From a virus (lineage: Duplodnaviria > Caudoviricetes), in the IMG/VR virus record IMGVR_UViG_2881096153_000005, positions 1 through 64,000 of that record: a stretch of 64,000 nt of DNA. The stretch is one strand, 5' to 3'. How positions within the stretch are numbered: the first letter of the stretch is position 1; each line of letters begins with the position of its first letter. The translations under genes and the position numbers were made by a program. Positions 1 through 64,000 of this stretch are shown one piece after another. The notes beneath the pieces are model-generated. The model saw only the letters and a program-made list of their open reading frames with translations. It searched no databases and was not told the origin of the DNA.

Positions 1-1782
1 ATGAAAAAAATGTTGTGGGGGCTACTGCTCCTGTTGGGCCCTGTGGCCGCTCAGTCCCAAACTACGCTGACTTTCCCAAGCGGCAAAATTGCCAGTCAGG
101 ACTGGGTGAAAACCTACGTTGATTCCATCCTGAATCGTCCGGGCTTACCGCCCACTATTCCCGTAACGCCTCCTGTGAATACGGATCCATCCTTACTGCC
201 CTGTGACGCCGGTCCCGAAATCAGAAGTATTTTTGAAATCAGCCAAACCGGAGCACGGATCCAGTTTCACGGAAAGAATGTGTTCGGCCTGAACTTCCAG
301 ATTAGCAAGGCCGGCCAGCTCGTCCGCTCCGGACAGATCAGGCCCAGCTCGAGCGTGATTCAGGTCCAGTACTCCCGACTTGAACCGGGTATCTACACCC
401 TTACCCTATCGGGCAGTACCTGCACTGGATCTGATCAGAAAGAATTTCTGATTCCGGGCAAAGAAACCGGCGTAGTGATTCCTGACAGAGTGGTTCCACC
501 AGTCTCTGCGGAGCGTGGAACCTACGAATTATTCATGAACCTCACCGGCTTTGGCTACGAGCCTTATGCTCAAAATGGCCTTCATCACGACTGGCCCGAG
601 CGCATCGAAGCCTTTCAGTACGAGTGGGGCTATGGTATTACCGGCATCAGGCTTAACATCCGGTGGAATGAGTGGGAACCAGCTCCGGGCAATTTCACCA
701 GGCAGGGCTTGCAAAAAGTGATTGCCTACTGCCGCGCGCGCGGGCTGAAACTATCCGTCCTGTTTTGGCCGTGGCGAAAAGAAGGAGACAATTTTATTCC
801 GGAAGGTCACTACGTCACCGGACATCGCGGGAAACAACACGAGATCGAGACAGATAAGCGCATGGGCTCGCTGGCTTCCGAGCTGATGAATGAAAAAATT
901 TATACCGCCGTTCGGGAGCTATCAGCTGAACTAAATACCTACGAAGGAGCCTACTACCTGAGCATTGGCACGGCAAGTGCCGAAGAATTTACGAATCCGG
1001 TTGTTGGTGAAGGCTATGGCGGGGCCAAAGAAATCACTGGTTTTGAACCCGTATTTCAGGAAGGATTCCAAAAATTCAGGCAAGCAAAAAATTTGCCCTA
1101 CGCCCGGCCCTACATTGTGGAATGGGAAAATGGTGCTGCCCTGGACATGGGAACCGACCTTGGAAAAGACTTTGCCAGGTTCATTTCCCTGACGCTCACC
1201 CGGTATTTTGAGAACTTCACAAAGGCCGTTAAAGATGGATCCTCAGGGAGAATCCTTTCGGTGTATTCGTATCCCGACGCCGGATCACCTCAGAACGCCT
1301 GGTACCTGCATGCCAATTTTGCCAGTCAGGCCGCAAGTGCTGATGGGATGTTTGGCACGGATGGAAATGACCGGTGGGATAACTCGCGCAAGCAGCTTGT
1401 AAACGCCATCAATTTGGGCATGGGGAAAATCAGCATGAATGAGTACGACCCATTCGATTTGAGTTCAAATGGCTACTGCACCGGTATCAATTTGGGACAA
1501 CTTGAACGGGAGTTTGAGAAAAGCTACGCGGCCGGCGTTCAGGTCATTCACCTGAGCATGTCCTACTGCCCGGCGGAAATACGGGGGATGGAGCCGCACC
1601 TGCGCTATTTGTCTGAAAAGTATATCGGTAAACCCTACGTCCGTCCCGAACGGCCCGTTACGGAAGTTTCCATCACTCCCGCCTACTGGCAGGGAAAAGA
1701 CATTTTTGCCCCCGCCTGGACGGGTAGTAATTACCTGCAGCCGGTGGATGATGAATTTTGGGGAGAAGCCCGTAAAGACTGA
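1..1782 (+). CDS. Secreted glycoside-hydrolase-like (TIM-barrel, clan-A-like) protein with an N-terminal Ig-like region
   Basis: Signal peptide MKKMLWGLLLLLGPVAAQ-SQ; GIRLNIRWNEWEPAPGNF resembles GH42/35/14-type barrel motifs. Confidence 0.55.
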   Translation: MKKMLWGLLLLLGPVAAQSQTTLTFPSGKIASQDWVKTYVDSILNRPGLPPTIPVTPPVNTDPSLLPCDAGPEIRSIFEISQTGARIQFHGKNVFGLNFQISKAGQLVRSGQIRPSSSVIQVQYSRLEPGIYTLTLSGSTCTGSDQKEFLIPGKETGVVIPDRVVPPVSAERGTYELFMNLTGFGYEPYAQNGLHHDWPERIEAFQYEWGYGITGIRLNIRWNEWEPAPGNFTRQGLQKVIAYCRARGLKLSVLFWPWRKEGDNFIPEGHYVTGHRGKQHEIETDKRMGSLASELMNEKIYTAVRELSAELNTYEGAYYLSIGTASAEEFTNPVVGEGYGGAKEITGFEPVFQEGFQKFRQAKNLPYARPYIVEWENGAALDMGTDLGKDFARFISLTLTRYFENFTKAVKDGSSGRILSVYSYPDAGSPQNAWYLHANFASQAASADGMFGTDGNDRWDNSRKQLVNAINLGMGKISMNEYDPFDLSSNGYCTGINLGQLEREFEKSYAAGVQVIHLSMSYCPAEIRGMEPHLRYLSEKYIGKPYVRPERPVTEVSITPAYWQGKDIFAPAWTGSNYLQPVDDEFWGEARKD

Positions 1783-1786
1783 GCGT

Positions 1787-2173
1787 ATGAACACAGCTCG
1801 AATTGCCGCCTTTCTGCTAACCGTCCTGACTATAGCTATGGGCATAGTCCTTTACAAGGCGTGCAGGAAAACCACCTCCAAAACCCTGCTTGAACAATCG
1901 GCCGATAGCCTGACCCATTATTCCAATAAAGCACGTATTGCACATGATTCCGTCAACTATTATGATCAGAAGTATGCGGCTGCCAGGATTTCTCATGATA
2001 GTCTGGCGCAGCTTATTTTTCGTGGCAGTCCTGCTTTGGCTTTCAAACGGGACAGCCTGCGGGCAGTTATCGAAGCCCGTATCCGGGCAGCAGATTCAGG
2101 ACGCGCTTCTGGACAGCCTGATCCTGTACGAAAGTCTGAAACCCATGCATCGCATTCAAACACAGGCCAATGA
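1787..2173 (+). CDS. Putative inner-membrane spanin (Rz-like)
   Basis: N-terminal TM (MNTARIAAFLLTVLTIAMGIVLY) followed by a helical region; lies in the lysis cluster; start moved to ATG 1787. Confidence 0.5.
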   Translation: MNTARIAAFLLTVLTIAMGIVLYKACRKTTSKTLLEQSADSLTHYSNKARIAHDSVNYYDQKYAAARISHDSLAQLIFRGSPALAFKRDSLRAVIEARIRAADSGRASGQPDPVRKSETHASHSNTGQ

Positions 2174-2354
2174 GAACCTTAGAGAAGAAAACCGTAGCCT
2201 GCGAAACGAGCTGCGATTTACAAACCTGTTGCGACTGCTGGAAAAACGCTCCTTTGAAGGTGCCTTTGAAAATGAAAAAAAGAAACGAAAATGGATACTA
2301 TGGCGGGGCAGAGCGGAAGGATTTGCGGCAGGCCTATTGGTCCCCTTTCCTTAA
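1995..2354 (+). CDS. Putative second spanin subunit (Rz1-like), overlapping the previous gene
   Basis: Signal-like MIVWRSLFFVAVLLWLSNGTAC; 179-bp out-of-frame overlap; coiled-coil region. Confidence 0.4.
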   Translation: MIVWRSLFFVAVLLWLSNGTACGQLSKPVSGQQIQDALLDSLILYESLKPMHRIQTQANENLREENRSLRNELRFTNLLRLLEKRSFEGAFENEKKKRKWILWRGRAEGFAAGLLVPFP

Positions 2355-2367
2355 CCGCAATTTTTTT

Positions 2368-2898
2368 ATGAAAAACTACCTTGAAAGTATCGCCCTGGCG
2401 GGTAAGAATTACTGCATTTTTTTGATCGATAATCCCTGGACAACCTTTGCTGCGCTGTTTTTAGGCCTAGGAATTTGGCTGGTGGAATTTGTGGAGATCT
2501 ACATCTTCGCCGATTTCCGGTATTTGACCTCCCTGTTTTTGATGATTGCCTACGATACCATGGCAGGAATTAAGCGGGTGAAGTATCTGCATAATCTGAA
2601 TCCGGGAGTGAATCCCGCGCCAAATTCCAAAGTATTCAAGGATAAGACGTTCTCAAAAATCACGTACTACCTGATCATGCTTGGATCCCTACACGGCCTG
2701 GCTCACTTCCAGGTCAAAGATCAGGAGGTGACCGTCTTTCACGCATTTGAATATGCCGCGCTGGTGGCCATGATGGCGGCAGAATTCTGGTCGGTGCAGG
2801 AAAACTACGCGGCCATTGGCAAAAAGACCATCTTTCTTCTGGCCTGGCAGAAACTTGCAGAGTACCTGCCCAGCGGCACCAAAAAGCCGGAAGTGTAA
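2368..2898 (+). CDS. Phage holin
   Basis: Several TM segments and a late SVQEN motif typical of holin family 4; immediately before the endolysin; start at ATG 2368. Confidence 0.75.
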   Translation: MKNYLESIALAGKNYCIFLIDNPWTTFAALFLGLGIWLVEFVEIYIFADFRYLTSLFLMIAYDTMAGIKRVKYLHNLNPGVNPAPNSKVFKDKTFSKITYYLIMLGSLHGLAHFQVKDQEVTVFHAFEYAALVAMMAAEFWSVQENYAAIGKKTIFLLAWQKLAEYLPSGTKKPEV

Positions 2899-2937
2899 GA
2901 ATTTTTCCATGTATCGTATTTTATTTTCCAAAAGTGT

Positions 2938-3423
2938 ATGGAAATTTTCCAAAAACGAATTATAAAAAAAGAGAACAGTACCCTTTCCAAATACTGGGTG
3001 GATGGTGTTTGGAAAGGGTATATTCTGGAAGACAAGGACCGGGGACTAAAGTCCACCATGACACTGGCTGAACTCCTGAAAATCAAGGTCCATAGTCAAA
3101 CGGCCATTCCGACCGGACGGTTTGAAGTGAAGCTAAGAGTATCACCGGCCTTCAAAAGAAAACTGCCCTGGCTACAGAATGTGCCGGCCTTCGAGTACAT
3201 CTATGCCCACAAGGGAAACTGGATTCGGGACACCCGGGGATGTTTGATTGTAGGTTTGTCCTACGGGCAGGAAGATGGGGAGTACTGCGTTCGGGAAAGC
3301 AAAAAAGCCTTTGACCCGCTATTTGCTGAAATAGTGGCGGCCCTGGATCGGAAAGAAAAAATATGGTGGGAAATCGTTGAAGCCTATGAAGATGAGAAAA
3401 ATCCTGCCGAAATGCTGGTCTGA
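2938..3423 (+). CDS. DUF5675-family putative endolysin
   Basis: IPTGRFEV...HKGN..RDTRGCLIVG motif; follows the holin. Confidence 0.75.
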   Translation: MEIFQKRIIKKENSTLSKYWVDGVWKGYILEDKDRGLKSTMTLAELLKIKVHSQTAIPTGRFEVKLRVSPAFKRKLPWLQNVPAFEYIYAHKGNWIRDTRGCLIVGLSYGQEDGEYCVRESKKAFDPLFAEIVAALDRKEKIWWEIVEAYEDEKNPAEMLV

Positions 3424-4189
3424 TTGCAGCCGGAATCAGATTTTAAAAGCCTTGCCAATAGTGCTGACGATCAAAGCCAATGAAGATCCTGCGGCTACCT
3501 TGCCCCTGATGGATCATTTGGCAGAAATTCTAAGCGGCATTTCAAAAGTGAGCTCGCTCCCCCTATTGGCCCGGCAGGATTTGTATTCTAGTCTTGCCTG
3601 GTCTATTTCCGAGCCGCTCAAAGAAAAGCCTTTTGACTATCTAAGGGTCAGTCATCGCCGGTACTATTTGCCTGAGCCCACCTATGCCGACAGCTCGACG
3701 ATTGAAGTGGCCATGGCCAATATTCAGTATCTGGCTTTCAGTAATCCGAAGGCTCCAAATCCACAAGCACTCTTTGAATTTTTGGGCACCATCCTTCGCC
3801 CAAGACGAATTGGTTGGCGGATCCGGCAATGGCTTCCCTCCTACAACGGCGAAAATCGGGAGGTCTTCAACTCTTTGCGAGCGCAGCAGCGCGCCAAACG
3901 GTTCAGGAAGCTAAATTTTCAGCAGATCATACCGGTACTGCTGTACTGGCAGGAAATGAACAATGCCTTTATCCGGCGCTATGAAAAGCTTTACGAATCG
4001 GATGAAAGCACCCGGCAGCTCTTTAAAAATGGCGAAGGCTGGCTTTCAACCATTGAAGATGTGGCCGAAAACCGCGTTCATGGCAATTTTGACGCCGTTT
4101 GTGAAACCAATATTCATACCATTTGGCTCTTTTTATCCCACAAGAAGGTAAAAATGGATGAAGCAAACCGCCTGATGCAGGCAGAATAG
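3392..4189 (+). CDS. Phage tail-region protein X (paralogue of 57146-57964)
   Basis: Shares W..CS, LA...Y.AFS, L.T..RP, GW......A..G.HGNFD.VC with 57146-57964. Confidence 0.6.
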   Translation: MRKILPKCWSDCSRNQILKALPIVLTIKANEDPAATLPLMDHLAEILSGISKVSSLPLLARQDLYSSLAWSISEPLKEKPFDYLRVSHRRYYLPEPTYADSSTIEVAMANIQYLAFSNPKAPNPQALFEFLGTILRPRRIGWRIRQWLPSYNGENREVFNSLRAQQRAKRFRKLNFQQIIPVLLYWQEMNNAFIRRYEKLYESDESTRQLFKNGEGWLSTIEDVAENRVHGNFDAVCETNIHTIWLFLSHKKVKMDEANRLMQAE

Positions 4190-4202
4190 GTTTAACTTTT
4201 CT

Positions 4203-4237
4203 GTCCTACTCCAACTCCTTTCTACTCCCTACGTTTG
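4203..4237 (+). promoter_or_regulatory. Putative phage late promoter (GTCC...TACGTTTG)
   Basis: GTCC 27 nt before a consensus Bacteroidota -7 box; same spacing recurs elsewhere in the window. Confidence 0.55.
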
Positions 4238-4261
4238 TAGCCTACCAAATCCCATGGAGGT

Positions 4262-4729
4262 ATGCTACGCAGTGCCGATTTTGAATCCTATATCAATTAC
4301 TTCAAGCAGTTTGCCCAGCTCAGCCCGGATATAGAGTACTTTCTATATGGAGGTGTAGAGCTTGGTATACAGTACGCCACCGGAGCGGACGGCTTCAACT
4401 ACCCGTTTATGTGGCTCGAACAACCCGAAATCATTTCGGATGACAACGACGCCAGTCAGCTGACCGAGATTTACTACGGCGGAGTAAGTATCATCTTTGC
4501 TCCACCGCTTGACCGGCCACAGGAGCAAATTCAGGCTGAAATTGATTCCATCCGGATCATTTACAAACTCCAAAAACAAATGCGGGCCGACAACCGGTCC
4601 AAAGGCTTTGTGCACTGCAACCTTGCCAAAATGCGCAAATCGGCCGTAGATCGTGCCTGGGCAAATAACCACCATGGGTGGAGACTTGAATTTGAACTTC
4701 ACCTGAACGCAAATGGATTACTTAGCTAG
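4262..4729 (+). CDS. Phage tail-region protein Y (probable counterpart of 57957-58487; possible terminator-type protein)
   Basis: Similar size and position; PEIISDDNDASQL...GW..E.EL versus TPLTDNDTGL...GW..DID. Confidence 0.45.
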   Translation: MLRSADFESYINYFKQFAQLSPDIEYFLYGGVELGIQYATGADGFNYPFMWLEQPEIISDDNDASQLTEIYYGGVSIIFAPPLDRPQEQIQAEIDSIRIIYKLQKQMRADNRSKGFVHCNLAKMRKSAVDRAWANNHHGWRLEFELHLNANGLLS

Positions 4730-6719
4730 TATTACTCCCAAAGATCTGGCGCTCTCGAAAAACCCGATCATTGTCAATGTGGATCCGGTCAACCCGGCAA
4801 CCTTTCCCGTTCGCGCCGGCCTTCGCTATTTGCTGGATGTCTACACGCCGAAGTTTTTTCAGGCATCAGAATATGCCCTGCTCACCACGCTGGAAGCCTC
4901 GGAAGAACCGCCTAAAAGCTTTGCCGACGTGGTCACTTACGCAGGTGCCTACTTTGATCTGTCGGAGCTGCTTCACTCTCAGCTGATGAGCTGCCCTCCC
5001 GCATTTGGTCAGCAGGTGATTTCGGTCTGCGATACACTGACTTCCTCGTTTTATACAAAGGCCCGAAGGTTTGAGGGTGAAACGCTGATTGATGAGTCTC
5101 TTTTCCCAATCGGCACCGTTTTTAGGGCCGGTATCGGCCCTGCGGACTATGCCGATTTTCAGGCTACCTTTTTCACCCGCTACACCCAGGGGCGAAAATT
5201 CCTGACGTATAAACCTAATGGCCTGAGTATCCGTCCGGATCAACCCGAATTCCTGACCTTCCTGACCAATTTCAGCCCGACCCCGGCTGAACTGCACCTT
5301 CGGGTTCAGCTACAATTTGATGATTTTACCCGGCAGACCTTTACAGCCAAAACTTTGGCAGGCATTACAGCCATGACGGCCTACTGCATTCCCGTTGGTG
5401 TACAGGCACTGGGGCTCATGAGTCTGGCCAAACCCGTGCTGAGATATGAGGTTTGGCTTTCCAATGAAAATGAAGAACGGCTTTCAGAAACCCGGACTTA
5501 TATAATGGATACCACCCAGCATCGACAGGTACGGTACCTGATCTTTGAAAATAGCTTAGGAGCATTTGACACGATCGCCTTTACCGGCAGCGGTAGTGAG
5601 AGTCTGCTTGTGGCACGACAACTGGCCGACCGCTTTACAGGCTTTGACTTTCTGCCCACATCGAGCGAGCAGGTGATCAACCGGGTTACGGGGGAACGGC
5701 AGCTGTCGGTGGCCTTTGGTTATCCGGCCCATCAGGCCAAGGCTCAACGGGAGTGGTGGCAGGAGCTTTATTTTTCCGAGCAGTTTTATCTGATCACCGA
5801 TCGGGAAATGATTCCGCTACTGCCCATGACAGAATCCTATCTGCCGCTGGATGATGCCGAGACGCTGATCAACCGGTCCATGACCTTCCGCTACACCAAT
5901 GCTGAGCGTTCGTACAGCAAATTGCCGATACTGCCTCCGGTCCCGGCTCGGCCAACCTCATGGCGTGGGGATGCCCCGGCTTGTGAAACGAACGCAGTTT
6001 CTGGCCTACGAACCAATTTGAAAAGGTATGGTTTGCTGGTAAAATACTACCTCGATACGGGCGAAGATGTAAAGCCCTATACCCAAAAGCCCAACAATCC
6101 CGGCACAGAAGGCTACATTGGATCCTGGATCAGTGCCGATTGTGCGCCAGGCTTAACTACTTTTCTAAGCGAGGAAATTACAGGGATGTCTTCCTTTATG
6201 AAGATTGGATGTCCAGACGGTTACGTAGGTACCCGCTGGATGATCACCATTCCGGCTGGTGTATACGGCTCGGAAAGTAGCCAAACAGACGCTAATGCCA
6301 GAGCTCAGGTAGCCTGGGCTGCATTGGACACGCAAAGCAGCGCCAATCAGAATGGAAGCTGTATATTGGCGAGCCCAATTCCGCTTGGACTCCGGAATAA
6401 TTGCCCCGGCGATGGAATTGGCTTTACGGGTGCAGCCTATAATCCGATTGCGGCTGTCCGCAAAAATGAGGTGGAAGTCATTGCCAATACTGCGTATAGT
6501 GTTGATGTGCGTTATGCGGCCGCTGGTCTTGTAGCAGGTACCTACACGCTGGACATCAAGGCCTCTTTTGCTTCAGCTCCTACCCTGCCCTACAAGATCA
6601 GGATCCCGACTAAAAACCTTTCCAGTCCGGTCCTGAATGGAAATCAGACGTTTCGCTTTGCCAATGTACCGGTAGCCTGGGGCGATGATGAACTGATCCT
6701 AGTGATTGAACAAGCCTGA
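4713..6719 (+). CDS. Phage structural protein Z with DUF5977-like repeat (paralogue of 55164-57149)
   Basis: Clear end-to-end similarity to the 661-aa ORF; GC..G..G...ITIPAG.YGSE.SQ.DANA.A motif. Confidence 0.7.
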   Translation: MDYLASITPKDLALSKNPIIVNVDPVNPATFPVRAGLRYLLDVYTPKFFQASEYALLTTLEASEEPPKSFADVVTYAGAYFDLSELLHSQLMSCPPAFGQQVISVCDTLTSSFYTKARRFEGETLIDESLFPIGTVFRAGIGPADYADFQATFFTRYTQGRKFLTYKPNGLSIRPDQPEFLTFLTNFSPTPAELHLRVQLQFDDFTRQTFTAKTLAGITAMTAYCIPVGVQALGLMSLAKPVLRYEVWLSNENEERLSETRTYIMDTTQHRQVRYLIFENSLGAFDTIAFTGSGSESLLVARQLADRFTGFDFLPTSSEQVINRVTGERQLSVAFGYPAHQAKAQREWWQELYFSEQFYLITDREMIPLLPMTESYLPLDDAETLINRSMTFRYTNAERSYSKLPILPPVPARPTSWRGDAPACETNAVSGLRTNLKRYGLLVKYYLDTGEDVKPYTQKPNNPGTEGYIGSWISADCAPGLTTFLSEEITGMSSFMKIGCPDGYVGTRWMITIPAGVYGSESSQTDANARAQVAWAALDTQSSANQNGSCILASPIPLGLRNNCPGDGIGFTGAAYNPIAAVRKNEVEVIANTAYSVDVRYAAAGLVAGTYTLDIKASFASAPTLPYKIRIPTKNLSSPVLNGNQTFRFANVPVAWGDDELILVIEQA

Positions 6720-6721
6720 GC

Positions 6722-7252
6722 ATGATTTCAGATGATTTAAATCAGGAGATCATTGACCTGGCCACGGAAATCACCCGTGATGCCGTAGGCTATTTTGAAA
6801 AAGCTATTGAGCGGAGTGGGCTATTGCTTACCTCCGAGCTCAGAAATAGCTTTGAGTATCAAATCAACCATCAGGCCGGGCAGCTGGCCGTCTCCGGAGA
6901 CATTTACTTCAAAGGCTATGGCCGGATGAAGGATATGCGCTCACTTACGTACCTCAATATGCCTTCCATAGATGTACTAGAAGAGTATGTTGATAAGGTA
7001 GGGCTGGACAAATTTACCTTTGTGAACCGGTTTGGGCAACGAAAGATCCCGACCAAACAATCAGACGCCCGGCATATTGCCTGGGCCATTGCCATGCATA
7101 AGAAACGAGTTGGCACCGTCCGGAGAAAGCGCAGCTCAAACTGGTACAACCGTACGAAAGTAGATTTTCTGAATGTGATGCGGCGGCGGATGATGGAACG
7201 GACGCAGGTATTGATAACAAAGGCGTTGAAAGAGCAGACTGAAGGCAAGTAA
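6722..7252 (+). CDS. Phage tail-completion-like protein W (paralogue of 58487-59110)
   Basis: Both have GL.LT.EL..S and GYGR.KDMR. Confidence 0.6.
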   Translation: MISDDLNQEIIDLATEITRDAVGYFEKAIERSGLLLTSELRNSFEYQINHQAGQLAVSGDIYFKGYGRMKDMRSLTYLNMPSIDVLEEYVDKVGLDKFTFVNRFGQRKIPTKQSDARHIAWAIAMHKKRVGTVRRKRSSNWYNRTKVDFLNVMRRRMMERTQVLITKALKEQTEGK

Positions 7253-7561
7253 AAGTGGGGAGTATCTTCCTTAGACTGATTCTAAATTTCTACAATAGTA
7301 TTTGTATACGAGTGGGTTGTGCTATCTTGTCACCGTTATAAAATCAAATTAAACGTTTTTTACCTTAGGGGGTATTGGCGATAGAAAATGCAATGGTATA
7401 ATGGAACAGAACCAAATGCTTACTCAAATACCATTATATTACAATTCGGGAGTATAACCATAATTAAGTTTTAAATATATAGATTTTGGGGATAATTGTG
7501 GGAGGACAGTATAGAGTCAAAAAGGGTAATTCGGAAAAACCAAACAAGCTAATTAAAAAAT

Positions 7562-9322
7562 ATGATTTTAGCATCTGTAAAACTTCAAGGATTTAGAAAC
7601 TTCAAAAATAGTGAAATAAATCTTGCTAAAAAATCTTTAATCATTGGCGCTAACGATGTTGGGAAAACCAATTTACTTTGGGCAATTAGACTTTTATTAG
7701 ACAGAAGTTTATCTGACTACGACATTGAACCCAAAGACTCGGATTTTTATGCTTTTGAAGAAACAAATACGTTTACGATTCAACTACATTTTGACGATGT
7801 AATTGAAGATTGTGTTGTTTCAAAACTAAAAGGGAAGATAGGAGACGACAATAAACTTATTTTAGTATATAAAGCATTTCGTGATAAAATCACTAAAGTC
7901 AAAACATTTCAATTTTTTGCTGGACCTAGTAATGACTTAATTGAAGAAATTGAAGATAGATACTATAGAAAAGTATTAAATGTGAAGTATATTAGTAGCA
8001 GAAGAGATCTACACAATTACATAAACAGAGAAAAAGCATATTTATTTCAAATTGCTAAAGAAAATAGGGAGGAAGACGAAGTTACTCAAGACGAAAAACT
8101 ATATTCTGAAATTCAATTACAACTAAAAAATGTTGATGAAAATATTCCCAAACTAAATTTCATATCTTCCGCAACAAATACAATCAATGAAGAACTTTCC
8201 AAATTGTCACTACATCATACTAAGCAAAAAATTGTATTTGATGCAAGTTCATCTAATGTAGATAAATTTATAAATAGTGTTTCGATAGCTTCTAAAAGTA
8301 AGGATCAAAGTGTTTTAATTGGCGGTGATGGACGATTAAATCAAATTTATCTTGCGCTATGGTCTTCAAGAAATGAACTGACAAAAGATAGTCTAAAAGA
8401 AATTACAATCTTTTGTATTGAAGAACCCGAAGCACATTTACATCCACATCAGCAACGTAAACTTGCAGAATATTTAAACTCATCAATAAAAGGACAAGTA
8501 TTATTGACATCTCATTCGCCTCAAATTGCATCAGAATTTAGTCCTAATTCAATAGTCCGATTATTCAATAAAAAAGGGGAAACTAAAGCTGCTTCAAATG
8601 GTTGTTCAGAAATAATTGGTAACACTTTTAAAGATTTTGGGTATAGGCTAAGTATAATTCCTGCTGAAGCATTTTTTTCTGATGTAGTTTTTCTTGTAGA
8701 AGGCGTTTCCGAAGAATTATTCTATAAAACACTATCAATTCAGCTAAGTATAGACTTGGATAGACTAAACATAAGTATTTTAATGGTTGACGGAATTGGA
8801 TTTTCAACATTTATTAAAATCCTAAATAGTTTAGACATTGATTGGGTATTAAGAACTGATAATGACATTTTTAAAATCCCCAAGAAAGAAGAGTATCGTT
8901 TTGCTGGTATCCAGCGATGTATTAGTATTTGTAAAAATTATTTTCAGAAGGACGAAACAACAGAAAAATTACTAAAAGAAAATGAAAGCCATCTAAAAGG
9001 ATTTAATAATCCTAATGCTTCTGAAATTAATATTAAATCAGCTTCAATAATTATTAAAGACCTTGAACGATATAAAATTTATTTATCTAATAGGGATTTA
9101 GAAAATGACTTATTCAACACTAAAATTAAAGAAGATTTAAAAAATTATTTTAGCGATATTGGTGAACATGAAATCATTAATGAAATGCAAAAAAGAAAAG
9201 CCTCGTTTATGTTTAAATTTTTACGAAACAATAAAGAAAGTCTAAAAAAATTATCCGAAGATCCAATTGCCAAGCCTTTGCTAAAATGTAAAGAGATTAT
9301 TGAAGAAATGCAGAAAGAATGA
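7562..9322 (+). CDS. gajA: Gabija GajA-like OLD-family ATP-dependent nuclease
   Basis: Walker A GANDVGKT, IEEPEAHLHPH, TOPRIM VEGVSE...TDND; coupled to a UvrD gene. Confidence 0.85.
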   Translation: MILASVKLQGFRNFKNSEINLAKKSLIIGANDVGKTNLLWAIRLLLDRSLSDYDIEPKDSDFYAFEETNTFTIQLHFDDVIEDCVVSKLKGKIGDDNKLILVYKAFRDKITKVKTFQFFAGPSNDLIEEIEDRYYRKVLNVKYISSRRDLHNYINREKAYLFQIAKENREEDEVTQDEKLYSEIQLQLKNVDENIPKLNFISSATNTINEELSKLSLHHTKQKIVFDASSSNVDKFINSVSIASKSKDQSVLIGGDGRLNQIYLALWSSRNELTKDSLKEITIFCIEEPEAHLHPHQQRKLAEYLNSSIKGQVLLTSHSPQIASEFSPNSIVRLFNKKGETKAASNGCSEIIGNTFKDFGYRLSIIPAEAFFSDVVFLVEGVSEELFYKTLSIQLSIDLDRLNISILMVDGIGFSTFIKILNSLDIDWVLRTDNDIFKIPKKEEYRFAGIQRCISICKNYFQKDETTEKLLKENESHLKGFNNPNASEINIKSASIIIKDLERYKIYLSNRDLENDLFNTKIKEDLKNYFSDIGEHEIINEMQKRKASFMFKFLRNNKESLKKLSEDPIAKPLLKCKEIIEEMQKE

Positions 9323-10965
9323 AACCAACTGAACAACAAAAACTAATTCTTGATTACGATGGCAATTCGGTTATTATAGCTGCACCTGGTAGCGGTAAAA
9401 CATTTGTCATTTCCGAAAAAATAAAATGCCATTTAAGAAGTCTGCCTGAACATCAAGGTGTAATAGCAATTTCATATACAAACAAAGCAAGTATAGAACT
9501 AAAAAATAGAAGTCTTTCCAATGGCGATAACCCAAAAAGTTCTTTTTTTGGAACTATTGACAAATTCAATCTTTCAGAAATAATTATCCCATTTGCAAAA
9601 TATCTTTTTGGTGTTCCAAGTACTGATGTGAAAATAACTAAAATAACATCTTTATCTCATGACGAAATTGAAAATTTTAATTGGTTTAATAGAAAACTAA
9701 CTTTAGAAAAAATTTCCGACTCAAATATTGATTTGTTAAAGTCATATTTTCTAAAAGGGCTAATATTCATTGAATCCATTGGTGTTTTAGCAAACTACGT
9801 ATATACTAATTCTGTCGCCTGTCGAAATTACATAAGAGCAAGATATAAATTCATTTATATTGATGAGTACCAAGATTCAGGATTTGAGCAGCATCAAATT
9901 TTTCAAAAAATTAAACTTTTAAATATTAAAGCATTTGCAGTTGGCGACTTAAATCAATCTATCTATGCTTTTTCAGGGAAAGATGCAAAATACTTAGAAG
10001 AATTGACTAAGGATGAAACTTTTAAATATTTTAAATTGGACAAAAATCATCGCTGTCACCCTTCAATAATAAATTATTCAAACTATCTACTCAATCCAAA
10101 AACCGAATTAATTTCTACAGAAAATAATTTAATATTTTTTTCCAGAGTTAAGGGCAATGAGCAAGCGATTGCACAATGGTTAGACCAAAATATAAAAATT
10201 ACCCAGGAAGCCTTCAAAATTGAAAAACGCAACCAAATTGCAATATTAACACGGACAACTAGAACAGGTGAAATTATAAACAACGAGCTTAAAGAACCTC
10301 ATAAACTATCAGTCAGTAATGAATTAGACACGAACCTTAATGTGTGGTCATCAATATTCTCAAATTTACTAAGTTTTGGGTATGATAAAAACTATAAATT
10401 TAATGATGTTATTGAATTATTTACATCATATGACAATTTCAGCAATAGTGATTTACAAAAGCTTAAAAGTTCAAAAGAAAAAATTGTAAATTTTTTTTCA
10501 TCAAATACATTAAATAAAGAAGAACTAATTATCGAGTTCATAAATGTTGCTAAAATTATTGCCCCTAATTCAAAAGGACAAGAATCAATAGATCTATTGA
10601 AATCTGTATTAGAAAATGCTATAGAACTAAAATCATACGAACCAGCAAATGAAAACGAAGTCAATATATTGACTTTACATAAATCAAAAGGACTAGAATA
10701 TGATTTTGTTTTTCATTTAGACCTATATGAATGGGTGTTTCCAAATAAACAACCTGGAAATAATAACGATTTCAATAATCCTATTTATGGTGATTGGACA
10801 CAAGATCTGAACTTGCATTATGTTGGAATTACAAGAGCCAGAAAAGGATGTTGGCTAGTTTCAAGTACGCAAAGGACAAATAGTGAAGGTATATCGAAGA
10901 AAGGAAATGATTCTGAATTTATTTGGAAAGATAAAATTGAAGATTTGAGATTCCCTATTACATAG
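9319..10965 (+). CDS. gajB: Gabija GajB-like UvrD helicase
   Basis: AAPGSGKT, IDEYQD, VGDLNQSIY, TLHKSKGLEYD, YVGITRAR; 4-bp overlap with gajA. Confidence 0.85.
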   Translation: MKPTEQQKLILDYDGNSVIIAAPGSGKTFVISEKIKCHLRSLPEHQGVIAISYTNKASIELKNRSLSNGDNPKSSFFGTIDKFNLSEIIIPFAKYLFGVPSTDVKITKITSLSHDEIENFNWFNRKLTLEKISDSNIDLLKSYFLKGLIFIESIGVLANYVYTNSVACRNYIRARYKFIYIDEYQDSGFEQHQIFQKIKLLNIKAFAVGDLNQSIYAFSGKDAKYLEELTKDETFKYFKLDKNHRCHPSIINYSNYLLNPKTELISTENNLIFFSRVKGNEQAIAQWLDQNIKITQEAFKIEKRNQIAILTRTTRTGEIINNELKEPHKLSVSNELDTNLNVWSSIFSNLLSFGYDKNYKFNDVIELFTSYDNFSNSDLQKLKSSKEKIVNFFSSNTLNKEELIIEFINVAKIIAPNSKGQESIDLLKSVLENAIELKSYEPANENEVNILTLHKSKGLEYDFVFHLDLYEWVFPNKQPGNNNDFNNPIYGDWTQDLNLHYVGITRARKGCWLVSSTQRTNSEGISKKGNDSEFIWKDKIEDLRFPIT

Positions 10966-11382
10966 CTCTTTAACTAACTGAAAAAACCTAAATTTGGAAG
11001 AGTCAAATGAGAAAATTATTGTATCTAAGTACTCTTTTCAATTTAAATTGACGACCTATATTGCCAATCATCAGGCTAAAGTCAGGTCAAAATGCTCTTT
11101 CAGGAAACTAAGCAACAAAGCCGATTTGAAAGATAAAGAATAAAGAAGCTAAAACAGAAAAAGGACGACTAAAAAAACAACTAACCGCAAATAGCGGTTT
11201 TGAAAAAGCTTAGGTTTTGTGCTTCAAAGTAGGTAAAGTGCTTTATTGAAATTCTATAATTCTAATAAAGTTTAATTCTGAAAACCAACGTCTTTGCAAA
11301 GCAAAAAAAATATTTGGATTGATAACCGACCCATTTGAACAGTAGTACTAACTCGAAAAATTTATCAAGATATAAATAGATC

Positions 11383-12309
11383 GTGGATATATCAGCAATA
11401 GATAAAAAAATTTCTGAACTAACTACCAAGTTGAATAGTAAAGTTCCGAAAATGAAAAAGGATAAAGTAAAAATGGGTTCAATACCTGTTCACCTGAAGA
11501 AATATTATGCCGAAGAAATTGCGAAACTTGAAAAACAAAAAACTTACTTACAAAGCCTAGAAGAAGTTCATACAACAATCGATTGGAGCAATGTCAAATT
11601 TGAAAACTTTCAGATAAGAGTAATAATTAACGGGCAGTATTCAGAACCGTTTCAACTTTTGGAATCTCGTAGTTCCTATGAGTTTTTAAAACCTTATTTT
11701 TTAAAATCTGACTTGAATCCATTATCAGTTTCAATGCTGGGAAATAAAATTTCTTCAATAAGTGATTTATCTGAACTGAATTGTGTATTAAACATACTTT
11801 CAATTCAAGACGAAATCAATAACTATTTCAACGACTTCGAATCTACTACCATTGAAAAAATCTTATTAAAGCTGAAAAACATTTTGAACCAACATCTTTT
11901 TTACTTTTTCAAAATAAAGGAACGAAGTTTATACCTTAATTTTTTATGCGAGATTCAAAGCAATGATTTCAAAATTATCCCAACGACAGAAATTTTATTG
12001 AGTAACGATAAAGTTATTTCGCACGAGGAAACTTTTCTTTTCACAGTAAAGAATCCAAAGTACGTTTATATCATTTGGGAAAGCACTCTTATAAACAGAG
12101 CAACTTACATTTTTCAAACAAGCGACAACTCCTACACAGAAGATGTGCAAAGATTATTTGACTTCATTGCATCAGGAGAAAATAGTAAGAGGAGAAAACT
12201 TAGATATTCAATTAAAACAACGGAAAATCCTTTTAAAAGTATTGGAATAATTCAACATTCAAACATTGACGGATGGAAAATGAAAATAAAAAGTTTGGTG
12301 CAGAAATGA
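11383..12309 (+). CDS. Hypothetical 308-aa protein in the defence island
   Basis: Long AT-rich ORF with no recognised motif. Confidence 0.7.
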   Translation: MDISAIDKKISELTTKLNSKVPKMKKDKVKMGSIPVHLKKYYAEEIAKLEKQKTYLQSLEEVHTTIDWSNVKFENFQIRVIINGQYSEPFQLLESRSSYEFLKPYFLKSDLNPLSVSMLGNKISSISDLSELNCVLNILSIQDEINNYFNDFESTTIEKILLKLKNILNQHLFYFFKIKERSLYLNFLCEIQSNDFKIIPTTEILLSNDKVISHEETFLFTVKNPKYVYIIWESTLINRATYIFQTSDNSYTEDVQRLFDFIASGENSKRRKLRYSIKTTENPFKSIGIIQHSNIDGWKMKIKSLVQK

Positions 12310-12607
12310 TACCATGCGATCCTTCATCAATCAACTAAAAGATCGTTGTGCTTACTTGTTTGGCTGCTTCGGAAAGACAGCAGCACATTCACAAAACAAT
12401 ACTGATGCAAAAGCGTGGGTTTTGTGTTAAAGCTCAGTTCTTCAATTGAACATTAGTACCAAAATCCCTCCAAAGCAAAATCCAGACTCTCAGCCGAAAC
12501 AGCCAGTCTTCCCCCTCACCCATCATAAATTTCTCCTTGGAAGCTGAAAAATTGACCGTGGTAAACTATCTTGTGACCCCTACAAGATTTTTAACTAATT
12601 CCACGAT

Positions 12608-14371
12608 ATGCCTACCCTTCATTGGATCGGAAAAGATAAGGTGGTTAACCATCATCTGGATGTTCCCTACCGAGTACTGAATCACGAATATGGTTTTTCT
12701 GGCGATTCCGGTAAGACAAGAACGCCTACCCAGAGCGGTAACAAGATTATCCACGGCGACAATCTTGAAGCCCTCAAAGCCCTCTTGCCAGAGTACGAAG
12801 GCAAAGTCAATTGCATCTACATTGACCCACCATATAACACCGGAAACGAGGGATGGGTCTACAATGATAACGTCAATGACCCCAAAATAAAGAAATGGCT
12901 GGCCACTGTTGTCGGCAAGGAAGGCGAAGATTTGACAAGGCATGATAAGTGGCTTTGCATGATGTATCCTAGATTGATGCTTCTAAGTAAATTACTGTCT
13001 CAAGATGGTAGAATGGTCATTAGTATCGGATATCAAGAGGTTTTTAACCTAATCCAAATTTGTAATGAGATTTTTGCTAAAAAGCAAATAGTCTGCATAA
13101 CAATTCAGACTTCTGGTGGAAAGCCTGCTGGTGGGTTTAATTTTCAACATGAGTATTTAATTTTCATTGTACCATATGACTTTAAACCAAATCCATTGCT
13201 ATTTACAGGTGGCAAGTTAAGGACACCTTTTGAAGGATTGACATTAGCCACTTTTGATAAGACTCAAAGGCCTAATCAAACTTATCCTATATTTATCAAT
13301 ACTGATAACGGCACTCTTGCTGGAATCGGAGAATCTCTTCATGAAAGAATAAAAACAGGAGAGTATATCGACAAACCAGAAAATTTTCCATTTGATTACA
13401 ATGAGGCGCCAGAAGGTACAGTCGCGATTTGGCCAACCACCTCAAAAGGGAAAGACTGTGTATGGCGTTTAAGCCCAGCAAGATTGCTTAAAGATTGGGA
13501 AAAAGGCTATATCAAAATAAGTAAAAATAGATCTAAGAAAAGTCAGAATAAATATAGTATTCAATATTTACCTGATGGGGTAATAAAAAAAATTGAATCT
13601 GGAAAACTTGAAGTAAATGGAAAAGAACCTGCAGCTCCCACTTTAACATTTGGTAGTAATCTTACTGTGGGAAGTGAAATACCAACTCTATGGCAGGAAA
13701 AAGATTTCTATACTGTAAAAGGGACTACACAGTTAAGTCAAATTTTCAGTAAGAAGCTATTTAATTATCCAAAGCCACTAGAACTAATAACTGAAATTTT
13801 GAGATCAATCAGTTCTCTGGATGATATTATCTTGGATTCCTTTGCTGGTTCTGGCACAACAGGTAATGCCACACTGAAATTAAATTTGGAAGATTCTGGT
13901 ACGCGAAACTTTATACTAATTGAAATGGAAGAATATGCCGAAACTACAACTGCTGAGCGGGTCAAGCGGGTCATTAATGGCTATGGAGAAGGCGAAAAAG
14001 CCGTGGAAGGTACCGGAGGGATCTTTGACTACTACACGCTTGGGGAGCCGCTATTTGATGAATACGATAATCTAAATGAAAGTGTTGGCACGGAACGGAT
14101 CCGGCAGTATGTGTGGTATTCTGAAACCCGTACAGCCTATGAATCTCAGGCAGCGGGCGAATACCTACTGGGAAAAAAGGATGAATGCGCCTACTATTTT
14201 TTCTATGAACCCGATGCTATGACTGAGCTGAATTTTGATTTTCTGGCTCTCGTCAAAGTCAAGGCAGATCAGTATGTAATTTATGCTGATAACTGCCTGC
14301 TTTCAGAGGAATTCATGTTAGCCAAAAATATAATTTTTAAGAAAATTCCACGCGATATAACCCGCTTCTAA
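12608..14371 (+). CDS. mod: Type III R-M methyltransferase (Mod)
   Basis: IYIDPPYNTG and LDSFAGSGTT motifs in beta order; adjacent to res. Confidence 0.9.
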   Translation: MPTLHWIGKDKVVNHHLDVPYRVLNHEYGFSGDSGKTRTPTQSGNKIIHGDNLEALKALLPEYEGKVNCIYIDPPYNTGNEGWVYNDNVNDPKIKKWLATVVGKEGEDLTRHDKWLCMMYPRLMLLSKLLSQDGRMVISIGYQEVFNLIQICNEIFAKKQIVCITIQTSGGKPAGGFNFQHEYLIFIVPYDFKPNPLLFTGGKLRTPFEGLTLATFDKTQRPNQTYPIFINTDNGTLAGIGESLHERIKTGEYIDKPENFPFDYNEAPEGTVAIWPTTSKGKDCVWRLSPARLLKDWEKGYIKISKNRSKKSQNKYSIQYLPDGVIKKIESGKLEVNGKEPAAPTLTFGSNLTVGSEIPTLWQEKDFYTVKGTTQLSQIFSKKLFNYPKPLELITEILRSISSLDDIILDSFAGSGTTGNATLKLNLEDSGTRNFILIEMEEYAETTTAERVKRVINGYGEGEKAVEGTGGIFDYYTLGEPLFDEYDNLNESVGTERIRQYVWYSETRTAYESQAAGEYLLGKKDECAYYFFYEPDAMTELNFDFLALVKVKADQYVIYADNCLLSEEFMLAKNIIFKKIPRDITRF

Positions 14372-14376
14372 ACCAT

Positions 14377-17022
14377 ATGGAGTTAAAAAGCTACCAACAG
14401 GATGTCCTGAACGACCTTCGCACCTATTTTGATTACCTTACTACCATGCAGGATCCGGCGAAAGCCTTTGATACGTATTGGGAGGAGCGGTTGGGTCCAT
14501 ACAATCCGATTACCCGCAAAGGCATGCGGCCCTACTTGAAAACGATTCCAAAAGCCGTGCATTTGTGCGTGAAAGTTCCTACTGCTGGCGGGAAAACGTT
14601 TATTGCCTGCAATGCGCTAAAAGTGATTTTTGATCGAATGCCGAAGGAGGATCCAAAGGTTGTGGTATGGCTTGTACCCTGGAGCAACCTGCTGGATCAA
14701 ACTGTTAATAGTCTAAGTGACCCTAACCATCCCTACCGGCAGAAGATCAATACACTATTCAACCATCGGGTAGACGTTTACGATAAGAATAAACTATTGC
14801 AAGGGGCAAGTTTTAACCCCGGGGTTGTTAGAGAACAGCTCAGTATCATTGTTATGAGCTTTGCCAGCCTGCGGGCTCGAAACAAAGATGATCGGAAAGT
14901 GTATCAGGAAAATGGTCAATTGGCTTCTTTTGTCGATCAATTGACTGATAAGGAGCACGTTTTAGAAAATACGGACGAGTCTGCCTTGATCAATATAATT
15001 CGCAGTTTTAATCCCGTAGTAGTAGTTGACGAAAGCCATAACGCCGAAAGTGATCTAAGCGTGGAAATGCTTAAAGCTCTGAATCCAAGCTATATTCTTG
15101 ATCTTACAGCGACTCCCAAAGAAAATTCAAATATTGTAAGTATGGTGTCGGCCATGAAGCTCAAAAAAGAGCACATGGTCAAGTTGCCAATTATTGCCTA
15201 CAACCATAGGGAGAAAACGGAAGTGATTGACAGTGCCCTGCACTTACGGCAGAGTCTGGAACAAATGGCAATTGCCGAACAGAAAGCAGGCGGTAAGTAT
15301 ATCAGGCCTATCGTTCTATTCCAGGCACAGCCCAAAACTGGTGAGGAAAATACGACTTTTGAGAAGTTAAAAGCACTATTGATTAAAGCAAAAATTCCGG
15401 AAGAACAGATCAAGATCAAAACTGCCACGATCAATGAACTGAAAGGCGTTGACCTGCTTTCCCCTGATTGCCAGGTTCGCTACATCATTACAGTGAATGC
15501 TTTGAAAGAAGGCTGGGATTGTCCCTTTGCCTATATTTTAGCTTCTTTGGCTGATCGATCATCGGCAGTAGATGTGGAACAAATTGTTGGCCGGGTTCTT
15601 CGCCAACCCTATGTTACTGCCCATAAGCAGACACTCCTCAATATGTCGTATGTATTGACTGCCTCCCTGAAATTTGAAAACACTTTACAAAATATCATTC
15701 AGGGTTTGCAGGCCGCAGGGTTTAGTGAGAAAGATTATAGGGCCGAGAACAAAGTGACGCCGGAGGATATAGCTCAGGCAAAGGAAAAAGAAATTCAAAA
15801 GGAGTTATTTGCAGAAAGTACAGAAACCACTGCTGATGATATTGACCCTGAAAAAATAACGTTTGATCCAGAGGAAATTAGTGAACAGCCCGCACCTGGG
15901 GTAAGTACTACAATAGAAGAAATAATTGGCCTTGCTCATGAGGAATCGGAAAAGACGGAGGAGCAAATGAAGAATTTACGCGCAAATCCAACCGATCCTA
16001 TATTCACTGAAATGGCTGACAAAGTAGTATTTTACCCTATGCGAGCAGATGTTGAAGCTCACGCTAAAGCCGTAATTCTCCCCAAATTTTACCTGAAAAT
16101 TCCTTCGGGCGGCTTGCTGGAGGGTATGAATGAGAACATAGAAGTGAATAAAAATGCGCTTCTGGAAGGATTCCGCTTGGTGAAGAAAGATACAGAGATC
16201 AATTTTGAAGCTTTGGCGACGGAAGTGTATAAAATTGATATTGAATCAGGAGCCACAACCGAAAGTTATCGACCTACTGCATCGAAAATCAAAAAAGGTG
16301 ATGCGCGAAACTTGTTGATGGAGCATATCCTATCAAGGCCTAAAAGTAATCAGGTAAAAGACATTGCCCATATGCTCCGGAAGCACCTGGGAGATTTGAG
16401 CCCGGTATCAGAACAGGATGTGACCAAATATCTTACGAAAGTTTTGGAGGATATGTCAACCGAAGAGTTTACTGAAATTCTTAATCGTGAATTACTCTTT
16501 GGCCGGATACTTAAGCAGAAAATCCAGGGCTTTATGGATGAGTATGCAGAAAAGCAATTTGGTGATTATCTAGAAACAGGTAAAATTTTCATGAAACCAG
16601 TTTGGAAATTTCCAGAGCAAATTGTCCCAGGAATGGTAGGGCCCAGTATCGTGCGGTCGCTGTATGAGAAGGAAGGGAGCGTCAATAACTTCGAGCACAA
16701 AATCATACTTGAAGTGGCCAGCATGGATAATGTAGCTTTTTGGCACCGGAACCTCGGCCGTGGAAAAGGCTTCGCAATCAACGGATTTAAATCCAACCAT
16801 TACCCTGACTTTATTATACTGACACAATCGGGAAACCTGATTGTACTGGAAACCAAAGGGGATGACCGCGACAACTCGGACAGTCAGGCCAAGGTACGGC
16901 TCGGGAACACCTGGGCTATTCGTGCCGGTCAAAAGTTCAAATACTACATGGTGTTTGAAAAAAACAGCATCGACGGAGCCTACACCTGGGATAGGTTTAA
17001 GGAGCTGATGGAGGGATTGTGA
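14377..17022 (+). CDS. res: Type III R-M restriction helicase/endonuclease (Res)
   Basis: VPTAGGKT, VDESH, ALKEGWDCP, C-terminal YPDFII...LETKG nuclease motif. Confidence 0.9.
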   Translation: MELKSYQQDVLNDLRTYFDYLTTMQDPAKAFDTYWEERLGPYNPITRKGMRPYLKTIPKAVHLCVKVPTAGGKTFIACNALKVIFDRMPKEDPKVVVWLVPWSNLLDQTVNSLSDPNHPYRQKINTLFNHRVDVYDKNKLLQGASFNPGVVREQLSIIVMSFASLRARNKDDRKVYQENGQLASFVDQLTDKEHVLENTDESALINIIRSFNPVVVVDESHNAESDLSVEMLKALNPSYILDLTATPKENSNIVSMVSAMKLKKEHMVKLPIIAYNHREKTEVIDSALHLRQSLEQMAIAEQKAGGKYIRPIVLFQAQPKTGEENTTFEKLKALLIKAKIPEEQIKIKTATINELKGVDLLSPDCQVRYIITVNALKEGWDCPFAYILASLADRSSAVDVEQIVGRVLRQPYVTAHKQTLLNMSYVLTASLKFENTLQNIIQGLQAAGFSEKDYRAENKVTPEDIAQAKEKEIQKELFAESTETTADDIDPEKITFDPEEISEQPAPGVSTTIEEIIGLAHEESEKTEEQMKNLRANPTDPIFTEMADKVVFYPMRADVEAHAKAVILPKFYLKIPSGGLLEGMNENIEVNKNALLEGFRLVKKDTEINFEALATEVYKIDIESGATTESYRPTASKIKKGDARNLLMEHILSRPKSNQVKDIAHMLRKHLGDLSPVSEQDVTKYLTKVLEDMSTEEFTEILNRELLFGRILKQKIQGFMDEYAEKQFGDYLETGKIFMKPVWKFPEQIVPGMVGPSIVRSLYEKEGSVNNFEHKIILEVASMDNVAFWHRNLGRGKGFAINGFKSNHYPDFIILTQSGNLIVLETKGDDRDNSDSQAKVRLGNTWAIRAGQKFKYYMVFEKNSIDGAYTWDRFKELMEGL

Positions 17023-17051
17023 GAAAAGCAATAATGTAAATCCATTCACAT

Positions 17052-18158
17052 ATGAACAAAGTTACTTATTTAATCGGAGCGGGTGCCAGTGCCAATGCTT
17101 TGCCGGTGGTTAATGGCATTCCTGAAAAAATGGCAGAAATGCGAAATAAATTTGACGGAATTAGTTTTAGCAATAGAGAGTTTTTTTCATTCGATACTCT
17201 GAAAGAATGTAATAAACAAGAATGTAAAAATATATTTCTTGCTGATTTAGATAAAATTAGGCTTGCCATTGAAGATCATGCAAGTGCTGACACCTACGCA
17301 AAAAAGCTTTTTTTACAGAATGATACGGAAGGACTTGTGCGTTTAAAATTGATGCTATCCATTTTGTTTAGTATAGCTCAATCAAGACATGCTGGTGTTG
17401 ATAAAAGGTATGATGCCTTTTTTGCTTCTATACTTAATCGCCTAGATGAATTTCCGACTAACTTACGAATACTTTCATGGAATTATGACCAACAGTTTGA
17501 AATGGGGTATGCACGTTTTAGCAAAAGAGGTTTAGAAGATGCACATCAAACTTTACGTGTTCAATTTAAACATCTTGGAAAAAGTCTTCATAATAACTAT
17601 AATGCTGACAAGTTTTCAATTATTAAGCTAAATGGCTCAACCGGCCTTGTTGGTGATAATAGAAATTATCGGTCGCTACTAAGTGATTACAGAGTTTCCA
17701 AAGAACAGAATAATGAAATTGATCCTAATGAGGGGTTCAGATATAATAGTAACCAAGCTGAATACTTATTATGTAAATATCATGAAATGCTATATCCCTT
17801 CCGAAAGAATCAAAATCCTGATATGGAACCTCTAATGTCTTTTGCCTGGGAAGATGAATTTTTTGATTCAAACCATATAAAGACAAAGGCTGTAGAATCA
17901 TGTATAAAAGCAAATACACTTGTGGTAATTGGCTATTCTTTCCCTTACTTCAATCGAGAAACTGATAAGATGTTGTTCGACAATATGAGGAGTTTGAAGA
18001 AGATCTATATTCAAGATAAATATCCACAAGATGTAAAAGATCGAATTTTGACACTTATGCCTACTGAGAAATCTCCGGAAAATCAAAAAATCTCTCCACT
18101 TCCAGAATTTGTTTTCATTACAAACTTAGATCAATTTGTGATTCCACACGAGTTGTGA
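17052..18158 (+). CDS. SIR2-like domain protein
   Basis: YLIGAGASA, SWNYD, IKLNGS, VIGYSFP motifs. Confidence 0.7.
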   Translation: MNKVTYLIGAGASANALPVVNGIPEKMAEMRNKFDGISFSNREFFSFDTLKECNKQECKNIFLADLDKIRLAIEDHASADTYAKKLFLQNDTEGLVRLKLMLSILFSIAQSRHAGVDKRYDAFFASILNRLDEFPTNLRILSWNYDQQFEMGYARFSKRGLEDAHQTLRVQFKHLGKSLHNNYNADKFSIIKLNGSTGLVGDNRNYRSLLSDYRVSKEQNNEIDPNEGFRYNSNQAEYLLCKYHEMLYPFRKNQNPDMEPLMSFAWEDEFFDSNHIKTKAVESCIKANTLVVIGYSFPYFNRETDKMLFDNMRSLKKIYIQDKYPQDVKDRILTLMPTEKSPENQKISPLPEFVFITNLDQFVIPHEL

Positions 18159-18224
18159 TAATAATCCTAACGGATGTTTTAAATCATCTTAATTTTCTGA
18201 CTGTACCCTCAAAAAACCACTAAA

Positions 18225-18722
18225 ATGAAAAAAATCCTAACTATCCTACTTGCATTCTTTATTTTCTCCTGCCAATCGAAAAAGGAAGAATCTCCTGAAA
18301 TGGTTTTGCTGCGAGAACAAAACGAACTACTCAAAAAGCAACTTGAAGAAGCTGAAAAATCTAAAACTGAGATTAAACAGAAAGTTGTAGAACAAGCCAA
18401 AATCCAGAAAGTAAAAAAGGTCGTTATTGACGATGATAGAATAAAGCAAGACTTACTAGGGCGGAGATTCGAGTATTTACAACCTGGCTTAGTTAGGATT
18501 AGGAAAACCTGGGAATTTGCCTCCCTATCTGAATTCATTACGTTCAGTGTAGAGAATGAAATAACAAAGGAAGATTATATTGAAAAAACTATCTCCATGA
18601 CTTTGGAAGATAACCGAAGTGGTCAAAAGCATTATTGCAAAATGCTTGTTAGCTATTCAAAATCAGGTAATGAATGGATTATGGTCAGAAATGATGTATT
18701 GAAGTTTAATAACATTGATTGA
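18225..18722 (+). CDS. Lipoprotein of unknown function
   Basis: Lipobox MKKILTILLAFFIFSC followed by a coiled coil. Confidence 0.7.
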   Translation: MKKILTILLAFFIFSCQSKKEESPEMVLLREQNELLKKQLEEAEKSKTEIKQKVVEQAKIQKVKKVVIDDDRIKQDLLGRRFEYLQPGLVRIRKTWEFASLSEFITFSVENEITKEDYIEKTISMTLEDNRSGQKHYCKMLVSYSKSGNEWIMVRNDVLKFNNID

Positions 18723-18749
18723 TTTTACGGAATAGAAATTAATAATTTT

Positions 18750-19022
18750 ATGCAAAAAAATAATGAATCTTCCGATAAGCTAGAATACTGGATAAAATTA
18801 TTATTTTGGATGAGTTGTAATACCATACTTGGCTGGATGGCTAGCAAAGTTAGTTGGGTTTTAGGTTTCACTTGGTTAGATGAAGATGGATTTATTTTTG
18901 AATTCCTACATGGAACTATTATTCTAGGATTACTTTATCCGATTGTCTTAACAGTAGGACCCATAATGGATGCAGCCGTTAAACTCGAAAAAATTTACTT
19001 TACTGAGGATAAGAATTTATAA
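18750..19022 (+). CDS. Small two-TM membrane protein
   Basis: Two hydrophobic segments. Confidence 0.55.
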   Translation: MQKNNESSDKLEYWIKLLFWMSCNTILGWMASKVSWVLGFTWLDEDGFIFEFLHGTIILGLLYPIVLTVGPIMDAAVKLEKIYFTEDKNL

Positions 19023-19056
19023 TCCTTGGCCTTTGTCTCACAGGCCTATTTTGTAT

Positions 19057-19191
19057 GGTCCAAAAACCCATACCTTTCTGAACCCTGCCCACCGGCAGGG
19101 TTCTTTGCTTTTGTGGCCTGCCAAAGTAGGGTTCAAAAAGTAGGTTCAGTTCAAAAACATGCGCTATCTTTATGGACCTAACTTTATGACC
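19057..19191 (+). promoter_or_regulatory. res-like site for the resolvase
   Basis: GGTCCAAAAA-N8-TTTCTGAACC inverted pair (19057-19084) plus further GGTTCAAAAA, GTTCAAAAA and TTTATGGACC half-sites just upstream of the gene. Confidence 0.6.
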
Positions 19192-19210
19192 GCTTCTACA
19201 GACCTACTCT

Positions 19211-19774
19211 ATGAATCAAATATTCGGATACGCTCGTGTGTCGACAGCTGACCAAATTACAGACACCCAAATTGATGCTTTACAGAAATTCGGCTGTGAT
19301 CGCATTTTTAAAGAGAAAATTTCCGGACTTTCCGTTCAACGTCCAGCCCTGGACGAAATGCTATCTCTCCTGCGGGAAGGTGATACTGTCGTGGTTTCCC
19401 GCTTTAACCGATTAGGCCGAAGCCGGGATCACTTGATTAGTCTGATTGGTGAGTTCTCTAAACGCGGCATCATCTTCAAAGCCCTGGACCTGGGAATTGA
19501 TTCTTCTACACCTTCGGGAAAACTGGTCATCGGCATCTTTGCCGCCTTAGCTGAATATGATCGGGAGATGATTCTTGAAAAGACCCGCGCCGGCCAAATA
19601 CTGGCAAAGGCAAAAGGAAAGCACATTGGCCGGCCATCCGGAGCAAATCAGGAGAATTATACAAAAGTGAAGAAAGCTATAGATAAGGGTTTATCTGTGA
19701 TCGAAATTGTACAACTGACCGGCATCAGCATTTCCAGCGTAAAGAGGTACCGAAAGGAAATTTCCAGATCGTAA
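19211..19774 (+). CDS. Serine recombinase (resolvase/invertase family)
   Basis: FGYARVST..Q, RFNRLGRS, GRPS, C-terminal HTH. Confidence 0.92.
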   Translation: MNQIFGYARVSTADQITDTQIDALQKFGCDRIFKEKISGLSVQRPALDEMLSLLREGDTVVVSRFNRLGRSRDHLISLIGEFSKRGIIFKALDLGIDSSTPSGKLVIGIFAALAEYDREMILEKTRAGQILAKAKGKHIGRPSGANQENYTKVKKAIDKGLSVIEIVQLTGISISSVKRYRKEISRS

Positions 19775-19872
19775 GTTTTTGAATTTTACTTTACAAAGAA
19801 GCTGCCCAGAGCTGTACCGTACTTTGCACGCGCTTCTTCCTAATCTTATGGGTGAAAGAATAAGGTATGGGA

Positions 19873-20301
19873 TTACCTAAAAAGCAAGGTAAAATCATAC
19901 ATTGTTTTAGATCCAACTCCAACTGGACAACATACCCCTCCTACCTTTATTCCGTTTTCGTAATAAATAAAATCTTTATACTTTGTAGGAAAGTCCAAGT
20001 TATGAGAAAATGAGATATCAACAGATACTGCATCATAGCCCTTTGGTACATCTACTACAAATTCATAATTACCTTCTTCATTAGTATATGTCTTTCCCAG
20101 TGGAATGCCCGACTTATTCAATCCAGCGGAATTCAAGTGGATCAACACGCTATCGACCGGCTGTTGCGCCTCGTCGATCACCCGACCCGTGACGGTGGTG
20201 ACGCGCTTGCCGGGACCACCAAGTTGGCAATCAGTCAAGCATAATATAATCAGTAAAATATAGAAAGTAAGCAAAAAGCCCTGGGTCTGTTTCAATTTCA
20301 T
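19873..20301 (-). CDS. Putative exported/lipoprotein with a small beta-sandwich
   Basis: Hydrophobic N-terminus ending LCLTDC; TVTGRVID...TNEEGNYEF. Confidence 0.6.
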   Translation of the reverse strand: MKLKQTQGFLLTFYILLIILCLTDCQLGGPGKRVTTVTGRVIDEAQQPVDSVLIHLNSAGLNKSGIPLGKTYTNEEGNYEFVVDVPKGYDAVSVDISFSHNLDFPTKYKDFIYYENGIKVGGVCCPVGVGSKTMYDFTLLFR

Positions 20302-20413
20302 ACTGGGTGGATTTTAGAAACTTTGTAAATGTAAAAAATTGGTAACTTATAAAGGGTAACCTTATCAAAAAATTTGGCGCCAGATTTTTCTGATTCCTGA
20401 GCTCAGTTTTTCT

Positions 20414-20448
20414 GTCCTTCCCTCCCCCGTTTCCTACATTGATATTCG
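20414..20448 (+). promoter_or_regulatory. Putative phage late promoter of tape-measure gene 1
   Basis: GTCC then GATATTCG 27 nt later; hairpin TCGTACACT/AGTGTACGA at 20446-20467. Confidence 0.55.
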
Positions 20449-20472
20449 TACACTACCTAGTGTACGATAGCC

Positions 20473-23400
20473 ATGAATTTAGAGGAAGTAGCCCGCCTGA
20501 GGCTCGAAATCCTGGGTGACGAAGCCCAAAAGACCGTTCAGAACCTGGAATCAGGCCTTAGAGATGTTAACTCCGAGCTCCGTCTTATGGAGCTCAATGG
20601 GGAGAAGGGCTCCGATGCCTGGAAAGAGCTCAAAAAGGTTCAGGCAGATGTAAAGGATGAAATAAAAGACCTCACCAAAGCCCTTGACATCAATGATGCC
20701 TCCTGGCGGGAGCTTTCCAGCCTTAGTAAACAGCTTGGGCGAGATCTTGCCAACCTGAAAATCGGCTCGGAAGAATGGGTCGATAAGCTTAAAGAGATCG
20801 CTCAGGTTGAAGACCGCATGAAAGACGTGCGGTCTGAAATGCGGAAGATCAAGGACGAAGGAGAAGATCAAAAAGGCTTCTGGGATACTTTCAAGGGCAC
20901 CTTTTTCGGAGCCTTTGCCGCAGACATGCTCATGCAGGCGGGTCAGGCTATCTGGGATTTTGGTAAAAAAGCCATTCAAACTGCCGCCGAATACTCCGAC
21001 TCTTTTGCGGATATTCAAAAAACTACCGGTCAAACCAACGCCGAAGTACGAGAGCTCAACGAACAACTTCAAGGCATCAATACCCGAACCGCTCAGCTCG
21101 ACCTTTTGAATATTGCTCAGGTAGGTGGTCAAATAGGCATTGCCAAAGAAGAAATGTTCGGCTTCGTCGATGCGATCGACAAAGCGGTGGTTGCCCTGGG
21201 CGATGAATTCAGCGGGGGCGCTGAGCAGGTAGCCAAAGAAATGGGTGTGCTGGCTAACCTGTTCAAAGAAACCAAAGATTTGGAAGCCGGTGAAGCCATT
21301 CTTCGGATCGGCTCCGCAGTCAACGAACTTGGCGCGGCTGGCCTGGCCACCGGTCCCTATCTATCAGATTTTACGGCTCGACTTGGGGCGTTGGGTGATT
21401 TGGCGCCCAAAGTTACCGAGTCGCTTGCCTTCGGATCCATCTTCGAGGAGCTGGGCTTAACCTCCGAAATCGCCGCGTCCGGATTAACCAAGGTGCTGAC
21501 TGTCGGAGCTACCGAATCGGAGAAATTTGCCCGGGGTATGAACCTGGCCAAAAGTGAGGTGGAGAACCTGATCAATACCAATCCGAATGAATTTATCCTA
21601 AAACTTGCCGAAAGCTTTGAGGGGCTATCGACTACCGAGGTAGCCGCTAAGATGAAAGATCTTGGGCTGAACTCTCAGGAAGCTATCAAAGTGATGGGCG
21701 TTTTGGCTGAAAACACGGATCTGGTCCGGGAAAAGCAGGAGCTTTCAAGCAAAGCCTTTCAGGAAGCTACCTCGCTGACTAACGAATTCAACATCAAGAA
21801 TGAAACATTTGCCGCGACCTTAGATAAGGCCGGGAAAGCGGTTGAAGAGCTTGAAGTTAGTCTGGGTCAGGTTCTCATCCCGATCGTCACGACACTAGTT
21901 ACCAGTTTCGTTGCCCTGTTAAAAGGAATTGGTGCCATTCCAGAATTTGTCCGCGAAAATAAGGAAATGTTTATCGCCTTGGGTGTCGCATTAGTAGGCC
22001 TCAATACGGCAAATATTGCGGCAACCGCTTCATCTCTCGCCCATGCAGCCGCAGAAAAAGGCAGATTGATCTGGACAGAAGCAGCGACCGTTGCTCAATG
22101 GGCGATGAACATCGCATTAAATGCAAACCCAATAGGAGCGGTAGTTGCTGCAATTTCTGTTCTGGTCGGTGGTTTCATTACGCTATATCAGAATTCAGAG
22201 ACGCTCCGGAACATTATTGACGGTGTATGGGCTGCGATGAAGGAAGGTGTCGAAATTATTCAGGATGTAGCTCAGGCCATTGGACGAGGGTTTGATCAAA
22301 TGCTTGAAAAACTTCCTTTTTTGACAGAAGGTTTGGAGTGGATTGGCGATGTTTCTGATACCATATTAACCGCTTTGGGCGACTCTCTTTCCTGGGTAGG
22401 TAGCAAGATTGGCCAGGTTATTGACTTTTTCGGCGGGCTATACAGTAAAATCTTTGAGGTAGGAAACTCGATTGGTGGAGCCTTGAGTCCAGCTTTTGAT
22501 TTCATTCTTAATGGGTTCGATTTTGTCAAAAAATCAATTACTGACTTCCTGAATTTCATACAAGGCGGAGTTGAAAAGGTATCGGGTTTTCTCAAATCAA
22601 TCACACCGGAAGGATTTACAGAAGCCGGTAAGCTATTTTCTGATGCAGGAAAACGCATTTCTAAATCATTTAATGATGCATTTGCCTCTGAACAGGAAGA
22701 AGGTCACAAGCAACAAAGCGCCCTGAATAAAAAGCAGCTCGACAAAAAGGTTGAAGATGAAAAAAAAGCGTCGGGTATCATCACCGAGAATGACAAACAA
22801 ACCCATCAAAAAGGACTTTCGGAAAAAGGAAATGCCAACAAAAAAGCCAATGACGAAAGGATAAAGGCCAATGAGGATGCCTTGAAAAGCATTGCCAAGC
22901 TGGAAGTAACGGCTATTGCTGATGATTTGAAAAGGAATATAGCCAATGAAAATGCAAAGTATGCCGAAGAGAAAAAGCGGATCGAGAAGTCAAAGGCGGA
23001 CGCCGTTCTGAAAGCCAAATGGCTGGAAGCGCTCGAAAAAGAGCATACCGCCAAAATTGAGAAAATCAATGGCGATTTTCGGACAAAGAAAGAAAAGGCT
23101 GATCAGCAAACGGCTCAGAAAATTGACGCCATGGAAGCTAAATATCAGGCCGATGATCTGAAAAGAAAGATTGCCTCCATTGAAGCTTCGGCCAAAAAAG
23201 ATCTGGAAGAAGCCCAAAAGCTGGTGAAGGATAAGGATCAGCTGGCCAAACTCGAAGTTGCCATCAATACAAAAAAGGAACAGGATATTGCCGCTACCCG
23301 CGACAAGTTCCGGAAGGAAACGGAAGTCAAAGAAAAAGCGGCCCGTGATCTTAAACTGAAAGAAGAAAAATCGCTTTTTGATTCGGAATTTAAAGCATTT

Positions 23401-24981
23401 CAGGCCAAGACCGAAGCACAGCTGGCCAATACCAGGGAAGGATCCAACGCGCAATTGCAGGTCAAAATCAACTCCCTGACGCAGGAGTACGAGTATCGAA
23501 AGCGGAAGCTGTTGATGGAAGCTGCGGACGAAAAGGCTCGACTGGCAGAAAGCATTAAAGATTCGGATGCTAGGGCGGCGGCCATCAAGAATATTGATGA
23601 TCGGCTGACTTCGCAGCTAAAAACCAATGATGCCAATCTGCAGGCCGAAAAGACCAGGCTCCTGGCTGAACAGCACCAGAACCGACTAACCAATACCACG
23701 CAGTTCTTTAATGCTTTGGAAGGTTTGGCCAAAGGGGACTTTAATTCCTTCACAAATTTCCTGTTACAAAAAGTCTCGAACGAGCAGGCAGCCAATCAAA
23801 CAAGGCTAAGAGACTTTGCCACTAAAGGAGCTGAAACGCTGGAAATAGCCGGCCAGGTGGTGCAGGGTATGCAGCAGCTGAACCAGGCATTTCTTGAATC
23901 GCAGCTGAGAAAGATCGAGCGTGAAAAAAACTCTCAATTGGCGAGCTGGGAGGAGCAGTACAAATCAGGCAAAATATCCAAAATTGAATACCAGGTAGGC
24001 GTTGACCGGATCAATGCTCAGGCAGCTGAAAAAGAACGGGCGGAGAAACTGAAAGCCTGGAAGCGCGATCAGGCCATGCAAATTGGGATGGCGATTATTA
24101 ATGCGGCAGCAGCTGCACTCAAATCCCTGGCTACCATGGGCTGGCCATTGGGGCTTATCGGCGTGGCCGCTTCGGCCGTGACTGCGGGGATCCAGATTGC
24201 CATGATCAAAAAACAGCAGCCGCCCAGTTTTGCAGATGGTGGTACGCTCCCTGGAAAAAAATATGTTCGTAATGCCGGTGTTCCGGAAGGGCCGGGACAT
24301 GGATCCAGTTACGGAAAATCGGGTATTGCTTTGGTCAGACGTGATACCCAACAGGAAGTAGGTGAAATGGAAGGGGATGAACCCATCATGATCCTTTCCC
24401 GAAATACCTATAAGAACAACCGAGGGACAATTGACAAATTATTGCACAGCTCGTTGCACCGAAATGGCGCTCCCATCTTTGCCCGGAATGGGGCGTGGCT
24501 GGGTGATGCACCAATTGAGCCGCTGGGCTATGGACAGAGTTACCTGTTTGGGAGCAAGAAAAAGAAGAAAGCCTACGATGCCCAGATGCAGGCCCAATAT
24601 GATGCGGATCAGGCCGCCAAGAATGGTACAACTGCGGGAGGGTATGAAGATTATGCCTACGAGGACTATAATTATGACGATGGCGGCGCTGGTGGAGATT
24701 ACGGGGATTATGGAGACTATGGTGGTAGCGCTGACTATGGAGATGCCAGTGCCACCAATGCGACCACGAGCGCCCAAATCAGGGAAAGTCAGCTGATGAT
24801 GGAGAATATTGCCAAAAACACCGCTCAAACGGTTGGTGCAATCAAGGAGCTGGCCGGTAAAATTGATCAATCAAATTCCCTTTTGAACGACATACGAAAC
24901 AAGCCGATCGGCCCGAGCCTGCATGAAATTCAGGGTGCCGTGGCGTCGGCCACCGCAAATTCTGCTAAATCTGACCTCTAA
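20473..24981 (+). CDS. Tape measure protein (prophage 1)
   Basis: 1502 aa, coiled coils, TP901-like core (FADIQKTTG...), hydrophobic middle, FADGG near the C-terminus. Confidence 0.92.
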   Translation: MNLEEVARLRLEILGDEAQKTVQNLESGLRDVNSELRLMELNGEKGSDAWKELKKVQADVKDEIKDLTKALDINDASWRELSSLSKQLGRDLANLKIGSEEWVDKLKEIAQVEDRMKDVRSEMRKIKDEGEDQKGFWDTFKGTFFGAFAADMLMQAGQAIWDFGKKAIQTAAEYSDSFADIQKTTGQTNAEVRELNEQLQGINTRTAQLDLLNIAQVGGQIGIAKEEMFGFVDAIDKAVVALGDEFSGGAEQVAKEMGVLANLFKETKDLEAGEAILRIGSAVNELGAAGLATGPYLSDFTARLGALGDLAPKVTESLAFGSIFEELGLTSEIAASGLTKVLTVGATESEKFARGMNLAKSEVENLINTNPNEFILKLAESFEGLSTTEVAAKMKDLGLNSQEAIKVMGVLAENTDLVREKQELSSKAFQEATSLTNEFNIKNETFAATLDKAGKAVEELEVSLGQVLIPIVTTLVTSFVALLKGIGAIPEFVRENKEMFIALGVALVGLNTANIAATASSLAHAAAEKGRLIWTEAATVAQWAMNIALNANPIGAVVAAISVLVGGFITLYQNSETLRNIIDGVWAAMKEGVEIIQDVAQAIGRGFDQMLEKLPFLTEGLEWIGDVSDTILTALGDSLSWVGSKIGQVIDFFGGLYSKIFEVGNSIGGALSPAFDFILNGFDFVKKSITDFLNFIQGGVEKVSGFLKSITPEGFTEAGKLFSDAGKRISKSFNDAFASEQEEGHKQQSALNKKQLDKKVEDEKKASGIITENDKQTHQKGLSEKGNANKKANDERIKANEDALKSIAKLEVTAIADDLKRNIANENAKYAEEKKRIEKSKADAVLKAKWLEALEKEHTAKIEKINGDFRTKKEKADQQTAQKIDAMEAKYQADDLKRKIASIEASAKKDLEEAQKLVKDKDQLAKLEVAINTKKEQDIAATRDKFRKETEVKEKAARDLKLKEEKSLFDSEFKAFQAKTEAQLANTREGSNAQLQVKINSLTQEYEYRKRKLLMEAADEKARLAESIKDSDARAAAIKNIDDRLTSQLKTNDANLQAEKTRLLAEQHQNRLTNTTQFFNALEGLAKGDFNSFTNFLLQKVSNEQAANQTRLRDFATKGAETLEIAGQVVQGMQQLNQAFLESQLRKIEREKNSQLASWEEQYKSGKISKIEYQVGVDRINAQAAEKERAEKLKAWKRDQAMQIGMAIINAAAAALKSLATMGWPLGLIGVAASAVTAGIQIAMIKKQQPPSFADGGTLPGKKYVRNAGVPEGPGHGSSYGKSGIALVRRDTQQEVGEMEGDEPIMILSRNTYKNNRGTIDKLLHSSLHRNGAPIFARNGAWLGDAPIEPLGYGQSYLFGSKKKKKAYDAQMQAQYDADQAAKNGTTAGGYEDYAYEDYNYDDGGAGGDYGDYGDYGGSADYGDASATNATTSAQIRESQLMMENIAKNTAQTVGAIKELAGKIDQSNSLLNDIRNKPIGPSLHEIQGAVASATANSAKSDL

Positions 24982-24994
24982 TCGAATTTTATCA

Positions 24995-26404
24995 ATGCTT
25001 CAAATACGAATAAATGGCCACCGGCTGGATCTGAATCCACAGCAAACCATTGTGCTGGAACGTTACAATCCGATTTTTGATTTTGATGTAGTGCGTGGAT
25101 CCAAGGTTCTGGACTTCATGGTCCCTTTTAGTACGGTGAATGACAGGATCTTTGGCTACGCCCGGTTGCCTCAGGTACGATTTACAAATGAGGTTTTTTT
25201 CTGCGAAAAGTATGAAGGATCCGAGCTTCTGGAACGTGGCTACGTTTATCTTTTGGGAGTTTCCGAAACTGGATACTCCATTTCATACAGTCAGAATCTG
25301 GGTGAAATATTCGGAGATTACCAGCGAACACCACTCAATCAAATTGATTTGGGGGAAGAATCCATTCCGGAAGAATTCACAGCGGCTGCAAATCACCTTA
25401 CTGATGCTTACTGTTTGCCAGTCATCTCTAATCCGGCATTTTATGGTACCACCCTCCCACCCGATTTTACGGGCACCATGAACACCTACGAATCCGGCTC
25501 GTACCTGGCCAATACTCCCAAAGTCCCAATGCTGTTTTTGCGGTGGGTCTTCAAGCAGATTGAGATTCTATGCAATTTCAAGATCAAGGGTCAGTTCGTG
25601 GATGACCCGATCATGCAACGCCTGATTCTGGTCAATACTTTCTCATTGGATTCTGCCACGGTCATCAATTACAGCAATCACCTTCCGGAGCTGACGATTC
25701 CTGACCTTTTGAAAGAGCTGCGGAAGCTCTTTAACCTGGCCTTGTTTTTCGATGTACGAAACAGGATCCTGACGATACAGTATGTTGACAATTTGATTCA
25801 GCAGGAGCCAATATTAGACTGGTCCCGAAAATTTGCACCGGTGGCCACGCGCGCACCAGAAAGCGCCCGGCGCTTGGAACTTGACTGGGAAGTCGATAGC
25901 AATGACGGACGAATGAAAGTGCGGCCAGAAGATTTTCAGCTGTACCAATCGCCTGGGGACTCAGCACTATTTGCCATTAAATCCAAATTCAGTACCCTCG
26001 ACACCGACCCGATCAGCGGCCGGCCGACGATGGAACAGCCCGGGATCAGCACGATCAACAACCAAATGAACAACAAATTTGCGCCAAGGCTCCTATTCTG
26101 GAAGGGAGTAATTGAAAGTGAGCCATCTGCCGGAAATGCAGAAGGTGAGTATCGACTTGCCTGGCACGGATCTTCAAATTTGGCAACTAACTTTTGGTCG
26201 GAATATGAAAGTTTTCGAGCCCGGACAGACCGGCGACTGCTCTTCGGTGATCTGACGTCATCAGACGTGGCCAGGATCGATCTACATCGAACGGCCGGAG
26301 AACCCATGAAAGTCTATATTCAAGGCAGAAATTATCTCATCGGGGCGCAGCGGATTGGTCTGCCCCTGCGGGGGCTTTCGGAGGTGGAGCTTTGGGGGGT
26401 GTAA
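24995..26404 (+). CDS. Phage tail (distal/baseplate-hub-like) protein
   Basis: Directly after the tape measure; start at ATG 24995 (MLQIRING). Confidence 0.6.
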   Translation: MLQIRINGHRLDLNPQQTIVLERYNPIFDFDVVRGSKVLDFMVPFSTVNDRIFGYARLPQVRFTNEVFFCEKYEGSELLERGYVYLLGVSETGYSISYSQNLGEIFGDYQRTPLNQIDLGEESIPEEFTAAANHLTDAYCLPVISNPAFYGTTLPPDFTGTMNTYESGSYLANTPKVPMLFLRWVFKQIEILCNFKIKGQFVDDPIMQRLILVNTFSLDSATVINYSNHLPELTIPDLLKELRKLFNLALFFDVRNRILTIQYVDNLIQQEPILDWSRKFAPVATRAPESARRLELDWEVDSNDGRMKVRPEDFQLYQSPGDSALFAIKSKFSTLDTDPISGRPTMEQPGISTINNQMNNKFAPRLLFWKGVIESEPSAGNAEGEYRLAWHGSSNLATNFWSEYESFRARTDRRLLFGDLTSSDVARIDLHRTAGEPMKVYIQGRNYLIGAQRIGLPLRGLSEVELWGV

Positions 26405-26957
26405 GTAATTGATTTTGAAACTTGGAAAGAGAGTCTAATGCTAATTTTTGTTGGCTTACAACTTGCTTTAATGAATCAATTCGAATTTCTACATTTTTTT
26501 GGGAGTTGCTATTTGCTGATGTCTGCCATAGGGCAATTATAGATACGAATACAGCTAAGGCACTAATGAGTGGATTTATCCACCAGAGTTTTTTTGATCT
26601 AAATTCAGCCTCAATTGCTTGGCTTTCCAATAACGATTTTGCCTTTTTCTCATTTTGTCGCCGCGTAATTTCACTTTTGATAGTTACCCAGCCGTCAACT
26701 TTTATTCTTTCACCCAAAGTTGTGTATCTGAAAGAGTTATCAAGGCGATGTTCCAAGATTTCATATTGAATTAGCCAGTCAATTACAGATCTTGCTTCCG
26801 CCTTGGTAATTGAAAAGTTATGAGCAAAGAGGTAATAAAACTGTTCTTCTGTAGTTTTACCTCCACCATTAAAATCTTCAAAAAAGGCAATATACTTTTG
26901 AAGTGATTCATCCTCAGCTGGTAAATCCATTTCAAATTTTTCGTTTTGCTTCTTCAT
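26337..26957 (-). CDS. Moron: membrane-anchored hypothetical protein
   Basis: Start at 26957 (MKKQNEKF); one TM (LWWINPLISALAVFVSIIALW); overlaps both int and the tail gene. Confidence 0.55.
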   Translation of the reverse strand: MKKQNEKFEMDLPAEDESLQKYIAFFEDFNGGGKTTEEQFYYLFAHNFSITKAEARSVIDWLIQYEILEHRLDNSFRYTTLGERIKVDGWVTIKSEITRRQNEKKAKSLLESQAIEAEFRSKKLWWINPLISALAVFVSIIALWQTSANSNSQKNVEIRIDSLKQVVSQQKLALDSLSKFQNQLLTPPKAPPPKAPAGADQSAAPR

Positions 26958-28176
26958 TTTTTTCTTCCGTTCCATAAACTTTATCAGCAAATGCATCATT
27001 TTCCTCTCTTTTGGCCGCAGCAAAATAGTTTTCCGTAACTGAGATCGATGAGTGATCCAATGCTTCCGATACAGCATAAATGTCGCCGGTTTCTTTTCTG
27101 GCAATCTCAGCGAAGCTATGCCTGGCCACATGCATTGAAAAATGTTGTATGCCAGCCTGAGAAGCTATTTTTTTGAGATTTTTCCCAACGATTGAGTTGG
27201 TGGATGATATGATTTTAAACCATTCATCTTGCGTAAATCGGCCTTTCTCTTTCCCTTTAAGGAAAGGAAAGACATAATCATGGGGCTTGACGCCAGGTAT
27301 AGAATAAAATTCAAGTATTTGAGAAGCCCGCTTGTGCAGTCGTATCGAACGTACTTTACCTGTCTTGTTGGCAACGTACTCATATCTGTTTTCTCGAATC
27401 TGTGACCAGGTAAGTTGTACCACGTCAGCGAAGCGGATCCCCTGCATGTAAAAGGAAAAGAGAAAGATATTTTTCGCATGAAAGGCATTGATATCTTTCC
27501 GGATGTCAAGATTGTAGATTTTCTCTATTTCTTCAATACTCAGCTTTACCCGGCTCGACTTCTGTTTTTTGAGCTTGATCATGTCAAAAGGATTTCCTCC
27601 CTCCGGAGTAAAATGACCAGACTCAACAGCTTCATTATAGATCCCTCGTAATTTCGAGAAGTTAGATTGAATGGTATTTGCGCTATTCCCTTTTCCCTTT
27701 AAGTGTTGTCGGTAGCGATTCAACAGCTTGTGATCTATTTCACCAAAGGGCAACTCCTGATTTTTAAGGTAATCTTCCAGTTTTTTAACAACGGACGTCT
27801 GGCCAGCTCTCGACGCTGGGCTATCCAATGCGGCTATATGTGCCTTCGCAAATGTAAAGAAATTGTCACCAAGCAGATTAAATTTGACGGCCTTGATCAA
27901 GGTTTGAACGGTGGTTACCCTACCCTTAACAGTATTCTTTAGATAGGCTTGTTCCAGTTCAATCCTTTTGGCCTTTAAGATGCTGTTCTTCTGCCGATAT
28001 TGCGGATCGCTCTTTCGTATTTCTTCTTTTTCAGGATTCCAATCTTTGGAAAGTACAGAGAATCCTGCACCTACTCTTTTGAGTTTTTTGTTTTGAGTGA
28101 TCCTAATTTGGACAGTTTGGGTACCATCCTTTTTAACGTAATTATCCAGTTCGATGTGAAATGTGATGTTGCTCAT
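26932..28176 (-). CDS. int: Tyrosine integrase (Bacteroidota arm-binding type)
   Basis: MSNITF..DGTQTVQIRITQN arm domain; GIRFAD, HVARHSFA, LDHSS..TENY catalytic residues. Confidence 0.93.
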   Translation of the reverse strand: MSNITFHIELDNYVKKDGTQTVQIRITQNKKLKRVGAGFSVLSKDWNPEKEEIRKSDPQYRQKNSILKAKRIELEQAYLKNTVKGRVTTVQTLIKAVKFNLLGDNFFTFAKAHIAALDSPASRAGQTSVVKKLEDYLKNQELPFGEIDHKLLNRYRQHLKGKGNSANTIQSNFSKLRGIYNEAVESGHFTPEGGNPFDMIKLKKQKSSRVKLSIEEIEKIYNLDIRKDINAFHAKNIFLFSFYMQGIRFADVVQLTWSQIRENRYEYVANKTGKVRSIRLHKRASQILEFYSIPGVKPHDYVFPFLKGKEKGRFTQDEWFKIISSTNSIVGKNLKKIASQAGIQHFSMHVARHSFAEIARKETGDIYAVSEALDHSSISVTENYFAAAKREENDAFADKVYGTEEKNEEAKRKI

Positions 28177-28190
28177 TGAAAGTAAAAAAT

Positions 28191-28414
28191 TCTGAAACTT
28201 TTTCTGAAACTTTTCTGAGTACTGGGCACTTTCAGAAAACACCTAAAAAAGAAAAAACCGCTCAGAAATGAATTCTGAGCGGTTATCAGTCTTGTCACGT
28301 AGTGCCTGATGGCAATAAAGTGACCCATAGGGAGTTATAGCCAATCCAAGGTTATATACTGTATTTCAGGACATTAAAGAACTTTCAAAATAATTCCATG
28401 AAACTTCCATGAAA
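28191..28414. other. attP-like junction: arm-type repeats flanking a tRNA-3'-like core
   Basis: TCTGAAACTT x2 (28191, 28203), TTCCATGAAA x2 (28394-28414), core GTGACCCATAGGG (28320-28332). Confidence 0.55.
28256..28284 (-). terminator. Intrinsic terminator downstream of the att core
   Basis: Perfect 12-bp stem AACCGCTCAGAA/TTCTGAGCGGTT with a U-tract on the minus strand. Confidence 0.7.
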
Positions 28415-28449
28415 TCAAAGCTATTTCACAATTCCAGAATGAACAGTCA

Positions 28450-28995
28450 CTAACCATTGGGAATCTGTACATGGAAAACATCTTTCAAATAACTTGCGAT
28501 TGAGGCGATATTTGCACCAAGTGAGATTAAATCTATCAAGGTTTTAGCATATATTTTGCCTGTTTTCTCTACCTCGCTCTTGGCTGTTCGAAGGGTTTCT
28601 ACAGCTTCACTTTTTTGCGAAGGGTTGAGTTGAGAATCATTCTGTACTTCAATCAAAACCTTTTCCAGATTATTGACTATATGGGTTGTAATATTGATCT
28701 GGGATCCGGTGGATCCTGAGATAATATTGGGGGAGCTGGCATTGCCGAAAAAATTAACTTGGTTACTTTGGCTAGTCTTATTTTCCTTCATCTCTGTTAA
28801 CCATTGTTGGAATCCTTTCTCATGAGCACGATGCCCTTCCATTGTTAATTTCCACTGGTACCTATTTACTTCTGTTATTAAACCAAGCGTCTTTAGGTTA
28901 TTGTGGGCATCGCTGAGATCTGGTCGATTAGCATAAGTTAGAAGGTAAAAGCCTTCATCAATAATTTTTTGCATTAAGTGATTTTCTGAACCCAT
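28450..28995 (-). CDS. Hypothetical accessory protein
   Basis: 181-aa ORF with no recognised family. Confidence 0.6.
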   Translation of the reverse strand: MGSENHLMQKIIDEGFYLLTYANRPDLSDAHNNLKTLGLITEVNRYQWKLTMEGHRAHEKGFQQWLTEMKENKTSQSNQVNFFGNASSPNIISGSTGSQINITTHIVNNLEKVLIEVQNDSQLNPSQKSEAVETLRTAKSEVEKTGKIYAKTLIDLISLGANIASIASYLKDVFHVQIPNG

Positions 28996-29039
28996 GATAT
29001 TTTATAATCAAATTAACTTGTGACCAAAAAAAAGTAACT

Positions 29040-29492
29040 TCACCTCTCTACATTTTGAATCTCACTATCAGATGAGCACAGCTCCTTGCCCGCTTCGAGC
29101 AGGAAGCTGACATCTTTGCCTACGGTTTGTACATCGCCGATCGGGCGCCAGTCGAAGTTGTTGGAACGACCGTAGGAATTTGCCCAGCCGTTAAGAGCAT
29201 AAACCTGGCCACCTTGATCTGCACGAAAAACGATTGCTTTTTCGACACAGTAAACCTCTCCGGACTCAATGCCGATCAAAGGCCAGGCGTGTCCAAAATC
29301 AGCGGCGAAAAATTTTCGTTTGGTTGGTTTTTGTTCTTTGACCTGGCTCTCTTTTTCAGTGGGTATTGCAGCAGCTTCACTGACCACAGGGTTATCAATT
29401 TGATCTTTTGGTTTGTCGCTAAATCTGCCAATCAGGTAAAGGATCACAAGTACCCCTAGTAGATAATAAGGCCATCGTCTTGATTTTTTCAT
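29040..29492 (-). CDS. DUF2511/YebY-like membrane-anchored protein
   Basis: N-terminal TM; FGHAWPL..ESGEVYC...YALNGWA. Confidence 0.65.
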   Translation of the reverse strand: MKKSRRWPYYLLGVLVILYLIGRFSDKPKDQIDNPVVSEAAAIPTEKESQVKEQKPTKRKFFAADFGHAWPLIGIESGEVYCVEKAIVFRADQGGQVYALNGWANSYGRSNNFDWRPIGDVQTVGKDVSFLLEAGKELCSSDSEIQNVER

Positions 29493-29608
29493 CTTAAATA
29501 GGCAAATAGTTATATAGATAGGAAGGGTTACTAATTTTAAATAATACGGTTACATTGGCACCTTTTGTGTATATGTATCCGCGCTAGTTAGGCTTGAAAA
29601 TTAATCCA

Positions 29609-29953
29609 CTAAGAATTTTTGAGCTGTTCAATTTGCTTTTGCTGCGATTTTACTTTTTCCTCCAACATGTTTTTTGCTATGCGTTGAAGATCAAGTAGTT
29701 CATTGATCGGTATGGTCACATAACCAGCTTCTGGCTCAGCACTCACAGTTGGTTTTGGTAGCTCTACTCCCCGAAATAGCCAATCCATAGAAACGTTGTA
29801 TTTCTCACAGATTTTCATTGCCAAATCTACCGATGGGGTTGAATTCCCTGTCTCGATCTTGGAGATCTGCTGTCCTGACACGCCCAATTCTGCCCCAAAT
29901 TCTGTAAGGTTTTTTTCGCCTCTCAGTTGACGAATTCGCTTTGAAATAGACAT
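29609..29953 (-). CDS. cI-like XRE HTH repressor
   Basis: RIRQLRGEKNLTEFGAELGVSGQQISKIETGNSTPS; divergent from the early operon. Confidence 0.88.
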   Translation of the reverse strand: MSISKRIRQLRGEKNLTEFGAELGVSGQQISKIETGNSTPSVDLAMKICEKYNVSMDWLFRGVELPKPTVSAEPEAGYVTIPINELLDLQRIAKNMLEEKVKSQQKQIEQLKNS

Positions 29954-29988
29954 CTGATTTTATTTAGATTTAGTCTTAATACAAATTA

Positions 29989-30063
29989 GTTGTGTTTTTA
30001 AAATATCAGTTGTAATATTCAACCACTATTTTATAAATTTGAATCGTGGTTGTATTTAACAAC
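29989..30063. promoter_or_regulatory. Repressor operators and early promoter
   Basis: GTTG-N7-CAAC at 30009-30023 and 30049-30063, half-site at 29989; TAAATTTG -7 box at 30034-30041. Confidence 0.7.
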
Positions 30064-30081
30064 TATCATTCATATTTATGA

Positions 30082-30432
30082 ATGCAAAATAACACAATAG
30101 GACAAGTGTCACAACACGTAGAATTACTTGATATGGCTGAACGGACAGATCCAATGCTAATCGGCATTGAGGGTAAACGAGCGAGACGTCAAAGGATTAA
30201 GGAGCTAATTTCCACGGTTAAAGGCAATCGTGGTTGGCGGAAAGGTTTCACCGATCGCTATCCGGCCTTTGACAGTTTGTCCGGGAGTAGCTTACTAACT
30301 CTTGCTCAGCAAGGACGGACAGATGATCCAGAACTTCTGAAAGCAATAGAAGAGTGGATACCCTTCGTGATTGAAACGCAACCTGACTGGTTCATCAAGC
30401 AAAATCACCTCAGAAACCCTCCAATCGTATGA
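30082..30432 (+). CDS. First early gene (Cro position), function unclear
   Basis: Position opposite cI. Confidence 0.6.
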   Translation: MQNNTIGQVSQHVELLDMAERTDPMLIGIEGKRARRQRIKELISTVKGNRGWRKGFTDRYPAFDSLSGSSLLTLAQQGRTDDPELLKAIEEWIPFVIETQPDWFIKQNHLRNPPIV

Positions 30433-30758
30433 CCACTATTTCAATTTCCCTTCCGGAAGAGCAGCTCGAAAAGCAAGATATGCTTTTGGATGCGACGCAG
30501 GCACTTTTGGCCGAAATGCGTTCGCAGGTATGGTTGACCGAAGAAGAAGCAGCTGCACACTTCAAGGTAAGCAAAAGCACCTTTCGCCGGTGGCTTGTCG
30601 ATGGGTGGATTCGGCACTACAAGTACGACGGTGTGTTGCGGTTCAACCGTCGTGAGTTGGATGAAGATTTCAGCCGGAAAGCACTTGTGCGGGCTGCCAA
30701 TGAGCCACTCCTACGAAAAATGCCTTTGCCTAACGCTCGTAAACAAGCTGCCCAATGA
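30429..30758 (+). CDS. Excisionase-like HTH DNA-binding protein
   Basis: WLTEEEAAAHFKVSKSTFRRW...G.LRFNRREL. Confidence 0.75.
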   Translation: MTTISISLPEEQLEKQDMLLDATQALLAEMRSQVWLTEEEAAAHFKVSKSTFRRWLVDGWIRHYKYDGVLRFNRRELDEDFSRKALVRAANEPLLRKMPLPNARKQAAQ

Positions 30759-30859
30759 TATATATCGCTCTCTACATCGCTGCCTACCTGGGCGTGCTGG
30801 CCTTTGGCCGGTGGATCGTGCTTGACATGGCGAAAAACAACAATAAGTCAATCAATTAA
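30755..30859 (+). CDS. 34-aa membrane peptide (not in the ORF track)
   Basis: ATGA overlap with the previous gene; MIYIALYIAAYLGVLAFGRWIVLDMAKNNNKSIN. Confidence 0.45.
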   Translation: MIYIALYIAAYLGVLAFGRWIVLDMAKNNNKSIN

Positions 30860-30885
30860 TTCACCTATACCTATCAATTAAGCAC

Positions 30886-31338
30886 ATGATAGAATTATTC
30901 ACCCCTGTTACAATACCCCCGAGCGCCAGAGGAGTAGGCGCAGGTCTGCCAGCCTCGATCACGATCAGGACCACTGGTAAAATCAGTTTCAACCGCGACG
31001 CCATAAATACCTTTTTCCAGACAGGAGCTAAAACGGCGATCTTCGGAAAACTGGAAGAAGACATGCTCTTCATCCCGTCTTTGGAAAATGGCTACACGCT
31101 TCGGGCGAATAAGAGTGGTATTCTGGAATTCTCAAATATCACCCTGGCCGAAAAGCTGATCGCCGCTATTCCGAAACGGTTGCAAAATCAGGATGCCAAC
31201 TGCTATCGCATCAGGATCGCTGCGCAGCCGATGGACATTGAGGAACCGTCGCTGCCGAAAGGCACCAAAATATTTTCGATTCTGACCAGCAGCGCCGTGG
31301 CTTTACTGCCTCCCGCCAAAAAAACGGCAAAGTCATGA
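30886..31338 (+). CDS. Hypothetical early protein
   Basis: ORF preceded by CAATTAAGCA. Confidence 0.65.
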   Translation: MIELFTPVTIPPSARGVGAGLPASITIRTTGKISFNRDAINTFFQTGAKTAIFGKLEEDMLFIPSLENGYTLRANKSGILEFSNITLAEKLIAAIPKRLQNQDANCYRIRIAAQPMDIEEPSLPKGTKIFSILTSSAVALLPPAKKTAKS

Positions 31339-31676
31339 GCAGAATCGCACAACGTCAAAAAAGCCTGTCCGAGAATATCGAAAGATTTCGGACGTCAGGC
31401 GGGAACGAAACAGCCGAGCGGGCTTCGCTTAGCTCCATTCTTAGGGATATGCACTTTCTCGCAATCCCGCCGAGCTCACTGATTACGGTGCAGGATCGTA
31501 AAGCTAACCTACTGAATTTGTTGGATGATGCGGGTAGTGGCCGCACGGTTGAGAGCATCGAGAGTGATAGGAAAGTTTCCTATCCCTGCGCCAGCTGCGG
31601 GAAACCGCACCCTACGCCTCAGGCCCGCGCCGCCCATGGACGTTTTTGCAAGAAAGGAGGGCGTGATGGACAATGA
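31335..31676 (+). CDS. Early protein with C-terminal C2HC-type zinc finger
   Basis: CASCGK...HGRFC. Confidence 0.6.
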   Translation: MSRIAQRQKSLSENIERFRTSGGNETAERASLSSILRDMHFLAIPPSSLITVQDRKANLLNLLDDAGSGRTVESIESDRKVSYPCASCGKPHPTPQARAAHGRFCKKGGRDGQ

Positions 31677-31899
31677 GAATCAGGGCATTGTACGTGGGCT
31701 GCATACTCAGTTGCTTTTGTTGGCCGGAGCGAAGGCGCTGTTTCCAGAGATCTGCGAGAAGCTCACCCCAAACGACGAGAATGGGAAGCCGTTTATCAAT
31801 ATCTATACGATGAAGGAGCTGATAGATGCAGCCTTTGAAGCGATGGAAAATCAGGTACACAATGCACCAAATTACTTAGAGCGATGGGAAAATCTGTAA
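31666..31899 (+). CDS. Hypothetical early protein
   Basis: Start at ATG 31666, coupled to the previous gene. Confidence 0.5.
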   Translation: MDNENQGIVRGLHTQLLLLAGAKALFPEICEKLTPNDENGKPFINIYTMKELIDAAFEAMENQVHNAPNYLERWENL

Positions 31900-32174
31900 G
31901 TAAATCTGTCGAAGTGTGGATTCCTTCGGAGAACATCCGGGAAACGGAATATCTGTATGAGGTGACAGAAACGATTAGTGCCGATGGTATGCCTCGCATG
32001 GAGCAGGTGCATTTGGGGACGGTGTATCAGGATCCGAATACGCAGCACTACATGGCCTATGTGGCGCGTCCTACTCCGGGTAAACATCTGGTAGCATTTT
32101 GGAACCTTGAAAGTGCCAAATGTGCATTGACATTCGAACTATGTAAGGGTCAAGACGATGGAAAATTACTATGA
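31884..32174 (+). CDS. Hypothetical early protein
   Basis: Overlapping operon structure. Confidence 0.55.
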   Translation: MGKSVSKSVEVWIPSENIRETEYLYEVTETISADGMPRMEQVHLGTVYQDPNTQHYMAYVARPTPGKHLVAFWNLESAKCALTFELCKGQDDGKLL

Positions 32175-32413
32175 ACGAAGAGCCAGGAACAACGCCCGGA
32201 CGAGCCTGGGCAAACGAGCTCTGCGCAAGGCTCGAACAGCGCTCGAAGCAATTTTCGTTTTGGGAAGCAGCCTACGAGGACTCCTTGGGTCGAACGTGGT
32301 GGGTCGTGTGGGACCGATGGGGCTGCACCCGAAACGGGATCAAGAAGAAAATGCAAAGCGCACTTAATTATTATCTCGAAACGCCCATTCCTGGGCAAGA
32401 GGAAAGTCAATAG
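32171..32413 (+). CDS. Hypothetical early protein
   Basis: ATGA overlap with the previous gene. Confidence 0.5.
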   Translation: MNEEPGTTPGRAWANELCARLEQRSKQFSFWEAAYEDSLGRTWWVVWDRWGCTRNGIKKKMQSALNYYLETPIPGQEESQ

Positions 32414-32430
32414 ATAGAGGGTTTAGGATT

Positions 32431-32686
32431 TGGGGGGTGGGCTGCCTATCAGGCCACGGGGCATTCGGGAAAAGGCCCAGGTCCGGTTCGAGTCCGGGAA
32501 TGCCACGAGTTTTTGATTATTGGTTAAAAGGAGGTTTGAAACGTGGGGGGTGGGCTGCCTAACAGGCCACGGTTGGGGGTGTCGGGACTATGGGCCCGCT
32601 GGCGATTCGCGATCGCCCATTCCGCAGGGTAGGACAGACCTACATGAGTGCCCAGGAACCCGAAGTGGAGTAACGTCCGCTTCGGG
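32431..32686 (+). ncRNA. Two tandem leader + anticodon-less tRNA-like units, then further hairpins
   Basis: 29-nt direct repeat (32431, 32544), each followed by an acceptor-like stem, GGG/CCC hairpin and TTCG-loop arm. Confidence 0.5.
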
Positions 32687-32729
32687 GAAAGGGGAAGTTT
32701 TTGTTGATTGTAATTACCGAAGCACCTAA

Positions 32730-34223
32730 ATGAGTAGACTAATCCGCATTGAAACCTCGGATGCGTATTCGAGGTTTCTGAACGCCTTTCGCCAGTACAA
32801 TGCTAATTGCCCAGTGGAGACCCACGAGCGCAAACGTACCACGAAAGATGGAGACGCTTTCACGCAGACGGTTCCGAGGAAAGTTGGGATATTAAAAGAA
32901 AGCCTGAAAGTCACCTTTTACAACGTCCTGACGGAGTACATCTATGCCTACAATACGTCGATGAAGAATATGCCGGAAGGCATGTACACGCAAGCCGACC
33001 CGCCGGGCGTGCTGACGAACTGCGTTCACCTGGCCTGGCTGTGCGATTGCAGCGACCGAACCGTTCGGAATCACCTGGATCGTTTGAGAGAATTGGGCTT
33101 CATAAGGACGAAATTTCGTGGCCGGAAACACGATTTTCAGCTGTGGATAAGTAGCGAAATCCTGTTTGGCGGAGAGGGCGAAAATTTTGAAAAAATGCCC
33201 CAAAACGGCCTTCCTGAGGGGGTTTCTAAAAATTTTCCGCCTAATAATACTCACAGAGAGTATATAGAAAAAGAAAAAGGGAATGCGGATTTGTTGATTA
33301 AACACGGAGAGAACATTTACGGAGAGAGGGGTCGGACTGACCAGGGGGACACAGCCCCATCAAACGCTTCGGAGAATGCCGAGCTGGAAGTACAGAGAGG
33401 GAGAGGTTCCGGCGGGGGGCGCGGCGAGATCGTGGCCGCAAACGCCGAAATGCGCCAAAGCCGGGCCAATGAAATGCTTTCGAAGCGAAATCCACGAACT
33501 CCACGCAATTTGCACCCGCGGCTCCGGGAAATGCTCGTCGAATTTTGGCTTTATGCCTGGAAAGTAGTCTACACTGGACGGGATTTCAGCCACGAACAAC
33601 AGGAAAAGGCCATGCTTGCGATCATGGCCGGCGTTTACAACAACTTCTCCCCGGCCCGATCAGAGGCCGAATGGGTCGATTTTCAGACTTACCAACTGGG
33701 CAAGCTCGACAAGGCTGCCCGCTACTACGACCACCATCCGGATGCTTACAAACCTGATCCCTATGCGGTGCAGGTAGCTGGAAAGGGCTATTTCGATGCC
33801 GAAAACGTGAAAGGTTTTATCGGGATTGATGCCTGGGTGAAGAAAGATGCCCTGAAAGATCTGAATAACAAAGCTGCCTATGCCGAACGGAAAGAAGCGA
33901 AGATCCGCCGGTGCGAAGGTCTGCTCCGGACTGCCCGGCGTGATTTTGAAAAGCTGCATGCTGGTATTAAGCCCAGGAAAGAAGTGGCCGAGAAGACCGA
34001 AATCGGGCTGTTTCAGTACTGGAAGGTGATCATGGAAGCGCAGGGAGACGCCTGGCTTCGGAAGTTTGCGAGCCAGTACATCGAGCAGAAAGGAAAGAAT
34101 TTTGAACCGCCTAAGTATCTCAAAAGCAAACGTCTGCGCTACAAAGCTGGCGAAATGAAGCAGGAAGTCGTGGTGTATGTCGAAGACTACATGAATGATG
34201 GAGAAGGCTACTATACCGAGTAA
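32730..34223 (+). CDS. Putative replication initiator / origin-binding protein
   Basis: wHTH LAWLCDCSDRTVRNHLDRLRELGFI, flexible linker, helical C-terminus; position in the early operon. Confidence 0.6.
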   Translation: MSRLIRIETSDAYSRFLNAFRQYNANCPVETHERKRTTKDGDAFTQTVPRKVGILKESLKVTFYNVLTEYIYAYNTSMKNMPEGMYTQADPPGVLTNCVHLAWLCDCSDRTVRNHLDRLRELGFIRTKFRGRKHDFQLWISSEILFGGEGENFEKMPQNGLPEGVSKNFPPNNTHREYIEKEKGNADLLIKHGENIYGERGRTDQGDTAPSNASENAELEVQRGRGSGGGRGEIVAANAEMRQSRANEMLSKRNPRTPRNLHPRLREMLVEFWLYAWKVVYTGRDFSHEQQEKAMLAIMAGVYNNFSPARSEAEWVDFQTYQLGKLDKAARYYDHHPDAYKPDPYAVQVAGKGYFDAENVKGFIGIDAWVKKDALKDLNNKAAYAERKEAKIRRCEGLLRTARRDFEKLHAGIKPRKEVAEKTEIGLFQYWKVIMEAQGDAWLRKFASQYIEQKGKNFEPPKYLKSKRLRYKAGEMKQEVVVYVEDYMNDGEGYYTE

Positions 34224-34263
34224 TTACCAGTCAATTTATACAACTCAATTAAGCAAAAAAACA

Positions 34264-34605
34264 ATGAAAGGACGTCAAAAATTCGGGAACAATCCTCGCC
34301 CGCCGCTGAGCGAAAACGACCGGGCAGAGCTGATCGACACAAGCATGGCCTGTATGGTAGTGCAGTTTCACAACAATGCCAGCCAGGTGAAGCGCTGGTC
34401 GAAATGTAAGCAGCGCAAGCACCGCCACATTGGTGATGCGGTGAATTACCTGATGTGGCTCGTGAATGAGTATGAACCGTGGTCGGGCTGCGTGGCCAGT
34501 GCAGCGATTTTCGACACGCAGCACACAAAAACCACCGGTGCAGGTAATAAGGTGTATCAGTACGAAAAAGGCAGTTGGAAACTAGTTAACCCGATCAGCT
34601 GGTAA
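34264..34605 (+). CDS. Hypothetical protein
   Basis: Start at ATG 34264 after CAATTAAGCA. Confidence 0.55.
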   Translation: MKGRQKFGNNPRPPLSENDRAELIDTSMACMVVQFHNNASQVKRWSKCKQRKHRHIGDAVNYLMWLVNEYEPWSGCVASAAIFDTQHTKTTGAGNKVYQYEKGSWKLVNPISW

Positions 34606-34784
34606 TGAAAAAACCCTTCCTACGCCACGGCTGTGATTTTTTGGTTGTTACCAACCCCGATCGAAGAATCCCTGCGGATGATGTTTTCCAGATCGTTGAT
34701 CTGCCCATTGAAAAAGTAGAGCCGGACCTTCATTGGATACCGTCCGTAGCATTTATTGTTCTTTCACTCAATTAAGCAAATAGC

Positions 34785-35126
34785 ATGGAACCAATTAAAA
34801 TAAAAATTAACTCCTGGCATGTGCAGCATGTGCTGCACTTCTGTGAAAATGCAGCTGCTATGGCCAACAACCCCAATGCCGCTGACGACCTGATTGTGCT
34901 GGCCGAATACAGCCCGAAAATGAGGACAGTGTATTACAGCAAGGGCCTGAAAGGTAAAAAATTGAGCACGGTTTCAATACCGGTATCCATTGCCCGGATT
35001 ATCCACCGGCGCTGGCAGCAAGGCAAGGTCACGCAGGAAATGCAGGAAATACTATCGGCGATTGATTACGAGCTCACGGCCCGGAACCTGAAACCCGATC
35101 CATCGAAATGTCGAATTGATTTTTAA
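34785..35126 (+). CDS. Hypothetical protein
   Basis: ORF after CAATTAAGCA. Confidence 0.6.
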   Translation: MEPIKIKINSWHVQHVLHFCENAAAMANNPNAADDLIVLAEYSPKMRTVYYSKGLKGKKLSTVSIPVSIARIIHRRWQQGKVTQEMQEILSAIDYELTARNLKPDPSKCRIDF

Positions 35127-35147
35127 CTAACTAACCGATTAAGCAAG

Positions 35148-35474
35148 ATGAAAGTACACATTAATGAAGCGCAGGCGGTGTGGGTGGTGTCGGAGGAAGA
35201 GTTGATTGAACGGGGCTTTGTGCTTGCCCCCGATGAATATAAGCGCTACCGGGACGAGCGCGTGTGGATCCACCCAGGGTGGAAGAGTCCGGAGGGATTT
35301 TTCCCAACACTCTCCCACGTAGGGAGCTACTACCACGCCACGATCGGCTGCCTGCAATGGAAGATCCGGACGCGGCAGGATCTGAAACGTTTTCTGTCTC
35401 GTAACGTGCATCCGTTTTGTAATTTGAGGTTGAAACAGGTTCGGGTATTGCAGGAAGGAGGTGTGGCATGCTGA
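35148..35474 (+). CDS. Hypothetical protein
   Basis: ORF after CGATTAAGCA. Confidence 0.55.
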   Translation: MKVHINEAQAVWVVSEEELIERGFVLAPDEYKRYRDERVWIHPGWKSPEGFFPTLSHVGSYYHATIGCLQWKIRTRQDLKRFLSRNVHPFCNLRLKQVRVLQEGGVAC

Positions 35475-35704
35475 TTGAACTATGCTATCCGCAGATTTCA
35501 TTCGGAATTAAGGCCTTAGAAGTCACCGAAGAAAAATGGGAAGAAATCCAGAACATGACCGAAGCCAAAAAGGCTGAGTACATCAACGAAAATCTTAATG
35601 AGAGTGAGCAGGATTGGTCATTTGGTGTACGGAATATCCGTGACGCTCTCAATGCCGAGTATGCATGGATTAAACCAAAAGTAGCCCCTGACCTAACACC
35701 CTAA
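35468..35704 (+). CDS. Hypothetical protein
   Basis: Coupled ORF. Confidence 0.5.
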   Translation: MLIELCYPQISFGIKALEVTEEKWEEIQNMTEAKKAEYINENLNESEQDWSFGVRNIRDALNAEYAWIKPKVAPDLTP

Positions 35705-35853
35705 AACCAAACATTCTTCGGTCGGTTTTCCGGGAATTCTGAAAAACCCCTCCGGAGCCTGGTCAGATTGGCCCAGATCAGCCCCCGCAGCACCAGGTGC
35801 AGCAGCTGGGCAACCAAATAATGTTCTGTTTTCCAAATAATCAATTTTTAGTT

Positions 35854-36360
35854 ATGACTTACACAATTATTGCCGAAAGAGGTGACACCAAATTAGCTTT
35901 AATAGGTCCTAGCCCTGTAACAACATTAAACCGAATTCCCCTTTTCGAAATACAGATTGATGGTGACGAGTCTTTTATGAACCTCACAAAAGATGAAGCC
36001 AAAATGCTAGTAGATGTGCTATTGCCATGGATTGACGAAGGTAATTCAGGGAAATTGAGAGGTCCAATAAAAAGACACGCCCTAAAAACTGATAAAGGTT
36101 ACTTTGATAGAGTTTGGGCAGGCCAAAAAAACTTTGAATTGCGAAAAAATGACCGAGCCTTTCAGGTTGGTGATACATTACTTTTAAGAGAATATGATCC
36201 GGAAAATAGTAGCTATTCCGGTAGGGAAATTCTTGCTGGGGTCGATTTTATTTTTTCATCGCTGCCAGGTCTACAAGATGGGTACTGTATAATGAAGATT
36301 TTTATCGAAAAACAATACAAAGTTACTCCGGTAGAGATAGAAGGTAGGTTAACCAATTGA
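35854..36360 (+). CDS. DUF3850/ASCH (PUA-like) domain protein
   Basis: LKTDKGYFDRVWAGQKNFELRKNDRAFQVGDTLLLREY. Confidence 0.8.
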   Translation: MTYTIIAERGDTKLALIGPSPVTTLNRIPLFEIQIDGDESFMNLTKDEAKMLVDVLLPWIDEGNSGKLRGPIKRHALKTDKGYFDRVWAGQKNFELRKNDRAFQVGDTLLLREYDPENSSYSGREILAGVDFIFSSLPGLQDGYCIMKIFIEKQYKVTPVEIEGRLTN

Positions 36361-36560
36361 GCACTATGGCGAATAAAACTACCCTATCCGAACAAATCGC
36401 TGAAATAAAGCGTGAGCTGGCGATGCGGAAGAAAGTCTACCCGGATTGGAAACGGACTGGCAGGATTCACCCTAAGGAGGCTGACCACCGGATACAGGTA
36501 TTGGAAGATCTGCTCGAACGGTTGGAAGGGTTGCCTGGCAAACAGGGCGGATTGTTCTAA
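36357..36560 (+). CDS. Small phage protein
   Basis: EQIAEIKRELAMRKKVYP motif common in phages. Confidence 0.6.
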   Translation: MSTMANKTTLSEQIAEIKRELAMRKKVYPDWKRTGRIHPKEADHRIQVLEDLLERLEGLPGKQGGLF

Positions 36561-36720
36561 GTCCTTTGTCACCAGGTAGAGAGTAAGTAAATTAGAGACA
36601 TAAGAAAGCCCCCTGTTGTGCGGCAGGGGGCATGTGTCTTTTCACCGGGCAAGGTGGGGCGACGGAAACAGGAAATTGTTAGCAATGCTAATGTACTAAA
36701 TAGTAACTGATTTTTCCTGC

Positions 36721-37185
36721 ATGAAATTGTTGATTCCCGTCGAAGAACATGTGTACGAATTTTTGACGAGTAGCGAGATGCATGGGCCGCCGCCGCTCGA
36801 ACTTCGCCGCGATAGCCTGATCGGGCTGTTCGTGATTATGCTCGCCTCCAAAGGACCTACCGAGCTAAGCCATTTTTACCAGGGGCGGATATGCCCCACG
36901 GAAATCTCCTGTCCGAAATTGTTGGAGTGCCTGACGGAATTTCCGCTCCGGGCGGAGTTCCTGAAAGAAGATAACCTGATGTATGTCGGCAATGCGCTGT
37001 CGATGCTCTTTGAACACTCGGCACAGTTCTACACGCTCGGCTACATGCGTAGAAACGGGAGTGAGCGTGGTGGGTTGGCGGAGTTCTACCGGGAGTTTCG
37101 GATGCAGGACGACCCGATTAAGCAGGAAGCCCTTCGGGCGAAGTCGAAACGTTTCCGTGCAAGGAATCGCTTACGTGCAACTTAA
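36721..37185 (+). CDS. Hypothetical protein, candidate late-transcription activator
   Basis: Sits at the early/late boundary, has a basic C-terminal helix and is followed by a GTCCC repeat array; function is inference. Confidence 0.45.
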   Translation: MKLLIPVEEHVYEFLTSSEMHGPPPLELRRDSLIGLFVIMLASKGPTELSHFYQGRICPTEISCPKLLECLTEFPLRAEFLKEDNLMYVGNALSMLFEHSAQFYTLGYMRRNGSERGGLAEFYREFRMQDDPIKQEALRAKSKRFRARNRLRAT

Positions 37186-37257
37186 AAATCGTCCCATTTC
37201 ACTCAAAAATCGTCCCAAAGGGCAAAAATATTGTCCCAAAAACTCAAAAATCGTCCC
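37184..37257 (+). repeat. Four AAAAATCGTCCC-type direct repeats
   Basis: GTCCC at 37191, 37212, 37233, 37253 (21/21/20-bp period). Confidence 0.85.
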
Positions 37258-37265
37258 AGGCCAAA

Positions 37266-38324
37266 ATGATCGTACAAGAAGCAGTTTTAGGGGGCTATTC
37301 GGCCCCAAATGTCGGGTTTGTACAGTTGATTTTACTCGTACAACGGGAGTATGTTATGACGGTAGACCACCCCTACCGATACCGGCTCGATCGGCAAGAG
37401 ATACAGCTTCCGACCGACACCGGCTGCATCAGCTTTTATTCAGATGCGGTTTCTTACAAAATGGTATTCCCGCCCAAAGCCTGTACGTTCGCAATACTGC
37501 CGCTTGGTGGTGGAGCGTATCAAACGACGATCAACTACGACCTGCCGGGTACGGATGTCGGTTTGGTTTCGTTTGTTGAAGCCTCCAAGAACAAACAGTG
37601 GGTGGTGATCATGCTCGACAACAATGGGCGCACCTATATAATAGGTACGGAGGAGCAGGGCATGCGGCTGGACTGCAAGCAGGGAATATCGGCTATCTCC
37701 ATCACGAACCTAACCCTCCGAAGTAAGTTGAATCAGCCGGCCATGCAGGTGGCATCTATGTCAGGCTTCACCTTGCCCCTTTTGGAAATCGGCGGTTATC
37801 GTACCCCAAATATTGGCTGGGTACGCAAGCTGTACCTGCTGGATCACCGCGAGGTGGTGTCGGTGTTGGACCCGATCAGGCACCGCTACCCGAATGCACA
37901 GCCCGGTATGGTGCCGGTCGGTGGCCTGGCCACGTTGGTGGGTGCGAAGCTTACGCGGCTGATATTCCCACCAAGGGCTTGCACGGTGGCGGTGGAGTAT
38001 CGAGGGCCATACAACTCCTACACGATTAACTGTCAGCTGCCGGGCACGAGCGCCGAGCTGGCGCATTTCTACGAAATGGCCCGGCAGAAGCAGCACGTAT
38101 GCCTGCTGGAAGACAGCAATGGCAACGGCTTTATCCTGGGCAACGAGGAACGTGGCCTACGGCTCGAACTGTCACAAGCTGTAACGAATACTGCAATGAC
38201 CGACCTGCGGCTAGGCGGAATACAGAACGTACCGCCCTTTGCGCTCCTAGGCGGTCTCGTCCTTGCAGATTTGTTCGAGTCTACCGACTTTTCGGTCGAA
38301 TTCTCGCTAGATTTTAACGCTTAA
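37266..38324 (+). CDS. Structural protein made of two tandem tail-tube-like domains
   Basis: Internal duplication (GGY..PN.G.V ... FPP.AC ... LPGT ... D.NG..(Y/F)I.G.EE.G.RL); weak resemblance to 42898-43464. Confidence 0.55.
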   Translation: MIVQEAVLGGYSAPNVGFVQLILLVQREYVMTVDHPYRYRLDRQEIQLPTDTGCISFYSDAVSYKMVFPPKACTFAILPLGGGAYQTTINYDLPGTDVGLVSFVEASKNKQWVVIMLDNNGRTYIIGTEEQGMRLDCKQGISAISITNLTLRSKLNQPAMQVASMSGFTLPLLEIGGYRTPNIGWVRKLYLLDHREVVSVLDPIRHRYPNAQPGMVPVGGLATLVGAKLTRLIFPPRACTVAVEYRGPYNSYTINCQLPGTSAELAHFYEMARQKQHVCLLEDSNGNGFILGNEERGLRLELSQAVTNTAMTDLRLGGIQNVPPFALLGGLVLADLFESTDFSVEFSLDFNA

Positions 38325-38334
38325 CAGTACGACA

Positions 38335-39408
38335 ATGCCCTATTTTGAAAGCCTCGAACAGTTTATTGCCTCGGTGACTGCCAGGTTGAACAAGCCCCGG
38401 CGTGGCGTGTCCGGCTCGGAAGGCGTAACGGCTGCGGACTTTCGGGAAGCCATGATTGACACGGCTAAGCGTGCGGAAGATTTGATTCTGTTTGGACAGG
38501 AGAATATTGCACCGGCGATGGCCCTTATTACTCAACTGTATTCCTCATTCCCGAAAATTACGCTGGCAGCGCTCCGGGCCCTTGAATACGATCCGGACGC
38601 AAGCGATGCGCAACCGGCCTATCTGATTACGGATCTGGATGAGTTTTTCCGGTACGATGTAAGCGAAGCCGGAGCCGACAATGGCACCACGATTGTGGTG
38701 GATGCGGCAGATGGTCGATGGGTGCGTACCTCCCTTTTTCAGGCGGCATTTTCGGCCAAAAGCGTCTATGAACAATGGCTCGATGAAGGCAATATTGGTT
38801 CGTTTTCCGACATGATGGAGACACTTGTTGGGGAGCCTGGCTCGAATGGAGCAAGTGCTTATGCCTTATGGTTGGCGGATAATCCTGGCGGAACGCTCGA
38901 AGATTTTTTTCTGAGCTTAAAAGGAGATCCGGGCGAAGATGCTGATATAAGTTTCATTGATGGCGGTACCACCGGGCAGGTTTTGGCCAAGGCTTCGGCA
39001 GTGGATAAAGATGTGGAATGGATAGATCCACCTGTTCCAGATGCGAACCTTGGGCTAATTCAGGCAGTTCAGGGCGGAAGCTCGGTCACAATGACATCGG
39101 CAGATGTACAATATACAGGATGCAGTCTCACTTTAACACCTGGAACGTGGCTTGTTTCCGGAAGGATCGTATTTACCCGAAATTCCACCGGAATTTCGCA
39201 GTATCGAGCAGACATTAGCGGTGTTGGTGTTGCCGTTCCTACATGCTTTCAATCTTCTGTCAGCGTAAACCCTCACCAGGTTTCGATGCCGCTTATTGGA
39301 ATAATTACAGTAGCAAGCAGCACATCAATTAGCATCAAAGGCATGTCTAGCACGACTGGATGTTTGATTGTGTATAGTAATATTCAAGCCGTTAAAATAG
39401 CCCCATGA
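38335..39408 (+). CDS. Tail fibre/spike-like protein
   Basis: TLAALRAL..GRWVR head-binding motif, SAY..WL...G...DF..SLKG repeats, GGTTGQVLAK. Confidence 0.7.
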   Translation: MPYFESLEQFIASVTARLNKPRRGVSGSEGVTAADFREAMIDTAKRAEDLILFGQENIAPAMALITQLYSSFPKITLAALRALEYDPDASDAQPAYLITDLDEFFRYDVSEAGADNGTTIVVDAADGRWVRTSLFQAAFSAKSVYEQWLDEGNIGSFSDMMETLVGEPGSNGASAYALWLADNPGGTLEDFFLSLKGDPGEDADISFIDGGTTGQVLAKASAVDKDVEWIDPPVPDANLGLIQAVQGGSSVTMTSADVQYTGCSLTLTPGTWLVSGRIVFTRNSTGISQYRADISGVGVAVPTCFQSSVSVNPHQVSMPLIGIITVASSTSISIKGMSSTTGCLIVYSNIQAVKIAP

Positions 39409-39854
39409 TTTTTTACCCCGCCCCGATCGCTGACCCCGTAAGCATTTTCGTTATGAAAATGGTACATGAAGCGCTTGTAATTGAACACGATCTGGAACTT
39501 TCACAGACCGTGCGCATCGAATATTGGACAGACGACAACGGCGCCTTTGGTGTGCCTATCGCTGAGTATTTCGATGCGAACGAAACGCTATCGACTGAGC
39601 AGAAAGCCCGCTCGAAAGCGCAGTATTCGCCTTTTACTCGCACCGCAAGCACCCGCGGCTACATGATCAACCCGGCCACCGGCGACATCGTGCAGCCTGA
39701 CGAAGCGGGTAACTACCCCGAAGGATCGGTTCCTGAGCGCATGGCCTGGCTGAGCGTACTCGCCGAAAATGTACCGGGCGATGCCCTTTCCGATAAAGTA
39801 ATTGCGCTGATCGTGCAGAGTATGGGCACGATGGCGGCTAACAAGCGCCTGTAA
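39405..39854 (+). CDS. Fibre-associated hypothetical protein (possible chaperone)
   Basis: Coupled to the fibre gene. Confidence 0.5.
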   Translation: MIFYPAPIADPVSIFVMKMVHEALVIEHDLELSQTVRIEYWTDDNGAFGVPIAEYFDANETLSTEQKARSKAQYSPFTRTASTRGYMINPATGDIVQPDEAGNYPEGSVPERMAWLSVLAENVPGDALSDKVIALIVQSMGTMAANKRL

Positions 39855-39855
39855 T

Positions 39856-40245
39856 ATGACTCACTACCCCGACATCCGTTTCCGAAAGGACATCGACAAT
39901 AGCAAGCTCGACATGTTTGTGGTAGTAGAGCCGTGCCGGGTCGAGATCGTCGGTCCGCGGCTAAGTTTGGTGATTCCCTATGGGTATAAAACCGATTTTG
40001 CCAGTGTTCCGCAATGGCTATGGAGCATTGTACCGCCGCATGGCCGCATGACCAACGCGGCAGTGGTCCACGACTTTATGTACGACAACCGGGTTTTTGA
40101 AACCTACCTCGGTCCGGAGCTGGCACGAGCTTTTGCCGATCGCATTTTTCTGCGAAACATGCTGGCATCTGGCGTGAAGCCTGCACAGGCTCGCATGTTC
40201 TACTGGGCGGTGCGGATGTTTGGTGCCCGGTGGTGGCGCGAGTGA
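39856..40245 (+). CDS. DUF1353 family protein
   Basis: IPYGYKTDFASVP..LW...AAVVHDFMY...ADRIF. Confidence 0.85.
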   Translation: MTHYPDIRFRKDIDNSKLDMFVVVEPCRVEIVGPRLSLVIPYGYKTDFASVPQWLWSIVPPHGRMTNAAVVHDFMYDNRVFETYLGPELARAFADRIFLRNMLASGVKPAQARMFYWAVRMFGARWWRE

Positions 40246-40279
40246 GATAGAAGAAAAATACATTTGGAACTACGGATTT

Positions 40280-40348
40280 ACAGCCCGGTCGCTATGCGGT
40301 CGGGCTGTTTTGTGTCCTACCTTAATTTCTAAGGCCCCTGCATATTCG
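40280..40348 (+). promoter_or_regulatory. Terminator followed by late promoter of the head operon
   Basis: ACAGCCCG/CGGGCTGT stem plus T-tract; GTCC (40314) then CATATTCG (40341). Confidence 0.6.
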
Positions 40349-40369
40349 TAGACATAATTCAGTACTACG

Positions 40370-41251
40370 ATGCTTCACCGTTTTTTTTCTGGCCCCTGGG
40401 CAATGGAACCCCGCCTGCACGACCGCCTGGCACCCTTGGTGCTGAGTGGCCGGGTGGATTTGAATGCCGCCAAACTTGCGCGCGATCGCCGCTCTCCCCG
40501 CTTTGAAATTGTTGCGCTCGATGCGCCAACGAAAAATGCGGTCGGGAGTGGATCTGCCTATCGGTACCTGCCTAAGTTGGGCACGAAAGAAGGGGTGGTT
40601 CCAATCATCCCGGTGATTGGTACCATGACCCGCTATGGCGATATGTGCAGCTACGGCACCGAGGATATTTCGGCGTGGATTCTGGAAGCAGAAAACGACC
40701 GCTCGGTGGTTGGAATGGTGCTCGAAATCGACTCGGGGGGTGGTGAAGTGAATGGCACCGAACTGCTGGCCGAAGTGGTGCGACAGAGTTCCAAACCCGT
40801 AGTGGCCTATGTCACAGGAATGGCGGCAAGCGCTGCCTATTGGGTGGCAAGTGCTACGCAGTGGATTGTGATGGAAAGTGCCACGGCTTCGGAAGTGGGC
40901 TCCATTGGCGTGCTGAGCATGCACGTGGACATGACCAAGGCTCTGGAAAAACAGGGAATGGCCGTGACGATCATCCGGGCGGAAGGCTCGGAAAACAAGG
41001 CCTTGTACAATTCTGTCGAGCCGATCGACGCTGCGATGATTGCCGCCGTGCGCGCAGAGATGAAGCCGATTCGGGAAGCCTTCGAGGATTCGGTGCGAGC
41101 TGGCCGGCCAAACATTTCGGACAAGGTATTTGAGAGCAAGGGCGGGATGTTTCCTGCCTCCAAGGCCGTTGGGCTGGGCATGGCCGACGAGATTGGATTT
41201 CTTGGAAATGCAGTGGCGAAGGTGCTCGAACTGGCTCAAAAAGGAGAATGA
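40370..41251 (+). CDS. S49 (SppA-type) head maturation protease
   Basis: LEIDSGGG, AASAAYWVAS, VGSIGV. Confidence 0.9.
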   Translation: MLHRFFSGPWAMEPRLHDRLAPLVLSGRVDLNAAKLARDRRSPRFEIVALDAPTKNAVGSGSAYRYLPKLGTKEGVVPIIPVIGTMTRYGDMCSYGTEDISAWILEAENDRSVVGMVLEIDSGGGEVNGTELLAEVVRQSSKPVVAYVTGMAASAAYWVASATQWIVMESATASEVGSIGVLSMHVDMTKALEKQGMAVTIIRAEGSENKALYNSVEPIDAAMIAAVRAEMKPIREAFEDSVRAGRPNISDKVFESKGGMFPASKAVGLGMADEIGFLGNAVAKVLELAQKGE

Positions 41252-41276
41252 GTATTCACTTAATTAATTAATAACA

Positions 41277-41765
41277 ATGGATTTAGGACGAAAAACACTT
41301 GGTCAGCTGATGGCGCAGACCTTTGGTTTTGGCGGTAAAACTGCTGACGTCAGTGCGGATGTGGACACCGGCGAAACGGACGAAACCTCCGACGATACCG
41401 ACGAAGACGAATCGGAAAACGAGACCGATGAAACCACCGAAACTGAGACGAAGCCTGCTGCCAAAACTGGGAAGAAAAAAGCTGCACAGGCAGACTCGAA
41501 AAAGGAAACGGTAGCATCGACCGTGACCCTTAGCCTGGACGATTACAATGCTTTGAAGGCGGATGCTGATCAGGCCAAAAGCCTAAAAGCTGCTCAGGCC
41601 GATTTGAAAAAAAAGGCTGCGGCCTGGGATGCTCATCAAAAGGCCGTGGGTGGCACGAACGCTGCGGAAGACAGCACCAACGAAACGAAATCGACCGACG
41701 CGGCTGACGATGCAGAAGCTAAGGAGATCAAGCGGCTGGAAGCTCGGTACAAGGGTCTGATGTAA
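41277..41765 (+). CDS. Putative scaffolding protein
   Basis: Acidic, low-complexity, coiled coil; between protease and capsid. Confidence 0.6.
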   Translation: MDLGRKTLGQLMAQTFGFGGKTADVSADVDTGETDETSDDTDEDESENETDETTETETKPAAKTGKKKAAQADSKKETVASTVTLSLDDYNALKADADQAKSLKAAQADLKKKAAAWDAHQKAVGGTNAAEDSTNETKSTDAADDAEAKEIKRLEARYKGLM

Positions 41766-41819
41766 GGATCTGAGGTACGGGGCACGGATTATTTTTTCAC
41801 TATTTTTTTTCTATTAGCT

Positions 41820-42827
41820 ATGGCAGCAAGTAATGTAGTTGATGTTTCGGCGCTGTCGGAACAATTGACCAAAGACAAAAAGGATTACGGTAAGATTTTT
41901 GGCCTGAAAATGGCCTCCGGATGGGACGCAAAGCCTGACTTTGTGCGCCTGGGGATTAATGAAGAAGTGATTCTGGTTCGTGACGAACTGGATAACCTCA
42001 CGCAGCCTGGCCGGACAGGAGCAACGAACTTTTCAACCACGTTCATCAAGCAGAAGGAGCGTATCGGAAAGTTGAAACCTGCAAAGGTTGACTTGAAATT
42101 GACCGAGGAAGAATTGTACAAGTTGCGCGTGTCGTACATCGGCAAGCGGGAGCCTGGCAACCCTCGTGATATTAACTCGCTGCCCGGTCGGAATTACATC
42201 ATGGGCCGAGTAATGGCGGGTATTGGCAAGGAGATCAACAAGGCGATTTTTAAGGGAGTTGAAAACCGGGCGACCGGGGTTCAGGGTGGCCTGAACCTGT
42301 TTGACGGGTTGAGCTTCAAATTTACCGAGGGCTACACGGCTGTGGAAGACGACGGAGTTGAAGATATTCCGGAAGGGAACAAAGTGACCGGTGCAGCTCT
42401 CGCAGTAACGGAAGCGAATATCCTGGGCGAGTTGAAGAAGATCGTGAATTTGATCTACGGCTCAGAGACGCTGATTGAGTACAAGGACGAAGCGGCATCG
42501 CTGTTTATCCCGCCAATGTGGTATCAGTACATGGTGAATGCCCTGGACAGTGCATTGAGCAACGGCAGTCAGGTGGTGTCAAAACGTGGAAATGAGTATG
42601 TGTTCAACTTGTTGCCCAACACGGTGATCAAGCCACGTACCTACATGATCGGCGTGGATAACATGGTTTGGACGGTGGATGGCAATCTGTTTTGGTTGCA
42701 TCAGGATGTGGAGACTGATATTCCTCGTATCAAATTCCAGGAGTCGGACCGCGACCTAAAAATCCTGATCGACTTTGAGGTGAACGTTGAATATGCAGAT
42801 GGCCGCCTGGTTGTACTGTATAAGTAA
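41820..42827 (+). CDS. Major capsid protein
   Basis: 335 aa, position after protease and scaffold, G....LFDG motif. Confidence 0.7.
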   Translation: MAASNVVDVSALSEQLTKDKKDYGKIFGLKMASGWDAKPDFVRLGINEEVILVRDELDNLTQPGRTGATNFSTTFIKQKERIGKLKPAKVDLKLTEEELYKLRVSYIGKREPGNPRDINSLPGRNYIMGRVMAGIGKEINKAIFKGVENRATGVQGGLNLFDGLSFKFTEGYTAVEDDGVEDIPEGNKVTGAALAVTEANILGELKKIVNLIYGSETLIEYKDEAASLFIPPMWYQYMVNALDSALSNGSQVVSKRGNEYVFNLLPNTVIKPRTYMIGVDNMVWTVDGNLFWLHQDVETDIPRIKFQESDRDLKILIDFEVNVEYADGRLVVLYK

Positions 42828-42897
42828 GCGATCGATTTAAAATAATTATTCACAGGGGTTGGGGAAGCCCACCCCCTATTTTTTCTCTACATAAAAA

Positions 42898-43464
42898 ATG
42901 GCAGGAGTATTCAAAAATCTGGGATACGTAGCCCGTGGGGCTAGTAATTTAGGAGGCATCAGCCGCATGGTTGGTTTTGCCGAGAGCGATTTTGAGGGAG
43001 GTACTGGTTGGCCGCTGCGCAAGGACATTGTGGCCGGCGAAACATCCGTAGTGCCCCCATTGAAAGATGGTGTGGTTGGTGCGGAGTTCACGTTCGACCA
43101 TGGCAGCTGCCGGGCGAAGTCGGGAAAGAAAGGAAAACTCGGCTATCAGAACCACGACCACGAGGTAGAAGCAAAATTCGCCGGTGTGTCGAAAGGGCAA
43201 GCTGCGGCTGTGGATGCGTTTTTTAACGAAGGTGGCGTGATTGTATGCTACTACAAGGATGGCAGTCGCCGGGTGTATGGTGCAAGCTGGAACCCGCTGG
43301 TGATTGAGGAATCGGACGATTCGGGTGCGAAGGGTGGTGATGCGAACAGCATTACGTTTAAGGCTAAGGCCGAAGATTTAGATTTTCACGCGCCTTTCCT
43401 TGCTCCTGCGGTTGTGCTACCTACCGACGCTACGGCTGTGAAGGCGATGCCTTTCGAGGTGTAA
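42898..43464 (+). CDS. Major tail tube-like protein
   Basis: SNLGGI N-terminus, D.S..VYG...PL, DANSITF; size and position. Confidence 0.6.
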   Translation: MAGVFKNLGYVARGASNLGGISRMVGFAESDFEGGTGWPLRKDIVAGETSVVPPLKDGVVGAEFTFDHGSCRAKSGKKGKLGYQNHDHEVEAKFAGVSKGQAAAVDAFFNEGGVIVCYYKDGSRRVYGASWNPLVIEESDDSGAKGGDANSITFKAKAEDLDFHAPFLAPAVVLPTDATAVKAMPFEV

Positions 43465-43475
43465 TTCCTTAGGCA

Positions 43476-43682
43476 ATGGCTAAGAAGAAAATGAAAATAT
43501 GGCAAGTCCGGCCCGGTGTGGGCCGGATTGCCTTAGAAAAACAGGGTTCACGCATTGTGCTCAGCAATGATCTGCCGCAGGAGCTGCTTGCCGAACTGGC
43601 AAAGGAGAAACTTGCCGCAGGATTTTTGGAGCAGGTGTCTGTACCCATAACCGAATCTACCGATGTCGAAAGCGAAAGTTAA
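43476..43682 (+). CDS. Small hypothetical protein
   Basis: Operon position. Confidence 0.55.
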   Translation: MAKKKMKIWQVRPGVGRIALEKQGSRIVLSNDLPQELLAELAKEKLAAGFLEQVSVPITESTDVESES

Positions 43683-44124
43683 TGCGGCGCTTACCGCCCT
43701 GGACAAAGCCGCCAAAGGTGCCTATAAGGTGCTGAACGAAGTGGCTGATAATACCTACGAAGGCTCCCCCGCCGAAGCCGAACCTACGAAGCATGCGTAT
43801 GAGATCAGTTTGCGGCTTCGCAAGCAGCTTGAAATCTACGAAGCCAATGCCCAATACGACGGCATGTCTCCGGAAGAAATCGAGCTAAAAAAAGCGACCG
43901 ACCTGGCCGAAGCTCGCGCGAAACTGAAAGCCGAAGCAGCTGCAAAGCTGGCCGAATTGAAGCCGAAGGCGGTGAAAGAAGTGGTGATGGAGGAAGATCC
44001 TGACCATGATGCGATGCCAGTGCCGATTAGTGATCCGGAGCCGGTGCAAGATCCTGAACCGGTGCAAGAACCTGAACCGGTTGGTGATCCTGAACCGGTG
44101 CAAGATCCAGAACCTTCGGCCTAG
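43663..44124 (+). CDS. Hypothetical protein with C-terminal PEPV(Q/G)(D/E) repeats
   Basis: About five 18-bp tandem units near 44030-44115. Confidence 0.65.
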   Translation: MSKAKVNAALTALDKAAKGAYKVLNEVADNTYEGSPAEAEPTKHAYEISLRLRKQLEIYEANAQYDGMSPEEIELKKATDLAEARAKLKAEAAAKLAELKPKAVKEVVMEEDPDHDAMPVPISDPEPVQDPEPVQEPEPVGDPEPVQDPEPSA

Positions 44125-44142
44125 TATGAAAAGCTATCTATG

Positions 44143-44176
44143 AAAAACAGCCTTACGAGCGTAGGGCTGTTTTTTT
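44143..44176 (+). terminator. Intrinsic terminator
   Basis: AAAAACAGCCTT/AGGGCTGTTTTT stem with T-tract. Confidence 0.75.
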
Positions 44177-44218
44177 GTGTCCTGTTGTATAGGGAAGGCT
44201 AGTGTGTATATTTGTAAC

Positions 44219-44358
44219 GCTAACGATTGATAATTTTCTGGGGTACAAGTGTGGACATGCAATGGAATCAGGGCATGGCCGGTAAGCGTGCGGTTGTAAG
44301 TACCGCACCACTTGTACTCCGTTATTGGATTATCGGTCGTTAGCAGCGACTTACCGGC
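44219..44358 (+). ncRNA. Structured multi-stem RNA, c4/CI-like antisense candidate, with a downstream complementary target
   Basis: 16-bp closing stem, 12-bp inner stem, two hairpins, unpaired GCCGGTAAG complementary to CTTACCGGC at 44350; begins just after a TATATTTG box. Confidence 0.7.
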
Positions 44359-44373
44359 TTATATTTCTCCCCG

Positions 44374-44712
44374 ATGATTCCTGCTCCTGTTGGTTTTGAA
44401 AGCCTGAATGAATTTCTCCATCGAAAAAAAATTGATGCAGAATATATCCGCAGCTCTTTGGAATCGTACCTCGGTAGCTATGATCACCGGCAGTGTGACT
44501 CGGACGATCTCGAACTTGATCATCAGGTATGGGCCTATCGACAGATCATTCATGAATTTGTTTTGATTCTCTACAATGACAGCAGCACAGCAGATACAGA
44601 AGCAGAAGGCAGCGCTGAGCCTGATGGAAATGAAAGTAAAGGCAGGCCGAGCACGCCCGGAGCAGCTCGACGCCCTGCGCAGCCAACTGGCCACCCTGCA
44701 AAAAAACGCTGA
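44374..44712 (+). CDS. Hypothetical protein downstream of the structured RNA
   Basis: ATG 15 nt after the target site; overlaps the next ORF. Confidence 0.5.
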   Translation: MIPAPVGFESLNEFLHRKKIDAEYIRSSLESYLGSYDHRQCDSDDLELDHQVWAYRQIIHEFVLILYNDSSTADTEAEGSAEPDGNESKGRPSTPGAARRPAQPTGHPAKKR

Positions 44713-45232
44713 GCAAAAACCCCCATCGCCCGATCGGGCAGCCCCCACTACCCCAACTCCCGAAAAAACCGCAGCTGAGCGCCCGAAGGGTGAAGCCTAT
44801 GCCGAAAAGCAGGCCGAACTAAGCACGGAAGCCAACGAGCTACGAAAGGAACAGGCGAAACTTAGCAACTTGCTGCACAAGGTGTCGCCCCACGTGGATT
44901 GCTACGAGTTGACGTCGCGTATCTACGAGTTGCAGGTACAGATTGAAGGACTGTGGGATGAAAAAAAGTACATCGAGCGAAACGGCCTGGATACGGGTGG
45001 CACGTTTCGTGATAGGCCAGAAAAAGTAGTGCCTGCCAAATCGCTGGACGATGTGCAGCACAAGGCCGTGCTGACCGTTGAGCTGCAACGGCTCCGGGAA
45101 AAGCGCTCGAAAGTGACAAGAAAGTTGGAAAACCCGAAATCGGCAGAATCGAAACGGGCAGAATGGAGCATCGAGCTCGCGCAGACGAATGCACGCATCG
45201 AGGAGCTGACGGCTCAGCGGTATGTACTTTAA
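44576..45232 (+). CDS. Coiled-coil hypothetical protein
   Basis: 218-aa helical ORF. Confidence 0.65.
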   Translation: MTAAQQIQKQKAALSLMEMKVKAGRARPEQLDALRSQLATLQKNAEQKPPSPDRAAPTTPTPEKTAAERPKGEAYAEKQAELSTEANELRKEQAKLSNLLHKVSPHVDCYELTSRIYELQVQIEGLWDEKKYIERNGLDTGGTFRDRPEKVVPAKSLDDVQHKAVLTVELQRLREKRSKVTRKLENPKSAESKRAEWSIELAQTNARIEELTAQRYVL

Positions 45233-45379
45233 GGCTTGCCCCGCATTTTTCGCCACTCTTTCCATTCTCTATTGGTGGTGAAGGTCGGGAGCGGGAGCAG
45301 TAATTGAAACATTGCCCAAAAGTACCATTTGAGTATTCGCCAGGTGCGATTTTGTTTTTTTACATTTTTACTGTTAGCC

Positions 45380-46000
45380 ATGATTAATGAATTGTTTGTA
45401 ACACAGAGGGTTGCTATTTCGGAATTGGTGCCCCACGTTAAGAATCCGCGGAAGATCAAAGCTACTGAAAAACAGAAACTTTGGGAGCGGATCCAAAAAT
45501 TTGGCATGATCGGTATTCCCGTCCGGGATGCTGATAATACACTGCTAAGCGGGAATCAGCGATGTGAAGTGCTCGCATCGCATGGCCTGGGTGATTATGT
45601 CATCGACGTGCGCACGGCAGTGCGTAAACTCACCGAGCAAGAATTGCGGGAGGTGATGATGATCGAGAACAGCCACGCCGGAGAGTTTGATATGGAGGTG
45701 CTGAAAGCGGAGTTTGACGAATACATCGACCTCGATAGCTTTGGCCTAAGCCTGGACGAGCTGGCAAAGGACCTGACCGAAGCGGGCTCGGAACTCGCAC
45801 CAAGCGAACCGGAGCTGCCTATTGTTGCGAAATTCAGCGAAAAGTACGACTCCGTGGTGATCATCTGCCGAAACGAAATTGACTATAATCACCTGGCTGA
45901 AAAGCTGGGACTTGATCGCTCGCAGTGCTATAAGAGCAGCAAGGTAGGTACCACGCACGTGCTTGATGCGAAACAGGTGATTGAGGTTTTGACGAAATAA
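45380..46000 (+). CDS. ParB/Srx-like protein of the phage DNA-modification type
   Basis: ISELVPHVKNPRKI...LLSGNQRCEVL...MMIENSHAGEFD; C-terminal FSEKYDSVVIIC; start at 45380. Confidence 0.8.
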   Translation: MINELFVTQRVAISELVPHVKNPRKIKATEKQKLWERIQKFGMIGIPVRDADNTLLSGNQRCEVLASHGLGDYVIDVRTAVRKLTEQELREVMMIENSHAGEFDMEVLKAEFDEYIDLDSFGLSLDELAKDLTEAGSELAPSEPELPIVAKFSEKYDSVVIICRNEIDYNHLAEKLGLDRSQCYKSSKVGTTHVLDAKQVIEVLTK

Positions 46001-46054
46001 TCTACTGAATACCTGGCGAGGCCTGCGAAGTACTCCCAAACAAAATTTTGGCAA

Positions 46055-46795
46055 ATGAAAGAAGTTAAGATAATAATTCCCTCGCACAAACGGGCGACCC
46101 GCGTCCGGACTACGAGTGCGGTCTATGGTGCTGCACTATGCGTCGAAGAAAGTCAGGCGGATCTGTACCGAAAGTGCAATCCCGGGATTGAGATCATAAC
46201 GCACCCTGACAACGTGATCGGGCTGACCCGGAAACGGGACTGGATGATCAGGAACATTGGTGATGTGTTTATGCTCGATGATGACATTGAGCACCTGAGC
46301 AGGATCTATACCGAACCGGGTGAAGAAACGGTGGTAGATCCGGAAGTGGCGCACGATATAATCCAGATGACTGCCCACGCTGCCTGGCAGGCGGGCGCTT
46401 ATTTGTTTGGGTTCAGCTCGTCACCCACCCCAATTTCCTTTAACAGCCTGAACCCCGTACAGCTGAGCGGCTACGTGACCGGCTGCGCCCATGGCGTTCT
46501 GACTGGCTCGAAGCTTTGGTACAATGGTGATATTCACTGTAACGAAGATTATTGGATATCGCTTCTTAATGCGCACCATCACCGCCTGATCTGGAAGGAC
46601 ACACGGTTCTATTGGGCACAAAAGGACACTTTCGTGAACCGTGGTGGCCTGGCTGAATTTCGTAACGTGGAAAATGAGGAGAAAGATTTTCTGCTACTCC
46701 GAAAGGTGTTTGGTGACGTGGTTGAGTTGCGAAAGTCGAACGGAAAGTCTAAATTGGCACATGCGTTTCAGAAAAGTTTGAGACTGCCGTTTTAA
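46055..46795 (+). CDS. GT-A fold glycosyltransferase, TAGT/GREB1-like
   Basis: IIIPSHKRA, GLTRKRDW, FMLDDDI, EDY, NRGG. Confidence 0.7.
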   Translation: MKEVKIIIPSHKRATRVRTTSAVYGAALCVEESQADLYRKCNPGIEIITHPDNVIGLTRKRDWMIRNIGDVFMLDDDIEHLSRIYTEPGEETVVDPEVAHDIIQMTAHAAWQAGAYLFGFSSSPTPISFNSLNPVQLSGYVTGCAHGVLTGSKLWYNGDIHCNEDYWISLLNAHHHRLIWKDTRFYWAQKDTFVNRGGLAEFRNVENEEKDFLLLRKVFGDVVELRKSNGKSKLAHAFQKSLRLPF

Positions 46796-46816
46796 AATCC
46801 ATAGAACCAAAGTGCT

Positions 46817-46847
46817 GCCCCTGGACAATTGTTCAGGGGCTTTTTTT
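46817..46847 (+). terminator. Intrinsic terminator
   Basis: GCCCCTG/CAGGGGC stem plus T7. Confidence 0.75.
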
Positions 46848-46959
46848 GTGTGGTCCTACATTTCCTGCTACTTTTTTCGCCCCTATTCCCTACCACGCAG
46901 CGCCATTCTCACGGGCGATTTTCAGCCCAAAAAACCTCAAAAAAACTTCATTTTTCAGG

Positions 46960-47059
46960 AAAAATAAATGGTTCGTGGTGTTGTTAATCCGTTCTGTCGG
47001 GAGATCTTTATATCAGTTAACAATCACATATTTAACCTTTTAACTCCAATTAAGCAATG
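46960..47059 (+). repeat. Promoter/start cassette copy 1 (copy 2 at 48660-48758)
   Basis: AAAAATAAATGG..GTTGT..ATCCGTTCTGTCGGGAGAT.TTTATATCAGTTAA..ATCACATA..TAACTC(C)AATTAAGCAATG in both copies. Confidence 0.85.
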
Positions 47060-47767
47060 GAAAACGTAAGCACAATTTCGCAAAATGAAGTAGTAGTAGC
47101 CACTCGCCGGAACAAAGATCGTTTCCTGGAAGCGACCGGAAAATCAGAACAAGAGTATTACGCCTGGGCTACCTTAGTCGGGCAGCGTATGCACATTAAC
47201 AAACTAGATGGGCTATTGTGTGCGAAAATCGGAATCTATACGGTTGCCCACCTAATTCACAAGCAAACGCAACTGCCACAGGGCATTGAGCAAAGCGAGG
47301 TGCAGGCGTACCTGATCGAAAACAGCAACAACCCCTATGAGCTCGCGCAGATTTGGTTGAGCCTAAAATCCGACGTCGAGAATTGGGTAAGCAAAGAAAG
47401 CATCCTGAATGAGTGGTTGACCGGCATCCGGAAAGAAGATTTTGAGGCGCACGGTGATCCCAATCATGCTGCGGATGTAAGCCGGGCGTGGTGGAAAAAG
47501 GACGCTGACGGTTTGGATGGTATTTTGCAAGAAATAAACAGTATGGAATTTTTGAATACGGAAATCAGCCTGAGCGATGCCATCGAGTTCATTCGGGCCA
47601 ACCGCCCAGGGCGGTGGATTTGCCCCGCACTTACCGCGCAGAAATTAGTCGAGAGCCGGTTCAAGACCTTGACCACGTTCAACATCAAGGACTACTACGT
47701 AGAGCACCTGTTGAAAATGTGCCGAATCGAAACGGAACTGATTGCAGACGAAGATCTGCCGTTTTAA
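47057..47767 (+). CDS. Hypothetical protein
   Basis: 236-aa ORF in its own promoter-terminator unit. Confidence 0.7.
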   Translation: MENVSTISQNEVVVATRRNKDRFLEATGKSEQEYYAWATLVGQRMHINKLDGLLCAKIGIYTVAHLIHKQTQLPQGIEQSEVQAYLIENSNNPYELAQIWLSLKSDVENWVSKESILNEWLTGIRKEDFEAHGDPNHAADVSRAWWKKDADGLDGILQEINSMEFLNTEISLSDAIEFIRANRPGRWICPALTAQKLVESRFKTLTTFNIKDYYVEHLLKMCRIETELIADEDLPF

Positions 47768-47776
47768 TCACCTACC

Positions 47777-47803
47777 AGGCCCCGAGCGATCGGGGCCTTT
47801 TTT
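47777..47803 (+). terminator. Intrinsic terminator
   Basis: AGGCCCCG/CGGGGCCT stem plus T-tract. Confidence 0.7.
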
Positions 47804-47827
47804 GTTTCACCGAAAATCAAAATACTT

Positions 47828-48622
47828 ATGAGCAATATGCAAGACGCCCCGCGGCAAGTGAGGCCGATGGTGGATGTACTGAAAGAGTTTGGGGAGTACC
47901 GTTTCGACCCGGCAGACGTTTTCCGGGATTTTATAGATTATGGCATTGGCTGCCTGCTGGTCCACGGTGATCTGGACATGGGCAAACGCCTGCTGGATAA
48001 GTATGGAGCCGATTATGCGAAGTTCGGCACGATGCTCCGGGCGTGGATTGGGATTCTGGATAAGGAAGTGGCAGGCGATGGACAATGGTTTGATGCTTTG
48101 GGCTCGCTGTATGAATATTTGGCCAGCCAAAACAAACGCAGTTGGTTGGGGCAGTTTTTCACCCCTGCCTCAGTCTGCGACCTGATGACCATGCTAACGA
48201 TCCAAAACATAGAAGGGACTGGCAAGCGGGTGAATGATCCTGCCGTGGGAAGCGGCCGCACGCTGCTCTCCATCAATAGTCGGTGGCCAGGCAATTATAT
48301 GTTTGGCGAAGACATCGACCCGATTTGTGCCAAGATGGCGGCGCTGAATTTGGCCTTTCATGGTGCCCAGGGACAGATTAGCTGTTTGGATTCGCTGCGC
48401 CTTAACAGCTGGAAATTTGGTTACGAGCTTAACCCCTACCACCGTCACGGAGCGCCGCCGATTCCGCACCTGCTGCCGATTACGGAAGAAGGCAGCGTGG
48501 TGATGCAACACTGGCGGCAGCGAGTGCCCGACGTGGTTCAACAGCCGGTTGAAAAAGTGGCCAAACCTGCCCCGATACCAGAACCCAAACCTGTGTTTAC
48601 GAGCCAATTGAGCTTGTTTTAG
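47828..48622 (+). CDS. N6-adenine DNA methylase-like protein (HsdM-type N-terminal half)
   Basis: GQFFTP, DPAVGSG, GEDID, DSL; no clear NPPF motif. Confidence 0.7.
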   Translation: MSNMQDAPRQVRPMVDVLKEFGEYRFDPADVFRDFIDYGIGCLLVHGDLDMGKRLLDKYGADYAKFGTMLRAWIGILDKEVAGDGQWFDALGSLYEYLASQNKRSWLGQFFTPASVCDLMTMLTIQNIEGTGKRVNDPAVGSGRTLLSINSRWPGNYMFGEDIDPICAKMAALNLAFHGAQGQISCLDSLRLNSWKFGYELNPYHRHGAPPIPHLLPITEEGSVVMQHWRQRVPDVVQQPVEKVAKPAPIPEPKPVFTSQLSLF

Positions 48623-48625
48623 GAG

Positions 48626-48658
48626 AAAAATGGCTATCGGATTGATAGCCATTTTTTT
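48626..48658. terminator. Bidirectional terminator
   Basis: AAAAATGGCTATC/GATAGCCATTTTT. Confidence 0.7.
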
Positions 48659-48755
48659 AAAAAATAAATGGACTGCGGAGTTGTATATCCGTTCTGTCGG
48701 GAGATATTTATATCAGTTAAGTATCACATAATTAATCAATTAACTCAATTAAGCA

Positions 48756-48926
48756 ATGAGGAATTTTAGCGAAAAAATCAGGTCCAAGCTTCGGCTAATC
48801 ATGCAGCGTGCCTGGGGGTTATTCAGAAAAGGCGTTGTCAGTTTTTCGATGAGTCTCCGGCTCTCCTGGTCCATCCAGAAAGGCAAAATGAATGAAGGTC
48901 AACTCGCAAAACTGCTGAAACGATGA
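48756..48926 (+). CDS. 56-aa phage protein (IMQRAW...FSMSLRLSW type; not in the ORF track)
   Basis: ATG after CAATTAAGCA. Confidence 0.6.
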   Translation: MRNFSEKIRSKLRLIMQRAWGLFRKGVVSFSMSLRLSWSIQKGKMNEGQLAKLLKR

Positions 48927-49087
48927 AAAGAAAGGATTTCAAAAAGCTGACACCGGTGGAGCAGGCAGCGCTCCGGGAGCTGATCGCCAACCAACCAAAC
49001 GCCCTGGGCGGCGTACATCGGGAAAAGAAAAAAGGATATACCGATCTCCCGTTGTTTTTCAAGGACGATCAGACTAAACTGTTCTGA
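48923..49087 (+). CDS. 54-aa hypothetical protein (not in the ORF track)
   Basis: ATGA overlap; followed by a terminator at 49095-49119. Confidence 0.5.
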   Translation: MKRKDFKKLTPVEQAALRELIANQPNALGGVHREKKKGYTDLPLFFKDDQTKLF

Positions 49088-49158
49088 AATAACAAAAGCC
49101 CGCCTTGGGAGCGGGCTTTCAGTCAATCAGTAATTAAACTAACTAACCTCAATTAAGC

Positions 49159-49347
49159 ATGTCAAAGGTAGCGCAAAAAATCACAAAAAGGAAGGTCGGC
49201 TCGAAATACTGCCGCAGAATTAGAAACAGAGCGGTATGGGCCCCATCGCTAAATCTTGCCGGGATCTGGATGCGGGATGCAGGGTTCAAGATCGGTGAGC
49301 GAGTAGATGTAATAGTAGTTAAGGGCAAGATAATCATTCAGAACTAA
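49159..49347 (+). CDS. SymE-like (AbrB-fold) protein
   Basis: PSLNLAGIWMRDAGFKIGERVDV. Confidence 0.7.
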   Translation: MSKVAQKITKRKVGSKYCRRIRNRAVWAPSLNLAGIWMRDAGFKIGERVDVIVVKGKIIIQN

Positions 49348-49916
49348 TGGGAAAGTACGACATAACGACACAAAACGAATACGATTTCTTTGAGGTCAGC
49401 TCGGCAATGCAAAAGTGCATCCGCAGGGGAATGGAGGAAGAAGCTCTCTATTGGGCGGTGGAGCTCTACAATTCTGGATACAGCGAATATGTATGGAAGC
49501 GGCTCCGGATCATGAGCAGTGAGGATGTTGGGTTGGCGCATCCATCCATTTCATCAGAGATTTGGGCGCTTTACTGCATGTTTAAGGAACAGGCAAAGAA
49601 GAAGGAGGATAAGAACGAGCCGCAGCGCCTGTTTCTCACGCATGCGGTTTTCATCCTTGCCCGATCGCGCAAGAGCCGGCTAATTGATTGGGCGCTGCTC
49701 TGGGCATGGATCACGCATAAGTTTCGTAGGCTCGAAATCCCTGATTTTGCCTACGACAAGCACAACGAACGTGGTCGGCAGCAAAAACGTGGATGGGGTC
49801 ACTTCTTTCGGGAAGGCACTCAATTGGAAAACCCGGCAGACGTCTGGAAGGAAGATGAGTATCGACGTCGGGCGATGAAGGCGATTGAAGATCCGGAGGG
49901 GATGGGTTTGTTTTAA
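49347..49916 (+). CDS. Stand-alone RarA/MgsA C-terminal-like domain
   Basis: SAMQKCIRRG..EEALYWA..L...VWKRL....SEDVGLA; no AAA+ ATPase part. Confidence 0.75.
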   Translation: MGKYDITTQNEYDFFEVSSAMQKCIRRGMEEEALYWAVELYNSGYSEYVWKRLRIMSSEDVGLAHPSISSEIWALYCMFKEQAKKKEDKNEPQRLFLTHAVFILARSRKSRLIDWALLWAWITHKFRRLEIPDFAYDKHNERGRQQKRGWGHFFREGTQLENPADVWKEDEYRRRAMKAIEDPEGMGLF

Positions 49917-49983
49917 CTAAAAGTGTCCTATTGTGAGTGAAAGTCACGGTGCATTTTGCATCGTGACTTTTTTGCTATTAGCT

Positions 49984-50526
49984 ATGAATGAATTAGAAAA
50001 AATGCCTCCTGGGGACTTCCTGCCCGAAAAAGGCAAACACAAGCTCGACAAGTTCAAGGACCATCTTGTTGCTCAGGTGCCACTATCTGCCAGGGATCAG
50101 GAGTATTTTGAAAAAATGAAAAAAGCCTGGTCGTGGGCGACAAAGATGTTCTCGCCACAAAAAGTAGTCGAGATGCTGCACAACGAGTATGGCCACGAGA
50201 AAACCCACGCCTATCAGATTCTTCGGGATAGTTATGCGCTGTGGGGTGATGCCTATGACCTGGACAAAAAAGGAGCGGCAAAGGTACTCGTCGAGTCTGC
50301 GTATGTTGCCCTGCAAATTGCAGTACGTGACAAAAACGGTGAACTGATCCTAAAAGCGGTCAAGGAGCTGCGCGAGCTCCAACAAATTGATAAGCTCGAA
50401 ACAGCGATTTCTCCTGAGCAGGCCATGCCGCCAGGTACGCGAGTGTATGTCTTTACTGCCCCCACGCAAAATGAGGGTACTGGTTCTGGAAAGGAGGTGG
50501 AAGATGGGGAATATAGTGTTGAATAG
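49984..50526 (+). CDS. Putative terminase small subunit
   Basis: Helical protein directly upstream of and overlapping terL; start at 49984. Confidence 0.55.
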   Translation: MNELEKMPPGDFLPEKGKHKLDKFKDHLVAQVPLSARDQEYFEKMKKAWSWATKMFSPQKVVEMLHNEYGHEKTHAYQILRDSYALWGDAYDLDKKGAAKVLVESAYVALQIAVRDKNGELILKAVKELRELQQIDKLETAISPEQAMPPGTRVYVFTAPTQNEGTGSGKEVEDGEYSVE

Positions 50527-52093
50527 TCGAGAGATACAGATCAACGTCAATCCTGCGCAGGGTCGGTTTCTTCATGCTTTGATGGAGAATGAAGCCGATT
50601 TTGAGAAAAACGGCAAAATGTATCAGACTGGTTTTCGAGCAACTTTCAACGGTGGGCGTGGATCCGGAAAAACCAATGTGCTAATGAAATTGCTGGCGGA
50701 AGTGGCATTTGCCCTGCCTCGATCTAAGGTTGGGCTTGCCTCCATGACCTATCGACACGTGCAAGACGTTGTACTTTCACAGAGCCGAAAGGTTTTCGAG
50801 GACTATGGCTTGTACGAATATGACCCCAAGGTTCGCCCATGGGGTCACTACACACTCAACCGCCGACCGCCCGAAACTTGGTGGCATCCCTACGAAGGGA
50901 TTAATACGTACGAAAACTGTATCTGCTTCAAGAACGGATGTACGATCGTATTTCTTTCCGCCGATCGCCCGGACACAGCACGTGGATTGAACCTCGATGT
51001 GCTGCTAATGGACGAGAGCTTTAAGTTGAAAGAGGACTTCTATAATACCGTATTGCGTAAAACGGTACGAGCTAACAAGTATTTGTATGCGGATCCACGT
51101 CCGCACAGGAAAGGTTTCAACCATCCACTTCATTGGCTCATTGCCGATTTCACGTCCGCAGCATGGACCCCTGAACAGCAGTGGATCTACCGCACCGAGG
51201 AGCTCATGAAGAAAGACCCGAAGCGCTACTATTTTCAGGAAGCGACTGCCTACGATAACCTCGATAATTTACCAGGGAACTTCATCGAAACAGAACGTGA
51301 ATCCTGCGCAGACGAAATGACCTTTGAGGTCGAGATCCTGAACCGGCGCGTGATCAGGCTGAACAACGCCTATTATCCATCGCTAAGTACGAGCCGTCAC
51401 ACTTACAATGAAATGTACGACTATCAGTTCGATGACAAGTCTCGACTGTATGTTCACAAGCGTATCGACTATGATGAAAACAAGCCCCTCGAAATCAGCT
51501 GCGATTTTAACGCACGGTTTACCTGTATGGTTATTGCTCAGGAGTTTCCGAGCGAGCTGCGTTTCATAGATAATATCTTTGTCAAGCGTGCCAATACTAC
51601 CCTGGTTGAAGAAATGGCTACTATATTCTGTACCAGGTACAAGGCCCACAAAAAGAGGGTGCTGTTTTTATACGGTGATAGTTCTGGAAAGAAGGGTGAT
51701 CCTGGTAGAACTACTACCCACTATCAACAACTAATCCAAGTACTTAGAAATAATGGGTGGTCGATTAAGGACTGCGTACAACAATCCTACCCTCCTTACA
51801 AAATACGCTACCGTGTAGTGAATACTATCCTATCTGAATCTAAGCCCTCTATACCTCGTATACGTATCAACGAGATAGAGTGTAAGTCACTACTCATTAG
51901 CCTCCAGCATGCACCAATCATTAGTGACAACTTCGAGAAAGACAAACGTTCAGAGAACAATGAAAAGCTTGATCAGCAATATGCAACACACTTAAGCGAT
52001 GCATTCGATTACATTGTATTCAAGAAGTTCTCACGTATTGTCCCAATCACAAGCTCAGGATCAAGGCGCATGAGAACATCCAATGCCGCTTAA
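50504..52093 (+). CDS. terL: Terminase large subunit
   Basis: GGRGSGKT Walker A, LLMDES Walker B, SCDFN and HLSDAFDY nuclease motifs; start at 50504. Confidence 0.88.
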   Translation: MGNIVLNSREIQINVNPAQGRFLHALMENEADFEKNGKMYQTGFRATFNGGRGSGKTNVLMKLLAEVAFALPRSKVGLASMTYRHVQDVVLSQSRKVFEDYGLYEYDPKVRPWGHYTLNRRPPETWWHPYEGINTYENCICFKNGCTIVFLSADRPDTARGLNLDVLLMDESFKLKEDFYNTVLRKTVRANKYLYADPRPHRKGFNHPLHWLIADFTSAAWTPEQQWIYRTEELMKKDPKRYYFQEATAYDNLDNLPGNFIETERESCADEMTFEVEILNRRVIRLNNAYYPSLSTSRHTYNEMYDYQFDDKSRLYVHKRIDYDENKPLEISCDFNARFTCMVIAQEFPSELRFIDNIFVKRANTTLVEEMATIFCTRYKAHKKRVLFLYGDSSGKKGDPGRTTTHYQQLIQVLRNNGWSIKDCVQQSYPPYKIRYRVVNTILSESKPSIPRIRINEIECKSLLISLQHAPIISDNFEKDKRSENNEKLDQQYATHLSDAFDYIVFKKFSRIVPITSSGSRRMRTSNAA

Positions 52094-52499
52094 CAAACTA
52101 AAAGTTTCTCATCAAGGCGCATGAAGACATCCAACGCCTCTTGACTTCACATTTAGAAATCCGAAACGATCCATTGTTTCGGATTTCAATTTAAATCCGA
52201 AAATTTCAATTTTTTGAATTTTTTGAATTTTGATCGACACGACTATTGCCACAAACCACGAATCGAATAAGTCATTGACGATCAAGCCGAAAACGAGCCT
52301 GCATATATTCACAAAAACGATTTGGCAATTGCCTTTTCGATATAGGGCGGGCAACCCCTTTAAAGGGAAGCGGAATGTTAAAGCCGTTTTTCGGAGCTAA
52401 CTGCCTGAAAGTCAAAATTGAGAGTCTTGGAAACAGCGGAATGGCGTTTCTGTGAAAAATCGTCCTACTGGATTAGGGTTGATTGAGCGAATTTTCAGC

Positions 52500-52805
52500 A
52501 TGGGAACAATATACATACGTGACGTTCGGCGGCAGGTAGACCTGTTGACGAAGTTTGGAGACCAGACCTTTTCGATCACCTACCGGAAAAAGGACGGGAG
52601 CTACGGTGAGAAGAAAAATTGCAGAAACAGGTCCGCAGATGTGAAGCACCAAAAGTCGGATCTGCTTAGCATTCGGCAGGCGAGCCGTCGCGCTGGATAC
52701 TTGCGTTTTGAGTTTCGCGACCAGGGCGGGCGGTGGCTGAAACGGGAGATCCTGTTTTGCCTACTGGTAAGTTTTAACGGCCACATAATTGACCACAATT
52801 TCTAA
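52500..52805 (+). CDS. Small phage protein preceding the portal
   Basis: FSITYRKKDG...FNGH; start at ATG 52500 after a GTCC promoter. Confidence 0.6.
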   Translation: MGTIYIRDVRRQVDLLTKFGDQTFSITYRKKDGSYGEKKNCRNRSADVKHQKSDLLSIRQASRRAGYLRFEFRDQGGRWLKREILFCLLVSFNGHIIDHNF

Positions 52806-52811
52806 TTCTAT

Positions 52812-54182
52812 ATGGCGATCGAAAAAATTAAAGTTGGTACGCGCAGAATCGCAATGACGAAGCATGCCGACGCTGGGCAACGTGACACGACCGGTGTGAA
52901 ACCCGGCACGGAGCGCACCGTGAATGTTGACAAGAAAAGCTACATCTATTACCCGTGGGGTGACAATAATATATTGCCCAACGAACGGGTAAAGTTGCTC
53001 CGGAGCAATGGCGATGCGCAGAACCTGGTACAAGCTCGAATCGATTTTTTGTACGGTGGTGGTTTTGGTTTCTTCAAGCACGTGAAAAAGGATAACATCA
53101 TTATCCGGGAGCCATTCACAAACGATGCAATTGAAGAATACATTGATGCCTACAATGTGCCTGATTTGAGTGAGGTAATTGATCGGGCGTTAACCTCCAT
53201 TGTCGAAACGGGTAATGCATTTATCCGGAGAAATGTAGTTGAAGATTTGCCGATATATTCCGTGAAAGATTCTCTTATCATGCGGGCAACCCTTGCTGAT
53301 CCGATCGTGAAAACGTATTTGCTCTGTCCGGATTGGACGGATCAGGATGCGATGGATAAGCATACCTCGGTTATGCCTGCCTACAATCCTGAAAGTACGG
53401 ACGTTATGGACTCCATTGTTCACCTACGCCCATACCAAAGCGGCCAACCCTACTACGGGTATGCGCAGTATTGGGGTGATCAATCCGTTCACTGGATTGA
53501 GGTCATGAACTACATTGCCAGCTCGATGATTGGCACGGTGAAGCACAACAAGAACCTTGCCCACGTGGTCCGGGTAGCGAGCAGGTACTTCGATGAAATG
53601 GCGGCAAGTGCTTCGCTGGATGATACGACCTCCGACGAACCGGAAGATTTCGAGAAGCAGAAAGACAAGGCCCGCGACGAATTTTACAAGTCAATTGAAA
53701 ATATCTTTTCTGAGAAAAACGACACCGGCCCCCGATTGATTTTCGACGAATGCGACCTCACGCCTGACGGCAAACTTTCCGGATTCATCCAATTTGAAGA
53801 AATTAAGCGATCGCTTAATGCGAAGGAGCTGAATGAAGCCTATCAGCTTGCGTTACTTGCGTTTTCAAACGCCTCCCGAATGCTGCCAAGTTTGGCCGGC
53901 GTCTCAGACGGCAAGATGCTCGGCGGCTCCGGATCAGAACTGAAAGTGGCTGCCAACTTCCAGCAACACTTCCGCACCGCACGGGAAAGAAAGCTGATCA
54001 CCGGGTTATTCAACAGCGATGTGAAGAAAGCATTGAAGCTCCCGAAAGATGTGTATGCTGGTTTTCATGACATTCTCTTGGTCTCCGACGACAAAAACCC
54101 CGCTGGCGTTGAGCAGAAAAAAACATCTGGACTGAAACAGGAAACAGGCGACAAAGCCGAAGAAACCGACACAGAAAAATGA
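52812..54182 (+). CDS. Portal-like protein
   Basis: 456 aa, YPWGDNN.LP, YYG...Y; follows terL. Confidence 0.7.
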   Translation: MAIEKIKVGTRRIAMTKHADAGQRDTTGVKPGTERTVNVDKKSYIYYPWGDNNILPNERVKLLRSNGDAQNLVQARIDFLYGGGFGFFKHVKKDNIIIREPFTNDAIEEYIDAYNVPDLSEVIDRALTSIVETGNAFIRRNVVEDLPIYSVKDSLIMRATLADPIVKTYLLCPDWTDQDAMDKHTSVMPAYNPESTDVMDSIVHLRPYQSGQPYYGYAQYWGDQSVHWIEVMNYIASSMIGTVKHNKNLAHVVRVASRYFDEMAASASLDDTTSDEPEDFEKQKDKARDEFYKSIENIFSEKNDTGPRLIFDECDLTPDGKLSGFIQFEEIKRSLNAKELNEAYQLALLAFSNASRMLPSLAGVSDGKMLGGSGSELKVAANFQQHFRTARERKLITGLFNSDVKKALKLPKDVYAGFHDILLVSDDKNPAGVEQKKTSGLKQETGDKAEETDTEK

Positions 54183-55162
54183 TACTGAAAGGCGTACAAG
54201 ATCTTACGAAATACTTAGGCCGGGCCGTGATGAATGCCACGACCGACGAATTCCTTGCCCCCTACATTCAGATGGCGCAGGATGGAGAACTGACGCGTGC
54301 GGTAGGAGCTGAGCTCGTGGCCGAAATTGATACGCAGTACAACGCAGAAAATCTTTCTGACGAAAATGAGGGACTGCTTATATACATGCAGAAGGTAGTT
54401 GCCTGGTATGCGTACCTGCACTATCTACCGTTTTCGATCGGTAATGACGGTGACAACGGTTTGCAGGAAATGAGCACCGAAAGCACGGCCCCCGTCCGAA
54501 TTGGCGTGTTGGATAAGCGACTACGGGAAACGGAACGCAATGCCATTGAAGCATTGGAAAATCTGCTGGTTTACCTGGAAAGTTTTGATTCCGATACGTA
54601 CAAAGATTCGCCGACCGCAAAGGCATCCCGTACCATGTTTGTTCCTTCGGCTACGGCTATGAGTGAATTTCTTCCGCAGATTGACCGGAACTACCGGCTG
54701 TACGTGAACATTCGCCCGTATATCGTTTTGGCCGAGTTGGATTATATCCTACCGCGTTTGGGACAGGAGCAATACGACCAACTGAAAGAAGCTTTGCTTG
54801 AATCAACAGCCACAGATCCTGAAAAAAAACTACTTCGGCTCATTGCCCGTGCCCTGGCTCATACCGCCTACTGGATGGCGCTGCCTAATCTGCAATTTGC
54901 GCTGTTATCGTCTGGTAGCATACGGGTGCTGTCTGATTTTGATGGCATCTATAACCGCAAAAATGCTCCGGAACAAACTGTTGCATACCTGATCGAACAG
55001 GCCGAAACCGACTCCAAGAAGCATCTGAACGCCCTGGTTAATTTTCTCCGGAAAAACCTAACCACCTACCCGCTTTATGCGGCAAGTAGTGCCGCTGGCA
55101 AGGAACAAACTAACCGGCTGCCAGACAATTCCAAGTACAACAAAGTTTTCCGGATGAAATGA
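54179..55162 (+). CDS. DUF6712-like head-tail connector candidate
   Basis: LAPYIQMAQ..L...G.EL motif; follows the portal. Confidence 0.55.
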   Translation: MILKGVQDLTKYLGRAVMNATTDEFLAPYIQMAQDGELTRAVGAELVAEIDTQYNAENLSDENEGLLIYMQKVVAWYAYLHYLPFSIGNDGDNGLQEMSTESTAPVRIGVLDKRLRETERNAIEALENLLVYLESFDSDTYKDSPTAKASRTMFVPSATAMSEFLPQIDRNYRLYVNIRPYIVLAELDYILPRLGQEQYDQLKEALLESTATDPEKKLLRLIARALAHTAYWMALPNLQFALLSSGSIRVLSDFDGIYNRKNAPEQTVAYLIEQAETDSKKHLNALVNFLRKNLTTYPLYAASSAAGKEQTNRLPDNSKYNKVFRMK

Positions 55163-55163
55163 T

Positions 55164-57149
55164 ATGGACTATCTAGCAACCATTACCCACCAAAAATTAG
55201 TACTTGCCCGAAACCCGGTCGTGATTGGCATGGAGCCGGTTGTATTGGCAGAAGGTCTCAGCCGGGTAGATCTGCTGTACATCTGTGAGCTATTCATGCA
55301 GGAAGGCTTTCAGGCTGCCGGGTTCGGCTCCACTTCGGTCCACGAAGCTAATGAAGAACCTCCTACGGACGATTCTCCTTTTTCTGCCGGTGCCTATTTC
55401 GAGATTCAAACCCGTCTCGACGACATGCTTTCGGCAGAGCCGCCGCCTTTCGATGCCAGCAAAATCCTTGTGTGTGCAGGCAATACCCGTCAGTTTTTTG
55501 TACGGAAAAGCCGGTTCAATGGCGACGATCTGCTAGACACCGAAGACGAAACCTCCGAGTGGGCGATCAAGGCCGGAATCTCCGAGCGTGATTATGATAC
55601 CTACGGCGGTCTGTTTTTCACGCGCCACATTGCCGAAGGCCGGCGCTTCCTGACTTGGCAGCCGAACAATAAGCTTGTCCGGACGGATCAGCCGGAATGG
55701 CTTTACTTCCTCACGAACTTTTCACCCGCACCGGAGCAGCTGCATGTTCGGGTAGATTGCCTTTACGAGGACAGTACCCGTGAAACCTACACGGCCCTGA
55801 CAATGGAGGATATTTCGTACATGACCGTCTACGGTATTCCGGTTTCTATGCAGGCACTTGGTTTGCTCGACCGGGAGAAAACCGTGGTACGCTATGACGT
55901 GTGGTTATCGAACGAAAACACGGAACGCATTTCCGAAATCCGCAGCTACCAGGTATGGACCGAATACTTCGAGACCGTCCGGTACTTGCTCTTTCAAAAC
56001 GGCCTCGGTGGTTACGACACCCTGCCGTTTGTTGGTTTGTCGGTCGAGAGCATGAAAGTTTCCCGTCAGATCCTGTCACGTTTTGTGGGGCATGATTACC
56101 TGCCAACCGTGAGCGAAGAAATAATTAACGAGGTCACCGGCGATCGGCAGATCACGCTATCAACGGGCAACCGGCTACGAGCTGAGCACCGAACGTATTT
56201 TGAGGATATGTTGCTGTCGCAGGAATTCCGGATTGCCGACAACGGCGAGTGGATTCCGGTTGTGCCGGCTTTCGATACGCTCACCACCGAGAACATTGCC
56301 GAATGGCCGATCGACCGGACGCTAACGTTCCGATACACCAACCCTTTCAGCCGATTTAGCAAGCTTCCCAAAATCGCAAAAGACGATCGGCCTACGGGTT
56401 GGCGCGACTGGATCACCTCCTGTGAGCTGGGCGCGAATGGTCTGCGTACAGGCCGACGTATTGTGAATGCTCTCGTAAAATACTATTTGGATAGTGGCGA
56501 AAATGTACGCCCTCTCGTTACTTCGGTTAATGCTCCCGGAGCCGATGGATACATTCCGCCCTGGGAAACGGAAGATTGCGATTTGGAAACAACGCCTTTC
56601 TTTTCGGAGGAAGTGGTGTATGTATCGCAAAAGAAAAAGTCTGGTTGTTCGGTTGGATTCATCGGAGGTTCCTGGAATATAACCATTGCAGCCGAAAGTT
56701 ACGGTTCTGAAATCAGTCAGGCAGATGCAAACGCTAAGGCGCTTGCTGCCGCATTGGCTATGGATACTCAGGCAAATGCAGATACGAACGCCGTTTGTAT
56801 TTCTACTACACCTATTCCCCTTTCTTTGGTACAGGTCGTTTCCGGACCGGTTAGTTATATCTATTACCCTTCCATCCAGGTACTGGCAAATTCTGTTTCT
56901 AAAATACCTGCACGAGACCCCTTTACAGCAAAGGTTTTTGCTGCTAGTCCGATGGACGCCGGTGTTTATAATATCGACCTGAAACTAACCTACATCATAT
57001 TTATTTCGCGCCGGCCGGTGATTATCACGATCCCTTCCAAGGGCCTGACTTCGCCGGTACTGAACAAACCCCAAACCTACCGATTTGCCAACGTAGCCAT
57101 AAATTGGGAAGATCCTGAAATAGAAATTATCGTAACCGAAGCACCATGA
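55164..57149 (+). CDS. Phage structural protein Z' with DUF5977-like repeat
   Basis: Paralogue of 4713-6719. Confidence 0.7.
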   Translation: MDYLATITHQKLVLARNPVVIGMEPVVLAEGLSRVDLLYICELFMQEGFQAAGFGSTSVHEANEEPPTDDSPFSAGAYFEIQTRLDDMLSAEPPPFDASKILVCAGNTRQFFVRKSRFNGDDLLDTEDETSEWAIKAGISERDYDTYGGLFFTRHIAEGRRFLTWQPNNKLVRTDQPEWLYFLTNFSPAPEQLHVRVDCLYEDSTRETYTALTMEDISYMTVYGIPVSMQALGLLDREKTVVRYDVWLSNENTERISEIRSYQVWTEYFETVRYLLFQNGLGGYDTLPFVGLSVESMKVSRQILSRFVGHDYLPTVSEEIINEVTGDRQITLSTGNRLRAEHRTYFEDMLLSQEFRIADNGEWIPVVPAFDTLTTENIAEWPIDRTLTFRYTNPFSRFSKLPKIAKDDRPTGWRDWITSCELGANGLRTGRRIVNALVKYYLDSGENVRPLVTSVNAPGADGYIPPWETEDCDLETTPFFSEEVVYVSQKKKSGCSVGFIGGSWNITIAAESYGSEISQADANAKALAAALAMDTQANADTNAVCISTTPIPLSLVQVVSGPVSYIYYPSIQVLANSVSKIPARDPFTAKVFAASPMDAGVYNIDLKLTYIIFISRRPVIITIPSKGLTSPVLNKPQTYRFANVAINWEDPEIEIIVTEAP

Positions 57150-57964
57150 ACCTGATTCGATACAGAAACAAAACCTACAAAGCGCCTGAGCGCTGGGAAG
57201 AATGCTCCCTCGAACAGTGGGGCGCACTCGTTGCCTTTGGCCGGGTGCCCGCCGAAGACCGAACGCCCGACATGCAGGTACTTGCTGCGCAAATGTGGCT
57301 CCAAGTTCCTGCCGACGAATGGGAAAAGTGGCAGCTGGATCTGTTACAATGGGAAGCTTTGCAAAAAGCCTTTGATTGGATATGGACACCTCCTACGGCC
57401 CGGCCTTGTGAGCATTTCTTACACATGGACGAGAAATATTACGTTTTTGGCCCCAACTTCGAGGACACCAAGGCGCTGGAACTTAGCCTGGCGCTGATGG
57501 ACTACGTTGCTTTCTCTGACCCCGACGAACCGGACCTGACCGCCTACGAGCGTATATTGGCCACGCTTTGCCGCCCGGAGCGGAAAGATTTGTTTCACTT
57601 TCGTGAGTCGGACGAGTGGGACGGTGACCTGCGGGAGCTGTACAACGAAGCCCGCACTGCCGACCGCGCAATCGCTCTCAGCTCGCTTAGCGAAATGTCG
57701 AAGCTCGCTCTGTTCGATTATTTCGAGCGATCGGCAAAAGCCTTCCTGACACAATACGAGCAGGTTTTTGGCGGCTCCGGCACACTCGAACCCCGCTACC
57801 CGGACGGGCGTGGCTGGATCATGCTACTGAAAAATATCGCGAAGGAAGGGCACTTCGGAAACTTCGATATGGTCTGCAAACAGCCCGCGCACCTGGTTTG
57901 GGCTAGTATGCTCGACGATGTGCTTCACAATCAGGAACTAATTAACGACTCTGAAAATGCCTAA
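57146..57964 (+). CDS. Phage tail-region protein X'
   Basis: Paralogue of 3392-4189. Confidence 0.6.
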   Translation: MNLIRYRNKTYKAPERWEECSLEQWGALVAFGRVPAEDRTPDMQVLAAQMWLQVPADEWEKWQLDLLQWEALQKAFDWIWTPPTARPCEHFLHMDEKYYVFGPNFEDTKALELSLALMDYVAFSDPDEPDLTAYERILATLCRPERKDLFHFRESDEWDGDLRELYNEARTADRAIALSSLSEMSKLALFDYFERSAKAFLTQYEQVFGGSGTLEPRYPDGRGWIMLLKNIAKEGHFGNFDMVCKQPAHLVWASMLDDVLHNQELINDSENA

Positions 57965-58487
57965 TCTACCCGCTCCCTTACATATTACCGACCTGCTCAC
58001 GCTGAATGACTTTTACGACGCCGTGGCCACGAAGGTCGTTTTTTCTTCCTATCACCTGGTCTCGTCGGGTGAAGAAGGGGTGCAGGAGGTGCAGCACATT
58101 TTTGAAAAGTCTGTTCTTCCCGGCGATATGATCATGACCGCCCAAATTGCCGAAACGCCCCTGACCGACAACGATACCGGCCTTACCCGTGCCACCTTTG
58201 CCTGCACCCTAATGGTGCTCGAAAAAATGGGAGGTGGTGCCCGCACAGCCGCCGTAAAGCTCGCAGTCCGCAACCGCACCTGGCTGAAAATGCTGGCCGT
58301 GATTGGCTTCATCCGCAGCTGTGCCGAGTACGCCGCTGCCAATAGCACCGCAAGCGACGAGCTCGAAATCTCCCTCCATCAGGACCGCCTATTGCCCATT
58401 GGCAGCATTGCCAACGCAACCGTGCAAGGCTGGCTTATCGACATCGACGTCACGATTCCAATCAATCACTATTTGTTTCTTGAGTAA
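57957..58487 (+). CDS. Phage tail-region protein Y'
   Basis: Probable counterpart of 4262-4729. Confidence 0.5.
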   Translation: MPNLPAPLHITDLLTLNDFYDAVATKVVFSSYHLVSSGEEGVQEVQHIFEKSVLPGDMIMTAQIAETPLTDNDTGLTRATFACTLMVLEKMGGGARTAAVKLAVRNRTWLKMLAVIGFIRSCAEYAAANSTASDELEISLHQDRLLPIGSIANATVQGWLIDIDVTIPINHYLFLE

Positions 58488-59110
58488 TGGCCATTGAAGA
58501 AGAAATCCTGCGGAAGTTCGAAAACGAAGTCGTTGAAGTCTGCGACCACATTTTCACAGAGGGGGTGCGGCAGATGCGTACCTCGATGGAAAACGCTGGC
58601 CTGATCCTGACCGAGGAACTGAAACGCTCCATCTATTCCGAGCGAACCTTTGTGGCCGGACAACTGGAAGTACATTTCCGTATGGGCATGCGGGGTTATG
58701 GTCGATTTAAGGACATGCGAAAACTTTCCTTCGCCAACTTCCCGAAGGTCGATGCCCTGGTAGAGTTCGTGGAAGCGGTCGGTGTAGAGAAATTCATCAA
58801 CAATGAGTCTGTCACGATTAGTGGCAAGGATGTGACACTATTCGTGCCAGGCTATTACATCAACACGAAACGGCGTGCTGTGCCTACCGCTGAGCGTGCC
58901 AAAACCCGCATTGCCTACGCGATCGGGCGCAGCATGCAGCAAATGAATACCCTGAAACGCTCGAAAAACCCTTTCTATAATCTGAATAAGGCCGATATCT
59001 ACAATGATATTGCGAAATATCTGATGGAGAAACTGCCTCCTGAAATGATGCAGGCCTTGAAAGACTACTACGAAAAACCATTTTATGAGAAAGATGAATG
59101 GTGGGGCTGA
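58487..59110 (+). CDS. Phage tail-completion-like protein W'
   Basis: Paralogue of 6722-7252. Confidence 0.6.
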   Translation: MAIEEEILRKFENEVVEVCDHIFTEGVRQMRTSMENAGLILTEELKRSIYSERTFVAGQLEVHFRMGMRGYGRFKDMRKLSFANFPKVDALVEFVEAVGVEKFINNESVTISGKDVTLFVPGYYINTKRRAVPTAERAKTRIAYAIGRSMQQMNTLKRSKNPFYNLNKADIYNDIAKYLMEKLPPEMMQALKDYYEKPFYEKDEWWG

Positions 59111-59132
59111 GTAATTGAAAGATACGGTAGGC

Positions 59133-60386
59133 TTTAATTCACGATCATGACCTATATTGCAGTTCATCTGTAATAGTAGCATTAATCTTAAAATTTTCGA
59201 GTTCACCAGACCATGGCTAACATCAATTTAAGCAAAGCAAAAAATGCAAAAAACGACGAGTTCTACACACAATACCACGACATCGAAAAAGAAATCAACG
59301 CCTATCTTGATTTCGACCCCGATGTCTTTCGTGGCAAAACCATCCTACTGCCCTGCGACGATCCGGAATGGAGCAACTTCACCAAGTTCTTTGCCCAAAA
59401 CTTCGAGCGCTTTGGCATAAAGAAACTCATCAGTACCAGCTACGCCGTTGAAAGCAGGCATTACAAAACAGGGTATCAAATCACGATGTTTGAGCAAAAC
59501 GCCCCTCAATACGACAAAACCAAAGCCACAAAAAACGGAAAGATATTCACCCTTACCCGTGACCAATCAGGTGATAGTAAAGTGGATGTAAATGATCTGG
59601 TATGGCAATACCTGGATGGCGACGGCGATTTCAATAGTGAGGAGGTTAAGAAACTCCGCGATGAAGCCGATATCATCATTACCAATCCTCCCTTTTCTCT
59701 CTTTCGCGATTTTTTATCCTGGATTGTTAGGGCTGGAAAGCAGTTTGTGATTATCGGCAATATGAATGCCATTACCTACAAGGAAGTCTTTCCGCTGATT
59801 AAAAAGAATAAGATGTGGCTTGGTGCAACCGGTAATGGTAATGATATGGTTTTTGCAGTTCCAAAAGGGACAGAGGTTGATGAGAAGGATAAACAAAAGG
59901 CTGCTCGCTTGGGCTATGTAGGTGATTATACAAGACTTGGAAATTCCTGCTGGTTTACAACAATTGATCACGGCAGGCGTCACCAGCCGTTGCAACTAAT
60001 GACCATGGCAGATAACCTGAGGTTTAACAAGAAGTTAAAGGGAAAAGAAAAGTATGATCAGTACGACAACTACGATGCTATTGATGTACCCTTTACAGAC
60101 GCTATTCCAAATGACTTTGATGGAGTAATGGGTGTGCCGATAAGTTTCCTGGATAAATATTCCCCTGAGCAGTTTGAAATTGTAGGAATTACAGATAGAG
60201 AAGCTGACAATGCTTTTAGAACTAAGATTTATACTCGTAAGGATAGCTCAAAATTTAGTGATTTAAACAGACGGGCTACCATAAAAACTAACGATGAAAT
60301 TGTACCTGTATACGCACGCCTTTTAATCAAGAGTAAAAAGTTAACAGAATAAAATGAAAACCACCCTCAAAACCGATATCACCATA
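59133..60386 (+). repeat. 1254-bp tandem duplication unit (upstream region + MTase + first 33 nt of the nuclease gene)
   Basis: TTTAATTCACGATCATG... restarts at 60387; about the first 300 nt are near-identical between copies. Confidence 0.9.
59213..60352 (+). CDS. EcoRI-like adenine-specific methyltransferase, copy 1
   Basis: [42 protein letters not shown]. Confidence 0.88.
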   Translation: MANINLSKAKNAKNDEFYTQYHDIEKEINAYLDFDPDVFRGKTILLPCDDPEWSNFTKFFAQNFERFGIKKLISTSYAVESRHYKTGYQITMFEQNAPQYDKTKATKNGKIFTLTRDQSGDSKVDVNDLVWQYLDGDGDFNSEEVKKLRDEADIIITNPPFSLFRDFLSWIVRAGKQFVIIGNMNAITYKEVFPLIKKNKMWLGATGNGNDMVFAVPKGTEVDEKDKQKAARLGYVGDYTRLGNSCWFTTIDHGRRHQPLQLMTMADNLRFNKKLKGKEKYDQYDNYDAIDVPFTDAIPNDFDGVMGVPISFLDKYSPEQFEIVGITDREADNAFRTKIYTRKDSSKFSDLNRRATIKTNDEIVPVYARLLIKSKKLTE

Positions 60387-60473
60387 TTTAATTCACGATC
60401 ATGCCTATATTGCAGTTCATCTGTAATAGTAGCATTAATCTTAAAATTTTCGAGTTCACCAGACCATGGCTAA
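60354..60473 (+). pseudogene. Truncated nuclease start forming a 39-aa bridge ORF
   Basis: [11 protein letters not shown] matches the N-terminus of 61578-62741, then reads through the duplicated leader to TAA overlapping the MTase 2 ATG. Confidence 0.75.
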
Positions 60474-61581
60474 CATCAATTTAAGCAAAGCAAAAAATGC
60501 AAAAAACGACGAGTTCTACACACAATACCACGACATCGAAAAAGAAATCAACGCCTATCTTGATTTCGACCCTGATGTCTTCCGTGGCAAAACCATCCTA
60601 CTGCCTTGCGACGACCCCGAATGGAGCAACTTCACCAAGTTCTTTGCCCAAAACTTCGAGAGTATTGGCTTAAAGAAACTCATCAGTACCAGCTACGCCG
60701 TTGAAAGCAAGCATTACAAAACAGGCTATCAGGTTACCATGTTCGAAGAAAGCGCTCCGCAATTTGACAAAAGCAAGACTACCAAAAATGGTAAGATTTT
60801 TTCTCTTACTCATGATCTATTGGGTGATGGAAAAATTGATGTGAATGATCTGGAATGGCAGTATTTGAAAGGCGACGGCGATTTCAATAGTAAGGAGGTC
60901 AAAAAACTGCGCGATGAAGCCGATTTTATCATTACCAATCCACCTTTCTCTCTATTTCGAGATTTTTTATCCTGGATTGTAGAAGGTGATAAACAATTCG
61001 TAATTATTGGGAATATGAATGCCATTAAGTACAAAGAGGTATTTCCGCTAATAATGGAGAATAAAATGTGGCTTGGAAACGGGTTTCAAGCGGGTAATGC
61101 TTTCTTTTCCACACCATTTGCAGAAGAATACGGTGAGGGCGTTTATAATCAAGAAACCGGATTAGTAAAATTCAGAAATGTTTGTTGGTTCACTAACCTT
61201 GATCATGGCAGGCGCCATCAGCCTATGCAGTTAATGACATTAGCGGATAACCTGAGATTTAATAAGAAGGTTAAAAATAGTAGCGATGTCTATGAGCGTT
61301 ACGAGAATTATGATGCTATTGAAGTTCCATTTACTGACGCCATACCAAGTGATTACACTGGTTTAATGGGAGTTCCAATTAGTTTTCTGGATAAATATTC
61401 TCCTGAACAATTTGAAATAGTTTGGCAAGCAAGTGGTAACACCCGAGCGTCAGCTCCAAAAAAAGTTTTACAACAACTCGGGTATATTGTTCACCCGGAT
61501 GATAGAGGGGGATGCTCCATCGTCAATGGTAGAAGGACTTATGACAGGATCTTCATTAGACATAAAATTGCAAATAAATGA
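60466..61581 (+). CDS. EcoRI-like adenine-specific methyltransferase, copy 2
   Basis: Same core motifs as copy 1, unrelated variable segments. Confidence 0.88.
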
Positions 61582-62741
61582 AAACCACCCTCAAAACTGA
61601 TATCACTGTTAAAGAAATCTGCGAAGGCTTTGTCTACAACGAATTGGAAGGCAAGGGCCTTTTTGGACTATCCGGCAAGCTCACCATCCAGCCCGAATAC
61701 CAGCGCAACTACATCTATGCTGATGGCAAAAGGGATGTAGCCGTGATCCAATCCATTCTCAAAGGCTACCCTTTGGGGTTGATCTACTTCAACAAAATTG
61801 ATGATGAAAATCTTGAAGTACTCGATGGGCAACAGCGTATTACCAGTATCGGCCGGTATGTTACCAATAAATTTGCGGTAAAGGATGAACACGGCATGGA
61901 GCAGTATTTTAGCAGTATCGCCGCCGAGAAGCGCCAGAAGATACTTGACGCCAAACTACTAATCTACGAGTGTGAAGGAGAAGAATTTGAGATAAAGGAA
62001 TGGTTTCGCACCATCAACATTGCTGGCGTTCCGCTGAACGAACAGGAGCTGAACAACGCGGTTTTTTCTGGCCCCTTTGTGACACTTTGCAAAGAGGAGT
62101 TCAGTAATTCACAAAACGCCATGAACCAAAAACGTGCGGCCTACATCAAGGGCACTGTCAATCGGCAAGACTATCTGGAATGTGCTCTTAACTGGGTAAG
62201 CAAAGGCAATATTGTAGATTACATGAGTCGTCATCGCTTTGACAATGATATCAGGGAGTTGAAAAATTATTTCAACAGTGTAATTGATTGGGCTTCCACA
62301 TTATTTATTGACGTAGAACGGGAAATGTGCGGGTTGGAGTGGGGCCGGTTATACGAAACCTACCACAAAAAAGCCTATGACCCCAAAAAGGTTTCTGCCG
62401 AAGTAAAAAAGCTTTATGGAGATCCATCGGTCAAAAGCCGTAAAGGAGTTTTTGAATATATCCTTGGTGGCTCGATTGATGCAAAATTACTTGACATTCG
62501 AATCTTTGAAGATTCGACAAAAAAAGCTGTCTACGCTCAGCAGAAAGCCAAAGCTGAAAAGAATGGCGTTTCCAACTGCCCCCTTTGCGCCATTGGCCAT
62601 GATGCCAACAAGACCAAGATTTGGAGCTTGGGCGATATGGATGCCGACCACGTGACCGCATGGAGCAAAGGTGGTTCTACTGATGCAAAAAACTGTGAAA
62701 TGCTGTGTAAAACTCATAACCGGGCAAAAGGCAACAGATAA
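61578..62741 (+). CDS. DUF262 (GmrS-like) + HNH endonuclease
   Basis: [20 protein letters not shown]...ADHV..WSKGG...NC..LC..HN..KG. Confidence 0.85.
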
Positions 62742-62756
62742 GCCACCATTTTTCTC

Positions 62757-62804
62757 GTCCTACTCCATACAAAAGGTACGCTGCAACTTAGTAGCGTACC
62801 TTTT
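62757..62804 (+). promoter_or_regulatory. GTCC late promoter overlapped by a 12-bp-stem terminator-like hairpin
   Basis: GTCC 62757, CAACTTAG 62784; AAAAGGTACGCT/AGCGTACCTTTT stem 62771-62804. Confidence 0.55.
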
Positions 62805-62814
62805 TCTGTATAAG

Positions 62815-64000
62815 ATGCAACAAGTTGAAAACTCGGTCTGGAATCTCGACATAAACGGGAAACCCGCCCTGAACGCACTCGGTGAACTCGAAAAGAAGCT
62901 CTACGAAACCAAGGAAGCCCAAAAGGAGCTAACCCGTGGTACCAAAGAATGGGCTGAATCGAAACAAGACATTAAGGCTCTCGAAGAAGAAATCAAGCAG
63001 GTCCGGGAGACGATGGGTCAGGCAGGCATGACCGTCCGACAATTGGAAGGCTATGCCCGACAGCTGGGCAAGGAAATTAAGGACCTTACGCCAGGTACCG
63101 ACGACTACATCAAAAAAACCGAGGAGCTCCAACAGGTCAATACCCGACTCGCATCGGTTAGAAGTGACGTCCGGGCCGTGGCCGAAGAAGGCGAGAAAAC
63201 CCAGGGCACCTGGGGCCGGATTAAGGAGTGGATCATTGGGGCGTTCGTGGTAACTGCTATTTACGAAGCCGGCCAAATGATCATGCGGTTTGTGGGTGAA
63301 GCCGTCGAGAATTTCACGAAGTACGACGCTGCCGCCAAAGAACTTTCTGCCAATACGAATATAATCGGCTCGGAACTTGAACTCCTGAAAACCAAGGCCA
63401 AAGAGTTGGGCCCGGAGGTAGGCAAAACCGCCGACGAAATGTTGGCCGCGTACCAGATGATGGGCTCCGCAAAATCGGACCTGACCGAAAACGCCGAAGC
63501 GCTGGCAGCTGTCACTAAAGAAGCCATTATCCTGAGTCAGGCCGGTAAGATCGAGCTCGCGCCGGCTACGGAACTGATGGCCGGAGCACTCAACCAATTC
63601 AACGCGCCGGCCTCGGATGCCGGTCGATTCATCAATGCCATCGCCGCAGGTGCGCAGGTTGGTTCTGCCGAAATTGTCGATATGACCGGAGCGCTTAAAG
63701 CCTCCGGTACCGTAGCCAATGCGGCGAATGTCTCTTTCGAGGAAACAAACGGTGCCCTGCAATCGCTCTCGACCATAAACATTAAAGGAGAGCAGGCCGG
63801 TACCATGTTCCGGAACATGCTTATCAAATTGATGTCATCGACCGAGGACCTGAACCCCCAGGTGGTGGGTTTGGAAAAATCGCTGGATAACCTGGCTGCC
63901 CAAAACTTAACTACCGCCGAGCTGGCAAAGATGTTCGGCACCGAAAACGTGGTGGCCGCTCAACACCTGATGACGCACCGGGGGCAGGTCGTAGAATTTA
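62815..64000 (+). CDS. Tape measure protein of prophage 2 (runs off the window; not in the ORF track)
   Basis: Open frame from ATG 62815 (MQQVENSVWNLDINGK...), coiled coils and a TP901-type core (ELELLKTKAKELG...). Confidence 0.88.
   Translation, partial: MQQVENSVWNLDINGKPALNALGELEKKLYETKEAQKELTRGTKEWAESKQDIKALEEEIKQVRETMGQAGMTVRQLEGYARQLGKEIKDLTPGTDDYIKKTEELQQVNTRLASVRSDVRAVAEEGEKTQGTWGRIKEWIIGAFVVTAIYEAGQMIMRFVGEAVENFTKYDAAAKELSANTNIIGSELELLKTKAKELGPEVGKTADEMLAAYQMMGSAKSDLTENAEALAAVTKEAIILSQAGKIELAPATELMAGALNQFNAPASDAGRFINAIAAGAQVGSAEIVDMTGALKASGTVANAANVSFEETNGALQSLSTINIKGEQAGTMFRNMLIKLMSSTEDLNPQVVGLEKSLDNLAAQNLTTAELAKMFGTENVVAAQHLMTHRGQVVEF

Follow-up and report, generated by a model that had tools for sequence, protein, structure and literature searches.

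The 64,000-nt stretch of viral DNA analysed here (the window) contains two prophages, in the first of which an AT-rich block (about 7340-19860; coordinates are those of the window, plus strand unless stated) separates a small gene, W (6722-7252), from the tape measure gene (20473-24981). This raises the question of whether the position is a fixed slot for exchangeable defence cargo. Phage-borne hotspots are a productive source of new anti-phage systems; most of the known cases are from Enterobacteria, Vibrio or Bacillus, and Cytophagales phages are a poorly studied group. Our reading, to which as a whole we give a probability of roughly 80%, is that the spacer after W serves as a hotspot for cargo insertion in two related clades of temperate Cytophagales phages, whose cargo would be protective and would turn over through recombination in the flanks.

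Two differently loaded slots in the window

Prophage 1 (a type 1 copy) and prophage 2 (a type 2 copy) both lie on contig C42 of the host genome. The left anchor of the prophage 1 slot, W, encodes 176 aa and is conserved, with homologues 91 to 93% identical on G000 contigs C1, C39 and C2. It is preceded by a backbone gene of the conserved tail region (4713-6719) encoding a 668-aa DUF5977 protein (Pfam, 2.8e-18), which is 94% identical to the C1 and C39 copies and 42% identical to the product of 55164-57149 in prophage 2. W gave no family match in Pfam, PHROG, PADLOC and NCBIfam profile searches. A W homologue from Runella bears the UniRef name HK97 gp10 family; W, its prophage 2 counterpart W' and P0007 showed no Pfam or NCBIfam match at E ≤ 0.01, that family included. 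The AF2 model (pLDDT of 66) retrieved nothing in Foldseek at E ≤ 0.001, and VIA-align returned only helical-hairpin matches with Z ≤ 8.4. The right anchor, the tape measure protein (TMP), matches phrog_25337 (5.1e-88) and 15 other TMP PHROGs.

Comparison of the copies by blastn and junction alignment showed a post-W stretch common to all type 1 copies (7253-7356), and homology of prophage 1 to the others stops sharply at 7336 to 7356. The leader that follows, up to the first cargo gene (7357-7561), is patchily conserved in the junction alignment, being present in C42, C1, C2 and a W fragment internal to C1 and absent from C39; neither a stable RNA fold (z = +1.1) nor an Rfam match was seen for it. 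The right border is not fixed and falls at 19862 against C39 and at 20241 against C1. The GC content is 0.275 to 0.44 across 7001-19000, compared to 0.47 to 0.53 across 1-7000, and is uneven within the cargo, with ∼0.28 for the Gabija genes and ∼0.43 for the Type III restriction-modification (R-M) genes.

The cargo of prophage 1 opens with GajA (7562-9322; PADLOC 6.7e-224, Pfam AAA_15 and OLD-like TOPRIM) and GajB (9319-10965; PADLOC 2e-186, Pfam UvrD helicase). Residues 1 to 582 of GajA align to positions 1 to 565 of the 567-position profile, GajB is also full length, and the two genes are adjacent with a 4-nt overlap, together forming a two-gene Gabija system. A 308-aa orphan (11383-12309), for which Pfam, PHROGs, PADLOC and NCBIfam returned nothing and the ESM Atlas gave no usable match, precedes a Type III R-M system made up of Mod (12608-14371; PADLOC MTase_III 1.3e-159, Pfam N6_N4_Mtase) and, 5 nt further on, Res (14377-17022; PADLOC REase_III 1.9e-77, Pfam ResIII). 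The next gene (17052-18158) is a candidate defence gene encoding a 368-aa SIR2_2-like protein, with a weak PADLOC match to Aga_SIR2 (6.9e-5), no Pfam match at E ≤ 0.01 and no PDB sequence match; its ESM Atlas matches are SIR2_2-bearing clusters (28 of 30 matches, feature score of 0.97, structure TM of 0.65). Two orphan ORFs of 165 and 90 aa (18225-19022), without family matches in Pfam, PADLOC or PHROG, are followed by a serine-recombinase module (19057-19774) identified with Pfam and PHROG, in which ∼150 conserved nt, including a terminator-like hairpin at 19080-19103, lie upstream of a resolvase/invertase gene (19211-19774). The recombinase has both an N-terminal catalytic domain (Pfam Resolvase, 9.4e-40, residues 4 to 138) and a C-terminal HTH (HTH_7, residues 140 to 180) and matches the phrog_125 DNA invertase family (8e-62). 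Divergent from the TMP gene, on the minus strand (19873-20301), lies a gene for a 142-aa lipoprotein-like product with a weak CarboxypepD_reg match, a putative lipobox and a mere 52 to 66% identity between copies.

In prophage 2 the left anchor is W' (58487-59110, 207 aa), which is 30% identical to W (E = 4e-27) and 75% identical to its copy on contig C11; a 176-aa gene (57957-58487) considered as the W homologue was rejected, given that W matches the next gene, W'. The cargo (59213-62741) comprises two EcoRI-type adenine methylases (59213-60352 and 60466-61581; PADLOC MTase_II 6e-87 and 3e-88, Pfam EcoRI_methylase 2e-121 and 7e-128) that are 76% identical to each other and a GmrSD_N+HNH nuclease (61578-62741; PADLOC REase_II 1.1e-83, Pfam GmrSD_N and HNH). 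By gene content this is a complete Type II R-M system, with the methylases and nuclease predicted to be cognate. Homology to the C11 copy is lost from 59106 and regained at 62754. The TMP gene of prophage 2 (62671-63999; phrog_1533 1.7e-35 and others) runs off the window; its alignment to the C11 copy begins at residue 44, and its start, at 62671 or later, is probably near 62800.

The original prediction of AT-rich cargo with Gabija, Type III R-M, a SIR2-like gene and orphans between W and the TMP of prophage 1 is borne out by the profile matches and the GC shift, the SIR2-like gene standing as a candidate. The "MTase/HNH" cargo predicted for prophage 2 is indeed a different one between W' and TMP, and that description fell short of the complete Type II R-M system found.

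Six copies in one host genome

The two phage types are present in six copies in the Cytophagales host genome, the window's two and four more, and one of the six is a decayed prophage that has retained only the island. All six slots are filled, the cargo differs in each and includes at least one known defence family apiece, and four carry complete multi-gene defence systems, although these loci are related elements with possible DNA exchange and the count is not one of six independent observations. Alongside the type 1 and type 2 cargoes of C42 described above, C1 carries a KASIII-like gene, an AbiP/putAbiC-like gene, a Schlafen/AlbA_2 gene and DUF2806; C39 carries AbiTii (4e-36) and PDC-S06 (7e-148), followed by MacAB/TolC-like efflux genes and a two-component system; the C2/C12 remnant carries a DUF262/NsnA-like gene, a PIN gene, and HamA (5e-112) and HamB (3e-234), which constitute Hachiman; and the type 2 slot of C11 carries an AriAB-like ATPase (4e-29). 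The backbones are 89 to 94% identical in nucleotide sequence between copies, whereas the cargoes are unrelated by blastn.

C1 and C42 start within the same prophage sequence at an identical offset, so the assembler broke at prophage repeats, and repeated prophages could in principle have been mis-joined so that the cargo does not truly lie between W and TMP. We consider such an artefact extremely improbable. W, cargo and TMP lie on a single contig in C42, C1, C39 and C11, with flanks that differ by 6 to 10% between copies, and independent IMG/VR and metagenome contigs repeat the same layout.

The islands also share sub-modules and bear stacking scars. The C1 cargo contains two fragments of the W 3' end; one of them is 71% identical in nucleotide sequence, and the bigger fragment (C1 13983-14477) retains the leader. 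C12 bears a Mod/Res deletion scar with a 90 to 92% match to the window's Type III R-M genes, and a 125-aa gene is common to C1 and C12 (91% identity).

The small serine recombinase, acting with its conserved upstream site, might itself drive the capture, excision and swapping of cassettes, here and at chromosomal islands. Conserved copies of its module occur at six sites in the genome: it marks the right edge of variable cargo in all four type 1 slots, with further cargo beyond it in C39, and adjoins a Type I HsdR and Avs-like STAND island on C15 and a bacteriocin-type ABC exporter on C18. The modules are 65 to 83% identical in nucleotide sequence (91% between C15 and C18), below the identity of the backbones, which suggests that they travel with cargo and not with the phage. 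A resolvase C-terminal fragment also lies 33 nt past W in a metagenomic locus (L086), and a preprint (10.1101/2024.10.15.618418) remarks on the abundance of DNA invertases in phage hotspots. However, neither type 2 slot contains a recombinase, nor, L086 apart, do the W-TMP gaps of outside relatives, and the conserved upstream element is single-copy in the window with 3 mismatches allowed, leaving the left border without a partner site. No significant direct or inverted repeat joining the borders was found, as the two sites of a resolvase/res or Hin-type system would require, and a 13-nt inverted repeat flanking the module is no better than chance and is missing in four of six copies. Variation of the right border between copies also counts against recombinase-driven movement, since exchange by homology, and not a site-specific route, would be expected to produce it; the sharpness of the left border is also compatible with a site-specific process. 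On balance we find the recombinase unlikely as the driver. A broader version, in which recombinase and upstream site form a portable docking module, cassettes hop between the phage slot and chromosomal islands with integron-like stacking, and the W 3' fragments are capture scars, seems to us a shade less likely again.

Filled and empty slots in outside relatives

Beyond the host genome, two clades of relatives match the two phage types, and the slot is filled in 8 of their 10 informative loci. Across the wider family, 40 of 69 informative non-self loci have a W-TMP gap of ≤130 nt, and at a further 10 it is just 300 to 800 nt. The filled state dominates the two clades holding W and W' on the W tree and needs 9 changes, compared to a shuffled mean of 15.5, a value reached in 0 of 500 shuffles. 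Since W and TMP usually abut in the wider family, the hotspot is a property of two sub-clades and not of the whole phage family, and the empty state looks ancestral.

The loci of the two clades include four metagenomic phages (L086, L044, L045 and L085) whose backbones are 98% identical as far as 41 to 55 nt past the W stop, where their cargoes diverge, L086 holding type IV cas genes. L046, which is empty, and L047 are sister loci; a 45-nt spacer that directly follows W and carries a terminator-like hairpin has given way to the insert in L047.

The claim that the phages carry a hotspot between W and TMP is well supported, both by the filled slots of the host genome and the two clades and by near-identical backbones with differing cargo. 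Its attribution to the family at large has to be narrowed to the two sub-clades; usual adjacency of W and TMP in relatives, named beforehand as evidence against a hotspot, is what the wider family presents and the two clades do not.

Is the cargo specifically defensive? At E ≤ 1e-5, 7 of the window's 13 cargo ORFs gave a PADLOC match, compared to 2 of its 49 backbone ORFs, both of these generic, one being an HTH repressor and the other resembling an orphan methylase. Among filled loci outside the host genome, 4 of 15 have a PADLOC defence family, one of them weak (L083, PycC-like, 7.6e-10); all four belong to the 8 filled loci of the two clades, and the 7 filled loci elsewhere gave no PADLOC defence match. 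The predicted enrichment for known defence systems is thus observed in the window and the host genome, with a weaker signal outside.

Defence genes could be merely common on mobile DNA, and the slot a generic moron site, an operon boundary open to any accessory gene, without defence specialisation. The efflux and two-component genes of C39, the L047 gene resembling a tail fibre and the antirepressor-like gene of L091 are clearly non-defensive; these, with KASIII, SDR/HxlR, bPH and Cas12f/TnpB-like cargo, would all suit a generic site, as would the 11 of 15 filled outside loci that lack a PADLOC match, although cargo of unknown function can be scored neither way. Against this stand the specific defence family at every locus of the host genome, the complete systems at four of them, and the defence families in half of the filled two-clade loci compared to two generic matches in the backbone. 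We judge a lack of specialisation to be improbable.

Proposed turnover and parallels

We propose that the spacer between the W stop and the TMP gene acts as a permissive site within the tail gene block. In an empty relative it comprises just ∼45 nt with a terminator-like hairpin, and defence cassettes and other accessory genes would be inserted, replaced and stacked there. The cargo is most likely expressed from the prophage, shielding the lysogen and hence the prophage from other phages. Turnover most likely occurs when related phages, either resident together or in co-infection, recombine through their conserved flanks, with the W 3' end plus ∼40 to 100 nt as the putative left arm and the recombinase/lipoprotein/TMP 5' region as the right. 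Within the island, nested insertions and deletions occur.

Phage hotspots of this kind are known in other phage families, and the W-TMP slot adds a new case. The kind is already established by the hotspots of P2 and P4, together with a model of recombination through the flanks (Rousset et al. 2022, PMC9122126). The P2-like old/tin locus (gpA-gpQ) and the P4-like psu-int locus are likewise fixed slots between conserved genes of related temperate elements, their cargo varies among elements that are otherwise similar and includes many known and candidate anti-phage systems, and recombination with a homologous second crossover is also proposed. The W-TMP slot differs in phage family and host phylum (Cytophagales, Bacteroidota), in lying inside the tail gene block just before TMP and not beside cos, in being filled in two sub-clades only, in the small serine recombinase that, in one clade, borders the variable cargo on its right, and in being known here from sequence alone. 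Also hyper-variable and flanked by tail genes are two hotspots of the iLund4u preprint (10.1101/2024.10.15.618418), P2 Z/fun, which has tail-related genes on either side, and a Toutatisvirus hotspot of mixed function; as here, they mix defence, tail-fibre swaps and other cargo with recurrent DNA invertases. Their flanking genes and hosts are different, and the passages of the preprint considered here do not name the W-TMP slot.

Because different defence sets occupy one fixed spot before TMP, this spot is worth searching for new defence systems, with W and TMP as anchor genes for finding defence cargo in Cytophagales phages. Among the systems gathered there so far are Gabija, Type II and III R-M, Hachiman, AbiTii, PDC-S06, AriAB-like ATPases and type IV cas genes, and the SIR2_2-like gene, the KASIII cluster, DUF2806 and orphans of 402 to 550 aa are unknown cargo for mining. 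Six differently loaded copies in one genome also make a compact natural example of prophage cargo shuffling, stacking and domestication.

A further parallel is offered by morons, of which HK97 gp15 is reportedly an example alongside Tab. Lambdoid and Mu-like morons such as Tab, from the late operon of Pseudomonas phage JBD26, are added between late structural genes and guard the lysogen against other phages (PMC10884400). Classical morons are one small gene, whereas the W-TMP islands range from 1.6 to 14.8 kb and hold complete multi-gene systems and stacked cassettes.

The W-to-tape measure slot in two related prophages

The window, bases 79-64078 of contig C42 in the host genome, holds the right part of prophage 1, from 1 to ~28300 and ending in a tyrosine integrase (26932-28242, minus strand), and most of a related element, prophage 2, from ~29600 to beyond 64000. 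Common to both are a DUF5977 protein (668 and 661 aa, 42% identity), a protein of 270 and 272 aa (24% identity), homologous tape measure proteins and the 176-aa W (6722-7252), the left anchor of the slot. The original prediction correctly gave W a paralogue in prophage 2 but picked the 176-aa gene that precedes it; the homology (30% identity, E of 4e-27) identifies W' as the gene at 58487-59110. W had no family match in Pfam, PHROGs, NCBIfam or PADLOC, a search with defence-family profiles. Its AlphaFold model, from an alignment of 13 sequences, reached a pLDDT of only 66; Foldseek against the PDB returned nothing at E ≤ 0.001, and VIA-align wide gave helical-hairpin matches only, with Z ≤ 8.4, inside the noise described for that tool. 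The label HK97 gp10 comes from a single source name.

Between W and the tape measure gene of prophage 1 (20473-24981) lie Gabija (PADLOC GajA 6.7e-224, GajB 2e-186), a 308-aa orphan for which ESM Atlas gave no usable match, a Type III R-M system (Mod 1.3e-159, Res 1.9e-77), a 368-aa gene, two orphans, a small serine recombinase (Pfam Resolvase and HTH_7; phrog_125, DNA invertase) and a lipoprotein-like gene on the minus strand (19873-20301), so that the predicted Gabija, Type III R-M and orphan cargo was recovered in place. Calling the 368-aa gene SIR2-like is a fair lead: it has a weak PADLOC SIR2 match, no match in Pfam or, at E ≤ 1, in a PDB sequence search, and groups with SIR2_2-bearing clusters in ESM Atlas (0.97; 28 of 30 matches; TM 0.65). 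The cargo of prophage 2 also lies where expected, although what had been described as a methylase/HNH cargo matches a Type II R-M set, with a pair of EcoRI-type methylases that are 76% identical and a GmrSD_N+HNH nuclease with a full-length match to the PADLOC Type II REase model. Enrichment for defence genes in the window was borne out, with PADLOC matches at E ≤ 1e-5 for 7 of the 13 ORFs in the cargo and for 2 of the 49 in the conserved phage backbone, both of the latter generic. GC content falls from ~0.50 outside to 0.275-0.44 in the prophage 1 cargo and is uneven within it, which suggests that this cargo was acquired in several separate events.

The left border of the island is sharp and the right one variable. 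Homology between the prophage 1 kind (type 1) and its other copies in the host Cytophagales genome stops at 7336-7356, 84-104 nt past the W stop, and returns at 19862 or at 20241, depending on whether the comparison is with the copy on contig C39 or C1; for the prophage 2 kind (type 2), it stops at 59106 and returns at 62754 against the copy on C11. The recombinase/lipoprotein stretch is 74-75% identical between copies at the nucleotide level, and the recombinase proteins are 86-92% identical. No direct or inverted repeat joining the left and right borders was found. An inverted repeat of 13 nt on either side of the recombinase module (19064-19076 and 19862-19874) was set aside because it is close to chance by our estimate and occurs only in C1 and in C42, the contig of the window. 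Rfam gave no match over 6500-21000 at E ≤ 0.1, the leader behind W folds no better than shuffled sequences (z = +1.1), and a sigma-70 promoter scan was uninformative (54 sites against 44 expected), with a consensus that may not suit Bacteroidota.

The lipoprotein-like gene is fast-evolving and may encode a surface or exclusion protein; its copies are 52-66% identical, against 89-97% for their neighbours, and C1 has two of them. A block of a 593-aa, a 155-aa, a 242-aa and a DUF5675 gene has been relocated between the types (window 1-4189 and C42:69498-72861), lying before the 270-aa gene in type 1 and after the tape measure and a 493-aa gene in type 2, a tail-module rearrangement between related phages. 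Elsewhere in the host genome, two 60-aa open frames on C2 (162197-162388 and 168703-168894) are 48-50% identical to W residues 51-112, each ~700 nt or less from one of two duplicated DM13-domain genes in otherwise chromosomal surroundings.

Occupied copies in the host genome

By tblastn and blastn over the host genome, we found four more copies of the slot beyond the two in the window: type-1 prophages on C1 and C39, whose backbones are 89-94% identical to the window in nucleotides, a type-1 remnant running off the end of C2 into the beginning of C12, and a type-2 prophage on C11. The prophages measure 45-56 kb. From the C39 copy, which has replication, protease, capsid-like, terminase and portal-like genes, type 1 is seen to be a full prophage. 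C1 and C42 both start at one offset (C1:79 and C42:79) within near-identical prophage sequence, so the assembly broke at the repeated prophages, and the left halves of two type-1 prophages lie on other contigs.

All slots in this genome are occupied, by 1.6 to 14.8 kb and each with a different cargo. The C1 slot carries a KASIII-like gene, 197-aa and 73-aa ORFs, AbiP/putAbiC-like, Schlafen/AlbA_2 and DUF2806 genes, 288-aa and 125-aa ORFs, a recombinase and two lipoprotein-like genes. The C39 slot begins with a 240-aa ORF, AbiTii (4e-36), PDC-S06 (7e-148) and a recombinase, and continues with a LytS/LytTR two-component system, DUF2147, a TolC/HlyD/FtsX/ABC efflux set, DUF3800, a second, distant recombinase, SDR, HxlR and a lipoprotein-like gene; PADLOC matches to its ABC ATPase and FtsX permease are read as generic transporter matches. 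A single 533-aa AAA_21/AAA_15 ATPase, with AriAB as its best PADLOC match (4e-29), fills the C11 slot.

The remnant (C2:180885-185402 and C12:1-6025) opens with a W pseudogene with one TAG, a 201-aa ORF, a DUF262/NsnA-like gene, PIN, HamA (5e-112), which the contig break splits, and HamB (3e-234). Next come a scar of Type III R-M, a 125-aa ORF, a recombinase with a frameshift and a lipoprotein-like gene; the tape measure gene is cut off after its first 85 codons, and ordinary chromosomal genes follow. This decayed type-1 prophage looks like a domesticated defence island, and the island can outlive its phage.

Scars of stacking and shuffling are found in two of these copies. The C1 cargo contains two W fragments, one of which comprises the 3' 500 nt of W (71% nucleotide identity) and is followed by the same patchily conserved leader as stands behind intact W genes. 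The C12 scar keeps the start of Mod and the end of Res from the window's Type III R-M system, 90-92% identical, and the 125-aa gene is common to C1 and C12 (91% identity). These scars fit cassettes that arrived with a left arm taken from a diverged relative, followed by deletions and by exchange of sub-modules between co-resident prophages.

Two further observations concern cargo content. The first cassette after W in C1 (L009:913-2688), with the FabH-like KASIII gene and the 197-aa and 73-aa ORFs, is an odd neighbour for Abi-like genes and could possibly be an unknown system. In C39, ~10 kb of non-defence cargo lies in the phage slot between two different serine recombinases (L010:2678-10788).

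Occupancy and cargo among relatives

Of 400 other genomes of the order that were sampled, 24 contain a W homologue; further homologues lie at one locus in a Runella MAG (in a search of genome contigs with a single W protein), and at 42 IMG/VR and 21 metagenome loci. From 91 loci, one (L026) lacked W by tblastn, and the remainder formed 77 clusters at 95% W identity, each represented once; L043 and L073 were left out as copies of our C39 and C11 loci (same identities, gap and ORF lengths, one IMG genome id), leaving 75. W and the tape measure gene are adjacent, 130 nt or less apart, in 40 of these. A small gap of 300-800 nt occurs in 10, with small ORFs (none of at least 50 aa in L028) and no PADLOC match; 15 are filled (at least 800 nt, or no tape measure gene within at least 800 nt), 4 are rearranged with other tail genes between, and in 6 the contig ends too soon to be informative.

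The filled state requires 9 changes on the W tree against a shuffled mean of 15.5, and none of 500 shuffles reached 9, a result that shows clustering and not independent events since kin share states. Outside loci are 4 filled and 1 empty in the well-supported W clade, and 4 filled, 1 empty and 1 uninformative in the W' clade. The proposal that this phage family has its own hotspot thus holds for these two sub-clades but fails for the family as a whole. Hotspots of this kind are already known, from P2 and P4, from the P2 Z/fun hotspot between tail genes and from morons, and the slot adds one in an unstudied phage group. Among the papers listed by full-text literature searches, none concerns a hotspot at this slot or in phages of the Cytophagales; the iLund4u hotspot tables may list a related slot.

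PADLOC matched 15 of the 89 gap ORFs of relatives, and a defence family was present in 4 of the 15 filled outside loci, all four within the W and W' clades. The Runella locus (L042) carries a Beta_protein/PD-Lambda-2_C-like match and a "cll" match. A metagenome contig (L086:5552-8948) carries type IV cas genes (Csf1-like 3e-9, Cas11 1.5e-18, Csf2 4e-74, Csf3 2.6e-49) with a PAPS-reductase-domain gene, a set that we take to be type IV-B, and a small Cas12f/TnpB-like gene (9919-10692). Cas12f/TnpB-like genes with PADLOC matches of 1e-44 to 3e-52 and no Pfam match also occur at L044:12267-13313 and L045:11970-13073. Further inserts encode a 669-aa AriAB/OLD-like ATPase (L102), a 474-aa protein with a weak PycC-like match (L083) and a 402-aa protein with a Peptidase_S74 tail-fibre chaperone domain (L047); L097, L098 and L085 carry unknowns.

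Considered together, the Cas12f/Cas12u3-like proteins of L044, L045 and L086 (~350-370 aa; PADLOC 1e-23 to 3e-52, Pfam without match) recur in three near-identical metagenomic phages, their genes each preceded by a 171- or 204-aa ORF.

Probable route of cargo gain and exchange

The backbones of L086, L044, L045 and L085 are 98% identical up to 41-55 nt past the W stop and divergent after it, and the type IV cas genes of L086 are absent from phages with a 98% identical backbone. In L047 the insert replaces a 45-nt spacer of its empty sister L046, a spacer that holds a terminator-like hairpin directly after W. In type 1 the lipoprotein gene is divergent, and 170 nt of intergenic sequence precede the tape measure gene. 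The junction therefore looks like a boundary between transcription units, where DNA could be added while leaving genes and coupled pairs intact.

A mechanism in which the recombinase drives cargo movement at the slot seems unlikely to us. Its module (~150 nt and the gene) recurs in conserved form at six sites: all four type-1 slots, C15 and C18. On C15 its neighbours are an Avs-like NACHT protein of 2051 aa, a Type I HsdR and a YgjP-like peptidase gene; on C18 it adjoins a C39-peptidase ABC exporter and HlyD. The modules are 65-83% identical to each other in nucleotides, far below backbone identity; they came with the cargo. Frequent DNA invertases in phage hotspots are noted by the iLund4u preprint (10.1101/2024.10.15.618418). 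However, the conserved element upstream of the recombinase is present in a single copy in the window with no partner site found, type 2 slots have no recombinase, and among the outside relatives one holds a recombinase fragment only.

We favor exchange through the flanks, in which cassettes of foreign composition would be gained and swapped among related phages via conserved flanking sequence, and would then pile up and be trimmed within the island. Flank exchange has been proposed for the P2 and P4 hotspots (PMC9122126). Judging by what the families found are known to do, the cargo would be expressed in the lysogen and protect it against other phages.

On C15 (19000-29000, L106) the island that ends in the recombinase module is not a phage one, and an Rhs/HNH toxin-like gene lies downstream.

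Follow-up and report, generated by a model that had tools for sequence, protein, structure and literature searches.

The closest described counterparts of the RNA analysed here are c4 of the phages P1 and P7 (Rfam C4, immI) and CI of P4, RNAs which come from leaders and pair with sites on the same transcript. c4 has a length of ~77 nt, lies upstream of an antirepressor, depends on RNase P for its 5' end and uses two loop-target pairs together with an upstream copy of the a1/b1 type; CI, which is cut by RNase P and PNPase, pairs with seqA and seqC, resulting in premature termination. Two further groups offer a comparison: the SAM-II and preQ1-II pseudoknot leaders, in which the ribosome-loading region includes the 3' strand of the pseudoknot, so that folding competes with initiation, the core being conserved and the peripheral helices being variable, and HK022 put (phage-encoded) and Bacillus EAR, structured RNAs located just after the promoter of a long operon.

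The window, i.e. the whole 64-kb stretch of DNA that was analysed, is part of a prophage and carries at 44219–44358 (+) a folded leader RNA of ~140 nt, composed of P1, a hinge, P2, P3 and P4, whose P3–P4 junction strand (J3/4) is complementary to a target upstream of the next start codon. A sequence-only reading of the locus had assigned this element to c4/CI-like RNAs. At the Rfam gathering score no c4-type match was obtained for the 64-kb window. At E ≤ 10 the region 44050–44500 gave noise matches only and no c4 family, the weak hits at this permissive threshold aligning to the upstream terminator hairpin plus U-run, and at E ≤ 1 no family match was found for the loci of seven relatives; the assignment was therefore not borne out by comparison with C4, c4-2 and c4-a1b1. 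The leader RNA is not a member of the c4/CI family. Instead of two single-stranded loops with two targets and an upstream copy, only the J3/4 pairing covaries, and instead of standing in an immunity region with an antirepressor the leader lies between head genes and the genes for a ParB-like protein, a TET-associated glycosyltransferase (TAGT) and the terminase.

Like c4, the RNA belongs to the leader of its own complementary transcript in a temperate phage, and a short single-stranded segment pairs just upstream of the start of the first downstream gene. However, there is one 11-bp pairing, the RNA is nearly twice as long and contains a three-way junction, its 5' end coincides with the predicted transcription start so that no RNase P processing would be needed there, its target is only 2 nt away from the closing stem, and it belongs to the late head/packaging region. 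With CI one may compare the U-run that comes after a GC-rich pairing in roughly half of the members; many members lack it, the site is single and adjacent, and the genomic context differs. The SAM-II and preQ1-II leaders share with the present RNA the position of the pseudoknot 3' strand in the initiation region, which here follows from the covarying pseudoknot and its distance to the start codon, as well as the conserved core with variable periphery; they show neither sequence nor structure homology to it, and the leader RNA has a much longer, hinged basal rod, is found in phages only and involves no Shine-Dalgarno sequence. put and EAR, likewise without homology, share the position behind the promoter but need no pairing next to a start codon. 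No description of the leader RNA was found in literature searches.

Fold and flanks of the leader RNA

The features of the locus, all on the + strand, are as follows.

44143–44176: intrinsic terminator, read from the sequence (stem 44148–44169, 7-U tract 44170–44176)
44179–44214: putative promoter (GTCC and a −33-like TTG at 44185–44187, 19-nt spacer, TATATTTG at 44207–44214)
44219–44234/44329–44344: P1, 16 bp with 2 G·U; two further U·G pairs extend it to 44236/44327
44219–44236: P1 5' strand (partner 44327–44344), basal 5 bp conserved in sequence
44237–44239, 3' side 44321–44326: hinge, an asymmetric internal loop at the P1/P2 boundary
44240–44251/44309–44320: P2, 12 bp with 1 G·U
44256–44277: P3 hairpin (stem 44256–44260/44273–44277), distal part variable in length
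44278–44288: J3/4, the pseudoknot 5' strand (9 + 2 nt)
44288–44294/44302–44308: P4 stem, read from the window sequence
44289–44307: P4 hairpin, 5–6 bp stem with the 7-nt loop 44295–44301
44345–44346: linker from P1 to the pseudoknot 3' strand, 2 nt (AG in the window)
44347–44358: pseudoknot 3' strand (CG, invariant bulged A at 44349, 9-nt target 44350–44358)
44359–44373: U/C-rich spacer between pseudoknot and start codon
44374–44712: small ORF, the first gene after the leader RNA in all members

Folding of 44215–44376 (RNAfold) gave P1–P4 as the structure of minimum free energy (−65.8 kcal/mol, z = −5.55), and none of 200 shuffles was as stable. The helices are identical to those proposed in the sequence-only reading, whose coordinates for P1–P4, junction, target and promoter box were all correct against the sequence. 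In the nested fold J3/4 is single-stranded and the target strand is mostly unpaired; a conserved competing partner or hairpin for the target strand was not found in nested folds. All homologues (31/31) carry a bulge or internal loop near the midpoint of the rod, as a rule with more nucleotides on its 5' side. The same alignment of 31 sequences revealed conservation of the basal 5 bp of P1, of the linker and of GAC around the bulged A. The linker is AG in most members, GG in type B and in L072, L064 and L073, and AA in L069.

The P4 loop reads U-G-N-R-A-G-U in all members of the 31-sequence alignment, with variation at the N and R positions only, and the stem below it occurs as GCGG/CCGC, GGGG/CCCC, GCCG/CGGU or GUUG/CAAC. 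By its sequence the loop looks like a T-loop or GNRA motif. A mimic of the tRNA T-arm was considered and rejected: P4 stacks on an 11-bp helix, not on a 7-bp one, and ARAGORN found no tRNA- or tmRNA-like gene.

On the 5' side, the terminator closes the upstream head-gene unit, whose last gene is located at 43663–44124, and a T-run of at least five just upstream of the leader RNA was observed for 28/31 homologues. P1 begins five nucleotides after the TATATTTG box, and in 22 of the 31 homologues a TAnnTTTG-like box has its end 3 nt upstream of the start of the covariance model. Because the box matches TAnnTTTG, the Bacteroides-type −7 consensus, we infer a promoter with transcription starting at about 44218–44220; the kept spacing agrees with the earlier prediction of a transcript that begins right after this box. 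Between terminator and −7 box sits a GTCC-n-TTG-n-GGGAAGG-like block (44179–44199 in the window), which may be an activator site; it recurs in L002, L004, L018, L019, L023, L025 and L031 and is confined to the window's subtype. As a repeated late-promoter signature GTCC...TAnnTTTG was discarded, its 2 matches in the window corresponding to chance expectation.

On the 3' side, the distance from the pseudoknot 3' end to the start codon amounts to 3–8 nt in 19/31 members and to 14–26 nt in most others (14–19 nt in the window's subtype). The first 8 nt after the pseudoknot contain on average 5.1 U, compared to 25% U upstream of the other start codons of the window. Behind the GC-rich end of the pseudoknot a U-run of at least 4 follows in 52% of the members and one of at least 5 in 29%; in many it is absent.

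Distribution and compensatory changes

In total, 31 distinct homologous sequences were aligned with the covariance model. MAFFT RNA alignments misaligned the variable stems, and alignments from the covariance model were used instead. blastn identified a 74%-identical paralogue on contig C11 of the source genome (a 43.6-kb viral contig in IMG/VR) and three other genomes. Two successive covariance models added three further copies in the source genome, giving five: C42 (the window), C11:406159–406301, C39:75567–75689, C39:411687–411809 and C9:92493–92614. These copies reside in related prophage-like elements of common synteny (head protease ... RNA ... small ORF ... TAGT); two share one pseudoknot version and three another. 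The host genome (5.83 Mb, 44 contigs) belongs to the Spirosomataceae, a family whose genomes here include Persicitalea jodogahamensis and a Spirosomataceae MAG. Within this family the covariance model matched 16 of 151 sampled genomes (12 of 51 genera), among other Cytophagales 1 of 141, and in a class-wide genome sample a single weak match was obtained, still complementary in the pseudoknot.

Further members, which are rare, came from metagenomes by a DNA pattern scan; the strict pattern hits L011–L016, L029 and L034–L043 were dismissed as GC-rich chance matches lacking target and stems. blastn of 43600–45300 against 50,697 phage records gave no match, and pattern and protein scans of IMG/VR returned only the paralogous prophage of the source or a near-identical genome. 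One sequence, L005:1513–1659 (−) of genome G005, was left out of the final counts, being a chimera with a broken P2: an L004-type 5' half meets an L019-type 3' half within the conserved core, and P2 can no longer pair although the pseudoknot is kept. The chimera suggests that phages recombine at this core.

The decisive observation concerns the pairing of J3/4 with the tail behind P1. In the window 44278–44286 is exactly complementary to 44350–44358, the target ending 15 nt before the ATG at 44374. These 9 bp are followed by the invariant bulged A and by 2 more bp (44287–44288/44347–44348), resulting in 11 bp in total. The covariation counts rest on 15–16 sequences, whereas the pseudoknot versions were read from the 31-sequence alignment. 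Among 16 sequences compensatory changes were found for 17/18 pairs of P1, 14/14 of P2, 3/5 of P3 and 2/6 of P4 (plus G·U). In the pseudoknot 4/11 pairs changed on both sides and 4 on one side only, with 99.4% of its cells paired. For the whole structure this amounts to 40/54 pairs with compensatory changes and 96.1% paired cells, compared to 72% after shuffling and 35–43% with partners slid; the whole-structure pairing measures were reached by 0/500 shuffles.

About ten sequence versions of the pseudoknot exist among the 31 sequences, and all of them stay complementary. In the variable half of the helix the 4-nt versions comprise UAAG/CUUA, UGAG/CUCA, UGAG/CUUA (G·U), AAAG/CUUU, GAAG/CUUU (G·U) and UUGG/CCAA; the longer ones comprise GAUUGG/CCAAUC, GGGGAAG/CUUCCCC and GGCAGG/CCUGCC; a further version carries an extra pair on both strands, and the second extension pair can be G-C, A-U or U-A. 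Compared across homologues, the junction-to-tail pairing is real and is kept by compensatory change. Compensatory change in homologues had been named in the sequence-only reading as the check on its fold, and with a covariance model built from relatives it was found in every helix; the same covariation bears out the claimed contact between the junction strand and a site ahead of the next ATG. A second contact proposed there, between the P4 loop and the target, stands in the window inasmuch as GTAAGT and ACTTAC are complementary, but shows no covariation across the family: the loop keeps its sequence while the target changes, and this pairing was rejected. Second or upstream copies of the target, searched in window and genome, were not found beyond chance, exact copies in the genome being limited to the window locus and the C11 paralogue.

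Inverted repeats at the DNA level, bound by the ParB-like protein or the terminase or serving as a packaging or replication signal, might produce some of these patterns, since the locus lies upstream of ParB-like and terminase genes and inverted repeats also covary when the specificity of a dimeric protein changes. Dozens of G·U and U·G cells, however, fit a + strand RNA only and would be A·C mismatches in a cruciform or on the other strand, for which reason we take + as the functional strand. The minus strand of the region folds more weakly (−54.3 kcal/mol, i.e. 11.5 kcal/mol in favour of the + strand). Four nested helices, a bulged pseudoknot and a fixed distance from promoter to P1 are furthermore RNA-like, and L018 retains the RNA without a ParB gene. 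A DNA element is thus highly improbable.

The pseudoknot sequence is conserved far beyond what pairing requires, a hint that a protein or a ligand recognises it or that it makes tertiary contacts. Its near-invariance across phages also bears on a role in immunity, as discussed below.

The late operon and the small ORF

The genes of the window considered alongside the leader RNA are listed below.

26932–28242, −: integrase, ~16 kb from the leader RNA
32730–34223: replication-initiator-like gene
35797–36360, +: DUF3850 domain protein in the early or middle region (PHROG 'RNA-binding protein', E = 4e-26)
40370–41251: S49 head protease
44576–45232, +: coiled-coil ORF, after the small ORF
45329–46000: ParB-like gene
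46055–46795: TAGT
47057–47767, +: 236-aa ORF between TAGT and the methylase-like gene, no Pfam or PHROG match
47828–48622: methylase-like gene
50387–52093: large terminase

Upstream of the leader RNA, tail-like genes and unnamed head-region ORFs extend up to 44124, and between the methylase-like gene and the terminase lies a gene for an MgsA_C protein. The order head protease, ~335-aa protein, Pro/Glu-rich protein, terminator, RNA, small ORF, coiled-coil protein is conserved. Judged by this gene content, the leader RNA heads a late operon and is not an immunity locus. L018 keeps the leader RNA although both ParB and TAGT are absent, which links the RNA with the operon head and its small ORF and not specifically with the modification genes. 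The sequence-only reading had let the RNA control everything from 44374 onward, including the ParB and glycosyltransferase genes; control of downstream genes is reasonable because the target pairing near the ATG is kept by compensatory changes, whereas the two named genes are optional.

No TET/JBP-type oxidase was recognised in the modification gene cluster. ParB-dependent phage thymidine dioxygenases are reported in a 2026 PNAS article (PMC13229309), on the basis of which the ORF at 47057–47767 may be regarded as a dioxygenase-type candidate. Going by its PHROG match, the DUF3850 protein may be a phage-encoded factor that binds RNA. In another element, of type C, an AbiGi-like gene (abortive-infection antitoxin family, E = 5e-24; L074:16873–17868 (−), corresponding to ~420.9–421.9 kb of G000:C39) sits downstream of the modification genes.

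The protein of the small ORF consists of a ~65-aa three-helix core, an acidic linker and a variable basic tail, and AlphaFold2 modelled residues 1–70 with pLDDT values of 76–89. Comparison with Pfam, PHROG, PDB folds and the Atlas gave no match. Ten relatives were found among 5.8 billion database proteins, and all of their contigs carry the leader RNA directly upstream. The basic tail, rich in Arg, Pro and Ala, is present in about half of the relatives, where it extends 50–140 nt into the coiled-coil gene; in relatives lacking it the small ORF stops right after the acidic stretch. In several loci the small ORF overlaps the next gene.

Against this background an antisense mechanism which resembles that of c4 and CI can be weighed. 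A P1-closed RNA of ~126 nt would be released by RNase III acting on the long rod, by RNase P or by another nuclease, would accumulate, e.g., in the lysogen, and its exposed J3/4 would pair with the target in trans, leading to translational shut-off or premature termination in the late operon and perhaps in that of a superinfecting relative as well. The target lies just downstream on the same transcript, as for P1 c4 and P4 CI, and the host-type −7 box could be active in a lysogen. The accessibility of J3/4 in the nested fold, the existence of distinct pseudoknot versions (two of them in the source genome) and the U-run that roughly half of the members have after the target, given that CI acts by termination, are in line with it as well. 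Besides, a straight rod of 20–35 bp followed by a 2-nt linker would make pairing dependent on processing or on action in trans.

Several observations weigh against this mechanism in addition to the missing Rfam similarity, the single conserved complementarity and the missing upstream target copy. The leader RNA is located among late morphogenesis and packaging genes, far from the integrase and the lysogeny genes, which speaks against the immunity switch of the sequence-only reading. Immunity determinants normally diversify; here, the pairing sequence is near-invariant between phages whose small protein is only ~30–60% identical, and different co-resident prophages share one version (three copies in G003, 2 + 3 in the source genome), which would be unexpected for an immunity determinant and favours a role in cis. 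A purely trans-acting antisense RNA would also leave the conserved P1 base, linker and hinge unexplained. All in all, we regard a c4/CI-like trans mechanism as unlikely.

The leader RNA as a candidate cis gate

The reading which we prefer, at about even odds (a probability of roughly 0.5), is that of a previously uncatalogued cis-acting 5' leader RNA which heads the late operon of temperate phages of the Spirosomataceae (Cytophagales, Bacteroidota) and gates its expression. Since part of it pairs just ahead of the first start codon, the leader RNA probably gates expression of the operon.

According to this proposal, the Bacteroidota −7 box would direct transcription to start exactly where P1 begins, and the hinged rod P1–hinge–P2 would carry the two hairpins P3 and P4. 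The junction strand between them would pair with the 12 nt that follow P1 and the 2-nt linker, generating the 11-bp pseudoknot with its one bulged A. The 3' side of P3, J3/4 and the 5' side of P4 form one continuous strand, so that P3, pseudoknot and P4 can stack into one long helix. With a straight P1–P2 rod cis pairing is impossible across the 2-nt linker; for cis pairing the rod must therefore fold back, and it would do so at the hinge, placing the base of P1 next to the junction. Hinge, conserved P1 base, linker and GAC favour, as far as sequence conservation can tell, a cis pseudoknot over trans action.

Bacteroidota largely initiate translation without Shine-Dalgarno pairing and need an unstructured leader. 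Because initiation depends on such leaders, the folded pseudoknot is expected to block 30S loading on the small ORF, and gene overlap could pass the reduced expression from the small ORF on to the downstream genes. Transcription may also be terminated where the GC-rich pseudoknot end runs into a U-run, as it does in roughly half of the members; attenuation is therefore possible in some but not universal. A trigger, i.e. a phage protein, a ligand or an RNase, would finally open the pseudoknot. Formation in cis, repression and the existence of such a trigger are the steps which we infer beyond the pairing itself.

Several points count against cis gating or limit it, among them the surplus sequence conservation of the pseudoknot noted above. 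The 15-nt gap between pseudoknot and ATG in the window is at the edge of the ribosome footprint, cis formation needs a sharp fold-back of the P1–P2 rod, and the leader RNA may be constitutive instead of a switch, as no competing 'ON' structure was found in nested folds. The lengths of P1 and P2, which were compared as support for the fold-back, did not show a positive correlation (r = −0.4).

The leader RNA could instead play another role: in processive antitermination through RNA polymerase on the long late operon, like put or EAR, as a 5' stabiliser or processing element, as a self-cleaving ribozyme, or as a riboswitch aptamer, the ligand then being related to the DNA-modification genes. In this complex fold, conservation of the bulged A, the 7-nt P4 loop, the P1 base and the linker exceeds the demands of pairing. 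The RNA stands directly after a promoter, behind a terminator and at the head of a multi-gene late operon, P1 is located at the predicted 5' end like mRNA-stabilising hairpins, and the lack of an alternative structure would be accounted for. On the other hand, none of these roles needs the tight, variable-but-short spacing between pseudoknot and start codon, Rfam did not reveal any similarity to put, EAR or any ribozyme or riboswitch family, and the gene content downstream points to no clear ligand. Taken together, such a role is the most serious competitor of the cis gate, though a doubtful one. About equally tentative is a more specific form of the cis gate, in which an RNA-only late-operon gate with a five-helix fold-back pseudoknot, acting in some members as an unconventional intrinsic terminator, would be opened by a small molecule or a phage protein.

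Independently of the mechanism, the comparative data identify a real and well-supported new family of structured RNAs, whose pseudoknot is adjacent to the start codon of a phage late operon. With at least 31 distinct members, covariation in every helix and about ten compensated pseudoknot versions, the level of evidence is that usual for a new Rfam family, and the topology of the leader RNA is unusual. Structured regulatory RNAs of Bacteroidota and of the phages of this phylum are poorly known, and translational gating without a Shine-Dalgarno sequence is an open area. At the head of an operon with DNA-hypermodification genes (ParB-like, TAGT) and the terminase, the leader RNA may time modification and packaging. 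As a compact system of ~140 nt with a single target near the start codon it suits the study of pseudoknot control in Bacteroidota, and it lets one ask whether c4/CI-like logic exists outside the Proteobacteria. If the more specific gate, opened by a trigger, is real, the leader RNA would represent a new class of riboswitch-like elements or riboregulators with a new architecture.
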